Shown here: piece after piece, positions 1-64,000 of the stretch | How the letters are laid out: every line of letters begins with the position of its first letter | How positions within the stretch are numbered: the stretch's first letter is position 1 | DNA from: Ostrea edulis | Lineage: Eukaryota | Reading direction: 5' to 3' | DNA length: 64,000 nt | Assembly: GCF_947568905.1 (NCBI RefSeq) | Contig: NC_079172.1 | Location: 10,292,001 to 10,356,000 of the forward strand | Translations under genes and position numbers: made by a program | The notes under the pieces: model-generated | Database searches by the model: none | Told to the model about the DNA's origin: nothing | What the model saw: the letters and a program-made list of their open reading frames with translations, nothing else

Positions 1-1440
1 ATGAGGGTCAGAATAGAGGTTAATAACAATTTAATCTCTGAAGAGTCCGCAAAAACAATTATGCAAGCAAGGAAGAGGACCACTAGGGCTATCATTTTCC
101 TCCCTCAGATTGGGGCTATAGGGGTACCAAATGGGGTCTTGCAATTTGGGTCCACTTTTCAGACCTCTCTATCAATTGAATATTGGGTGATCTAACGAAA
201 CGAAGTCAAACATTCAGAACCTTTGAAAGGGATCGCATTTACCTTTATGGGCAATTGAGCTCACCTGAAAGTTCCTAATTTTATATAATGTAGGGTCATA
301 ACGAAGTCAAATAACAACTTAGCAATTGAAATCTGGACTGTCTTGGCCACAGAGACTTAAGCCTTCTGTTTCTCCCCAGAAAGCCCGATCGTCACGGGGA
401 CTATCTCCTCTCCCATGAGTATCATTCTCCAAACCAGGCGAGCTTTCTTCTGATGCAGGAATTCCATTCCCACATAATCTATGGGTCCTCTTTCTTATAT
501 ACCTGCATAATCTTTTAGCAGACTCTTCAAAGAACAACTTGTCATTAGCCTCCGTGATGACCCTCCACAATGTAAAATCATGAACTTTCAGGTGAGCTTA
601 ATTGCCCTTGAAGGCCAATATGACCCCTTTTCATGGTTCTATATGTTTGATTTCATTATTTTCTAGTTCTTTATTAGTTTTGTGTTATTCCATTACCGTA
701 AAGTCAATTATCAGAAAAGTCGGAAAGTAGTCCCACCCCTGAGGCCCTAGGTGGTACCACTATAGCCCCAAACTGAGGGTGGAAAATGATAGCTCTAGGG
801 TCCCCTTTCTTGCTTGTATTATCTTTTGGCGGACTCTTCAAAGATTGATTTATTATTAACTTTCATTATGACCCTACATGATGTAAACTCATGAACTTTC
901 AGGTGAGCTCAATTGTACATTATGCCCTATGTGACCTTTATAAGCGTTCTATGTGTTTGACTTTGTTGTTTTCTACCCGTCTATCAGCTTTGATTTTTTT
1001 CATCATCCAATTATTGGGGAGGTCTGAAAAGGGGTCCCACCTTTGGAATGCAACATGTTGTATTCCTACAGCCCCAAACTGAGAGTGGAAAATGATAATC
1101 CTAGGGGTCTCCTTCCTTGCTTGCATACTCCTTTTGTGAACTCTTCAGAGATGAAGGTGTTATTTATTAGCCATTATCAAGACCCTACGTGATGTAAAAT
1201 TTGAAACTTTTATGTGAGCTTATTTGCTCTTAAAGGCCTACGTGACCTCTTTTAAAGGTTCCGTATGTTTAACTTCATTGTTCTCTAGCCCCAAACTGAG
1301 GGCGGAAATGATAGACCTAGTGGTCCACTTCCTTGCCTGCATACTCCTTTTGTGGACTCTTCAAAGATCAATTTGTTACTAACATTTATTATTCCCCTAT
1401 GTGATGTAACGTCAGGAACTTTCAATTGAGCTCAATTGCC
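1..1440. repeat. Degenerate ~220-310-bp satellite-like units, with the first unit inverted
   Basis: The gactcttca...gaactttcaggtgagct and agccccaaactgag motifs recur at about 520, 830, 1140 and 1355. Bases 1-130 are the reverse complement of about 760-870. Confidence 0.75.
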
Positions 1441-1582
1441 TTCAGGTATGAAACTTGGTAATCAAACACTTGTTGAGTATTCCATCTGAGTACTCGCAGT
1501 ACTTTGATGAATTTTCTTATTGGCTGCTAGCTTCTATAGCCTTATTGGCTGCTGGTTAATGGCTGCTAGTTTAAGCCCAGTA

Positions 1583-1777
1583 GGGATCCGGGTTAGAATA
1601 GGTCCTCATTACCTCTTGCTTGTCGAAAGAGGCGATTAAATGGGACGGTCCTTCGGATGAGACCGTGAAAATCCGAGGCCCAATGTCACAACAGGTGTGG
1701 CATAATAACGATCCCTCCCTGCTCAAAGGCCGTAAGCGCCGAGCATACATGTAGGTCTATATTTTTGCAGCCCTTCA

Positions 1778-1811
<34 letters not shown>

Positions 1812-1830
1812 CTTCTCGAGGGATCTTAGA
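1583..1830 (+). mobile_element. SINE-like interspersed repeat (second copy at 23817-24090)
   Basis: gggatccgggttagaataggtcctca...cccttcaccggcaatggtgacgtctccatatgagtgaaa is shared with the 23817 copy. Its 3' half resembles the tRNA-headed SINE at 61030-61367. Confidence 0.8.
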
Positions 1831-3044
1831 CAATTAATTTATCATATGTTCTAGAACACGTGTTCTATGTTATGACTTAAATTAAAGCCACTACCATTGG
1901 TTACTATTTTTATCATTCAACCTGTAAAACAGGTATTCAAGCACATCACAATCTTCCTCATTCGAAGGCATTTACACCCCCCTCCCACCCACAGTTTGCA
2001 CAAAGTTACGATATTGTTTTAGTTATGAACGTATCATGTGCTTCTACTAATATGTATTTTTTTTTTTATTACAGATGAAGTTGAAATGAAAACTGTAATA
2101 TATTTGTACGTTTAATAAATGCGAGCATATAAGCACTTCTTTCTCTTAACATGTGTGTGGTTATATTGTAAATAATTTATGTTCGTTTGAGTGAAACGAA
2201 TTAGAACATAAATATATAAACAATCCATCAATCATTACTTGAAACAAGAATATCGCAAACGGTACAACATACGCCCGATAGACCTTTAGTGCAATATTTG
2301 TATCCATGATGAGAAAAATTCTAGAAAACCACTTGATCTACTTTTATCCTTAAAGTACGTCACGGTGCGCCAATCAAATTAAAATGTGAACTGATTAATA
2401 TGTATTTCTCCGAAAGGGAGGTTGTGACAAAATTGCAAAGCAATACCTGAATTCATAACGAAAATATATATTTCTATATTCCTCCGAGAGGAAGATCGTG
2501 ACTATTTCAGGGCAATATTAAATTTGTATCCTTAACGAAAACAAGATTTTTCTACTAAGTGATACTACGACCTTGACCTTGAGAAATGATAGGCATCCTT
2601 CGCTTGGCATAAGGTGTATACATGTGTACTACGTTTGATTGTCCTAACCTCAACGATTCGGTCAATATCCTGCCTACAAGGTTTTCTTAAGAAGCGATAC
2701 TTGACCTTTGACCTTGAACAAAAACCATCCTCCAATCGGCATGAGAAATATGTAACGAGTTTGACAGACCGAACCCACACAATAATTCGGTCTGTATTCC
2801 CGCTGTAAAATGGTTGAAATATTGCCAAAAAAAGGCGTAAATCAGTCGATCTGTATTCTGCCTACAAGGTTTTTCTAGTAACTGATGTTACGACCTTGAC
2901 CTTGAAAAACAATAGACATCTTCTAATAATGATGATCAAATGTACCAAGTTGTAAGATCCTGGAGCTTACGGTTCATTTACCATTTTGCCAACAAGGTTC
3001 GGACGAACGGACGGACAGACAGACGGATGACGTCATACCGTAAT

Positions 3045-3445
3045 ACTTATAGGTTATAGACTTTGTATGGGAAAATATGACGACTGAGTTTTTGGCGCGT
3101 AGACGGACCGAGCTTGCGAGGTCCGTCCGCGACAAAAAACGAGGTCGTCATATTTTCCCATACAAAGTCTATAACCTTTTTATTACATATTTTCAATTTC
3201 ATTTAGAAACTAACAATGATTTTATTTTAACAATTTCTTTATTGGTTTATCTGAGTAAAAGATGAAAAACACGAACAATTTGAAAATTAACGGCGTAGTG
3301 TATTGATTGTGACGTAATGTTTGCGGGCCGGAATGTTTCCGGGCATATATCGTGTGATATATGCCCGCAAACGTTAAAAGAAAAAAGGAGAGATGAAATT
3401 GAAAGTATATAATAAATGTACATTTCGTCTTTGACGGGCATATAA
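3045..3445 (+). mobile_element. Non-autonomous foldback repeat with a large terminal hairpin (second copy 33625-33985)
   Basis: ataggttatagactttgtatgggaaaatatgacgac pairs with gtcgtcatattttcccatacaaagtctataacct. The whole unit recurs at 33625-33985. Confidence 0.8.
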
Positions 3446-3919
3446 AAATATGGTCATAATATACAGGAAATGAACAAAAAATAACTACAGGTAGTTTCTC
3501 ACATTTCTTGTATTTCTTTAAAGCACTTCTTTTTACTTTATTTACGCTTTAATCTAAAACAAATTTAGCAGTTACAACACATCACTTAATTTGCGATGTT
3601 GATATGAATTTCCTTATAAACAGGGGTGAAGCGTCTATACTGAAAACAAACATGCATTCTCATACTAGATAAAAAGAAATATTAAATGACATATAAGTAA
3701 CCGACAATGAATGATAACAGAAAAGGGAACATTGCACTGCAGCCACACTTAACATACACGCTGGTATTACAGAAAGCCCACATTGCTTTTCAGTTGCATT
3801 GAACTTCTGAGAGGGTATCTACTCTATCAAATGGCACGAATAAAAATGTTGGCATAATCGGCTGTTCATTATCAGATCTTTGACGACATTGCAGCACATT
3901 TGTCGGTTATGGAGACCGG

Positions 3920-3988
3920 TTACTGCATGTCGTCAGTTATAGAATGAAACGGCTGCTTGTCGGTTCCCCCTCTTCTCGTCACGGCTTT
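3920..3988 (-). CDS. iGluR-like terminal exon: KAVTRRGGTDKQPFHSITDDMQ*
   Basis: Strong ttttttcttgcag acceptor, phase 0, TAA at 3922-3920. A minus-strand AATAAA lies at about 3538-3543. Confidence 0.7.
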   Translation of the reverse strand, partial: KAVTRRGGTDKQPFHSITDDMQ

Positions 3989-6900
3989 CTGCAAGAAAAA
4001 AACCCATCTAATATAAATTTAACATTCGATTCAGCAACAAGCATACTTGTTTTGCTTTTTATAGATATATTCAGTGATATTACAGCATATGGAATTAAAT
4101 TTTTAATTTCAAATTCAGCTAATATCAGGGGAAAATATCACACCGCTAAGAGCTTAACGCCAATCTCTTATCTCAGCTATTAATGATCGGGACTCTTGAT
4201 AAGCTAGTTAGTCGTAAACACATCATAATCTTCATCTTTAAGATATTCTATTCCCAATGAAGAGGATATTTGCAGCAGGTAAACAATTGATTTAAAGTTG
4301 CTGAAAATACTAAACATTATTCTATTATGTAAAATGTATAAGCACACAATTTAAATGACGTTTAGTGTTAATTTATAAGAGATAGAAGTCAAATTTGGAA
4401 AAATAAAATTTTAAAAAATATTACACGGTGACTTATGCTTTTTAGTACCCTAATTCAATGGTGATATCATTGTGGATCTTTTTGTACTTTATTTCTTTAT
4501 TTTTAATCTATGAAAAACGTCTTTTCCCATAGCTATAGATTTTAAAATTAAATTAATTAAGCCACATCTTTCCATTGTGAGATAAATTTCTAAAAGTCTC
4601 TCGGTGAACCCACTTTTTTAATATCTTCTGCTGTAGAAAATTTATATAATTTGCTCGATTTTATTCTTCGTTAAGAAAATATTTTGGGGCTGATTAGGAG
4701 AAGAACACCTTTATCCTTTGGAAGCGTTCGAGGGTTGGAATCCTGCTTGTGCCCAGGCCGCGTCAAAAATACCAGACGTAAAAATAGGTAGTGATTGCAC
4801 CTTCGCTAATTGCTCAGTATTTACAAATGAGAGTCTATGGGAAATGGTATTCGGACGAGACTTAAATATGGAGGTCCGAGACCTTAAATATGGAGGTCCG
4901 AGACCTTAGATACGGAGGTCTAATACCTTACGTACGAAGGTCCGAAATCCTTACGGAGGTCTGAGATCAGTCCCGTATCGCAGCAGGTGTTGGCAAATTA
5001 AATGACCTTCACTGCCACGGCCCTGATCGTCATGTGAAGGTCTACATGTATATTTCAGAAAGTTTCCCTACCGTCGACGACGTTTTAGTATAATATAAGT
5101 AAAGATAATTAAAACACAACCGTCTGAAGCTCTTCCTGAAAGTCGCACCCCTTTTTGTGATAATGATAATAGGTCTTTAAATGCGATTCTCCAAAAAGGA
5201 AATTCCCGATCCAATGATGAATGGAGCTTTTTTTGTTTGATAAATATTATAGAGAAGGTACGAATATTACTCACCTGCACCTTTCGTTCAGTGCATATAT
5301 CAAAAATCAGCAATCCAACTCCTACGACTATCCCTATGGCTAACAGAATGAACATGCTGCCGACTTTTTCCATACTTAGTGCATTGCTCTGAAAGAGATA
5401 TCCCGATGCGTCTTTCTTGCTGTTGAAAGAAGTAATGTATTCCAAATAATCGTCATAAAAATCTGTGTCACAGCCGCCGTCATTCTCCATCCATTTATCT
5501 GTCAGCTCCCGAATTTCGCCATCATTCTTCAGCTTAATAATGGCAACGTCAATATTTCTGCAGACATTGGCGTTCGCACACCCGAAAGCATACGACTTCC
5601 GAATAAAAGAATGGTGAATAAGCATCAAATCGCACGGTAACTGTCCTACATATTGTCGCGCGCTCAATTCCTCCATGATAAATGCATACTGCCCATTGCT
5701 GGTTCTAACTCTTTTGATTCCTTCTTCTGTACTTTTCACCAGTTGGTTGGGATTGTCTTTCAGGTGCTCTCCAATTTTTCTATCTACCTCATCCTTGGCC
5801 TCTGTGAAATACTTGTACGTACTTCCCATTTGAACTGTTCCAAATTGTATTCCGGATTGTTCCGAAAGCTGTTTGAATGAATGAGTAGGGGTGGTTGGAA
5901 TTTGTCTTTGTCCTTGCATCAGGTATACAGCAAAGGCTGATGCCCATGTGACGAATAGAATGATTAGAAACAATGACCAAAAGGCGACTAGAACTCTTGC
6001 AGCTCGGGAGGTACATTTGGATGGCGCAAGACTTCCTGAAAAGCAAGTTTTAATGTATAACGAAAAGAGATTGAAGAACTTTGAATAACTTAATTCAAAA
6101 TATGTAAATGTTTATTGTTAAATAATGATAAAAGTTATGTCGATCAAATTCACATGACTGATAAAATGAGTAGAAGTCAATCTTTTTGCACGTGAGCCGT
6201 TTTGGAAGCCTTATCCGCCTTTGGTAAAAATAAGAAAAAACAATTTTCAAAAATATGTGCGATAAATGATTGATTTTATTTCATATTTTCATAAAGAAAA
6301 AGTTTTAACCAAGAGATTTGTATGAAAATATGAATTGTTTTTAGAATATTCTAATTAAACATGCTCTTCCCATAGACTTGAAAGGAAAATTCCAAGTGAA
6401 ATAAATCGAACAGTAATCAAAATTTCAAATTCCTTTAGTGGATTATATTTGTTTTATAAACTCTAAAATGGTATTTGGGACAAACCTTGCGACTGATGTG
6501 ATAATGCACATGTTACTGTTACGAGAAACAGTGACATCTTTCACATCCGCCAACACAATTTCAGATAAAACAGCGAACTCACTACAAGATGTCTTACTCT
6601 TATTCTGCATGGAGCACTCGATAGACTATGGGCTGTTGTGCGTATAGAGCCTGCTCCTGGCTCTGTTATTAAGGGATGATACTTTCTTGGGTCACTATCG
6701 CATCAATCTCGGGATCGGAAAAATGAAAAATCCAAATAAGAACCCAGTAGCAGAAAATGCTGTTGGTGAACTTGAGGATGAACTGCCAAGACAAGACCCA
6801 AAGGGAGACTCAGACTTAGACTTGCTGCAGCTTTGGCACGACTAAACTCGCGTATTCGTGGCGGGAGTTTATCAGCTCGAGGAATGCACACTCAAAGCAA

Positions 6901-7807
6901 TCAGTTTACCATGAACAACTCCCCATTGTTGACAGAAACATCATCACTCAAAAATATTAACAATGTGGACCTATTATGGCAGCGCGGCGTAGGTAATTTT
7001 TCATATGTACCTGCGTATTTCACTGAAAACATTGCATGAGAACACGATATCTGTATATTGTATAATTCACTGATTCAAATATACCTTTTATATATCTTTA
7101 TCCACATTTAATGCATCTTGCGTAGATAGCCATGCTTTGTTGTATTAGATGGAGCTTAGTCGGGGCGCCACCCTCGTTAGCTACCATTTTCTCTAGCTTA
7201 AGAAATATTTTCCTGGTTATAGAATAGGTCTGGGAAATAACATTTAAAAACTAGATGCTGTCATGAGACAGTAATACCCGCACGTAAGTGTTTGCCTTTA
7301 AATGTACTCTCTGTCCAAATGGCGGATCCAGAGGGGAATCCGGGGATTGGCACCCCCCCCCCTTTCTGTGGGACATCTTTGTAGTGTTGTTTTTTGTTTT
7401 TTTTAAAAATATGATACTGCTAATATTTGTAGGCAATTATTTTTAATGTACAAGTTGAATAAAATATTAACTAGCACTGGGTGATACACGTATATTTATT
7501 TTTATCGATTCATTTTTTTTTCCTTCTTTTTTTGGATTCCTGGACCCCCCCCCTTTTTTTTATATCGCTGAATCCTATAATGTTTAACTAGTAAAGAAGC
7601 CACAGTGTGATTTGGCTACGTCATTGCATTCCAGTTTCAAAAGGGGATGAAGAAGTTGACTCAGTAATTTGACAACTAGGCCTAACGCTATTAAAACAAA
7701 GTACGTACTTAAAGCCAAACCTCGATATACCAAATCTTCAAAACATGACTGAATTCATCGTTTAACGTTTAAACTTACATTTTCGCTACATACCGTTTCG
7801 ACTGCCA

Positions 7808-7851
<44 letters not shown>

Positions 7852-10800
7852 CAATAACTCGAACTTCTTTCCCATTTCAAAAGAAAGAAATTGCGTTGTC
7901 AATAAAACCGACGGGGCTCATATTACTTCGTATTGGGATGGTTTTAAAGGGCAAGTGACTGTAATCGCAAATGAAAGTTCCTAGCAGAAACAACACATAA
8001 GACATGGGCGGATCCAGAAGGGGGGGGGGTCTAGGGCGTCTGGACCCCCCCCCCCCCCCTTTGGAGAACCAAAAAGTTTAAGAAATATTAAATTTTAACG
8101 AGACTTTGAGTCCAAATGATATGAACGGTAGATACTTACATGTATATGTACTACTAATTGCTTCATTCAAATTTATCAACACTATTATAATTATCATTCA
8201 ACTCTAGGATAAATAAGACAACACACTGATAATATATTTACGATATTTTCGTCAGATGCAAGTATCGCTTTTAAAAAGAATTCTTAAAAAGTACATTTGT
8301 ATATATGTAACATAAAAAAATTTGTTTAAGAAGTAGACAATTTGAAAGTGAAAAGGAAGTGCCAGGAAATGTTCAGAATGCAGGACAGAATGCAGGAGTT
8401 GCACCATTTACCCTACAGCTTCTGGGGGCCTAGGCCGCCCCCAGCCTACTGGGAGTAACCCCTCTCTCTCTCTCTCTCTCTCATTTCCTTGCGATATCAG
8501 AAATAGATAGCGGATAGACGTTGTGAAAAGTATCTAAACGATCAAGTGCTGGACCCCCCCCCCCCTCCACTTCAAAAATTCCTACATCCGCTTCTGTACA
8601 AGATATACTTCACAAGAGATAGAATCCGGCAGTAACTCGAAAATCCAGGTTTTCTGCAACTCGTCGTAGTTACTTCAGTGTGTAATTTTTACGACAAGTT
8701 TAATTTTTAGTGAATTACATTCTCAAACAAATGTGATAAAAGTTGATGATCAAACATCGTCATATTCCACTTTATAACTATGATCATTTGACCCAGCTGA
8801 CATTTTTGTGAGCAAAATATTTACGAAGGTAATGTGACCAGGGTTAAATACTAGATGATATAAAGAGAAGAAATAATGGAGTTTGAATGATATCAATGAT
8901 GTTTATTTGTGTTTGAATGCATGATGGTGATCATTGTACATTGATAAAGTGGCTTTTTATAGGATCCGAAACAGTGACATGTGAGAAAGTTGGTTGGCGG
9001 GGATTTCTACTTTCACTTTTGAGGATGCAGTAAACGGACGACAGGAGGGGAAGCTGCGCATTTCCTCGTTGGATGATTTGTGTACATGTGTGGACGTGGA
9101 TGTCATTTCAGTGAGTTCACTTGGATTTGAGAGGCTGAGCAAAGGCACAAAGAAATTGTTTCCTGAGTATAGAGTCTGAAACGAGGATATTGCATCATTC
9201 CTGATCAGGCAAGTCTGGCTTGTTCATTTATTTGATTTATCATTTCTTTTCTTTTTTTTTTTGAATTATTTTTTATTCATTTATTGGTTTACAATATTAC
9301 AGAAGGTGAAATGTACATGTTTAACTATTTCTGTGTATCATGTATGTGTATTTGTTTTAATTTTTAATTTTCTTTTGGGGGGGGGGGGGGGGGGGGGGCT
9401 GTTATCAGTTTGTGTAGAGTGTCAGTTTTGTGTATTACTTAAAGATCAGTACCAGTGTCCTACTGTTGAACATTGGGCAGATATGTAAATTGGCACTTGG
9501 TTGGTTTATGCAGTCCTCCCTGACATTGACAGGGCTTTCCCATGGAGACTGTTTTCTAAGTTATGGTAGAGTGTCAGTCATCTATCTGTGTCTCGCAAGT
9601 ACTTGGTGCAGACAGCTATCATGCTGAATCCCGTGAAGGAAGGGGATATAGACTTCCTTTGGAATGACGTACATACTCAATGTTGCGTCGCTTGTGGAGA
9701 CCCACATCTTGAAGAGTGACCTTGACTTTTGACCTTGACCCCATTTTTAAAGGTCAACCACCTAAGACTTTGTGGAGGAGAAAGTGATCTTGACCTTTGA
9801 CCTTGACCCAGTTTCAAGGTCATTCAAGGTCAACAATCCTAGAATATCATGTGACTACTCCTAAAGATGTAGATGGAGCTTTATGATAGAAAACATCATT
9901 TTTCGGCCCCTATTTGCCCCCTGGGGCCAATATGAAAATTCCGAAACCTTATTGCACATCTACAGGACATTACTATTCAGCTCCTTGAATATCATGTGAC
10001 TATTCCTAAAGATGTAGATGGAGTTAAAGTGACAAGCTTTGTGATAGAAAACGTCATTTTTCAGCCCCTATTTGCCCCCTAGGGCCGATATGAAAATTCC
10101 AAAACCTTATTGCACATCTACAGGACATTACTATTCAGCTCCCTAAATATCATGTGACTATTCCTAAAGATGTAGATGGAGTTTAAGTGACAAGCTTTGT
10201 GATAGAAAACGTCCTTTTTCGGCCCTTATTTGCCCCCTGGGGCCAATATGAAAATTCCGAAACCTTATTGCACATCTACAGGACATTACTAATCAGCTCC
10301 TAGAATATCATGTGACTGCTCCTACAGATGTAGATGGAGTTTAAGTGACAAGCTTTATGTTAGAAAATGTCATTTTTCAGGCCCTATTTGCCCCCTGGGG
10401 CCAATATGAACATTCTGAAACCTTATTGCACATCTACAGAACTTTGCTATTCAGTTCCTAGAATATCATTTGGATTGCGCTGTAAATGTGGACACAGTTT
10501 TAGTGACAACAACCGGGACAGACGGACGGATGGACGGACGGACCGGGATAAAAACAATATACCCGAACTTTCTTTAGAAAGTGCGGGTATAATAACAACG
10601 AGACTAATATCATCAGCAGTGCCTTGTAAAGACACACTCGAGAAAGCCTCGCAGCGACGATGCTCTCTCTCTCTCTCAGCTGATGATCTTGTACATGTAT
10701 ACCTATACTCAGATAAAGATAAAACAAATATCCCACCCAAGACACATTGTGGTATTAATCATAATAATTAATGGATGGCAACCAGCTCAGAGCTAACCCG

Positions 10801-13667
10801 TAGAAAGTCAATAATGGGGAATGATACTGCATCCCATCTCAAATAAAACCACACCGAACACTGTCGTCCTGATGGCTGCGAAACGTATCGCTACCAAAAA
10901 TGAGCAATATAGTGACCGTAAATCCATTGATCCTTTGCCAGTTGGAACTCCCATTCAACCTAATACTAAACAGACCCGTTATCTTCACAGAATACTACGC
11001 ATCTTCTGGCCAAATACCACACCGAATGAAGAGCTGTACCGAAGGACTAACACCTCTACCACACGAAATAATAAAGAGAAAATGGTTGTGAATAGGGCAC
11101 ATATGTAGAGGGCACCCGACCTGCACCCCAAGGGTTGCATTGAGATGTACACCACCCGGCAAGAGAAATAGAGGAAGACCGAGAGACCTGGAGGAGATCA
11201 GTACAGAAAGAAATGAAGGAGAACTGGACATGGGGGGTCAGGTCCAGAGTTGGACACAAGACAGATACAGCATTGGAAGTCTCTGGTGACGGCCTTATGT
11301 GCTGACCAGCACGAATAGGATTAAGTAAGTACTAAGTAAAATAGATTTGAACACAGTCCCTATTAAAGCCCATCTGGGTCCCGAATGTTCACTCTACATA
11401 GTGAGCGTCTATGCAAGCGGTTTCATTCCTTACCAGTATAAAGAGACAAACTGAAAGACATGGCACAAACTTTGATCAGAGACTACATGAACACAGAAGT
11501 TTACCTTGTAAACACAGTCTATAGAAGATAACAGGAACTGCGTCGGCAATATTCCTCAACAAACTCGACTCAGCATCATCTTCCAAAGGATCAAAACTGT
11601 CAAACAGAACATTAAGGGGGTGCTAGATCAACAATACCTAAATTATCATTAAATATTCATTCCCTCCTATCTAGTACAAATAAAAATAAATCAAGCTGCT
11701 GCTTTAATAAGATTTTTGATAATGGAACTTTTTTTATTTCACTTACTGTACGAAGACGCCATAGAGAATGGGAATAAGCAAACAAGCAAATAAGAAGGCA
11801 ATCCACACGCCTGCCTCAAAGGGCTGTAGGAACGTCACAAAACCCTTTACGGCCTCCCAGCCTCGCACACTCGGCTTCTTCATGACGATGGTCAGTCCCA
11901 CCTCGGCGAAGGGGTGAGCGAAACTAATAACTTTAGCTCTCTCAGCTGTCATGGTTAGACTGGCCGCTGCGATGTCTGCATCCTGCAGAGAAAGTAAGGT
12001 TTCATTTTGTTCATGGTATCGATCTCCTATTGATGATGATATAGCGCTTAGTGTAAATTATGACGGCGTGAATGCGTTGCAGTTCACAACCTCATGTATT
12101 TTCAAAACTGAAGTACATTCGTGTGAAATTTACGTTCTACTTTCGATTCCCAGCCATCCAAATAGACGTACTATATTCATCTGTATTCATACGCGCATTG
12201 TTTACAAGTCAAACACATTCATGAGGAAATGGTTCTCATTACAATTTGTAAAAATATAGGACAAAAACATTGAAAATTAATTACCATATAGAATCTTAAA
12301 TATTGATAGCCTAAAATTGGATTGAGTTGATTTTCTTTCTGGTCTAGAAATTTCATTGGCAAGATAACGTGCTAGTCTCCATGAGTCTACATCTTATCGC
12401 CAGTAATGATCACATTTAATCATGATTTAAAACGCCTTTGTATGATATATGTTACAATTTTAATTGATGCTGATACTTTAGTGTATATTTTTGCAGTTAA
12501 AGTTATCCAGATAGAGGTGTCTTTGCTCACAGCACGTACTGCTTCCCTATACAAATATATACATTTCCAATGTTTTTACAATCAATATCTTTCCCATTTG
12601 AAATAAAACCCATTTCCTCATGAATGTGAACAATGTGCGTATGAATCTTGATAAATATAGTACGACTATTTTAACGACTGGAAATATTCCGACAGAAATG
12701 AAAGTAAAATGAAAATATAAACGGGGGCAATATGTGGATCATCATTCTCTACCCAGAGTTCCGTGCACTACTCGCACTATACCTCTGCCAACGGTTGGTT
12801 TAAACTATATTTATTGAATGAAACTTTGCATGAAACATACAAACAGGTGCAAAATGAAACAGGATTCGGAAACAAGCACTACCATTTATAAAAATCCGTC
12901 TTCTATTTTACATTGATAAATCAGAATCGTGTTATGGCTATGGCATATATATATGCGAGTCGTCATTTACATGTACATACAAAATAATGATAAAACTGTG
13001 GTGATGATAATGTGTGATGGGGTTGTGTGAATATTGCAACATCATTTAGAACATATACATAAGGCTCATATTAGAATGCAAGCATAAGTATTACTGATAT
13101 ATCAGGTTTTATAGGGTACAGCAAATCTTTTACTTTGAATAATAAATTTATGTACTGATTGAAATATAGTTATGTTTTCAGATACTGATAAGTGTGAATT
13201 TCCAAAAAGCATAGTGTTTGTGTTAATGTTACACAATATATTGAGTTAGATTTAAAAAAAAAAAAGAAAAAAGATACCTGGCCCTGAGTTGATGGTACAA
13301 TGGGCATTCTAAGAGATAATGTTTGCTGTCTTTTACTTTACCACATAAGCATAAAGGACTGTCAACAATATTTTTTGTGAATAAATGATACTTTAATGAA
13401 CTGGAATTCATGTGTAGACGTGCATGTAAAATCTGAGCTTGTCGTGAACTTATGAGAAAGTATGGCGGAGGGGATTTAATATTTATGTTTAGATGCCTTT
13501 TGAGATTTTATATTGAGGGGTTGTTTTTCACATCGCCAGAAATGAATTTTTGTATTGCGTGGTTTTACATTTGGTTTGTAAAATATTGTCAGCTTGTCTT
13601 GTGTTATCTGCCAACGGTTAATTCACGGGCACTGGAAGTTAATGTAAATATATAGTATGTGCATGTA

Positions 13668-13703
<36 letters not shown>

Positions 13704-14776
13704 TCACCTTGGTCCATATCAGAAGACTTTCTATATATATTTGCATGTAAAACCGTAGTCCCTATTATGGCCCCAACCTACCCCTGGAGGCCATAGTTTT
13801 TGCAAACTTGAATCTACACTATGTCAGAAAGCTTTCATGTAAATGTGAACTTCTTTGGCCCAATGGTTCACGAGAAGAAGATATTTGAAGATTTTTCCTA
13901 TATATTTGTATGTAAAACTTTGATCCCTCCTTGTGGCCCCATCCTACCCCCAGGGGCCATGATTTGAACAAACTTGAATCTGCACTATATCAGACAGCTT
14001 TCATGTAAATATCAGCTTTTCTGGCTCAGTGGTTCTTGAGAAGATTTTTTAAAAAAAATTCCTATATATTTGTATGTAAAACTTTGATCCCCTATTGTGG
14101 CCCCATCCTACAACAGGGGGCCATGATTTGAACAAACTTAACTCTGCTCTATGTTAGGAAGCTGTTCATGTGAATATCAGCTTTTCTGGCTCAGTGGTTC
14201 TTGAGAAGAAGATTCTTAAAGATTGTCCCTATATATTTGTATGTAAAACTTTGATCCCCCTTGTAGCCCCATCCAACCCCCAGGGGCCATGATTTGAACA
14301 AACTTGAATCTGCACTATGTCAGAAAGCTTTCATGTAAATATCAGCTTTTCTGGCTTAGTGGTTCTTGAGAAGAAAATTTTTAAAGATCTTTCCTATATA
14401 TTTGTATATAAAACTTTGATCCCCTATTGTGGCCCCATCCGACCCCCGGGGGCCAGGATTTTAACAATTTAGAATCTGCACTACCTAATAAAGCTTATCT
14501 ATAAATTTCATCTTTTCTAGCCCAGTGGTTCTCGAGAAGAAGATTTTTTAATGACCCTACCCTATTTTTACCTTTTCTTGATTATCTCCCCTTGGAAGGT
14601 GGCCTGGCCCTTTATTTTAACAATTTAGAATTCCCTTTACCTAAGGATGCTTTGTGCCAACTTTGGTTGAAATTGGCCCAGTGGTTTTTGAGAAGAAGTT
14701 AAAAATGTTAAAAGTTTACAGACGGACAGACGGATGGACAGACGGACGGACGCCGGAATACGGGTGATCAGAAAAG

Positions 14777-14810
<34 letters not shown>

Positions 14811-15703
14811 AGGAAGGGTAGGTCACTCATTGCGATTAAACCGGAAGTAAGACAGTCTAGCGAAATTCTTAGGCACTTGGAGGTGTAAAAACATCTTTTC
14901 CTTCGAATGAACGGCATTGAAGCGGAACAAAACCGTACAGATATTAAAAGTAAGGTATATGTGAACGATTCATCGCGTCAGGCCGTTTGAGAAACGCCCA
15001 CAATAACCCAAACCCGAATTTGCCTTAAAAAGAGTGTCCTACCCTTCCTTTTTAATATATTCGATCAGTGCATACTATCTATTCAAGATATATTTCTGGA
15101 TTCAGGTACTCTTCACACAATTACTCTGAAAAAATATAGTTCCATTCATGATCAGCAGATACAGGATTACAACAAATGTATAGAATATCGATGTGTATGT
15201 AATACGTGGGAGAAAACAAAATTAAAGTCAAATGTTTTTAAGAAAAATCACTTTTCCCCCCCAGAAATGTATATAAGAAGTGTTCATATTCCTACGCTAG
15301 CTGCTTCCTCAGTCTTTTCGATTGAAATTTTTTTCACGATTGACCCAGCAGGCACGCAACGTTGTTTCAACGTTGATATTTGGATGTGACGTCGAACAAC
15401 CATTTTTCAACGTTGGTTCAACGTTACTATTTCGACGTCGAAATTTCAACGTTGCACTAACGTTGAATCAACGTTTAGAATCAAGTGTTGGAAGGGTTCC
15501 AAATAATTATGTTTTTCTTAATTCGTGTTAATTAATCTGTGTATACTCAATAAAGTATAAATTTATCATTTTGAAAGAGGATTTAAAATTAGTCGACAAT
15601 TCGACGTCTATATGACGTCTAAGTGACGTTGAAAATAAATGATTTTACAAACACGTACATATTTTGATAAAAATTATTTAAAAAAAAAAAAATCAGTATA
15701 AGA

Positions 15704-15739
<36 letters not shown>

Positions 15740-18700
15740 TCTAATATGTTTTTAAAATACATGTTTGGCTACTATTAAAGGGCGGGTAACTCTAATTCCG
15801 GTTTATGACAGGAAGTGTACGATTAAAAGCGCGGGCTTTCAGCGAGGTAAACAAAGGAAGACAAAGAGAGGGAATATACGATCTACACGAACTGAGCGGT
15901 GCTAGAGGTAAACATTACTAATTGATATAGAAAAATAATGTTAAATTGCAAATAATTAAGTAGATTTTAATGTTTTGATTTAATAGGAATTAATTACATT
16001 GAGTGATTGCAACACGGGGAATACAGCGAATGCATGTTATGCTGATCGCAGTTATGTATTATATAGATTACTTAGTACAATATAACTTACATGTCAACTT
16101 AGATTTAATAAGAAGTAGTACGTATAGACAACAAATATAACATGCAGCCACACTTATAATTAGATCAGATCAGAACGTTCAAGGAAAAAGCCATGCGTGG
16201 ATCTAGAGACAGGGTCCCCCTTGGAATTTGCTGAGTTATTAAATGTACATAGTAAAGTAACAAAAAATGACCATGGACCCCCGATTCGTTTAACTTGAAA
16301 GTCGTGGATATTATGCCTAAGGAGTAGGAAATCGGCTCGATCATCACCACTTCCACCCCCCCCCCCCACCCCCCCCCCCCCCCCCCCACTCGAAATGGGT
16401 TTTTCACGTGTGGAGAATTCTGTTTTCTTTTTCTTTGCTTGTCAAGAAAAAATCTAAATGGCCTGGATTTTTTGTTTGGACTGGGGTGGGGAAAAATATG
16501 GATTCATGCCTGAAAAGGGGGATTAAGTAACTGAATTTAGTTTTGTAAGATTGTTCTGTTGTACGTGTGTGGGCCCAGATTCGGTGTATGAATGGCGGTA
16601 TACATAAATTCCTAAATTATTAAGATATTTTAATTGACAACTTATGTGAAATAACATAAAATTGACATAAATACATGTGAATTAAGGCCTGCCATTCGTT
16701 GGGGGGGGGGGGGGGGTGTTGTTGTAAAATGCCTTCTCAATTCTCGCATTTTTCCCCATACAGATGTTTGGCTAATGACATGATGGCAAGAATGAATTTG
16801 TGAGCAAACAAGGGAAAGGCAGCCTTCAGCAGAACAATTCTGTATTCCGTTATAAAAGGTAGATATCACGTTTTATTTAACATATCACTAAAAGGTTAGA
16901 AAGAAAAGTAATCCAGAAATATGCAAGTTCATGATCTACCTTAAACATGTTAAATGCTCAATTAACACTTTAACTGATATATGATTTTTGATTAATTTCA
17001 GAATGTGTACTTGCCAGCAATCCAAGGGCAACTGAAAGCAACATAGACTAGATCATGGGGAACCCCTGAAAGAGCTGGAGGAGGTGGCCGAAAAAAGAAC
17101 AATGGACTAATAGGCTTTAATTAAAAATATAGTTTTTTGTGGGTCACTCACACTCTTGGAAAAAAACCACTCTAGTTAAATATCTTAACTATTGCTTCTG
17201 CAATAGAAAGTAATTATCAAAGTTAATAAATCTTATACTATCATTCTATTAATTTTTGTTTTTGAATGGAAATTTAATTTTTGAAACCATGTGAAAAATC
17301 TGACAAATTTATTTTGCCTTTCATTTGCGTGTATAAATGAATTTAACCTTGTATCATTGTTGTAATTTTTTACAGTGGAAGTTATAGAGTTTCACTTGTA
17401 TTATTCATGTTGTTGTCATTATTCTTTTTGTAAGAATTAAATTAGGGAAGTAAGGATTAGTAATTGTATTTAGAATTGTGGATTACAGCCTGATGTTTAC
17501 CATTTTTCAGCATGTACACTCAACTTTGCAATAAAGATCAATAATATTTTCAAAACCTTCTTTCAACCTTATTTCAACGTCACATCAACGTCATAAATTG
17601 ACGTTGAATCAACGTAAGTTTTCAACGTCGATTCAATTAACAAATCCAACCAAATTTCAACGTCATTTCAACGTCACAATACGACGTTGTTTCAACGTTG
17701 ATGTGCCTGCTGGGTGATTATACTATTGCAACAATTATATTACTTTGATGAATATTGTTCGTTAATTATCATACAATTTCTTCTGAGAGAGAATGTTAAT
17801 CGTTAATTTATGTGGGGTTTTCCCGTTGTTTAATGACGAAATGCGTATACAAAACTCAACACCTGGATTCGGACCACAATTAAAAGGTGAAGGTCACCAG
17901 TCTGAAGATATTTGCAATGTATTCAGTGTGACATATACATGTCTATTAATTTTTTTAAGGGTTTCTTTGCTGTTAAGGTTATACCATACACAAAATTTGG
18001 AGAAAGTGTAGATTACATCAATCCTTCTTGTTTTTGCCATTCTAAAGTTCACATTAATTTGTTAAATGGTAAAAACTAGAGTACAATTGTATTTATTCCG
18101 AGAGATTTCAATTTTTTCATGTCTTTGCTTTGAATTTCCATACAGATATAAAAGGAGAAATTTGGGAAGAATGATGAAATAAGACTGGTTTGATAGGGAA
18201 ATTTTGTGATAGAAATGATCATTTTTAGCAAATATTAAGCCTGCACAAAGTATGTGCCCCAATAAGTTGTATTAATAGGTATACGCATTCTCATGTAGTA
18301 TTTTTAAAGCTATACTTTTCTGCTGTATTTTAATAAATTTGCTAATCCCCAACTTCCTTGATTTCCTTCTTTATCATTCGACAAAAAAGCATAAATATCT
18401 TTGTACCGTATTTGTGTCATCTATCCATTTTTTCATATGTCTTGCAAGCACCGGTGTGTGCACTGTTTGCTAGTGACAAAAGACTGGTGACGGTATTTGC
18501 TACGGACATGAAGGACTATACACCAGTTTCATAACAAGTGCAGTCTTTTCTTAGAGATCAGCTGAGCATAGTGAAAATTCAAGTAAATTAAAAGTCGAAT
18601 ATCTTGGATATGGGGTAACCCATATCTATTCTTGTTTATACATGCACATACTATATATTTACATTAACTTCCAGTGCCCGTGGGTTAATTTACAGAAACC

Positions 18701-21700
18701 TTGTAAAAGTTCCTAAAATCCAATATCAATTTTATGTTTTGGACTAAATATTTAGTCATGTTATGAAATGCTTTTGGTGCAATTAAATTGATGCTTACTG
18801 TAAATTGTTTAAAATCGCTGTTTTCTTATCCTAAATTGGAACTACTTCGTAATATGCGTATGAATGTAGGACATTCAAGTGGTGGAAATTTAATGCATGA
18901 ACTCAAAAGTAAGAAAGACTGTAAAAATACAATAAAACTTGTAAAATAAGAGACAAACAACTAAATGTTAAAAATGCATACATAATAAAGTGCCAGTGGG
19001 CTATGAAAAGAGCCCTGATGTATCACCTGTTGCCAGAACTTTTAAAGGGAAAGGAAACGAGAATGGCTATTCACATCATGTGATTATACTGTCACGTGAT
19101 TCCGGGGTGTAAGTGAATCTTGCGTAACGCGCCCTCTCGTGAGAGAATGTTGGACCATAGGCATGTGTTTCTAACAGAAACATGATATTCTAAGTTGAAA
19201 TAAAAATGTGTTTCAAGATATATTTTATTTGAATCTTGAAAGATGTAAATGAAAGGTGAAGATAAGAAACAGTTATCAATCTCATAACTCCTATAAGCAA
19301 TACAAAATAGAGACTTGGGCAAACACGGACCCCTGAATATATCAGAGGTGGGATCAGGTGTCTAGGAGTAAGCATTAATTCCCTGTCGATCAGTCACACC
19401 CGCCATGAGCCTGTAATAGTTATATTTCATTAGAAGTCTTAAAATTATTGCTAGAGCTGCATGCAACAAGTATAGAATATTTGTAGCCTTGACCTTTAAC
19501 CTCATACATGTAATTATGAGTCATCCTTGTATATGATCTGGACGTTAAAGTTCAGATTCAACAGGGGCACACTCTGGTCTAGATGATAACGACTAGAACC
19601 CGGTTTAACCTCGCTTATATATTTGGAAATCTGGATTCATGCTGTAAATTTCATTTTTGAAAATACATAAGGGTATACATCCTCACAATTTCAGAGGTCC
19701 TGAGTCCACTCGGTGTCCGTGGGAACACGGACAAGAGTGGACTCAGGACCCCTGACATTCTAAAAATGAAGGGTATAAACTAATCTCGGTTGAGATTCGG
19801 CTCGGCTGAACATTTGGACTGACGCCCTCACCGGTGAAGGCGTCAGTCCAAATATTCAGCCGAGCCGAATCTCAACCAAGATTAGGTATAAACAGCAACG
19901 CTTTTTATGCTGACGTAAAGCAGCGCAGTTCGTGCGGCCGCTCATGTACATGTATTTTCAAAAATGAAATTCATTTCCTAGATATACATTTGAGTTATAA
20001 CGTTTAATTGTCACAAAGGTAAAACTCGATATATCAAAGCTAGTACAACTGTACTTACACTTATTGCAAAATACTACTATTTAAGCTTCAATATCAAGAC
20101 CAAAAGCAGGTTTTGAAGGGAAAAAGAAAGATAATTGTCTAATTGTGAAACACTATTCCGATATTGAGGTCATGCTCGGTTGTTGTCCTAGATTTATGAC
20201 CTTGACCTTTATCAATTGTACATACATTTCAGCTAACTACATGCAAGAATGATTCAAATTTAACGAAAGTTTCGGTTGATGATAGACAAAGATAAAGAGA
20301 GAAACCAAAAACCCCTCTACCGATCTTCGATCTCGGAGGCATGGTGATACATCAGAGCAAGGTTAGCATTCTATTATACTTTCTTTTATGTCCCTGCCAT
20401 CGAAGACTGAAGTAGTTTGGTCTATGTGTCTGTTTGTCTGCAACGCTAACTTGGGTCGTGACTTTTAAACTATTCAAGCTAAGTGATGGGTTAAGGTCAA
20501 CACTGCGAATGATAAAGGTCATGCATAAAATTCAAGGTCACAATTGAACATGATCACGGACGGGGAATATTGTTTCTCGTGGACATTTTTGTAAATCAAG
20601 TTTGTTGTGTGGCATGCAGAGGGTAGTTGGCGATAGGTGGGTCAATGATCTACCAATTGTGTGCTCATCCATTTATCTAGGTGGATTCACATGTTTACAA
20701 CAAAGCCATTGTGCACTACACATTGTTCCTTGCGACACACTCTCAATACCTAATACGATACATGTAAAACATACCCCTTTGATTAGTTCCCCTATCATTC
20801 CAGTCCAGTTATTATATTTGTCTTGGGTGCCAAACCTGAAGTCTCCAACATGACTAATTTCAAACTTTGCGTTGATAATTGGTTCTATTTTTCTTAACAA
20901 GTCGGGAATCAGGCCTTTGAATTCAGTAAGAGCGCCTTCCTTTTTAATTACGAAAGGATTATCCTGAAAAATAAAACATCATAAAATCATTGTGAACATT
21001 TGTGAAATTTTTTTAGTTGTAATATTTAATCAACTATCACATTTTATATCAAATTAATATATCACATATCCATCTACATACATATACGTACATGTACATT
21101 TATACACCAACACACACATTGAAGATATGTACACGCGTTAATGTAAAAGTCATTTTAAATATAGAAGAAAAAAGAAGAGAAAAAAAATAAGAAAGGAAAG
21201 AAAAGAGGAGAGAAAGTTAAATAAATGAAAAAATACAAATAATAATAATATAAATGGGGCACGTGTTCGGGGGGGGGGGGTAGTAAGCAAAATTAGTTTT
21301 CTAATAAAAATATTAATGAATACATACAAATTATAACATATCACATATATACTGCCAGTTGTTTTTAACCTCAGTATATTTACATTGTTTTAACAATAAA
21401 CAAATTTCTATCATGATTCTTTCTTCAATTATTGCTTTGTACTTAGCAAAGGGTGGCTTTTGTACTTAATCAAAAATATATAATTCTTAATTATCAAAGT
21501 TATCAAATTTTGTACTTTATAAGCATCCTTGTTCTTATATTCACCAAATAATATTGTTGTTCTGTCAAAAGATAAAGATATTCTAAACTTGTATAACACC
21601 CAGCAAATAGATGTTCAATTGATTCAATTTCATTATTGCAGAAACAACATGTTGGGGATTCTTTAATCTTAAGTTTTTATAGATATGAATTTGTGGGAAT

Positions 21701-24700
21701 TTGGAACTGTAGCCAATGAAGGTTTGATTCCTGTGTGACTTTAAAGGGGAGTTTAAAAATTTTGCTCCATTCACTTGAATTGAAATGGTATCCATATTCA
21801 TTCCATTTTAATATTGAAGTACTTGTTTCTTTCTTTCTATCAATGAGAATATTATACATATCTTTATATTCTTTCCTATTGATGTAGAATATTATCATAG
21901 AGCTAGGCATAATTGGTCAATAGGAAAGCATCGTATCATTTTGTTTTCTATTTACAAAAACTGTCCATCACTGCCCGTTCCAGACCACAATATTCAACAA
22001 AATTTGTTTTTACATTTGTGAAATGTAGTTTCGACGTATCCTGTTTGCAATGAATATGATTCAAATTTCCTTCAATCCTATCTAATGAAAAGTGAAGATA
22101 ACAAACAGTGATAAATCGCATAAATCCTATAAAGAATTGAGAGCGGGGCAAAAACGGACCTCTGGAAACACCAGAGAAATAAGCATCCCGGTGGCACCCG
22201 CCATGAGCCCTTTATCTTGATGTACGATTCTCTGGATTAGGTATTACGACAAACATCACGTGAACATTGTCTATGCAGATTTTGTTATTATTCGCCGGGT
22301 TAGTCAAACCGCACTACTGTGAAATGTCCTCGCGTTGCTCCTTAGTCGGAATATGTACTTCAAGTACTGTGATCCCACATCTTAAGGTGGCTAAGTACAC
22401 CCAGAAATAGTTTCTCAAATCAGTACGAATTGATTTAATTATGAAAGATATGATGATATACAATAAGCATATATGGCCAAAAAGGCAGAAAATATACAAA
22501 TTTGGATAAAAACATTATTTCAACACATATGAACAAAAGACTCTGGGGGATTTGAACTCGAGATCTGTGGTTCACCAGACCAATGCTTTAACCACTGAGC
22601 TAGCATGATATACAAACAAATCGATCGATACAAATAATTTCACAAAACATTTAAATCGCCATCTTGCCATATAAAGTATAAGCTTTAGTGTAGTGAGCTA
22701 CCTTAAATTATATCGTGATATGTACAGATGCCTCCCAAGCACACATCGAGAATAATTTAATTCTAAATCCAAGGGCTGGAATAAAACGTAATTTAAATCT
22801 TCGGCGGCGGTACAACAATGGTGTTCATGAGTTACCTGATACGACCACTTTAAAAACATGTATCTTACGTAACGACTCTACTCAAAGGTGTTAGAACACA
22901 AACGAGAGGCGTGATACTTACATTCAAACAGGAATTTGATGTGAAGCCCCAAAAAAGCGTAAATTATCCCATCGTATAAAACGCAAAATTTGATAAAGTG
23001 ATTTAACATTTAGGTGGGGAGGGGGCACTATGGCAAGATGGTAAATTAAGTAAAATATGTAAATATCAATTATGATTTCTCTCTCTTGATCCTTGTGAAA
23101 TCGACAGTATTAAAAAGATTGATAAACTTTATTTGATATCGATTTTATGCCTTATTTTAAGTGGACATGAAAACATGACTAATATGATAACCCAAACTTT
23201 GAGGCCTTCCCTGGAAATAATAGCGTAACTGACCATCAGTTTCCAGCTCGTGTTTTCTGTGTCTTAACGAATAGGAATGCTCTTTATAGATACACAAACG
23301 TGGATTGTCCTTTGGTTATTCTAAATATTTCATCAAGAAACGGAAAACGTGCGCAATATTTCCGAATCCATATGCATGTACATTCGCCTTCGTTGCATTA
23401 CGTGCAGGTGAGTAACTCGCCTGCATTCGATAAGCTTTCTCATCATATACATGCTGTAAAAGCACAGGAATAGAATTTTCTATAATTCTAATCGTCAGTG
23501 TTGTATGTAAATTGTACATGTAAAGAATGTATGATCATGACCGGCCTTGTCTTCAATGTGCACGGATTGTGTATGTTGATGCAGATCTGTGAATTCCCGT
23601 ACATTCTAGTCACGCATCATTAAGTTCTGAATTATTCATCGTACACGGTCTGTTGGTAAGTTCGGAGGCTACGGTATCTTCACCTTATACGCGCATGCAA
23701 TGGTGTCTGTATTTATCATGGGAGATATGCACGCTTCGAGGGCTAGACTAGCGAATAAGTCAATTGTAACAACCATGTATCAGAATGTATACGGCTCCCA
23801 AAGACTAGGATCCCGTGGGGATCCGGGTTAGAATAGGTCCTCAGTACCCCCCCCCCCCTTCCATGCTTGTCGTAAGAGGCGATTAATTGGGGCGGTCCTT
23901 CGGATGAGACCACAAAAACCGAGGCCCCGTGTCACAGCAGGTGTGGCACGATAAAGATCCCTCCCTACTCAATGGCCATAAACGCCGAGCATAGGCCTAA
24001 ATTTTGCAGCCCTTCACCGGCAGTGGTGACGTCTCCATATGAGTGAAATATTCTCTAGAGGGACGTAAAACAATATTTAATCAATCAATTAATCCAAACA
24101 CTTGGTTTCTTCAGAAGAAATATGGAAAGCAGGCGTTACGGGTATGAGCGAAATTCATAACTTCATGTCAGCTTTAACGTCATAAAAACGCAGTAAATTT
24201 ATCTTCTTGCCCCCATAAAACAATCGATGCATGATCCGGGTGTGGAAGGTGTGAATGCAACTTAAAAGATAAGCGTTCGTTTTTGGTGTGCGTCGATGAA
24301 ATGAAGTTGTGATAAGCAGTGGAAATTAGTCATCGGCTTGGATTGAGTATGCATGACAGGATTTGTCTCTTCCAGTTTCCATTTGAATGATTGTATTCTG
24401 ATCTGATATTGTCACGAAATGTAAATAATACGCGGTCGTCATGTTTTAACAGGTACAAATCGGGGTGTTTTAAACAAGCTAACTGTCGCCAGTAAATCGT
24501 GTATAGTAATATTCAAACTCATGATTCAGTTTGTCGGCATATTGCACACAACAAAAGATTCTTTTCGATAGACGTACATAAATAGACATTGAGAAATAAA
24601 TACAAACACTCACAAGAATCGTGGTGACCTTGTACGTCACATTCTGTCCCTGCAAAATATATATACACGTTTTTACTTTAGAATAAATGTGGCTATATTG

Positions 24701-24794
24701 AATAAAATTCTGGAGTAATATCATGACATGAACTTACTGAAGTTAGAGAAGCTAGGCCACAGAGTAGAAACAGACACACGTGACGGGTCCCCAT
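3920..24794 (-). CDS. Ionotropic glutamate receptor / IR-like channel lacking an amino-terminal domain; complete 7-exon gene, 479 aa
   Basis: Exons 24794-24738, 24649-24614, 20963-20775, 11982-11747, 11596-11505, 6035-5275 and 3988-3920 are joined by GT-AG introns with matching phases. They sum to 1440 nt (479 aa plus stop). Domain order is signal peptide, S1, M1, pore loop, M3, S2, M4, short tail. Confidence 0.9.
4720..5085 (+). mobile_element. Degenerate tRNA-derived SINE with an internal 22-bp tandem expansion
   Basis: The body aligns with the reverse complement of 61030-61367. Four to five copies of cttaaatatggaggtccgagac occupy 4860-4965. Confidence 0.7.
5275..6035 (-). CDS. iGluR-like exon 6: M3, S2 lobe, M4
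   Basis: Frame of ORF 5068-5973. Motifs FGTVQMGST, EEGIKRV, YAFIMEE, PCDL, DKW...GGC and M4. Acceptor cttttcag, donor GTGAGT. Confidence 0.95.
6470..6935 (+). mobile_element. Decayed retrotransposon integrase fragment
   Basis: Frameshifted pieces RETVTSFTSA, KNPNKNPVAENAVGELEDEL and LARLNSRIR..LSAR resemble an integrase core, including the third acidic residue helix. Confidence 0.55.
9716..10596 (+). mobile_element. Helentron/HINE-like non-autonomous element carrying about 4.5 tandem 147-159-bp repeats
   Basis: Units gaatatcatgtgac... start at about 9841, 9988, 10147, 10305 and 10461. They are followed by a (gacg/gaca)n microsatellite and the hairpin cccgaactttctttagaaagtgcggg. A related inverted array lies at about 25845-26400. 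Confidence 0.7.
10690..11335 (+). mobile_element. RTE-clade LINE 3' fragment
   Basis: LHRILRIFWPNT..NEELYRRT, KRKW.WIGH and PGKRNRGRPRETWRRS, followed by a (taag)n tail. Confidence 0.8.
11505..11596 (-). CDS. iGluR-like exon 5: M1-M2 loop and pore loop (FDPLEDD...VIFYRLCLQG)
   Basis: 92 nt, phase 2 to phase 1, exactly bridging exons 4 and 6. It ends in LQG like iGluR pore loops. Absent from the ORF track. Confidence 0.85.
11747..11982 (-). CDS. iGluR-like exon 4: end of S1 plus M1 (DADIAAASLTMTAERAKVISFAHPF...)
   Basis: ctctgcag acceptor, GTAAGT donor. ADIAAASLT-T--R-VI-F--PF is the canonical iGluR S1 signature. Confidence 0.95.
12797..13606 (-). mobile_element. 5'-truncated CR1-like LINE with a 13-bp target-site duplication
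   Basis: The minus strand encodes QILHARLHMNSSSLKYHLF..DSPLCLCG..HYLLECP and has a 3' AATAAA. TSD tctgccaacggtt at 12784-12796 and 13607-13619. Confidence 0.85.
13669..14809. mobile_element. Helentron/HINE-type element carrying a ~166-bp satellite array (Cg170/BIV160-like)
   Basis: Termini aacaagaggcccatgggcc..gctcacctgag and ctcaggtgagctaaaaa. About five 166-bp units span 13733-14560, and a (gacg/gaca)n tract lies at 14718-14752. Confidence 0.85.
15343..17715 (+). mobile_element. Non-autonomous TIR DNA transposon (CMC/EnSpm-like), 2.37 kb
   Basis: TIRs ACCCAGCAGGCAC and GTGCCTGCTGGGT, with dense subterminal aacgtt/gacgtc repeats at both ends. No transposase ORF. No clean TSD was seen. Confidence 0.75.
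20775..20963 (-). CDS. iGluR-like exon 3: S1 lobe (DNPFVIKK...GLIPDLL...FGTQDKYNNWTGMIGELIKG)
   Basis: ttttcag acceptor, GTATGT donor, 189 nt. WTGMIGEL corresponds to the iGluR W-N-GMVGEL motif. Confidence 0.93.
21330..21940 (-). mobile_element. L1/Tx1-like LINE 3' fragment
   Basis: WSKIFKLPFKVTQESNLHWLQFQI plus decayed zinc-knuckle remnants, typical of the zf-RVT region. Confidence 0.6.
22386..22702. mobile_element. TTAA-flanked MITE (Kolobok-like) with an internal tRNA-like segment
   Basis: TTAA|GGTGGCT...AGCTACC|TTAA. A/B-box-like sequence on the minus strand at 22541-22603. Confidence 0.7.
23817..24090 (+). mobile_element. SINE-like repeat, same family as 1583-1830
   Basis: Near-identical to 1583-1830 and ends in an (atca)n tail. 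Confidence 0.8.
24614..24649 (-). CDS. iGluR-like exon 2 (36 nt): GQNVTYKVTTIL, first strand of S1
   Basis: ttttgcag acceptor and GTGAGT donor. YKVTTIL matches the VTTI start of iGluR S1. Confidence 0.85.
24738..24794 (-). CDS. iGluR-like exon 1: signal peptide MGTRHVCLFLLCGLASLTS
   Basis: ATG at 24794, hydrophobic core, GTAAGT donor in phase 0. Confidence 0.8.
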
Positions 24795-25934
24795 GTTAAA
24801 ATCCTATACTCTCTGATTCTCGTGAAGAGGATCTTAAATAGTGACTGCACGTAGGTCGGTAAACCGTGTCATGTGTTTTAAATGTACACAGACAGTTTTA
24901 ACCTTAATTCTTCGATCGATAAACCGAGTGCGCATTTTCATGCATATACTATTATACACACAAAGATAAACCCTCCTGTGAACTTAAAAATGTTCATGGT
25001 TGTGAGATGCTTTCCAGGGATTATCAAGGGAGAAATGAAGGCATGGATATTCTAGGGGGTTATGAGGCATGGCAGCCTGGAAAAATGTTCCCCATAAATG
25101 AAATAAACTTGTGGGTTTTGAGAGTTTTCTACCATAAAGTAATCCGTTTCGTTCTCGTTTCTCCAGGCGATATGACAAGCAAAAGAAGAACTCGAGCAAA
25201 GAGCAAAATTACTTTCTTGATAAAGGAACAAATTCAGCCCCCCCCCCCTTTCTCTCTCTCTTAAAAGAGGAACGAGCCGAGTTTACTGAATCGGCGTTCG
25301 GATATTTTCATGAATATTATTTGTCTCACTGTTTTGAATTTTGGAGAATCTCTGGTTTTAAGGTACTGTTATGATGTTATTATGTACGTTTCTGATTTAA
25401 AATTACAGACTATTGCAAACAGTGCAGTCTGAAAACGATCAAATAATGATACATGTACTACATATATAAGTGGTTTAATGAGAGATAACCATGTGTTACA
25501 AATAGAATAGGATGTGGAGAGGATCGGGAAGTATCCCTCCTCTAACACCAACCACAAAACCAGATCTAGACCAAGAACACCGATTCAATCAGGATAAAGC
25601 AAGAAACCATTCAAACCCGTCCACATTTGTACACTTCTCTGAGTTAAGAAGGTGGAAACGTGAACAAATAGGAATGTTTTATATCATAGATCATTTAGTA
25701 GAAAAATATATTAACTGATAGTTTGCGACATTTTAAACATATTAAACTAGTTTTTACCCAGAAATTACGTGCATATGATAAACTGCTGCATTCAAGCTAA
25801 ACAAAGAGAAAATGATCAGATGTATTGTATATCATTAATAAAAATGATGGTGGGTGGTGTCCTGTAGATGTGCAATAAGGTTTCGGGATTTTCAATTTTA
25901 TCCTCGGGCATTTTCTGTCAAATACGTTTTTTTC

Positions 25935-25968
<34 letters not shown>

Positions 25969-27064
25969 GTTTCCCAGAATTCCTCTCACATTTTTCGCAG
26001 TAACCAAATCATCTTTTGGGAAGTAATTGGTGGTGTCTTAGAGACGTGCAATAAGGTATCAGAATTGTCATCCCGGGAGCCAATTGGGGGTTAAAAAAGG
26101 ACCTTTGCTATAGGAAAACTTGGTTCCCAGAATTACTCTTACATTTTATGCAGTAGCTAAATCATCTTATGGGAGATGATTGGTGGTGTCCTTTATAGAA
26201 GTTTTCGAAATTTTCTTTTTCACCTTGAGGGGCAAATGGGGTGGGAAAACGACGAACAAAAACCTGGTGCTCAGGACATTGTTATATGCGACAAGAATAC
26301 ATTTGCTTTAAGGGTTAGAATCCCAACAATTTTAAAGATATGTTAACAATGAAAATAATGATGGGGTTTGGATGATCACGGAAAACTTGCCCATCAGAAT
26401 ACTCAATGCATTTTGATATGTGAAGCAGGAATATATATGGTTTAAGGATCAGGACCTATATTGTTTTAAATATATTTCAAAACTATGAGATAGGGTTTGT
26501 AATTCAATGCATCTTAACATATGCATCAAGAATGTACATGTATATAGTATAGAGTATGTCATATGGTAACTATTGTGGCCTCTTTGCTAGTTACGCAAGT
26601 ACGACGAAGAGTAAATATTATTAGTTACACAGTTATATGTAGTTAATGACCTGATACTGAAAAATACGGATTTTCTTCCACACTATGTATTTATCCGTAT
26701 CAGGTCACTAACTAACTGCGTAACGAATTTATCACGTCGAAGACCTCTAACTGTATACGTGGGGGTCTATATCATACAACATATCGCTTCGCCAATTTTG
26801 TCACGGCTGCAAGTCGACACCGACAATAAATTACTCGCTCAATACGGATGTTTCTCGCATGATACGGTTTTTTTCACGGCGTCATGTGACCAAGGTCTGA
26901 TCAATTAGATTTCAACAATTTTGTCTGAGGCGTGATAAAAGGGCAAACACTTGCGTGCGGGTATTACAGTCTAACCACAACATCTGGTTTAGAACTGGAA
27001 TTGGTTTCCGAAGAGCTTTTTCCTCTATCCTTTTTCAGTTTTTTAAGGAATCCATTTCTTCTGT

Positions 27065-27585
27065 AATATGAAAGGTGAAAATAACGAGCAGTGATCAATA
27101 TCATAACTCCTACAAGGAATAAAAAAAAGAAAAAGTTGGGCAAACACGGACCCCAGAACATACCAAGAAATTGTGGAATCAGGTGTCTAGGAAGAGTAAG
27201 CATCCAGGGCTGTAAACCGTTCACACCTGCTGTGAGCTCTATATCTTGATCAGGTAAACGGAGTTATCCGTAGTCAAACTCAGTGTACCAAGAACGACCT
27301 AGCAATCGGTATAAAACACACCAGACAGCATTTGACCCAATGATAGGTTGTATTGGTATATTAGATTACCATACAATTTGCAAAATGCTTACTTTAAACG
27401 AGAATATTGAAACATTTGTAACATCAACGTATTTGTCAGTAATTTTCCTCGGTGTAAAAACTGATCATACGCAGAACAAGCTATTGTGTATCGAATCATT
27501 TGAGATACCCAAATACCGTATGCACATAATTTGATATTCTTTATATAAGTCATGAAATTGATCACTGTTATCTTCACCTTTTCAT
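27065..27585 (-). mobile_element. Penelope-like element 3' fragment with an inverted tail piece
   Basis: The minus strand encodes SQMIRYTIACSAYDQFLHRGKLLTN..SRLK, followed by the conserved 3' tail. A plus-oriented tail fragment lies at 27551-27584. Confidence 0.7.
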
Positions 27586-27589
27586 GCAG

Positions 27590-28316
27590 GAATATTGATC
27601 CTTCGTCGATGTATCTAAATGTCGAGTATTCAATGTGACTAGAGACCTGCTAAAGTTTATATGGAGTAGACAAGTAGGAGGTTCACAGACCTCTTCAACA
27701 TCATAATATGAGGAAATAGGCCCATAAAAGGGAGTGAAGATCTTGATAAAAGGAGACATGGGAGACTGTAAAAGCTGGAGAGGAGTGACACTGCTATCAG
27801 CGATGAATAAGGAGTTTGAAAGAATAATGATAAACAAAGTAAAGAATGGAGTGGAAAACCACTAAGAAGGGAACAAGATGGATTTAGACCGTCAAGAGGA
27901 ACATGCGATGAGGTAGCCATCCTGATGAATGGCATCGAACAGGTATATGAACGAAAAGCCGGACTGTATTTGCATTTCGTGGACTTTGAGAAATCATTTT
28001 ACCCTGTGCACCGGGAGAGCCTGTGGAAAATATTTGAATCGTATGTGGTGTCAGAGAAAATAGTCAAAGGGCTATACGATGGGTTCGATTGTGCTGTGAT
28101 TGAAGAGGGAGAAATATCAGAGTGGATTCAGATAAAAACCGGAGTTCAGTAGTGATGTGTCGTATCTTGTCCTACTGACAATAGAATATGTTACATGTAT
28201 GTGAAGACCGGTAGGAAAACGGGAATCAGGACTTTGAAGACCTATATTTTGTGGACGACCTGGTACTTATATCATCAAGGTTCGAACACATACAAAAACA
28301 GCAAGAATGAAGGAGG

Positions 28317-28386
<70 letters not shown>

Positions 28387-28915
28387 TGAGGATGAATAGC
28401 AAAAAGTGCACGACAATGAGGATGAAAGGGAAGAGCGGCCAGAAGATTAGAGGAAGATGAGTAGGAAGATGTGGAAGATTTTCTTTATCCGTGATCAATG
28501 GTAACAACAGAAAGAGGACCACCAGACATCAAGAACAGGACAAACAAGGCAAGGGCAGCATATAGAAGACTGGAGAATGTATGGAGTGCAACGAACATAG
28601 GCGTTAGAACGAATGGCAAACTATTCAAGTCGCTAAAAATGCAAGTGCTTTTATATATGGTAGCAAAACGTTGAAGGTGACAAAGTCAGAGAGAAGAACC
28701 TAGATGCCTCGAGTTCAGATGTTTGCAAGGGTCCTGGGGATAAGGTCGCAGCTTTTGGTAATAAACAAGAAAATGGCAGACAGAGCAAACGTGAAGGCAA
28801 TAAGCGACGATCTGACGAGACGGCAATGGAATTGGAAAGGACATGTGTTTTGGAGGAAAAGGAAAGGAAAAATGGTACGAGGGAGACTGAAAACAACCTG
28901 GAGAAGATTTTGACT
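27590..28915 (+). mobile_element. Decayed RTE-clade LINE RT fragment interrupted by (AG)n at 28320-28380
   Basis: KKGD...RGVTLLS, EQDGFRP, LHFVDFEKSF.PVHRESLW and RRQWNWKGHV...GRLKTTWRR. Confidence 0.85.
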
Positions 28916-28924
28916 GCGGATGAC

Positions 28925-29105
28925 TCCGTTTACCTGATCAGGATATGGGGCTCACGGCGGGTGTGACCGGTCAACAGGGGATACTTACTCCTCCTAGGCA
29001 CCTGATCCCACCTCTGGTGTGTCCAGGGGTCCGTGTTTGCCCAACTATCTATTTTGTATTGCTTGTAGGAGTTATGAGATTGATCACTGTTTGTTATCTT
29101 CACCT
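28925..29105 (+). mobile_element. Penelope-like 3' terminal repeat (other copies at about 19250-19410 and 22105-22220, minus)
   Basis: Identical in layout to the tails of the RT-bearing copies at 27065, 29440 and 37465. Confidence 0.75.
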
Positions 29106-29439
29106 TGCACAGTAGAAGCACAAAGAAAGAGTGCAGGATGATGACACTGGAATTGGGTCATGGTAGCAAGAGACAGAGTGATTTGAAAGATAGTATTTGC
29201 GGTCTTAAATGGCGAGAGCTTAGTGAATTTAGTGCTAATTAGGTTAGTAGTTGTTATTCAATATCTTCTTATCTCCCCAAGTCAGTAGCTGTTATCGGAA
29301 TTCTTTCTGTAGCTCAAAGTTACTAGCTGCTATTCGACTTCTTTCTATAGCCTAATTTAGTAGCTATTATTACACTTCTTTCTATAACCCAAAGTTAATT
29401 CCTGCTGTTCGGCTTCCATGAATTTATCATGAACAAGTG

Positions 29440-30017
29440 AAGGTAACGAACAGTGAACCATCTCATGAAAGGTGAAGATAACGAATAGTGATAAATCCCA
29501 TAACTCCTATGAGCAATACAAATAGAGAGTTTGACAAAAAACGGACACCTGTATACACCAGAGTATGGATCAGGTGCCTAGGAGGAGTAAGAATCCCCTG
29601 TCGACCGGTCAACCCTACTTGAGTCATATATCTTGATCAGGTAAACGGAGTTATCCGTAGACGGCAGTCAAAATCAGTGTGTCAAAAACCGCCTAACAAT
29701 CGGTATGAAACAACTCAGACATCATTTGACTCAATGAGAGGTTGTATTGGCAAACTAGATTGTCTTAACGACCATAGAAGTTGCGAAATGTTGACTTTAA
29801 ACGAGACTGTTGAACCCCTGCACTATCAACCTGTTTGTCAGTAGTCTGCCTCGATTTAAAACTGATCATACGCAGAAGAAGCTCTTGTGTATCAGATCAG
29901 TTGAGACATATAAATACGATATGCAAGTGATAATGGAATATTGCTACATAGATATGAGAAGTTGACGATTGAGAATCTGAAATCATCCCGTTTATCACAG
30001 AGTTGTTAGTTTGATCA
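29440..30017 (-). mobile_element. Penelope-like RT C-terminal fragment
   Basis: The minus strand encodes DKRDDFRFSIVNFSYLCSNIP...SQLI..RASSAYDQF..RGRLLTN...SRLKSTFRNFYGR...FHTDC*. Confidence 0.8.
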
Positions 30018-30019
30018 TT

Positions 30020-32390
30020 TCCCTGTGTTTGTGAATATCTCGATGTTGAAATCCAAGCTGCCTAAACAGTCAGTGACTTATCGCAAGGTCAACGCCATTG
30101 AACCCAGTGGTCTCAGTCAAGCTGTCACAAGCTCTACTCTGTGTTCATCGGCGGCAACCGAGATGTCACTCACTGACCTCACAAAACTCTACAGCAGTGA
30201 ATTCTCTTCCATTATTGACTGGCTCACACCACTCAGAACTTGCACGATCACTATCCGACCAGAATCTGAGTGGTACAACAGCTCTATCAGACAGACGAAG
30301 GAGAGACGCAGAAAGGCCGAGAGACTGGCACAGATGAGGACTCATAGTACACAGAGAAATTTACATTCACTGCAGGGAAGAGGTGAACATACTCATTGAT
30401 GCGGCTAAGCTCCAGCATTACAGGACTTTGGTGAATGATAACAAAGGTTACAGTAAGCAGCTTTTCAGAGTGGTCAACAAGCTGCTTGGTAGGAACTCCA
30501 CCACTCCATTGCCTGCGGACAAATTACCATAAAATATGGCTGACATGTTTAGTGATTTTTTTGTGCAGAAAATTAAACGAATTCGCAGCTCCATTACATG
30601 TGACAATCACAATCCACTTGTTGACTCACCAGCACTCGGCGATGAAACTAAACTTAGCCATTTCCAACATGTTACTGTGAATGAGGTCACAAAGTTGATT
30701 AGGTCATCTGTCAACAAGAACTGTGAACTGGACCCTATGCCTACATCCTTTGTGACAGCTCTTGCTCCCGTCATCACTTCTAATATAGATAAGTCACTTG
30801 AGAGTGGTTCCTTCCCAACATCTTTCAAAGGAGCTAATGTGACACCACTTCTGAAAAAAGCTTCACTGGACCCTGACATATCAAAGAACTACCGGCCAGT
30901 GTCTAACTTTGCATATATATCCAAGCTGATTGAGAAGGTTATAGCAGCACAGATACACACCTACCTCAGCGAGAACAATCTACTGGAGCCATTCCAAAGT
31001 GCTTACCATCAGGGGCATAGTACTGAGACGGTACTTCCACGAGTTCACAACGATGTGGTTTGTGCCATTGGAGAGCAGAAGGCTGTCTTGCTAGTGCAAT
31101 TGGACGTATCGGCTGCCTTTGACACTGTATATCATTCACACTTGCAAATACTCAAGGACCTTGGAATTAAGGACACTTCTCATGTGGTTCTCGTCCTATT
31201 TTACCAATCGGACCCAGATTGTCAAAGTGAAGGGTGCTAAGTCTGGTGCCACTGAGTTGGGCTGCAGTGTCCACCAGGGATCAGTCCTTGGGGCCCGTTC
31301 TAATCAAAATCTAAACAGCATCCCTGGGGGGCCTTCTCAAAAAGAACAATGTTTTGCACCACATGTATGCTGACGATAATGAACTGTATATCAGCTTTAA
31401 AGTCCAACAGGCCGCTCTTGTAGTCAGTTAGATGGAGTCATGCTTGAGGTCAGTTCAAACCTGGATGGCTCAGCATCACCTCAAGATCAACACAGACAAG
31501 ACTGAGGTGCTAGTGATATCCTCCAAACAAATGGCCTCTAAGCTGCACATACCATCACTGCAAGTAGGAGACGACTCTATCACTCCTGTTACTAAGGCCA
31601 AGGGCGTTGGTGTAACCATTGACTGTTACATGACTATGGAGGCACATATATCATCAGTGTCCAGAGGTGCCTTCATCCACCGTAAGAACCTGAGCCAGCT
31701 GAGGCGATATCTGGACAGGGTATCGCTGGAATATGTTGTCAATGCCTTCATAACAACAAAGCTGGACTATTGCAACTATCTCTATACGGCTTACCATCAA
31801 AGCAGATCCAGCGGCTCCAGTTCATCCAAAACGCTGCAGCCAGAATCATCTCAGGCACCCGCAAATATGACAGCATTACACAAGTACTTCGCTCCCTCCA
31901 TTGGCTGCCAGTTCAGCAAAGAGTCATCTTCAAGACATTGGTGTTAGTGTACAAAATAGTCAACATCATGGCTCCATCCTATCTGCAGGAATTCAGAACA
32001 CCCTTTGCTACCTCCAGAACTCTGCGTTCCAGTAATCAAAGCCTACTACAAGTGCCTTTTACCACGTCATCTGTTATTCAAACTCGAGCTTTTAGTGTGG
32101 CTGGCCCTAAATTGTGGAATGCTCTACCATATGATATGATATCAGAACTGCTGCTAGTCTCTGTATCTTTAAGTCTAAACTAAAGACTTATCTGTTTACA
32201 ATTTATTATAACTAGTCTGTGGAGATAAAATCTTAGTCAAGATTACTATGTTGTGCAATCATAACGGACTCCTTATCTTCACCTACTAGTCAGTTGTTCT
32301 AATACAACTTATTTTACTTATTTTATTGTTATTTAAATAGCGCTTAGAGCAATATGGATTTTCCGCTTTACAAAATAAATTTATAATTAA
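30020..32390 (+). mobile_element. L2/CR1-group LINE, 5'-truncated and frameshifted RT
   Basis: ORFs 30536-31240, 31432-31947 and 31770-32183 contain NYRPVSN, FQSAY..GHSTET, LDVSAAFDTV, YADD and LHWLPV.QRVIFK. The 3' end is cgcttagagc...aaataaat. Confidence 0.92.
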
Positions 32391-32452
32391 TTTATTATCA
32401 CTAGATATGAATATTTCTGTTTTCCATTTTTGTTGAAGAAGCAACTGTCTAA

Positions 32453-32491
<39 letters not shown>

Positions 32492-32499
32492 ATGCATTC

Positions 32500-32750
32500 A
32501 TGTGATCCATTCCGACAAGGTTTCAGGTTCTTCTTCACATTTAGGTCATCGTCTGGCATAATCTTCGACAGAATTCATGACAGTCTAGAGATGAAGTTCT
32601 GTCGCCAATGGAGAAAATGGGGTTCTCCAAATTTAGACCTTTTGAAATAAGTGATTTAAAGTCGTCATTTTCAACTATATCAACATCACCAGTGATGACA
32701 TGTCCAGTTGCTCTATAATTAAAAGAGGAACAAGAATATGTCAGTGTCTA
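32500..32750 (-). mobile_element. Penelope-like element fragment (region upstream of the RT core)
   Basis: The minus strand encodes GHVITGDVDIVEN...LISKG, then frameshifted KFGEP..WRQNF. Confidence 0.55.
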
Positions 32751-33322
32751 TATCTGGGCGCTGTGAAGTATTTGTAATTAAAAAAAAGGTTTGGATGCAA
32801 AAGTTTAAGTATATTTGCAAGAAATACATGGTGTAGACTGAAACTTATGATATTAAACTGTACTTTTGATGACGAAAATTCTTGCTATGTTGTCATATAC
32901 TGAGGTTGCAAACGTGGAAAGTTACGCGTGCGGGTTGCTTACATTAAATACACGATGACAAGATTTTCGCAGTTAGTGATCCATGGTAGACGTGGATGGC
33001 AGCAAAATCAAACCCAATATCCTCTATTTTATTTCAGATCATATCAGAAAATAAAATTGGAGTTATGCCTCTTTGCTTTATCTTTTGCTGAAAAAATAAT
33101 TAAAAGCAATGTATCTGAGGAGGAAATTTGTCACCATTGTTAAGATTTCGGTAGGATCTTCATGGTTGGTTACAATATATAGCTGTTTACACTTTCAGTA
33201 ATTCTGAATATTAACCATTTTGGACGTAATGGTTTAACATTTAGCAGAAGACATATTTTCTCTCACGGCGCTCGTTCAAATACAATATATGATATTTTGA
33301 ATATGAGAATAAGAAATAACTG

Positions 33323-33358
<36 letters not shown>

Positions 33359-33624
33359 AATACTGCTCCATATAACCTTTGATTCTGAGTAAGTAGAATA
33401 AACGCATTATAGTAGTAGTTCTTGTGCCCAATATTAAGGTAATAAAATACGATCAAACCAAGTATGCATATGATACTAGTAAATAAAATCATGATGTTTG
33501 CATTATATGATTGTGAATATATACATAACAGCAGTCATAAATAATTATTATATCCGTTCACCTCTTAAATATACGTGTATACCCGTAAGTAAGTGCGAGA
33601 CTCGATAATCGAAGGAACGAGTGG

Positions 33625-33985
33625 GGGTATTTTTATAGGTTATAGACTTTGTATGGGAAAATATGACGACCGAGTTTTTTGGCGCGTTCGCGACAAAAAA
33701 CGAGGTCGTCATATTTCCCATACAAAGTTAATAACCTTTTTATTATATACTTTCAATTTCATTTAGAAACTAACAATAATTCTATTTTTAACAATAACTT
33801 TATCGGTTTAACTGAGTAAAAGATGAAAAACACGAAAAATTTGAAAATTAACGGCGTAGAAATTTGATGGTGACGTAATGTTTGCGGACCGGAATGTTTC
33901 CGGACATATATCGTGTGATATATGCCCGCAAACTTTAAAGAAAAAAGAAGAGATAAAATTGAAAGTATATAATAAATATAATTAT
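33625..33985 (+). mobile_element. Second copy of the 3045-3445 foldback repeat
   Basis: Same hairpin and body sequence, with a shorter loop. Confidence 0.8.
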
Positions 33986-34049
33986 TGACATGGATATGAG
34001 ATAATCTCATTTAATTGAGTGAATAGCATTGTACAATAGGACTCAGCTT

Positions 34050-35830
34050 GGTACAAGCTAACTTATTTTTTAAAAGTCAGCATCAGGAGGAGTTAACTAA
34101 TATTGCAACTTCCTCTTCCTCTTTACATCCCACTCGGATGGAATCAATATCAGCATGTTACAGCATTTTAACAATCAAGGTCAATCCAATGCCACCAAAG
34201 AAGAAAAGAGATGGGGGAATGGTTTCTCCAGCCCGGGGCAGAGGACAGAAAAGGTCTCGCTATAACTCCAGGCAGCAAAAGCCTGGAGTTGAAGCGAGAG
34301 ATAACCACCCCCCTTCTAGGCTCAGGAATCCTTAGAGAGTGTGTCGGGAGTGAGGCTGCACCTGCCAACTTAGGTAATATTGATAACTCTGATTTTTCTC
34401 TAGATTTAGATTTTTCTTACTTCACTCCTGTACCAGAAATTAGCTATTTTGATAATGTAGGTCAACACATCTCTTTGAAACTTAAGGAAAAAATTTGGGA
34501 TGGGCAATTAATTGATTTAGGTTTGCTATTGAAATCAGCAAAAGAGATTGACAATAAGTTTGGGGGGCCAATGCGAAATTAAAATCAGGGATGGAAAATT
34601 CTGTATTGTCAGGTCTAATGTTGATTCATGCTTGACAATTGAAAAATAGACTTATGCCTTTATGATTTACATGAGTGTTATGTTGGAAAAATACAGCGCT
34701 CGGGCCCAGGAGTTTTTAAAATACATGCGAGATATCAGATTAGCTGCCACTAGATCCCAAGGCTGGTACAAATACGACGAGCAATACCGTCTCCGCAAAG
34801 CTAGCCATCCTGAATCCTCCTGGGGTATTATCTGTCAGGAATTTTGGCTACTATATGTGACCGGCCAAAGTTCATTTGAAAGTCAACTCGTTTCATTAAT
34901 ACTAAACAATTTTCAGGTGAGATCAGCACATCTGCTGTTACCCAATATTGCTAAGGCAAGGTTAATAAGGCTATTACAAAATTTGTTACGTCAGAAGTTA
35001 ATTAGCTTGCATTGTTCACGACAGAAATATCAATGTTCATCAAACCAGTTTTTTGTTTTAGGTATGACGGAACTCATTTAGCTGAAAGTGGAAACAAGGC
35101 CTACTTAAATAATACATAAGGTGGTTTGAAATTTATTTTGGGGGGAAAGGGCAAACTTTTCTCTCGTCAATAGTTTGCAGGATCTTGTCACTTCTGGTTG
35201 GTTCCTATACCTGTCATTAAATTAGTAGATAGGTATTATCTAAGAGCAATTTTGGTGGGAAACATCATATTGATGTTTGTGACGGGGTCAAGGGAGACAT
35301 CATTCCTGTACAAGCTTAACCTGTTGTCTCTGCCCATCTGCATCAAAGCATGAGGGATGTCTCATGGCTGTGTATATTAACATGGAAGTTAAATGCCATT
35401 GAGCAAATGTTTGGAATAACTGGAAACTGCTTGGGGTCTGCAGCATTTCAGTGCTCAGACTCCTTCTACCTTTATAAAAGGAGGAGAGGCTACAGGCTGG
35501 TTGGTGTTAAGGTTCTAAACCAGGTAGCAAGCCAGAGACAGGGTGTAAAAGCTGTGCAGCTTGTGGGCCTAGCCACCATGCGTGTCAGACATGGGGTTCC
35601 ATGGCACTCGCATCTAAGCGAGGCCACTAGTTTACCCGTTGGTTTATGGTATCCTAGTTGTCTCCCTTGACTCCTACTAAATTTTGCGGCCAGTATCATC
35701 CGACACTGTGTGTATTATGTTCTTATGATGTCATTGCTTAATAAATTAATGTAAAGTACAAATTGGTGTTTTCAATCTCACAAGTGGCTGAAAGATAATT
35801 CAATACCATTGTAAAAAGGCAGACAAAGCG
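34050..35830 (+). mobile_element. Internally deleted DIRS/Ngaro-like tyrosine-recombinase retroelement remnant
   Basis: ORFs 34211-34582 and 34662-35081 (LKEKIW..IDLGLLL; AQEFLKYMRDIRLAA..WYKYDEQYRLRK..SWG..EFWLLY) match the gag-like ORF of DIRS-group elements as remembered. No RT or YR core remains. Confidence 0.6.
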
Positions 35831-35872
35831 ACCTGGTTATGTGACAGGGAATGTAATATTCTAACTCGAAGA

Positions 35873-35874
<2 letters not shown>

Positions 35875-35936
<62 letters not shown>
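35875..35936. repeat. (TA)n microsatellite; others at 36118-36132, 40203-40220, 40279-40327; (AG)n at 7811-7847
   Basis: Directly visible. Confidence 0.95.
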
Positions 35937-35939
<3 letters not shown>

Positions 35940-35974
35940 AAAAATATGAAAAGAAAACACAGAAATCCTCCGTA

Positions 35975-36009
35975 AAGCTTTAGCGCTTTCATTACATCTT
36001 CAGAAGCTT
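35975..36009 (-). ncRNA. Minimal type I hammerhead ribozyme motif (intact copy)
   Basis: The minus strand reads AAGCTT-CTGAAGA-TGTAAT-GAAA-GCGC-TA-AAGCTT: CUGANGA and GAAA core, palindromic GCGC loop 3, CUA cleavage triplet and a 6-bp stem I. Confidence 0.8.
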
Positions 36010-36038
36010 CTGAAGATGTAATGAAAGCGCTAAACCTT
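36004..36038 (+). ncRNA. Minimal type I hammerhead ribozyme motif (inverted second copy, one stem I mismatch)
   Basis: The plus strand reads AAGCTT-CTGAAGA-TGTAAT-GAAA-GCGC-TA-AACCTT. Confidence 0.72.
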
Positions 36039-37464
36039 TACGGAGGATTTCTGTGTTTTCTTTTCATATTTTTTAAATATTAGTATCCGATTACTGAGAC
36101 TCTATTTCAATTTTGGATATATATATATATATCCCCGTAAACCGACTAAGTTTTCAATGAATATTTTTCTATGCAAGTATATTTCTTGTAAATATCGTAC
36201 TGGCTCATGGAGACGGGGAACGGAAGATGTATGTCCATAAATAATTCTTTTTAACAAGCAGTTATAGTATGTATTGACCATTGCTATATGTATCCAATTG
36301 CTTGATACATTATCAATGCTACATTGTTGTTTTTTTTTTTAGTGTATCCCTCCTCTCATAGTCGGAGTATTTTAAACGACATGACTCGTGATTTTCGTTT
36401 CCAAAACTATTCACGCCTTACTGGGCATCATTCGGTGCTGTTCAACAGACACTTATTCAAACACAGACTGACCACGATCTCGTTCAACGAATTCCTTGAG
36501 ACAGGGATGCATTATCAAGGAAAATGTACTTTTCTATTTGAAATTCATTAAACAATTAAATCACTAATATAGCCATTTACTTGTCATAGAAGTATGCTCT
36601 ATAATGTTTCGATTCCTTATATCTCTCTTAAGAATCTCGTAAATATATCCTATTCTAACCCCGAGAAAGCTTCTATATCTATCTTAAGATATCCTAAGTA
36701 TTGTTCTAAGACATCTCATAAGACATTCTCGATAGCATGCCTGCTGAAAACCCGTTAATGCTAAATATAGATTAACATGAATAGAAGGGGTGATTTGAAT
36801 TTTATTGCGTATCTATGTATAAATACATGTTGTACATACTAAAGAATGAAAGTAGTAGTAGAATCAATCCAAATCAGCTGTATGGTTATATATTAAATCC
36901 TTGTACATTTTCCACGTGAATTACAAAACATGCTCTTTGGATTTCCTTTGAATTACGTGGCCACCTCTCGAGGGTCGATTAAGTTTTCCTGTCTCCGATT
37001 AGTAAATATAAATTTCTGTTTCTGCGGAGTTTTCAACCTGCTTTAGATAATGGTTGATAGCCGATAGGGAATTTGATTCCATGCAACATGTTGTTCAAAC
37101 ATACCTTACTCGCTGAGCATTCAGCAGGTTGGCACTGCATGTAAAATTAGAAATAGACCTGCAATTTAACAGACCGTTTATGGTTTGAAGACTTCCGTCA
37201 TTGATCATATCGCGGGACTGGTGTACAGAGAACATGAGAATGTTCTTTTCCGAGACATATCCAGAAACAGCATCATCAATTTCCAATGTCTCGCTCGCTG
37301 AAAGAAGAAAATGTCGATACCAAGACTGTCTTGCTGCAATAGACAGAACATTAGTCAGAAGGGCTCTGTTTAGAGCTCTGTTTTGGCTTAGAAGTTGTGC
37401 TAATGAAAAATTAAAGAAAACGAAAAGTGATCAATCTTATAATTTCTCTAAAGAATATAGAATT

Positions 37465-38330
37465 TAGAGACGGGCAAACACGGATCCATGGGCACATCAG
37501 AGGTGGAATAAGGTGCCTAGGAGGAGTAGGCATCCCCTGTTGACCGGTCACATCCTCCATAGACCCTATCTTTTAATCAAGCTAACAGAATAATGTCAAC
37601 ATCAGTATGTGAAGAATGGCCTAACAATTATTATGAAACTCTTCAGGCAGCATTCGATCTAATAACAAGTTATAATATTTGCAAATTAGATTATAACGAT
37701 CATACAGTTTTCGAAATGCGAATTTGCGAACGCTGAATTCAAACGAGACTGTTGACACCCATGTAACATCAACTTACTTGTCAGTAGCCTGTCGAGATTT
37801 TAAAATTGATCATACGCAGAATATGTTTTTGCATATCTAATCAATTGAGAGACATAAACACCATATGCAGGTTATATTGGAATATTGCTACATAAATATG
37901 GGAAGTTGACGATGAAGAAGCTGAAGTCATCCCATTTGTCACAAAGTTGAGTTGTTAGTTTGCCGTTAACATCTACGTTCAATAAAATATCCAAATATGA
38001 AGCAGATATGGAAGACTGTGTTGTCATTTATTTTGAGTTCACTGGGATATATCGAATCGACACATGAATGAAAATGAGTAAAACGTTGTCGATATATCTT
38101 AATGTAGAATTGAAGGCGACAGGAAGAGAGACTTTCTTCTTATGAAGAAGCTTTGAATAAAAGTGTACCTTGTGAAAGACAGGAACAGGTCAGCTTATAA
38201 AGGAGCACGATTTGTGTCCATGGGAATTTCAACAGATTGTTGGGAGACCTGATCACCAAGGAGATTTAGAGTTCTTGTGCGTAGAATCAAAGTGGTGTTT
38301 AACAAAGTATTATTATTTTTTTGGATGACT
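37465..38330 (-). mobile_element. Penelope-like RT fragment including decayed catalytic motifs
   Basis: The minus strand encodes QQSVEIPMDTNRAPL.ADLFL (cf. GIPMGTNCAP) and VAFNSTLRYIDNV (YIDD), then continues into the same thumb and tail as the 29440 copy. Confidence 0.8.
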
Positions 38331-39240
38331 ATGTTTTGCTCTGCCCGCCAAAGTTTGGGAACAAGAACTCCAATTTAAGAGACTGGTTCACATGATGTGG
38401 AAGCAGAAACCAACTTTAATTTCATTCATTTGTAATGAACAAATTTAATATGTAAATATGTAAAAGTGAAGAAAAAAAATAGATTGTAAAGTATTGTGAA
38501 GTTTGCAATTTCTTTTATATCTCTTTGAAAAAAAATTGGTCAATCTGTGACACATGTCATGTAAGTTATAAAATTACTGGGCGACGGTAGGTACATGTAT
38601 AAAATTTACGACATGACAACTCTGTTGTAAATTTTGTATTTACAACCACCCAGTAAATGGAAACAACAAAAAATCGATTAAATGCCCATATCTTGTTGCT
38701 GCACGTGCCACAACGTGCGCCATTCACTTTTAGAAGTAACTGCAGCAGTCACTGTAGAATGCAGAAAAATGTGTGCTACTTCAACAGTAGTATAGGTATG
38801 CGACAAAATAGTGTTTCGCGGAATTTTGCAGGTTTTTTTTTTTTTTTTTTTTGTTTTTTTTTTTTTTTTTTGGCCATTTTACCCGACAGTGTATATTCAA
38901 CTAGAAATCTGAACACTCTCCAAAGTTTCCAAACTTTTATAAATAAAGCTTTTTATTCAAGACGATGATTCTCTACATTTTGCTTGAGTTCGAAATTGAA
39001 GTTCTTGCTCAAGTCAGTCATCTAATGTCTTTAAAGACAAAATATTTTTTCGTAAATCTAAAGTGTGATATATAAAGAAAATATCAACAAAAATTTATTT
39101 TTTTTGATTTAAAAATGTGCATAGTTGTACTGTTTGTTTGATTTTTACAGCGAAATTGAAAATGAACTCGCTGGCGTTCACTCGTACTGGTTTAAGAATT
39201 GTTTAGCTTTTATGTGAATAAAATCACATGGAGAATTTAA

Positions 39241-39559
39241 AGAGGTACTCTTCATCGTCATAATGAGTGGCTTCCTTTTAAAACACAGATGCAAAAATAT
39301 AAATATCAGCAATATTTGTCTATTCATTTAAAAAATAATCGCCTAGCTGAGTAGCGCAATAGGTTAGCACATCAATTGTGGAACTGTAGATCGCGGGTTC
39401 GAGTCCAGCACGAGTTTTAATTTTTTTCAGATTGCTTTCTACTAAAACTGCATATTTTGTCTTAATACAGTAAATTTGAAAGTTTTCAATTTCAAAATAT
39501 TGTTGTACATACCCTCCACTTTTCATCCATATCGAATTTCTCTGGTGTAGCATACCTCC
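39241..39559. mobile_element. TTAA-flanked MITE (Kolobok-like) with an internal tRNA-like segment
   Basis: TTAA|AGAGGTA...TACCTCC|TTAA. A-box-like tagcgcaataggttag and B-box ggttcgagtcc at 39352-39406. Confidence 0.7.
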
Positions 39560-40276
39560 TTAAGAGAGGAATTTCAAGTGAGATGACAATTTAAATTTTT
39601 AAAAATCCAACTGACGAAATCTGACAACAAAACATTTTAATTTTGTTTCTTCGCGGTTATAATTAATCTTATATGAAAAATAAATTACACTATGCAACAC
39701 TTAAAAACTTGTTTTTACACTTTTGAATTTCTTGTTTGAATGCAAAGTTTGACAATTCGTCCGTGATTAATGGTTTGTTTAAAACTTTATTAAAACGGAT
39801 TTTTTCTTCAAACATCTGCAAGTCTGTTGATATTTGATTTAAAGGGTCACTTGATGCCACCGTCCTTATTTCCTGTATGTAGCTTGTAACTGCTTGACTC
39901 GGAAAAACTTCCTATTAGGGTATATATTGCTTTGCATAGATGGCTGTTTAGACCATCGTACAGAGAATCGTCGTCAAAAACAAAACTTCTTAAAAGTCAA
40001 CACTTTCATAAAAAGTAGCAAAGTGAATGACCACAACTATATCACAATTTTTGAGAAGTAATTTTTTTTAGTCACATGAAGAGATGGCCGAAACTGGCTA
40101 TCATTAGTATCAATTTGATAGAATAGATACAGGTATTTGTCCTTTAAATACAGAGTCAAGCAACAGCACGAACATTTATATGTCGCTGGTCCTTATAGTG
40201 CTATATATATATATATATATGGTTCGACCCCGGGCTGGGGCGAAAATTTTCAGTACCTAGTTGTGATTATTTAGTG

Positions 40277-40328
<52 letters not shown>

Positions 40329-42563
40329 TTAATCTAGTAATTCAATGAGGGTTTACATAAATCCATCGCATCCCAGGGAGATTATTCTGTGTTCGCCGAA
40401 AACATACCGAGTTTTCATCTTAGGGGACAGCTTTCCATGGCGCTAAAGTCATTTATATTGATTTGTCAACAGCCAAGGACCTCTTCAGACGATCCGAGAG
40501 ATTCCGAACTGACGTGGTCCTTCAATTCTTATCAGAATGGAGCCACTTGGTCAGGAATTGATGGAACGCTGTTGCGAAGAATTTTAATGTGATTATCTGT
40601 TAAATCTATTATAACAGTAATTATGATACTAATAATTTTATTTCCTTCAAAGTAATAATAATTATTCAAAGTATACTAAAGCGACAAGAATTTGTTCATG
40701 TACGCAAAATAAAAGTTACATTCTTATTTAAACTTGCATAGATTTCAGTAAATCCAGAGGATTATCTTTTGCTAAACGCTTTTTCTCAATATCGAAATGA
40801 TAATAGACTTCTGTTTTTACAAAAATTCTGAAGCACACAGATGAAAACAAACAGTGCAAACAGAATTCTTAGATTTTGGAAAGGAATTTTGTCAAACATC
40901 TAGCTTGTATTATCTGACTTTCACTCCGCTCTCTTCTTGGAATAAAATAATTTAATTCCAAATATTTTTGCATACACACATATTTATAATTCTTTTTAAC
41001 TTGAGATTGTAATGTTCAAAAATGTAGTTTTCCCTCTAAATTTCTGGGCTATTTGTCGTATTTATGAACAACTTTGGATAGAACTATTTTAGCAACAATT
41101 ACTCTGAAAGCAAACCGGGTACAAATATTTGTCTAGCTGTTCTTTACTGTTTGGACAAATTAAGCTATGGCACGCGAATTTACCCCCTAGAGCTGCAAAG
41201 ATAATTTTCATTCTGATAAGATTTTTGTAAACAAATGAATTTAATGAAAATACGAAATAATTTAAAATATACAACAATACCAGTCTGATAATTTCCTTGG
41301 CCATGAATTTGTCCCTACTAAAGCAGAGAATTTTCTTTTGTTTCATAAAATGATATCAAATGCAGGCAATGTATTTATGTACTGTATTTGATATCTGGTG
41401 GTGTGTGGGGAGAGAAAAAAAAACTGTTGTTAGCTGGCCGTGATATTGATTTCGAATTGAAAAAAATTAAAAATAAATTTGAAATCTGTGTTACTTATAA
41501 ATTGATAAACTTAAAAGTGTAATACTTACAGTATTTTGAGATAAGCATATACAGTTTTGTGAGTTTTCGAGATTGTTAAAACCTTCATTTAGATTCCAAG
41601 TCTCACTCGTTAGAACAAGGTGTAACCTCTATGTACATCCAAGCACCTTTTTTCATCCAGTGGCCAAACAAGGAGATTAGTGCGGATGATCCAATAGCCC
41701 TGTAATGGACGGACGAGGCGACAGGTTTCAGGTGTTAAGATAATGACGTAGCACAACAGATGATGTACCAAATTAACTGTTTCCCAATGATTAGAAATTT
41801 TCTTGTTGTTATAATTTTTATATACAGTTAACAAATACATACAGGCATGTGCTTAGAAAACTTTATAATTATCTAAATAAATAAACACATGTACTTACAA
41901 ACTAATCATTGTATGTTTCATCCTTAAACTTGAATGCGATTAAGTATTTTTGAACAGTGATTTAGAGAGTAGAATGAGAAAATCTGAGTTTTTGTTCATA
42001 AATTATTGCTTTTATCGGAAATAATGCTGTTTTAAAGAAATTCTTCGGGTCATATTATATAAGATCAATTTATATACGTCAATCCCATGCATATATTATC
42101 GAAACAGGCCTGGTTTTACATACAACATCCTGCAATTGGAAATGATACATGCGGTCAGAGTAACTAAATAAAAAGAAGAGATGGTGTCGAGGGTTTGCAT
42201 AGCTGATCAACGTCCCTGTTTATTTTCATGCTTAGTTTACACCATTGGAGAAATCCATTGTTGACGTAACAGCTCCTCGCCACCCGATTGGTCACTTTCA
42301 TCATCTACACTCCACTACCCCGTCTTGTTCTGCAGATCTATATGAATACTCTAACCTTTATGGGTTTTTCGTGTTTAAAAATAAGATTATTGGACAAATA
42401 AACACACACTTTTAAGGGGATTAAGATAAAGGCTATTTGCGGAGAGTTTCGGTACTAAGATGGAAAGCCGGATAATATTCGATTTACATACTGTATGTCC
42501 CGCGACATCGTAGAGGTTATTGTATCAAAAAAAAAAAAAAAAAAAAAAGGAAACGAAGACAAA

Positions 42564-42619
42564 ATGGAGAGAACATCAGCAAAACTCGGAAATACTTCTA
42601 CCTCAAAAATTGACCCAAG
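42564..42619 (+). CDS. AHR-like: AhR-like exon 1 (MERTSAKLGNTSTSKIDP)
   Basis: ATG in aaaATGG context and a phase-2 donor AG|gtaaat compatible with exon 2. It carries no family motif, so it is less certain. Confidence 0.65.
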
Positions 42620-45600
42620 GTAAATTTTGATATTACCGTTAATAGGTGTTGTTAGTTTCCGTTTCTTTTTATGTATCTTTTAAATAAGTTTTAGTTATGT
42701 GATATTTGTTGTTGTACATTATCTGTTTATATCATAAACAATAGACTTGAATAGAAAACAAAGTAAGTCATATATTTTTCGTTCATATTATGCATGCATT
42801 ATGAAAAAAGAACTTTTAAAATCCTAGAAATTATGGTATTTTTGAGTCACGATGAAACAACATAAAATGAACAGTACTGTAGCTGGTTTCCATTGTCCTT
42901 TGTTATTTTGTACAAATTGATTTTTTTTCTTTCTTTTAAACAGTAAATTAAATATGCACGTATGTTATAAATGTTGTAACTTTTTAAATTTTACTTCCAT
43001 GTCTTATGTAGTATATTTTATTTACTGGATAATTATATAAAGCAGCCAGATTGTGGATAATTCGTATTCTCACAATCATTAAACAATTCCATCAAAGAAT
43101 AATAAAAAATCAAACTTTGTATCAGCGATAGCACGATCACATTAAAGTAGAAATTTTCAAAGGGAACCATGTGGACGAAAAATAAATTCCTGATAATTTC
43201 GATAGTTGACAACAGGAATAATTGAGGTACATTCTATATTAAGATGGGCTCTCCATTATTCAATTAATTTTAACGTTAACAGAAGTGATTGACAAAAGAT
43301 ATTTGAATACAAGTCTTACTCAACTTTACATTTACTTTACATCTGCGAAACCGACATCCATGATATGCATAGAATTATATACATCGTCAATTTCAACGAT
43401 ACTCATTTCTCAGATGCATAATAAGAACTTTATTATAGTACTATCTGTATAAAAATCACACAATAACAAAACTGTTGTGTTAGTTTTGATAAATCACTAA
43501 CAATACTGTTAAAACGCATTAATTACGCCCCCTCCCCCAAAACTAAATAAAAACGTTTTCAAATAATTTCCATTTTGTGACAGAAAATTAAATTCCACAC
43601 ATCTTAAGACTATTCCGTCCCAACCGGAACACTGCAGTCCACATAGGACAATACAAGTGACCGGGTTCTTACAGTTTTCGTGAAAACTCTTTATCTACTT
43701 CAAGTTCTCATTCAAATATATACACCAACATTAACAAAATAATCTTCGTGGTTTTCAGATTTTTTTTGTCTTTCAAATATAGTCAGAATATGGAGTTTGT
43801 TTTGAAATACTCCCCCCCCCCCTCCTATACACAAAAAAAATAAGATATTCATTCTTTCCTCTCAAAAATGTATGCTCTTTTGTTTTGTTGTTTTTTAGGA
43901 GGGGGTTCTTTTTGTTTTTGGTTTGTTTTTAAATTTCTTTGTAGGTTTTTGTTTCATTATTGTTTCTTCATTTATTTGTTACCCTGAAAAAAAAAACCCA
44001 CCCCACTGCTACAAACACGAGTTCCAGTGGAAATATTTTAAGAGCAGATAAAAATCTTATTGTTGAGATGAACTATTCCAAACGATGTATACGGTGATGT
44101 TATTTACAGTATAGAATTATATCAATTTATCACTACATTTTAGATGTACACTAAAAATAGCAAAGCATCTCGTACCAATTCCATTCCCTTCATATATTTG
44201 TTAAGGTTTTAATTAGGTCAATGTGTACATGGTTGTATTTATATTTCTTCAATATCACTCCCATTTGTTTCATTGACTGCATGTGTATTTCGACAGTCAT
44301 CAGTACATGTACATGAATACAATTAAATGTTTGATTTTTTTTTTATCTCAAAACAAACTCCATATTCTGACTATATTTGAAAGACAAAAAAAATCATCTG
44401 AAAACCACGAAGATTATTTCGTTAATGTATTTTTGTTGAAATTGAAAAAAAAGCATCGCTATTATTTCTGGAGTTTTGAACACCAGAAATTAATAGGACT
44501 TGTAATTATTCATCTAACTACATCACATTTTACCATGCTATCAAATTGATTTGAAATATGAATATTGCGGCAATCATCAGCTTAAACCGATATTCTCTGC
44601 GATATTTCAAAGGTTAAACTTTTTAAAAGGATTCTCGATATGAATTTCAAATAAATTTTTAAAACAAAAATGAAAATAGATGAAAAATCACATCGTATCA
44701 TGATCCAAAGGTATCCATTTATAACGTTCTTCCAGCAGAATATTCAGTTCCCTCTACAGAGACACATCCATGATGATTTTGCGGCAAAATGTGTACTGCC
44801 CCCCCCCCCCCCCCATGCCTTAATTAGAAATTTCTTTTATCTTATTTGCATACACTCACTGTCTATATTTATCAAAAAAGGGAAATAAAATAAGACAAAG
44901 GAATGAGAAAATAAAAAAGTATCCTTGTGAAGATGAAGTTTTCAACCAGTATGGTAAACACACAAGGAATTTTTTTTATTGTAAAATTATTTTTCATTAA
45001 ATGCTAAAATTACGTGAGTAGTATAGCGGGTCACCGCTGACAGGTGGCCTGGCGTCAGTAATGGCTTCTCAGCTTTGCATAAAACGTCCTTATCCATGGA
45101 AACGAATATATGTATAATCTATTACGGCTTTTTAAGATCAAGAAAATGATCAAAAGATATGATAAATCTTAATTTAGGATATAAAGGTTTATTGCAATAC
45201 ATCAATAACTGGGGGAAATACACTTGTTTTCGGTTTTTCATATTCCACAAACACAAAAATCTACAGAACGTCCACTCCTGGGGCGGTATAGCGTAATATC
45301 CAAAACATTATAAACCATGGGTCAGAACACGGGCTGGATAGACGTCCCAATGTCTTATTCGCAGTTTCCATTCCTGTTTCCCCACCGAACACGGAAAACA
45401 TTGTTTAATCCTAAAGGCTGATCACCAGAAATGGCTTACACGACGCGTATATTCCCTACCAGAAAGAAAATTCAAAGAACCATTGCAGTATGACAGTCGG
45501 CGTTGTTGTCCTCTAATTTCCGTGAATCTTAAATAAAAGAGACTAATTGTGACTTGTCTATATATACAGGTCGTGTGTTGATTTTAGTCGCACGTTTCGT

Positions 45601-48600
45601 GAAGAAAGAGCCAGTTCGTGCTCCCAGTTTACACAATCCACACAGAGGAGCACACGAATCGGCCGCCATTACCGAGCATTTTACTCTTGAAGACACTTCA
45701 ACTCTCTCAAAAAATGTAAAGGGATGTTTGTTCTATAGATCTATTGTAATATGATACACCTAAATCTGGTTGTTTTAATGAATATCGACAAAGAAACTCT
45801 TTGTTTAGGGGACGGCTTCTCGGACAACCTTATACACGAACTTGTACTGCTTTTCTTCAGTCCTGCACACGATCCAGTATTCTTCAACTCGCTCGTGTTA
45901 ACAGAAAGTTCAGTTTTGAAATTAAGAGCATCGTCTTTGCTCTCAACTCAAAGTCGTCGTGTTATCTTAGTATATTACGTGTAGTTGTTCGAATTTTGAT
46001 TTGTGGGTAATAGGTGTATATTAAGTTTGTGTTTCGCCTCAATTTTCACTCACGAAAAAGGAATTTGTTTTAGAACAAAAAACAAAAGAAGAAAAAAAAA
46101 AAGCTTAAAAAGTTCTACCACTTTTGAGTTCCGTCACCTTTTGGACCCTATTTGGGCTTTATGCTTAAACTAAAAACGTTGTAGTATATTTTCAATGGCT
46201 GACAGCAGAATATTCCTGCTATTTCCACATCTACCAATTCAATGGGATTTAGGGAAATTCTCAAAATGGCATACCTCTAACCATATTTATGATTTACGTG
46301 TATGACGCAGTTGAGTTGAAAGAACGACTATGTGAAGTTGAAAGTGACTTCACAAATGTGGACAGCGCAGAAAAAGTTTTACCCACAGTGACCCTGACCT
46401 TTATGTTGGTTTAAAAGGATGCGCGTTATAAGGCATGCTGTTTGATCTTTCCATTTGTATTGTATATTTTCCATTTGTATTGTATTATTTTTCCTTTGTA
46501 TTGTATCCGAAGGATCATTTATTTTGCTTTGTTACAAAGGATTTCATTGGCTCAAACAATAATTCGATTATCACGCTATAGGCTATATCTTTTTAATAAC
46601 TAGGCCTATGTAGATTCTACTGAACTTTCCCTCGCTTATCAACCTCGCATTCAACTAGTCCTACACAGACATATGGGACAATGTTATCTCGTGGTTGAGT
46701 AGATGTAACATGTTGCTCGTTTTCAAAACTAAAACTTGACCAATGATATCCTTCATAACATATGAAAATAAACACTACACAATACAAAAATAATTTTTAC
46801 AATACAAATAAAAATAATACAATATAAATGAAAAATTATGCAATACAAAAGGCAAATATACAATACAAATGGAAAATGGAAAACAAAATACAATACAAGT
46901 GGAAAAGATAAAATATTGCAAAGTTTGACATCCCATACAAGCCATCTTTGGTAGAATAAATTTCTTACTGAAGTGTGACATCGTTAAATGTCTACACACC
47001 TGAAGACATCAACCCAGGACCTTAATCCCCTGGTAGGCATTTTCACCTGTCAGTTCCAGGGGCTTGTATACGGCACCAAATGTAATAGGAAGGGAGGAAA
47101 TGCAACAGTCCAGACCGGGATTCAAACCCGGGACCCCTGGATCTTTAGTCAGGTGCTCTACCAACCGAGCTAACTGGTCACCGGCAATCGAACTCGACTG
47201 ACCGCTACACAGCCAATGAGAACAGATCTGCCGAGTGAATTATGAAATCAGCGAGGAAAATACATATTTTCAGAAAAATTTAGGCAGATGTACAGTGTAT
47301 GAATGATAAAAGATTTCAAATTAACATCTATTATATACTGATTTAAAAAAAAGAAATAGTTCACCTTAATGGAATTAATAAAAAGCAAAGATTTGAATGA
47401 ACCTCAACACATATGCACAAAATATTTCATAGATATATGATCAAAATCATTCATTTTGGTTTACATTGAAACTGTATGTCTGCAAGAGACGGACACCAAA
47501 GTAGGCAAATCTCTCATAAACTCGACACATATTATCAAAAACAGTTTTCTTTTAAAAGAATATAAAAAGATATATATATATATATATATACATATACATA
47601 TTTAATTTGGCTAAATAGTACAATTATATCATGTACAGTGCATGTGATGTACATTGAAGTGCCTTTTTCTGGTACAAGTATTTCTAACATTCTTTGTAAC
47701 AGAAAATTCCAGCATACCAAAATTCGTGGGTAATACATCATTGTGATAGATGAGGTTTTCTGTTGAAGTGTTGTTTTAGTGACTAAACACGGCTCTTTCA
47801 ACTATCCTGCTACGACAAACTCTAGGCGCGGGAACTTCAGTCTTCTGCTAACCAGCGTCTCCAAGATGCTCGGGGCAATATCTAGCAAGGAATATATAAA
47901 CAAGGCTCCATCCACGCAGTTTGTTAAAATGTTTTGACAATTTGTTTGACAAACATGGGTTTCATGTGTCAATTATTATAAAACTGATAAAATGTGTTCT
48001 TCAAGATAAAACAGACGCAAGCTCAGACTCGCTAATCAGGTCTTTACTAAAAACTATATGACTCACATTTTGAAACGATGTTGTTTATATTTTTAAAGAC
48101 ATAAGTAAATTAGATATAAGCTTACTCAACAATGTTCAAAGGCGTCAAACTAAAATAGTTTTAGAATATTCTAAAACAGAGGGAATAAAAGAAACAGATT
48201 TTGACAATTTTCCTTGAAGATTTGTATTACTATTATAATGAAACTAATTGAAGATCAGTAATAGTTTAACGAAACTAGCTACATATCATACATGTAATCG
48301 TACATGAATGTTTTCTTTTTTATCTTTTTTTTTATTTTAGCTTTAAATCCAAGCGTTACCGCGACAAGCTGAGAACAGAAATCAAGGCTCTAGAGTGTTT
48401 GATACCTGTGGATCGATCGTCCCTCCACCGGAAGTTGGACAGCCAGACGGTTTTTCGGCTCGTCATCTCCTTCCTTCGAATAAAACTTCTTTTTAAAGGT
48501 GTGTACTTGAAAACTTCATTTTATGTTGAGTATGACATATGAAACTTCATCATAGGAAACACTGCATACTATCGATCTCTATGGCTTTTGTTCAGCCAGC

Positions 48601-51600
48601 TAGCGGCTCCACTACCACTAGTACCATACTGTTACTTTTATTCCACTTACTCGATTAGCTAGCGGTTCCACGGCGATAACTTTATTCCACTTACTCAGCT
48701 AGCTAGCGGTTCCACGGCGATAATCTTATTTCACTTACTCAGCTAGCTAGCGGTTCCACGGCGATAATCTTATTTCACTTACTCAGCTAGCTAGCGGTTC
48801 CACGGCGATAATTTTATTTCACTTACTCAGCTAGCTAGCGCTTCCACGGCGATAATTTTATTTCACTTACTCAGCTAGCTAGCGCTTCCACGGCGATAAT
48901 TTTATTTCACTTACTCAGCTAGCTAGCGCTTCCACGGCGATAATTTTATTTCACTTACTCAGCTAGCTAGCGCTTCCACTACAATACTTTTATTCCGTAC
49001 TCAGCTTGCAGTTCCACAACAATACTTTTATTTAACGTACTCAGCTACATGTAGCGAGCAGTTTCACAGCGATACTTTTATGTCACTTACATGTACTCAG
49101 CTAGCTAGCGGTTCCACTTTAATGATTACATTTTTTTCATTTGAAACAAAACCCTTTTTCTTTGATGTAAAAATGACAAGTAACACCCATCCATGATATG
49201 TTTTGAGAACATAAAGACCTTTGAGTTTTTATAATTTTATTTCACGTATTCCGCTAGCTAGTGGTTCCACAGCAATATTTTTCACGAACTCTGGTAACTA
49301 ACGGTTCCACGGCGATGATTTTATTTCACTTTCTCCGTTCTTAATCAATCAGCGGTTCTAAACGTTTGTTTAATTCTTCATAAGTAAATGATGGAGTCAA
49401 AAAAAAAAAAAAAGGATTATTGTTCTACGATCTAAAGAAGGTATCACTTTTTACAAACTACCTCCATTTTATCGTAAGAATGAGCAATATATCTACAAGT
49501 TCCATCATAATTTTGTTTAGATTATGCTATCAAATTCTATAACGCGCTCAAATGATTAAATAAATAATCCCGGGTAACCCACTTGAATTGGATTTGTAAA
49601 TACACAAAGCAAATAGGGACATTTAGTGTCAGACTGATCGCTCTCATCATGGCAGCCGACACACCCAAACAACTTGAGGATTACCAGCATACACTCTCTA
49701 ATGGAGGGCGCTGACTCATTGAATACTTATGGGTACCACAAGATGGCCAGGGTATTTCAATCAGCGATACGACAGCAGTCCATGTTTCACTTGCCGGGTC
49801 ACTCAGTTTGTCTCCATGATTGATGGAAGTCGATAGAACTCCATCAGCTTGTATAATTCGGTGGCTTTTTCCACCAAGTACTAAGTTCGAACCAACAGTC
49901 ACCAAATATATATTTTATTTGCATTATAAAATAACAAATTATCCGGCGCCATTGCCCCCTACCATTCCTTATTCTACGTGCACGCCTGCAAAAACAAACA
50001 GATAAAGCGTTCTTGTTTCATTCTAATAACTCCATTGCAATAGAAATTAAAACGATGTGTTTGAACAACTGTGTCTACGACCCTCTCAAGTTTATCGTGG
50101 CAAATGTGACACTTTCACCTTCCACCTGACATATAACTTTGAGACGTTGTCCTTTCCATTCACTAAATATAAATTTACCTTGTAATGGCTGTGACGAAAG
50201 TTTCGAATAGACCGACGAAGCGAATTATAACAAATAACACTAAATCTTCGATATCGTGGGCAGAAGTACAGTGTTCCAAAAGTTTTGTCATAGTAGAAAT
50301 ATTCATTGTTGGGGCTAATGCGTCACAAACTGAGTACACTCGATTTATCTATCTGGGGCCTATTGTTTTAAATCTGTCTGTTTTTATGTTAAACTTGCCA
50401 TAACTTTCAACTAGACAAGATACTAGGTAAAATGAAAGATCAGATTATATTGATATGTGATTGGTAAGGTCAAGGTTATTCGTCAAGGTTATAGTTCCTA
50501 CAATGAACATAGTCACGCTCGGGAGATTTTTGTTTTTCAATTTACGATAGAATCAAATATTTTCAGAAGCCTTTGTCCCGTTTACTATTTCGTAACTGGA
50601 CGACACGAGAACAAGAGGTGTCGTCTGCCAATGCATGGCTATACGGTTTGTTGATGGTAATTCTACTTAACTCCGTGACTGAGAAATTTATCTGTGACGC
50701 TATCACCCGATGACAGCATCATGGCGCGTCTACAAACCATCGTGGTTATGTACAGGGCAACCAATTCCGACATGGAGAATTTGTACCCCACTCCAAACCG
50801 CGCAGAACGACAGGGAAAAAGTTCGGGATATTTTAATGTTGAAATGTTTGTCCAACACTCCAAGCAGTTTGTCCAAAATCTAAGCACAGTTCCTAATCTC
50901 CTTTATCAAATATTGTGCCTTGTTTTTCATAAATTAAATAGCAGAGATTTATTGGAATTTATTGATCAATTTATGTCTGATTCAGGTATTATTTGCGTTG
51001 CAGTTAGCCTATCTTCTAACTTCTCTTTTGTTGCAAACCCCCCATTTTCTTTGAACTGAGCAGAAATATTTGCCGAAACTTGAAACGTAAATCTTCCGTT
51101 TACACCTAACGTGTGTTGCTGAACCCAAGTAACCCTACACCCCGCGTAATGAAAAAGTTTGCCGTAAACAAAGGGATACAGTGAACAATGTGTCGTTAAC
51201 TATAGCATGACAATCTGAAAACGTCCCAGTCCGGGTGTTGTACTGTCAGAAGTCTGAAGGGTATTGAAGAACATGCATTGATCAGCAGGTGCGCACGCCG
51301 TTCTTTTCCCCTTCTTAAAAAGATCATGGAATCCTTTTGATTGCGTCTAGTTACCACAACAGATTTTAAATATAATTTCGTACATATGAGAATGACGGAC
51401 ATGATAATATCAAAGTATCAAATTAATAAAGGCGCAGATTTGAAGTTCCATCGCCCCCATGGATATGGCTTAGGGGGACATTAACTATAGCCTAACTCAC
51501 TTAAGAATTCAGTCTCACTTTTAAACTATTCGCTCGTTTCATGAATTGAGGCTTAATATTAAGAGTGAGCTCGTCAAAGATTAATGACCCGGAGCATCGT

Positions 51601-53835
51601 GACGTACGAGGAAAAAGCACCTTAAAAGTTACACTTTATAGATGTAAAATTCAGCAATTTACATGGGTACATAGAATCAGGGAATTTGTTTGTTTGCTTG
51701 TTTTGTTGTTGTTTGTTCAAAGAGTATTTCATATTGAAAGCATGAAAACAAAACGTAATGTAAAAAAAAAAAGAAGAAAATCTCCATTACGTTCTTAGTG
51801 GTATTCAAATGCTGTTGCTGTATAAACACCATGTATATAATTTATTTTTTCATAGCATACGAAAAATTCAACCCATCCATTAAGAATGTGAAAACAAGTA
51901 GCGAGGAAGAAACATCTGTAGAACAATTCTTCTGTGGCATGAACATATTTCAGGTACGTTAGAAAAATTTCTAATGATTTTTCAAATCATAACTTCAATT
52001 AAAATAGGATATGAACTTACAATTGTGTTAGCTCTGTCTAAATTGCACTTATTTCAAAGACACAAAAAACATGCTTAAGTACATATCATTACAATTATTG
52101 AGATTGGAAAAGAAGTACATATGCACAATTGTGTTGCTCTAAATACGATATTTACTGCCCAAGAGTGTAATTTATGTCCAGTACTTGTATAATAATCAGA
52201 TGTCGGATTAAACCTGTTCTTGGTTACTTTTATGATTAATTTTGATAGAGAAGAAATAAATGAAACTGTTGGACATTCATAGAACACCGATGTAACGTAA
52301 ATGTGATTGTGAAATTTAAGATATCTTCATCAAATTTTCAACCTCTTTTTCTAACTGTCTCACTACACGATGATTCATAAAAAGCAGATTCCCATTTGGC
52401 AGGAAACGACTGAGAATTAAAGCAATTCTGTCACTTTTTAATCTTGCTTCTGAGGGTTGATTCAAAACCCGAACATGTTCCTGAATAAACCGGATAAGAA
52501 TTTTCAATACATTTTCTGCAAGAAGCCTGTTTTCTGATTTTTCACATACAAGTGAAAATCCCGTGTTTCCAGCACCCAGCCAGAGAGCAATTCTCTCTAC
52601 AGAGAAAGGGTTACCCTCCGGAAGTCGAATGCAGCCAACTTCTAAGTCTGGGAGGGTGTCGTCGTTCCCCATGCGTTGAATATCATCCTCTACAGTCCGT
52701 GAAAGAACAGCTCTTCGGAATTGATATTCTGAATGTACCTAAATTAATCCAAATCAAGTAATTAGTCAGCGGATTCTGCACTGTAATTTAAACTCCTGAA
52801 TGAACTTCTTGACGAGAAAATATGTCGCAGTTGCAATTTATTTAAAATATATGTGTGCGCTGTAATTACAATGTATATCGGTATATCCCATTCGCGTGCA
52901 TGGCTAATTGAAAACAAACTAGTTTTTCAAGTATGTGAAAGTCAGTGTGAACGTTTTGTATTGTACAGGAGGTAATTATTACTATTTTTATTTCAACTTT
53001 ACGTTTGACTGACCAGTGGTCTGAGTTCATAATATTGCGAACCGATGGATTTTACTGAATACTAATTAATTATGCATGTCTTACTAACCCGTGCACTATA
53101 TAAAGTAATGATATTGGCAGTCGTATCGATATTCTTATAATCATCGTTTATCGTAAATGTTTTAATGTCTTTTAATTTATGTCACGTGTTTTATGTATGT
53201 CTTTTGTCTTACGTGCATATTTGGAGTATGTTTTCGTATTTTTCTTGGTGTTTTTCAAATAGATTGTCAGACACCGACCCAGTTTTGTGTTGTTTAAAAC
53301 AAAACAGTGACCCTGCGACAAATATATGTAGTTTATTTCTTTTGAAAGCCGAGTAAAAAAAAATAGGCATATATTCTTTTCAATTGCTTGGCCTAAACAA
53401 TGTGGGAGGGGCGCCATTGATAAAGAACTTACCTCGTTAGCTATCAACTGAATATCGCTCCTCCGTTGATTCTTGTGTATAGCATCATCTTCTTCGTCTG
53501 TGTAAGTTATGTCTTGTCCATAAACATTGTGATACAGGACGTGACACGGGCCAGGTAGAAGTGTGTGGATAACAAAAGCATATACCATCTTTGTTTACAT
53601 CGGAAATGCCTTATGCATACTTATCTTTAAAATCAGAAACATGGAATAAAAAATTCCGGACAGTGTTTTCTCTCTTCCAGATACTAGATGGATTTGTGTT
53701 GGCGGCGTCTACAGATGGGACACTGTTGTATGTTTCGGATAATGTTTTACAATACTTGGGATTTAATCAGGTACATGATCATTAAGGTCATCATTAATCG
53801 CGACAACTAAAACACAACACAAAAATGCAATTCTA

Positions 53836-53878
<43 letters not shown>

Positions 53879-56739
53879 CACTGTGTATATTTACATTTAT
53901 ATAGGTCGATTTGATGCATCGTTGTCTGTACGGAATTGTGCATCCAGACGATCACGATAATATGAAGAACGTTTTAGAGCGGCAGGCCACGGCATCAGTC
54001 GCACAGGTTGGTCCAAATTTTTTCCCCATATGATTCAAACTAGAGTAATATTGCACAACCAGCAAGCATCTAGTGAATTGTTATTCATTCTATGTACTCA
54101 GAGCCATTTTGTCTTATGTACCCAATGATATTTATTTCGTATAGTCAGAGTAAGACTACAAAATCGAATTGTAAGCATGCTATTTTTGTCGGTACATATT
54201 ACTCTGATCTTGCATCATTATAAGGGTCGTCATTATTCTGGTGTTACTAAAAATAACATTGATGTTTTATTGTGCTTGTGATCAGGTACCGTCGCGATTT
54301 TATTTCTTTTAATGGGCTTATATCCGTGTGAACTATGTATTGAAGAGTAGTCCAACTTACAAAAACAAACTGATAAACACAATGGCGAAATTTTGAATTG
54401 ATATTAAAAAAAATAAGATGAGTTGTGAAATTACCCGTGGAAGTAAAAGATGTTACATGTATTGTTTACACGTGTGATTTAATAATGGAGAAACATGATT
54501 TTGTGGGGAGAATTGTGTAGTTTTTATTTTCTCTGTAAAGATCACAGAGTGCTGTTTCCTGATGAGCTCTGCCATTTCACAGTAGAACATTTATAGTTTA
54601 TACATTTGTTATTTGTTATTATAGATGACCGATGATTTCCATTGTAATCCAAAGAGTGACAACGTTTCCTTCGTTTGTCGAATGAAGTGTTTTAATGGAA
54701 CCTCAGCTGGATATTTGGTAAAAATGTCTTTCTGAAATCACGTGATCAATATGTCGTAATCTTGATCAGCATCAAAGTCAGTTTACAAAATGCATGAACG
54801 ACGGTGTTTATTAATTTTTCAGAAAATTCATTGCTCTGGCAAAATTGAGGATGTTCCAGAATTTTCACTGAAAAATAATCGAAATAATCCACAGATCATA
54901 CTCCTCTTCTGTCAGCCATTTATGCTAACCGGAAATGATCTCACTAACGATGTTAAACAAAATGTCTTCTGGAGTAAGCATGATATGGATCTTACTGTCC
55001 GAGAATTGGACAAAAAGTAAGTACATTTTAAAGTGCAGATGGAGCAAATGTGTAAAAATAATATCGAATATGAAGCACTGACAAACTTTTTTGAGCTATC
55101 ATGTACGTCTTTTTGTTATTTAATATAGAGCATACGACTTGATAGGATACAATGCCGACGAATTAAATGAGGTTACCCTCTACAAATACGTCCATCCCGA
55201 AGACCTCGTGACTTTTGCTGCCTGTCACAAAACCTGTAAGCCTAAACTAAATGATGAAATTGTCTTTGGGGTTTTAATGATCTTTTTTATGATCTTAGCT
55301 GATTGAAATTCATCTTTCAGTAATGGAGAGCACCGATGTGCAGACGATGTACTTTCGTATTGAGACTCGGAATGGTAAATGGACTTGGTTGCACAGCAGA
55401 GGCAAAGTCATCAGCAAAAATTCTAAGAAATTTTCCATCGTGTTCACGCACTGTCCCGTCCGGTAAATAACAAACGCTTATCTTTACAAAATTATGTGAT
55501 CTTTATTCTTCTTGAGAATATTCAAACAAATATATTTACTTCTGTTTAAGGGAGGAGGACAGTACATTTCTACAACAAGAAACAGCACTTCGGCACCGAT
55601 ACGCCATTAGTGATCTCCAGTTCTTTCTCCAGAATGGCCACTACAGCAACAGTGGACACAGGGCGGACTCCGATAACCATAACGAAGACATTCACGGGAT
55701 GCAGAAAGTCAGTAACTTCTGCACACCACACATGGGTTTCACGGAAGATGTGTCACTCTCCTTTTACACGCCTTTAGTCACGTGCCCATCCAGCTGGCAC
55801 ATGATGTCGGACCGCCATTCCCCTGTGTTGCCTTCTACACACGTGGCTCACAAAATCACACAGCGCGAAAAGCAACTTCAGTTTCAGGAATTCAAGCGAC
55901 GACAGCAGATAGAAAAGAATGTGATCAAGACTGAGTACGATGTCTATAGTCCAATGCCGAGCTCTTGTCAGCAGTTCCATGCTCCGTCCGTTGATACTTT
56001 TGTGACTTTCAAACCATGCAGCAATAACACTCAATTGGTAAAAACCGAACCAAGGGATAATTTTCATACAAACTGTGGTCGTACAATGAACTATTCAAAT
56101 CTTCCACCAACCATTTACTTCAATCCTAACGACCGACCACCGCAACAGCAGTGGAACACCGTATCACTGCCAAATTATCCCGCTGCTCCACCCAATGTTA
56201 ATGTTTATAACTTCCCACCATCTCCACCAAATTCTCCACAGAAAGTTGTGAATTATCCTTTCAACCAACAGCTTTATCAAACTCACGACCCCAGCAACTT
56301 ATGTGTTCATCCGACAATGCAAACCTTCACGAACCAGTATAATAGGCACCAAAGTGGCACTGGCTTTGCTAATTACACCAACCTACCCATCAATCATGTT
56401 CAAAACCAATACGCCTCAAATGGTTATATGAAATCTGACAAAGGCGTTAATTTTTCCGTCCGATGCAGTGCACCCCAACAAAATCCACAGTTTCCTCCTC
56501 AAGGGAATAATTTTGGAGTTTTCCAAAATACAAGTAACTATGCTATCACAACTTTAGCAGGTCAGTCCTGTGCAATGCCTCAACGGTTCTGTCCCGATGA
56601 TCGAGTGGAGTATGACATAGAGGCCTCTATTCACATGAAAATCGTGGAAAATCCCCGAAACAGACGTGGACCACACTTGAAAGGAGACGTTGATCTCCCG
56701 TCCATAGGAAGTTTCCTGGAATACTTAAATGACTCTTAA
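42564..56739 (+). CDS. AHR-like: Aryl hydrocarbon receptor-like bHLH-PAS transcription factor; 10 coding exons, 742 aa
   Basis: Exons 42564-42619, 48341-48498, 51856-51953, 53681-53770, 53905-54006, 54625-54717, 54823-55016, 55129-55235, 55321-55462 and 55551-56739 sum to 2229 nt in one frame. They encode bHLH, PAS-A, PAS-B and a Q/N/P-rich tail. Intron positions and the 90-nt and 142-nt exons match vertebrate AHR as remembered. AATAAA at 56950. Confidence 0.88.
46990..47210 (-). mobile_element. tRNA-derived SINE
   Basis: Minus strand ttagctcggttggtagagc (A box) and gggtttgaatccc (B box), followed by a non-tRNA body. Confidence 0.7.
48341..48498 (+). CDS. AHR-like: AhR-like exon 2: bHLH (FKSKRYRDKLRTEIKALECLIP...KLDSQTVFRLVISFLRIK)
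   Basis: Long pyrimidine tract plus AG. Aligns with AHR SKRHRDRLNTEL..LASLLP..KLDKLSVLRLSVSYLR. Not in the ORF track. Confidence 0.92.
48598..49120. repeat. 44-bp minisatellite (about 10 copies) in AhR-like intron 2
   Basis: Unit gcggttccacggcgataatcttatttcacttactcagctagcta at 48662, 48706, 48750 and onward. Degenerate copies extend to about 49330. Confidence 0.95.
51856..51953 (+). CDS. AHR-like: AhR-like exon 3 (linker, ends GMNIFQ)
   Basis: tttttcatag acceptor, CAG|gtacgt donor, phase 1 to 0 as required. Confidence 0.8.
52316..53588 (-). CDS. AP5S1: AP-5 complex subunit sigma-1; 2 exons (53588-53433, 52738-52316), 192 aa, nested in AhR-like intron 3
   Basis: MVYAFVIHTL...CHVLY and NPFSVERIALWLG...GFSLVCEKSENRLLAENVL...DRIALILSRFLPNGNLLF match remembered human AP5S1 (MVHAFLIHTL...CRVLY; ENLLLAE; ILTRFLPHGQLLF). 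Phase-0 GT-AG intron. Confidence 0.93.
53681..53770 (+). CDS. AHR-like: AhR-like exon 4: PAS-A start (ILDGFVLAASTDGTLLYVSDNVLQYLGFNQ)
   Basis: Classic PAS-A motif, 90 nt, canonical splice sites. Confidence 0.95.
53905..54006 (+). CDS. AHR-like: AhR-like exon 5: PAS-A (VDLMHRCLYGIVHPDDH...)
   Basis: Contains the vHPdD PAS motif and is phase 0-0. Confidence 0.9.
54625..54717 (+). CDS. AHR-like: AhR-like exon 6 (SFVCRMKCFNGTSAGYL)
   Basis: Matches AHR FICRLRCLLDNSSGFL. Canonical splice sites. Confidence 0.9.
54823..55016 (+). CDS. AHR-like: AhR-like exon 7: PAS-A end and PAS-B start (VFWSKHDMDLT)
   Basis: Matches AHR IFRTKHKLDFT. GTAAGT donor in phase 2. Confidence 0.9.
55129..55235 (+). CDS. 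AHR-like: AhR-like exon 8: PAS-B (LIGYNADEL...YKYVHPEDL)
   Basis: LGY..EL..Y..VHPeD PAS-B motif, phase 2 to 1. Confidence 0.92.
55321..55462 (+). CDS. AHR-like: AhR-like exon 9: PAS-B/PAC (YFRIETRNGKWTWLHSRGKVI...IVFTHCPV)
   Basis: 142 nt with the FR...G.W.W PAC motif. Confidence 0.92.
55551..56739 (+). CDS. AHR-like: AhR-like terminal exon: Q/N/P-rich putative transactivation region
   Basis: In frame with ORF 55699-56739. Acceptor tctgtttaag, TAA stop. Confidence 0.88.
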
Positions 56740-57706
56740 CAAACAACAGCAGCCGTCCAAATTACGTCATTTGTGTGTCTCTGTTACATCACCTGGTTGT
56801 GAACAAAAAGCTTTGGAAACTTGTTTAGTAAACATTTTATTTTAAATATCTGAATTATTTCAAAGTGATTTATTGTATACCATTGCCACAGATGGGTTGC
56901 ATGCTTATTCCGTATACAAAAACTGTTTTATCTCTAGTTTTTAATGAAAAATAAAGTTACTTCTAATGCTGCTTGCGTAGCAGTATCAGACCTCCAGTTC
57001 CAAATACTGATACTTCGCTGATCTGGCCAAAGGTCCAAATCCCACTACTTAATCATGGATTGGTTAATGATGTGTTCATGTAAAACATTCGCAGTAGGGC
57101 AAACTATTTATTTCGTGTTGTGTATTACTTTGTGTATCAATGCGATTGAAAAAACGTATTAAAGAAATTCTGGTTCATTTGCAGCCAATTAACGTTTTGT
57201 TTTGGTTCCGTTTCTGAATATTTCTTTTACCTACAACATGACAGCTCCCTTTAAACTACTGACAGGTACCCGTTCCCGATGCTCATCATGTGGCATATTA
57301 CACTTTGTTCAATAACTTGTCACAATGAAAAAGGTCTCTTTGGATTGAATAGCACAAATGCACGCTGTTTCTAATACATATGTAGGTGCAGATAAGAAAA
57401 AAATTGAAGGACGAAATGTCGAAAATCGTCCTAATCTGGTCGTTCGATCTGTCAACACGTATACTTGTAACAACTGTACCACAATGATGTGTCTATTGGA
57501 CTGGAAGAGGGCTTTGTTTTGTGTGTATCGTTTGTCGAAAGATAACATTTTATCATCGGAATCTCAATTTTTAAAAAGATGAATTCAAAATATGCCACAG
57601 TTCGTCAATACTTATGTAATGAGATACTTATAAAAAAAAAAAAACACCCGATAGCTGTGTACTTCATAGGAACACATGATCGACACAACGTTGCTGAAGG
57701 GTGATC

Positions 57707-60130
57707 ATGTCGGGTGCGGTCAAGACTGAAGAGATATCAAAGCCCGCAACTGGGAGTTTTAATAATGGGGAATCTGTACAAGGGAAAGCAATTTCAAAAG
57801 GTCAAGACGATGAAAGGAAATCAAAAGCACAGACGTCCGAGTTGCTCCTACAGGACAAGAATGCACTAAACGATGGGGACTATTCCAAGTCTAAAGACAT
57901 AAAGACTGAAAATGGAGATAATTCTGCGAAACCCTCAAAATCCAAGGGGATTATTGGATCTAAACTGTCTTTAAAGCGGAGTAGACTTCTTCCCGAAAAG
58001 GGATTCGATATGTCAAAAATCAATGACGACCAAAAAGTGCAGACGGTAGGTGGAGACGAAGGGAATGGAAAATCGTACAACCGAATTCTAGAAGACCAAC
58101 ACCATTTCACTGGAGAGAATAGCTTACCATCTCGTGAGAGGCACTACCGTCATGTGTCAGAGAGCGAGGGGGACGTTACGAAATACGAAGGAGACTTAAC
58201 TGTCTGTCCAATTTGTAAACAGGAGCTTTCCAAGCCAAAACATCTTCCTTGTCTGCATACATTTTGTGAAAGTTGCATTGGAGATTACTTCCTGAAAATT
58301 CAAGGTAATGCCAAATCTTTCCGTGTCCGCTGTCCAGTGTGTAGAGAATTTCAACCTGGTAAAAGAGCTACTATTCCCGCGAAAGACGTTGCTCATCTTC
58401 TACCAACCAATCACTTTATTCTGAATATGGTTGCCAGGAAAAACATGCATAACTGCATGCCCTGTGCATGCGGTGGAATAACGACGCCATCGGAATGCTG
58501 GTGTTATTTCTGTACGGAGTCTCTCTGTGCTGATCACGCCGTATACCATGGCAACCTAACATCACGCAATATTCACAGAGTCCAAAGTATTAACGATGTT
58601 TCGAAAGACGTCGATCTGGCGTACTTACCGGGATACTGCGAGGTTCATACTCTCCAAAAACTGAAGTTTTACTGCGAGGACCATGATGTTGCGGCTTGTG
58701 ACACGTGCAGGAAAGCGTATCATCGTCAATGTCCAGGTTTAGTCACTACAAATTCCGAAGCAGAGGAACTTCGACATGGCGAATATGTGCAAGATATTAC
58801 TGATAAACTGCATGACATGGAGAGGAAATCCGTTGACATGCTCGACAAACTGAGTGAAAATTTATCCGATCTTTACAGCTACCGAATAAACGATGAAGAT
58901 TCCATAACAGGGTTACGACAAAAAGTGACAAATCACCTGGACTCTTTGGAAAAGAAACTAGTCAACGAGTTGGCTTTGAAACAGAAAGAAAAAGAATTCG
59001 AAATTCAAACACAAATTGGAATCTTTGAGAAGAAAAGAGAAACGCTTTTATTCTACAAGCGTCTTCTAGAGCTATTGCAAAGCGAGGGGTTGGGTGTACA
59101 AATTTTTTTGGAACTACCAAGCATAGGTCGACAGTCCAACATCTTGGCGGAGAAAATGCATCACAGAGCAGCGATCATGCAAACTAGTTCTATTCATGTT
59201 GAACTCAATGATATCATCGTTCAGTTAGATTCAATGGGTAGCGTAGTAGAAATGAATACTAAATTCAAACCAGAATTTCCTTATGTTCCCGGTTCTGGAA
59301 TGAGGAAACTCGAACTTCAGTCTCCTCAACCAACACCTAGAATGGAGACCCTTCACAAAAGGTTGAAACAAGGGTTTCTGGTCATTAGATTTCAGAGTAG
59401 CACAATCAGCGGCGCCACAACAATCGAAGGACGCTTAGTACTGGCCGACTACACTAGCCGCGAGATTCGGGCCTATTACGACAACGGAAATCGAGACGAC
59501 TCGCTCAATATTCAACATTTGAGGGGGAATCCGTGCGATTTAGTGGAAGTCCCCACTATCAATGACGGATACACTCTCATAATATCGTTTCCACAACAAC
59601 ATAAGATAATGCTCCTTCAGTGGGACGATGCTGTAGTGTTCGAACAATTGCACGTAACCAAACAAGAATGTTATGGCGTCACTAATGTTGGAAACTCCGT
59701 CATTGTAGCCTGCTTAAAACACTTAGAATTTTGGAAAGTGGGAGAAGATTTATCAATGAAGCGAAAATCGGTATTACAAATCCCTGGAGATAAAGTTCAG
59801 AACGTTCATCCAGCGGATCAGAACCGGATCTACTACTCCGATTCCTGTGACGGTGGATCGTTTTATTGCATCAATAAAGATGGGACAATCGTGTTTGAGT
59901 ATAATCATCCGGAGCTGTTGTTCCCCCGAGGCATTGCGACAGATAGGGATGGCAACATCTATATTGCAGGATACAAGTCCAACAACATCCACAAGCTTTC
60001 CCCTGAGGGAGAGCTCAAGCAGTTGATTGTGCCTCAGATACAACTGTTCTATCGTCCTCGGGTGATTGTCGAAAACGGAGGATCCGTATTTGTTGTTTAT
60101 AGGAAACACAAAGTTTTAGAATTGTCATAG
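57707..60130 (+). CDS. TRIM-family E3 ligase: RING, two B-boxes, coiled coil and NHL-like beta-propeller; single coding exon, 807 aa
   Basis: RING: CPIC...PCLHTFCESC...CPVC. B-box1: CMPC...CYFCTESLCADH. B-box2: CEVH...FYCEDHDVAACDTC...H. NHL-like: PRGIATDRDGNIYIAG. The first in-frame ATG is 57707; an in-frame TGA lies at 57695. Confidence 0.95.
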   Translation: MSGAVKTEEISKPATGSFNNGESVQGKAISKGQDDERKSKAQTSELLLQDKNALNDGDYSKSKDIKTENGDNSAKPSKSKGIIGSKLSLKRSRLLPEKGFDMSKINDDQKVQTVGGDEGNGKSYNRILEDQHHFTGENSLPSRERHYRHVSESEGDVTKYEGDLTVCPICKQELSKPKHLPCLHTFCESCIGDYFLKIQGNAKSFRVRCPVCREFQPGKRATIPAKDVAHLLPTNHFILNMVARKNMHNCMPCACGGITTPSECWCYFCTESLCADHAVYHGNLTSRNIHRVQSINDVSKDVDLAYLPGYCEVHTLQKLKFYCEDHDVAACDTCRKAYHRQCPGLVTTNSEAEELRHGEYVQDITDKLHDMERKSVDMLDKLSENLSDLYSYRINDEDSITGLRQKVTNHLDSLEKKLVNELALKQKEKEFEIQTQIGIFEKKRETLLFYKRLLELLQSEGLGVQIFLELPSIGRQSNILAEKMHHRAAIMQTSSIHVELNDIIVQLDSMGSVVEMNTKFKPEFPYVPGSGMRKLELQSPQPTPRMETLHKRLKQGFLVIRFQSSTISGATTIEGRLVLADYTSREIRAYYDNGNRDDSLNIQHLRGNPCDLVEVPTINDGYTLIISFPQQHKIMLLQWDDAVVFEQLHVTKQECYGVTNVGNSVIVACLKHLEFWKVGEDLSMKRKSVLQIPGDKVQNVHPADQNRIYYSDSCDGGSFYCINKDGTIVFEYNHPELLFPRGIATDRDGNIYIAGYKSNNIHKLSPEGELKQLIVPQIQLFYRPRVIVENGGSVFVVYRKHKVLELS

Positions 60131-60577
60131 AAAATACCGGTGGATATAGCTACTCAGTTTTAAGAAAATTACATGTATTTGTTGTTATTTATTATTGCGG
60201 TGCACAGTTCAGATATTCACTTCATAGTTGAAAATGGTTAAAAACATGCATGCAACATTATTATTCTGCCAGAAATAAATCATATAGTTGATTTCATAAA
60301 GCAAAACGGTATTCTTTTCATTCAACTATATCTTAAACTGTAGACAGTTTTGTGTGGTCATTTGTTAAATTAAAACTACAAAGATAAAGCAAATTCCAAG
60401 CCACGACCTGTTTATTGTATTGAAGACAGATTTACATTGAAAAAAAAAGGTGAAGAAATTTTCTAATACACCAAGATTTCAAAATGAAGTTAGTGACTGG
60501 TCACAACATGTCTATGCATGTTTAATACAATCAGTATAAGCATTCCCCTAATTCTTCACCCTTCCAGTGTCCAGGAA

Positions 60578-63311
60578 TCACCACTTTCCACCCTTGCCCC
60601 CTTTCTTTTTTCGTTTCTGGGCCTGGGCTGGCTTCTGTTGACGTGGACCTTGAGCAGCAGGGGCCGGGGATGGGGCAGTTGTACTGGTCGTAGAAGCAGT
60701 CCCGGGATGAGGAGAGTTGGGGTCACTACCTGGGGTCTTGCTGGCATCTCTGTTAACAAAAAATCAGTGACAATGAATTTTTCTCCATTTCTCCTGCTTT
60801 ACTTTTGTTTCCATCTACATGTATGCTGAAATTTTGTCTGAGATTTTCCATAAATTTTTTAAAGACAGAGGACTTCATACAAAGAACAACTACTACAGAT
60901 TCCTTATTTATACGATTGCACACTATCATTTAATTACAGTCCCTTCATACCCTGACAAATTTGCACTCGGATTGCCATACTGTATTCTAATTTCGGGAAT
61001 CATTTCATACCCTACACCCAAGGTTTGATTGTTTCTTTTATATCCCGTCGAGAATTTTTCACTCTTATTGAGACGTCACCAGCTGTTGGTGAAGTATCAC
61101 AAATTTTGACCTTTCACCTATGCTTAGCACTTATGGCCATAGCAGAGAGGGTTCTTTAATGTGCCAACGCCTACCGCGACACGGGACCTCTGTTTTTAAG
61201 GTCATATCCGAAAGACCCGTGATTCTCACTTCTAAATACCAAGCACTTCACGAAGGAGCAAACACAACCTATGTTAACATCTTGGGTTTGAGGTGGCCAT
61301 ATTGCAAGCGGGTCTCAAACTCATGACCTCCCAGTTACGAAGTGAATGTTCTACCACTGAGCAACCGTTAATGATTTTATCAAGAGTCACTACATACTCT
61401 GCCAACTGGGTATGAAGTATTCTTGGTAGGAAGTAACCTGGGTACGAAATGGTCTGGGTAGGAAACAACTTGCACCCTTAACATTTGTGTTATTTTGTGA
61501 GAAACCATTCCCTTTTATTTTTAAAGTTCTAAAAGAAAATAGCTTTTGTGGTTTTAATACATTCTTGCGAACTGATTTCACCATATCGTGTGATACAAAA
61601 ATCTACAATTATATTGGCAAAATAGCGACAATGACTTCCAATCATTTTACTTACAGGCTGTCGGTCACTCCACTGGTAGCTCCTTGAGGACCTTTACCTA
61701 CGAGTGAAAATATTTACATTAATTTGAGTGCATGATAATGAGACATTCAAAGCACAATCCAATTAATTTTTGCTAAACTGATGTGTAAAATGGTTGAGTA
61801 AAAATGGTACCAATTTCCTTCCGTTTGTCCCTTCTCTTTCCTCGGTAATATGACCGCTCTCTCCTAGGTAACCATCTCTCAGGGTCGATCTCGGCATCAA
61901 GATTCTTGGGCATCTTGCCTGTGAAACATTTTAAACTCACTGTAGCAGTCATTCTGCATACCATTAACATAACAGATATTAAAGGGAAAGGCAACCCAAA
62001 TTTTTTTTACATAATAAATGATAAGATTAATTACATGATAAAGATTTATCATATTATTCTGTTGATTCATGGCCTAGATAAGCCTCAGTACTAATTTTAA
62101 AATGTTAAAAATTGAAATTCCCGCCATCTATAGAGGCTGCCATGAAGTGGAACTCTATTGTATTCAAGACCACAAAAATCAATTTTTGTATTCAAGACCA
62201 CAAAAATCAATAATTTTGACGTCGCACTATCTATTCCGATTTTGATGAGATTCTAAGATCATCAAAAATGTGCTTGTGGTAGATTTTAAGAATACATTGT
62301 AAATAGGTGGATGCCTTCTTGTCAAGCAGTTAATTACACTAATGCAAAGGGGAGAGTTGAAAAAAGTTTTCCCCCCGAAATTCCTGACCCAAAAAGGTTA
62401 TTTGAAAACAACCGTGGATCCATCATTTGCGTAATGACAAGTTGAGGTTTGAGACATGTACATTTATGAAGAATTGAGTACCATCTGCCTGGTCTGCGAC
62501 TCAACTGAATGTCTTCTTTTATTAAATTCCTCTTGCGAAAGAATGGGCTCAAATCTATACGACTCCAAACTTAACTTTACGTGACTTGTCATGTTTACAG
62601 TGCTGCTGATGAAATAAACCAGAACCGATGGTGTGACGTAATAAATTAAACTTCAATGGCCGCTCTCTTAGCAGCGGGTAATTTGAAATATAAGATAGAT
62701 TAATATTGATTTAATTGTTAAGCAAGGATTTTTGTTGTTAAAGAAGATCATTTACGATATCAGTAAGTAATACTTTATTCATGAAGGCAACAATGTGGTT
62801 AGGGTTACCTTTCCCTTTAAATGAGATTTCAATCAATGACATTTTGCCCGTCTACCAAAATTAACAATAACAAAGTGGCACATTAAACACAGTGACACGG
62901 TTAACAAGATGACACAGTTAATGCTGTGACACGGTTAACAGCGGCAGTTAACAAGATGACACAGTTAATGCTGTGACACGGTTAACAGCGGCAGTTAACA
63001 AGATGACACAGTTAATGCTGTGACACGGTTAACAGCGGCAGTTAACAAGATGCTGTGACACGGTTAACAGTGGCAGTTAACAAGGTGACATATTTAGCAA
63101 TGTCACACAGTGACACAATTAACAAGGTGACACATTTAATGTAGTGACACAGTTAACACAGTTACAATGGTCACACATTTAATGCAGTGACACAGTTAAT
63201 GTAGTGACACATTTAATGCAGTGACACATTTAATGCAGTGACACAGTTAACCAGTACATACCCTTCCTCCTCTTCTTTTTCTTCTTCTTCTGTACGATCA
63301 TATCACCACCG
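60578..63311 (-). CDS. SRP72: Signal recognition particle subunit SRP72, last four coding exons (63311-63262, 61918-61811, 61697-61655, 60749-60578); 5' part lies beyond the window
   Basis: The spliced product KKKKKKRRK-GKMPKNLD...DPERWLPRRERSYYRG...IG-KGPQGA...L-DASKT...KKKGGKGGKW* matches the SRP72 RNA-binding PDPERWLP motif and C-terminus. All phases are consistent. Confidence 0.96.
61030..61367 (-). mobile_element. Full-length tRNA-derived SINE in an SRP72 intron
   Basis: Head ggttgctcagtggtagaac...gagtttgagaccc. The body is shared with the 4720 copy and the 3' part with the 1583 and 23817 copies. Confidence 0.8.
62891..63250. repeat. Minisatellite built on gtgacacagttaa (47-bp higher-order unit x3, then shorter units)
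   Basis: Directly visible tandem repeats in the SRP72 intron. Confidence 0.9.
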
Positions 63312-63654
63312 CTACAATAAAACAAGGCTTCAAAGTGAATACTATCTAATAATCAAAATCAGATGTTAAATCTCATCACTTACAACAGAAATGTTTGTGT
63401 AACAAGTATGCAGGTGGATCTAACACCCAATTTCAATTAGTTTGTAAGTCAATACAAAGTAAAATATTCTTTTACTGCTAAATGACACTGAACACAAAAT
63501 TATTTTGTTTCTGTTGTTGCTTTCTACAAAAAAATTAAGTCAAAAAGAAATCAGTAAAGTTTTAGTAGACTATCTTCTACCTTTTCAGAGAATGACCTTG
63601 TTTGAAGGTTACACAGGATACATATGTCTTAAATTACACAAACTAATACTCATA

Positions 63655-63737
63655 ATCACACAACCTATCACTCAGAATTACACAACCTATTACTCAGAAT
63701 TACACAACCTATCACTCAGAATTACACAACCTATTAC
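63655..63737. repeat. 22-bp tandem repeat cacaacctatcactcagaatta x3-4
   Basis: Directly visible. Confidence 0.9.
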
Positions 63738-64000
63738 AGTGAAACCTCTCCAAACCGGCCCCTCATAAAACTGGTTCTCCCTAAATATCGGCCAATTTTC
63801 AAAGTCCCAGCAGAAATCTTAATATTTCCTTACAAATTCTTACAAAACCAGCTACCTCCGAAAACCGTACACTTTTTAAAGCACATTTGTTAACAAACGT
63901 GTAATTTACCCTTATAATACCGGCCACTTTTTGAAGATGAGAAAATTTTGGCCAGATGGGTGATCAAGATCATCCAGGTGTGAAAATGTCTGACCAGCCA

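What the first reader, a model, noticed from the sequence alone, without database searches (positions are those of the whole stretch)
3920..24794. Complete ATD-less glutamate receptor-family channel: signal peptide spliced straight onto the ligand-binding domain
The reconstructed 479-aa protein has only 19 aa of signal peptide and a 12-aa micro-exon before S1, so the ~400-aa amino-terminal domain of AMPA, kainate and NMDA receptors is absent. That architecture is known for vertebrate kainate-binding proteins, protostome tuning IRs and bacterial GluR0. Tuning IRs usually lose agonist residues. Here the GluA2-equivalent positions are kept: T480 and R485 (LTMTAER), S654 and T655 (GST), E705 (IMEE), Y732 (KSY) and the S2 disulfide (PCDL...GGC). 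It may be a minimal amino-acid-sensing receptor lineage of molluscs. Four of the seven exons are invisible in the ORF track, so automated annotation could easily truncate it.
Basis: partly seen in the sequence, partly recalled or inferred. Interest (0 to 1): 0.8.

Follow-up and report, generated by a model that had tools for sequence, protein, structure and literature searches.

The report
Short oyster glutamate-receptor-like gene, no ATD
An oyster gene really does encode a complete, expressed glutamate-receptor-type protein that lacks the large outer domain, but it belongs to an old family already predicted in many molluscs, worms and brachiopods, so it is a solid but modest find.

Summary
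On the minus strand, seven GT-AG exons (24794 to 3920) give a 1440-nt ORF of 479 aa: a 19-aa signal peptide, a 12-aa micro-exon, then S1-M1-pore-M3-S2-M4.

An RNA contig from the same species (1978 nt, no mismatches) carries the exon 3-2-1 junctions exactly as predicted. It continues 108 nt into a 5'UTR with two in-frame stops. No ATD coding was found.

Against GluA2, T480, R485, G653-S654-T655, E705, Y732 and the C718-C773 pair are kept. Y450 is Leu, the Q/R site is Leu, and SYTANLAAF reads TWASAFAVY.

- **Lineage:** it is not mollusc-specific. Orthologues of 425-518 aa, all ATD-less, occur in bivalves, gastropods, a chiton, cephalopods, a brachiopod, an annelid and a nemertean. Most carry automatic RefSeq names (glutamate receptor 1-4-like, U1-like, probable glutamate receptor).
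- **Vertebrate KBPs:** these share the architecture and a rewritten pore but form a separate clade (AU test p = 0.01).

Most likely it is a KBP-like, amino-acid (probably glutamate) binding subunit with non-canonical gating. I found no paper describing the clade's missing ATD, but mollusc-wide iGluR surveys probably already include it.

The parts
24738..24902 (-). Exon 1: at least 108 nt of 5'UTR (24902-24795, two in-frame stops) plus the ATG at 24794 and a 19-aa signal peptide (CDS 24794-24738); donor GTAAGT
24614..24649 (-). Exon 2: 12-aa micro-exon (GQNVTYKVTTIL). It starts the first beta-strand of S1 and holds an NVT glycosylation motif
   Evidence: both junctions seen in the RNA contigs of X7 and X1
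20775..20963 (-). Exon 3: first part of S1 (63 aa), including the Y450-equivalent Leu
11747..11982 (-). Exon 4: end of S1 with the LTMTAER motif (T480 and R485 equivalents), pre-M1 and M1
11505..11596 (-). Exon 5: M1-M2 loop and pore helix/loop, with Leu at the Q/R site (..RLCLQG)
5275..6035 (-). Exon 6: M3 with TWASAFAVY in place of SYTANLAAF, all of S2 (GST, IMEE, KSY, PCD...GGC), a 32-aa S2-M4 linker insert, and M4
3491..3988 (-). Exon 7: last 22 codons plus TAA (3988-3920), a C-tail conserved among oysters.

Best explanation
The locus is an intact, transcribed, seven-exon oyster gene for a 479-aa subunit of the ionotropic glutamate receptor superfamily.

Architecture: the protein consists only of a signal peptide, the two-lobed ligand-binding domain (S1/S2), three membrane helices plus a pore loop, and a short conserved C-tail. 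It never had an amino-terminal domain in this lineage's recent history. It belongs to an old Lophotrochozoa-wide clade whose members are all ATD-less.

Inferred mechanism: an alpha-amino acid, most likely L-glutamate or a close acidic analogue, binds in the clamshell. The Arg (R485) and Thr (T480) equivalents would hold the alpha-carboxylate, and the Glu (E705) equivalent the alpha-amine. The Gly-Ser-Thr (653-655) equivalents would hold the side-chain carboxylate. Subunits would assemble through LBD and TMD contacts without ATD-guided sorting.

Pore: the Q/R site is Leu and the SYTANLAAF gate is rewritten, as in vertebrate kainate-binding proteins. I therefore think it works as a KBP-like subunit. 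That means ligand binding with atypical, weak or partner-dependent gating, rather than a fast AMPA/kainate-type channel.

Shown: the gene model, its expression, the missing ATD, the residue conservation and the clade. Inferred: the ligand, the assembly mode and the gating.
For: - Gene model and splice sites.
- RNA: the contig with exact junctions and a stop-containing 5'UTR is. Orthologue cDNAs (L001-L004) of 2.5-2.6 kb encode 480 aa, with an upstream in-frame TGA and an AATAAA near the 3' end.
- No ATD: tblastn with two ATD-bearing relatives found no ATD-like hit in the window. The orthologues have no PF01094.
- Sequence similarity: Pfam PF10613 scores 108 bits, PF00497 52 bits and PF00060 41 bits on P0009. 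GluA2 is the best solved relative (E = 1e-55), colinear from the first S1 strand to M4.
- Fold: the AF2 model of P0009 has mean pLDDT 79.5, with the LBD above 90 and M1, pore helix, M3 and M4 present. Foldseek matches AMPA and kainate LBD-TMD chains at E about 1e-31 over about 445 columns.
- Residue table: R485 is kept in all 34 clade members. T480, E705, S654, T655 and both cysteines are kept in most. The Q/R site is W or L and M3 is degenerate in the clade and in vertebrate KBPs.
- Constraint: dN is 0.21 with saturated dS against an orthologue. Among oysters, the M2 region (78-86% identity) and the C-tail (81-85%) are more conserved than S1/S2 (63-70%).
- Clade: oysters plus Mytilus 100/100, plus scallops 100/98.
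Against: - There are no functional data for any member of this clade.
- Y450, the aromatic lid over the agonist, is Leu here and varies (F/I/L/Y/M) across the clade.
- The Pfam channel-domain score is barely above threshold (41 bits, against 145 bits for a bird KBP). A non-conducting role is therefore possible.
- Equally, the strong conservation of the pore region among oysters argues that the pore does something. It might be a genuine homomeric channel with unusual selectivity.
- The structure and Pfam results come from the 70%-identical orthologue P0009. The spliced window protein could not be passed to those tools.
- The tissue of expression is unknown, because the run metadata are coded.
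Confidence: 0.55

Rival explanations
1. It is a chemosensory 'tuning' ionotropic receptor (IR) in the protostome sense. It would be an ATD-less subunit on sensory epithelia (mantle edge, palps, gill) that detects dissolved amino acids and needs an ATD-bearing co-receptor such as IR25a to traffic and gate.
For: - It is ATD-less, from a protostome, and has a diverged pore.
- Published mollusc surveys define IRs largely by the missing ATD (PMC2924276, PMC4890853, PMC12837371).
- Bivalve tentacles express IRs (PMC11682238).
- Free amino acids are plausible environmental cues for a filter feeder (my inference).
Against: [quoted passage not shown] Here R, T and E are all kept.
- The nearest ATD-bearing relatives by sequence that I could label are AMPA- and kainate-type, not IR-like. 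The 34 RefSeq/UniRef names read are 'glutamate receptor' or 'kainate' types, apart from uncharacterised ones; none is an 'ionotropic receptor' name.
- No IR25a/IR8a or IR-A to IR-D reference sequences could be obtained, so placement relative to IRs is untested.
Confidence: 0.2
2. It is a true homomeric glutamate-gated (or other amino-acid-gated) ion channel. The rewritten M3 and the Leu at the Q/R site merely change gating and selectivity, so it would be a minimal eukaryotic counterpart of bacterial GluR0 with an added M4.
For: - The full S1-M1-P-M3-S2-M4 core is predicted with confident helices.
- The pore-loop region is the best-conserved part among oysters.
- The ligand-binding residues are intact.
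- From my own memory, unchecked here: KBP pore domains conduct when grafted into GluK2 (Villmann et al. 1997), and a Xenopus short subunit was reported functional.
Against: - SYTANLAAF is the most conserved gating element of conducting iGluRs, and 7 of its 9 positions differ here.
- Lig_chan scores only 41 bits.
- From memory: vertebrate proteins of the same architecture generally give no homomeric currents.
Confidence: 0.2
3. It is a decaying or non-functional gene copy, or an assembly or annotation artefact, and the ATD-less ORF is accidental.
For: Very long introns are filled with repeats. The channel-domain Pfam score is weak.
Against: - The ORF is intact, with canonical splice sites.
- A spliced mRNA contig has 0 mismatches.
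- Colinear 479-481-aa orthologues exist in several oysters and 483-485-aa ones in Mytilus. dN is 0.21 while dS is saturated.
Confidence: 0.02

Closest known systems
Vertebrate kainate-binding proteins (RefSeq 'probable glutamate receptor'; frog 'glutamate receptor U1')
   Same: - About 480 aa, with the signal peptide followed directly by S1 and no ATD.
- R485, T480, E705, S654/T655 and the S2 disulfide are kept.
- Leu sits at the Q/R site and the SYTANLAAF motif is degenerate.
- RefSeq itself names several clade members after them.
   Different: - They are not the same clade. KBPs group (100/99) with ATD-bearing AMPA/kainate-type sequences. Forcing them together with the lophotrochozoan clade costs 49.5 lnL units, AU p = 0.01.
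- KBPs keep a much more canonical channel domain (Lig_chan 145 bits against 41).
- Identity to the window family is only 28-30%.
AMPA and kainate receptor LBD-TMD core (GluA1-4, GluK2)
   Same: They are the best sequence and fold matches, colinear over S1 to M4 at about 28% identity. The agonist-binding residues and the disulfide are the same.
   Different: The window protein has no ATD. Y450 is Leu, the Q/R site is Leu, and TWASAFAVY replaces SYTANLAAF. There is a roughly 16-residue insert between S2 and M4, and the C-tail is very short.
Protostome variant ionotropic receptors (IRs; Croset et al. 2010, PMC2924276)
   Same: Protostome, no ATD, diverged pore.
   Different: - IRs typically have about 200-aa N-terminal regions and lack one or more of R/T/D-E. 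Here only a handful of residues (at most ~8) precede S1 and all three are kept.
- Phylogenetic relation to IRs was not tested.
Previously named but uncharacterised mollusc iGluR clades: 'GluR-m' subfamilies (Andouche et al. 2021, as cited in PMC11682238 and PMC12837371), class 'Zeta' (PMC8437780) and 'group II AKDF' (PMC12226733)
   Same: These are non-AMPA, non-kainate, non-NMDA iGluR clades of molluscs (and annelids), collected with PF00060 plus PF10613. They very probably include this family. An ATD-less Aplysia relative (XP_005107294) is in one such reference list.
   Different: I could not map the window clade to any of these names. The key paper is not held, and the others do not mention ATD absence.
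Bacterial GluR0
   Same: Minimal iGluR without an ATD.
   Different: GluR0 lacks M4 and has a K+-channel-like pore (my own knowledge). The window protein has M4 and is clearly of the animal AKDF type.

Membership tests
iGluR superfamily | Pfam Lig_chan-Glu_bd (PF10613) plus Lig_chan (PF00060) in the order S1-M1-P-M3-S2-M4 | tested here: met
   P0009 scores PF10613 107.6 bits and PF00060 41.1 bits, both above cut-off. Window exons alone give PF10613 at 22-29 bits and PF00060 at 29.3 bits, just under cut-off because they are pieces.
iGluR superfamily | LBD clamshell plus three TM helices and a re-entrant pore helix | tested here: met
   AF2 model of orthologue P0009 (mean pLDDT 79.5). Foldseek matches GluA/GluK LBD-TMD chains at E about 1e-31. 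Tested on the 70%-identical orthologue, not on the window protein itself.
Vertebrate kainate-binding proteins | No ATD, about 480 aa, ligand residues kept, non-canonical pore | tested here: met
Vertebrate kainate-binding proteins | Common descent with the chick/frog/fish KBP clade | tested here: not met
   The careful IQ-TREE analysis puts KBPs elsewhere (100/99). The AU test rejects the joint clade, p = 0.01. Caveats: the group was named after seeing a first tree, and the tree is unrooted.
Vertebrate kainate-binding proteins | High-affinity kainate/glutamate binding without homomeric current | not testable with these tools
   Needs a binding assay and electrophysiology.
Protostome variant IRs | No recognisable ATD | tested here: met
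Protostome variant IRs | LBD lacks one or more of the glutamate-contacting R, T, D/E (Croset 2010 criterion) | tested here: not met
   R, T and E are all present in the window protein and in most of the clade.
Protostome variant IRs | Falls in the clade descending with IR25a/IR8a | not tested
   Of the top 150 HMMER representatives I could name only some 45 (30 by look-up, the rest named), and none was an IR; I had no IR seed to fetch references.
AMPA/kainate receptors proper | ATD (PF01094) present | tested here: not met
AMPA/kainate receptors proper | SYTANLAAF gate and Q/R/N at the pore apex | tested here: not met
   TWASAFAVY and Leu in the window protein. The labelled AMPA- and kainate-type reference representatives have SYTANLAAF and Q; of all 61 ATD-bearing representatives 44 have the canonical gate and pore apex.
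Mollusc 'GluR-m' / 'Zeta' / 'group II AKDF' clades | Placement in the published trees | not testable with these tools
   The paper or dataset is not held, or the identifiers cannot be mapped.

The most novel reading that the evidence does not exclude
Lophotrochozoans carry an old (mollusc-annelid-brachiopod-nemertean ancestor), so far undescribed class of ATD-less iGluR subunits. Independently of the vertebrate kainate-binding proteins, it reached the same solution: drop the ATD, keep the glutamate-binding residues, replace the Q/R-site Gln and rewrite the SYTANLAAF gate. This would point to a recurrent, functionally meaningful 'short subunit' design (ligand sensor with non-canonical gating, or modulatory partner), not a lineage oddity.
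Probability: 0.3. Interest if true: 0.55.

Novelty: new member of a known kind. Interest (0 to 1): 0.35.

Why it matters
ATD-less iGluR-type proteins are known (vertebrate KBPs, protostome IRs, bacterial GluR0), so the architecture itself is not new. What this locus adds is threefold.

First, it gives a cleanly verified, expressed example in an oyster. It comes from a clade that published oyster iGluR inventories omit: PMC10642201 lists only 794-1224-aa proteins.

Second, the clade is Lophotrochozoa-wide and uniformly ATD-less.

Third, it combines an intact glutamate-type binding site with a rewritten pore, in parallel to, but apart from, vertebrate KBPs. KBP function has been an open question since 1989. 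An invertebrate counterpart with many paralogues and species could give a comparative handle on what such short subunits do.

For bivalve biology, the family is a candidate for sensing amino acids, or glutamate-like algal toxins such as domoic acid. That idea is speculative.

Tried and rejected
- **dN/dS:** the comparison with the orthologue cDNA L001 gave saturated dS (NG86 undefined), so only dN = 0.21 is usable.
- **ATD loss and gate rewriting:** the raw table looks strong. ATD-less proteins are 64 non-canonical against 4 canonical; ATD-bearing ones are 17 against 44. But the independent-pairs test had only 7 pairs and p about 1, so no claim of correlated evolution can be made.
- **Mapping to published names:** I searched the supplements of Ramos-Vicente 2018, the jingle-shell paper and the gastropod IR paper. 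There were no usable identifiers, apart from one Aplysia accession without a class label. Andouche 2021 is not held.
- **Literature on ATD-less lophotrochozoan iGluRs or KBP evolution:** nothing relevant turned up.
- **P0177 (Owenia, 992 aa):** I suspected it might be an IR25a-type anchor, but the PDB search shows it is kainate-type.
- **Close-relative constraint estimate:** the X1 contig (organism A) has 15 of 188 differences in exon 3. Six of the 7 listed are nonsynonymous, so it may be a paralogue, and I did not use it.
- **RNA elements:** Rfam and tRNA scans found nothing inside the gene.
- **Earlier findings:** a word search for other glutamate-receptor notes in this genome returned nothing relevant.
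- **Tool limits:** the spliced window protein could not be passed by reference. Pfam, PDB, structure and database searches therefore used exon references or the 70%-identical orthologue P0009.
Full report

Yes. The ORF list shows three minus-strand ORFs with iGluR-like text: 20673-20900, 11743-11952 and 5068-5973. Two of them give sub-threshold Pfam hits to the glutamate-binding S1 domain.

A word-based homology search with the largest exon found 479-481-aa proteins from other oysters. They include Saccostrea echinata 'glutamate receptor 3-like' and S. cucullata 'probable glutamate receptor'. tblastn of the S. echinata protein against the window found all coding pieces.

Reading the minus strand gave seven exons:

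| Exon | Coordinates |
|---|---|
| 1 | 24794-24738 |
| 2 | 24649-24614 |
| 3 | 20963-20775 |
| 4 | 11982-11747 |
| 5 | 11596-11505 |
| 6 | 6035-5275 |
| 7 | 3988-3920 |

All six introns are GT..AG. The joined CDS is 1440 nt (479 codons plus TAA) with no internal stop. It aligns end to end with the orthologues at 65-70% identity, with only single-residue indels.

**2. Is the missing ATD real or an annotation gap?**

Reads were laid on window:20750-26749. Run X7 is from the window's organism and has depth only on exons and repeats, so it behaves as RNA. It contains one 1978-nt contig without a single mismatch, laid as 20774-20962, then 24614-24648, then 24737-24902. The skipped parts (3650 and 88 nt) end CT..AC on the plus strand, which is GT..AG on the gene's strand. 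This confirms the exon 3-2-1 junctions.

The contig also shows that the 5'UTR is contiguous with the genome for 108 nt above the ATG. That stretch has two in-frame stops. X7 depth is zero from 24950 to 25749. Contigs cannot prove a transcription start. Even so, an upstream coding exon could not read into this ORF through exon 1.

The contig length equals 166+36+189+1158+429. It therefore fits exons 4-7 spliced as predicted, plus a 429-nt 3'UTR. An AATAAA lies 377 nt after the stop.

Further support:
- A second run (X1, another organism, about 92% identity) shows the same two junctions.
- Orthologue transcripts L001-L004 (2.5-2.6 kb) encode 480 aa. They have a TGA two codons before the ATG and an AATAAA near the 3' end.
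- tblastn with two ATD-bearing relatives found only the S1, TMD and S2 exons in the whole 64-kb window.
- Pfam finds PF10613, PF00497 and PF00060 but no PF01094 in the orthologues.

**3. Ligand-binding and pore residues**

The HMMER alignment of P0009 to rat GluA2 was combined with the window/P0009 alignment. The canonical GluA2 numbering is my own knowledge of the motifs APLTITLVRE, GSTKEF, LLESTM, SKGYG, PCD and GEC.

| GluA2 position | Window protein |
|---|---|
| T480, R485 | kept (LTMTAER) |
| G653, S654, T655 | kept (MGST) |
| E705 | kept (IMEE) |
| Y732 | kept (KSY) |
| C718, C773 | kept |
| Y450 | Leu |
| P478 | Ser |
| L650 | Val |
| Q/R site | Leu (CLQG in place of MQQG) |
| SYTANLAAF gate | TWASAFAVY |

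The pore findings agree with a sibling first-stage note on the same gene (s1-281950).

Pfam's channel model scores only 41 bits on P0009, against 145 bits on a bird kainate-binding protein. Among oysters, however, the M1-M2 loop and pore helix (78-86% identity) and the C-tail (81-85%) are better conserved than S1/S2 (63-70%). The altered pore is therefore constrained, not decaying. dN against an orthologue cDNA is 0.21, with synonymous sites saturated.

An AlphaFold2 model of P0009 was built with a 44-sequence alignment. It has mean pLDDT 79.5, and the LBD is above 90. M1, the pore helix, M3 and M4 are present. The first S1 strand starts at residue 22, right after the signal peptide. A low-confidence insert lies between S2 and M4. 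Foldseek's best matches are GluA1-4 and GluK2 LBD-TMD chains, at E about 1e-31 over about 445 columns.

**4. What family is it?**

The word-based search with the full-length orthologue and the exhaustive HMMER search (329 representatives at E of 1e-30 or better) show many proteins of 425-520 aa alongside ATD-bearing receptors of 800-1100 aa. Cluster look-ups gave organism names.

In a FastTree of 148 LBD-TMD cores, the window protein falls in a 34-member group (support 97) in which every member is ATD-less. The members are:
- **Bivalves:** oysters, Mytilus, scallops, unionids and Solemya.
- **Gastropods:** Haliotis, Patella, Gigantopelta and Lymnaea.
- **Other molluscs:** the chiton Liolophura, and Octopus and Argonauta.
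- **Non-molluscs:** the brachiopod Lingula, the annelid Owenia and the nemertean Tubulanus.

A careful IQ-TREE analysis (69 rows, LG+C20 PMSF) gave the following:

| Grouping | Support |
|---|---|
| Oysters + Mytilus | 100/100 |
| The above + scallops | 100/98 |
| Whole lophotrochozoan group as one side of a branch | 47/87; 50% of bootstrap trees |

The inner clades are firm; the outer boundary of the group is not.

Vertebrate KBPs form their own clade (100/99), next to ATD-bearing AMPA/kainate-type sequences. Forcing KBPs and the lophotrochozoan group together is rejected (delta lnL 49.5, AU p = 0.01). Two caveats apply: I named the group after seeing the first tree, and the tree is unrooted.

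Other ATD-less groups occur in the nemerteans Lineus and Tubulanus, in Aplysia and in the hemichordate Glandiceps.

Across all of these, R485 is invariant and the Q/R site is W or L with a degenerate M3, exactly as in vertebrate KBPs. The raw association between 'short' and 'non-canonical gate' is striking: 64 against 4, versus 17 against 44 in ATD-bearing proteins. A phylogenetically independent-pairs test has no power here (7 pairs, p about 1). I therefore do not claim correlated evolution.

**5. How it most likely works**

Shown: it is an expressed, constrained LBD-TMD-only subunit with an intact alpha-amino-acid binding set. G653 and T655 are the 'glutamate-type' combination according to the criteria quoted in PMC8437780.

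Inferred: it binds L-glutamate or a similar amino acid, and it assembles without ATD-guided sorting. Because the gate and pore apex are rewritten as in KBPs, it should have atypical, weak or partner-dependent gating.

Rivals:
- a protostome IR-type chemosensory tuning subunit (0.2);
- a true homomeric channel with unusual gating (0.2);
- a dead gene or artefact (0.02, effectively refuted).

The IR reading fails the Croset criterion of lost ligand residues. Its phylogenetic criterion could not be tested, because I obtained no IR reference sequences.

**6. Comparison with the literature**

- The Pacific-oyster iGluR inventory lists 12 genes of 794-1224 aa, so it contains no member of this family (PMC10642201).
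- Mollusc-wide surveys recognise uncharacterised clades that very likely include it. These are the 'mollusk-specific GluR-m' subfamilies (Andouche 2021, cited in PMC11682238 and PMC12837371). Others are a mollusc-only class 'Zeta' (PMC8437780) and 'group II AKDF' from molluscs and annelids (PMC12226733).
- None of the papers I could read mentions absence of the ATD. I could not map the clade onto their names.
- KBP biology (no ATD, ligand binding, usually no homomeric current, pore functional when grafted) is cited from my own memory of the 1989-1997 literature. It is not held in the library.

**7. Verdict**

The 'ATD-less, agonist residues kept' part is right and now has transcript support. 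The 'mollusc lineage' is really a Lophotrochozoa-wide family that is already present as automatic RefSeq predictions. 'Channel' remains unproven.

Novelty: a new, well-verified member of a known kind (short, KBP/IR-like iGluR subunits).

The most novel reading still open is that the family is an undescribed ancient class convergent with vertebrate KBPs (probability about 0.3).

Interest: 0.35.

Noticed in passing
window 23810-24075 (intron 2 of the gene); also 21950-22750: An extremely abundant interspersed repeat. Summed contig depth is 2e4 to 4e5 in all four runs, with many loose ends at 23810 and 23850. It has no Rfam or tRNA match.
   Followed up: partly
window 20775-20963, run X1 (organism A): A 364-nt contig from another organism shares both exon junctions but differs at 15 of 188 bases in exon 3. 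Six of the 7 listed differences are nonsynonymous. It may be a paralogue, or S1 may evolve fast; this is unexplained.
   Followed up: partly
P0044 (Lineus longissimus XP_064648822, 989 aa): One RefSeq model contains two complete ATD-less iGluR units head to tail (residues 21-472 and 503-981). It is either two merged tandem genes or a true tandem protein.
   Followed up: no
window exon 7, 3920-3988, and orthologues: The cytoplasmic C-tail (..RRGGTDKQPF..ITDDMQ) is the most conserved part among oysters (81-85% identity). This suggests a conserved intracellular partner or trafficking signal.
   Followed up: partly
protein collection: The window's own exon 6 is represented only by an unspliced ORF-style prediction (P0001). 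The P0005-P0007 oyster transcripts (up to 116 member sequences) have no NCBI-named protein in their 90% clusters. The gene may be missing or mis-modelled in some oyster annotations.
   Followed up: no
window 47107-47179 (-): A tRNA hit (Rfam 38 bits). ARAGORN calls it with an odd four-base anticodon, so it is possibly a tRNA-derived repeat or pseudogene.
   Followed up: no
window 30025-32183 (+): ORFs of a LINE-type reverse-transcriptase element (broken into several frames), upstream of the gene.
   Followed up: no
window 57701-60130 (+): A single-exon 809-aa ORF with a RING/B-box-like cysteine pattern and an NHL-like C-terminal region, of the TRIM-like kind common in bivalves.
   Followed up: no
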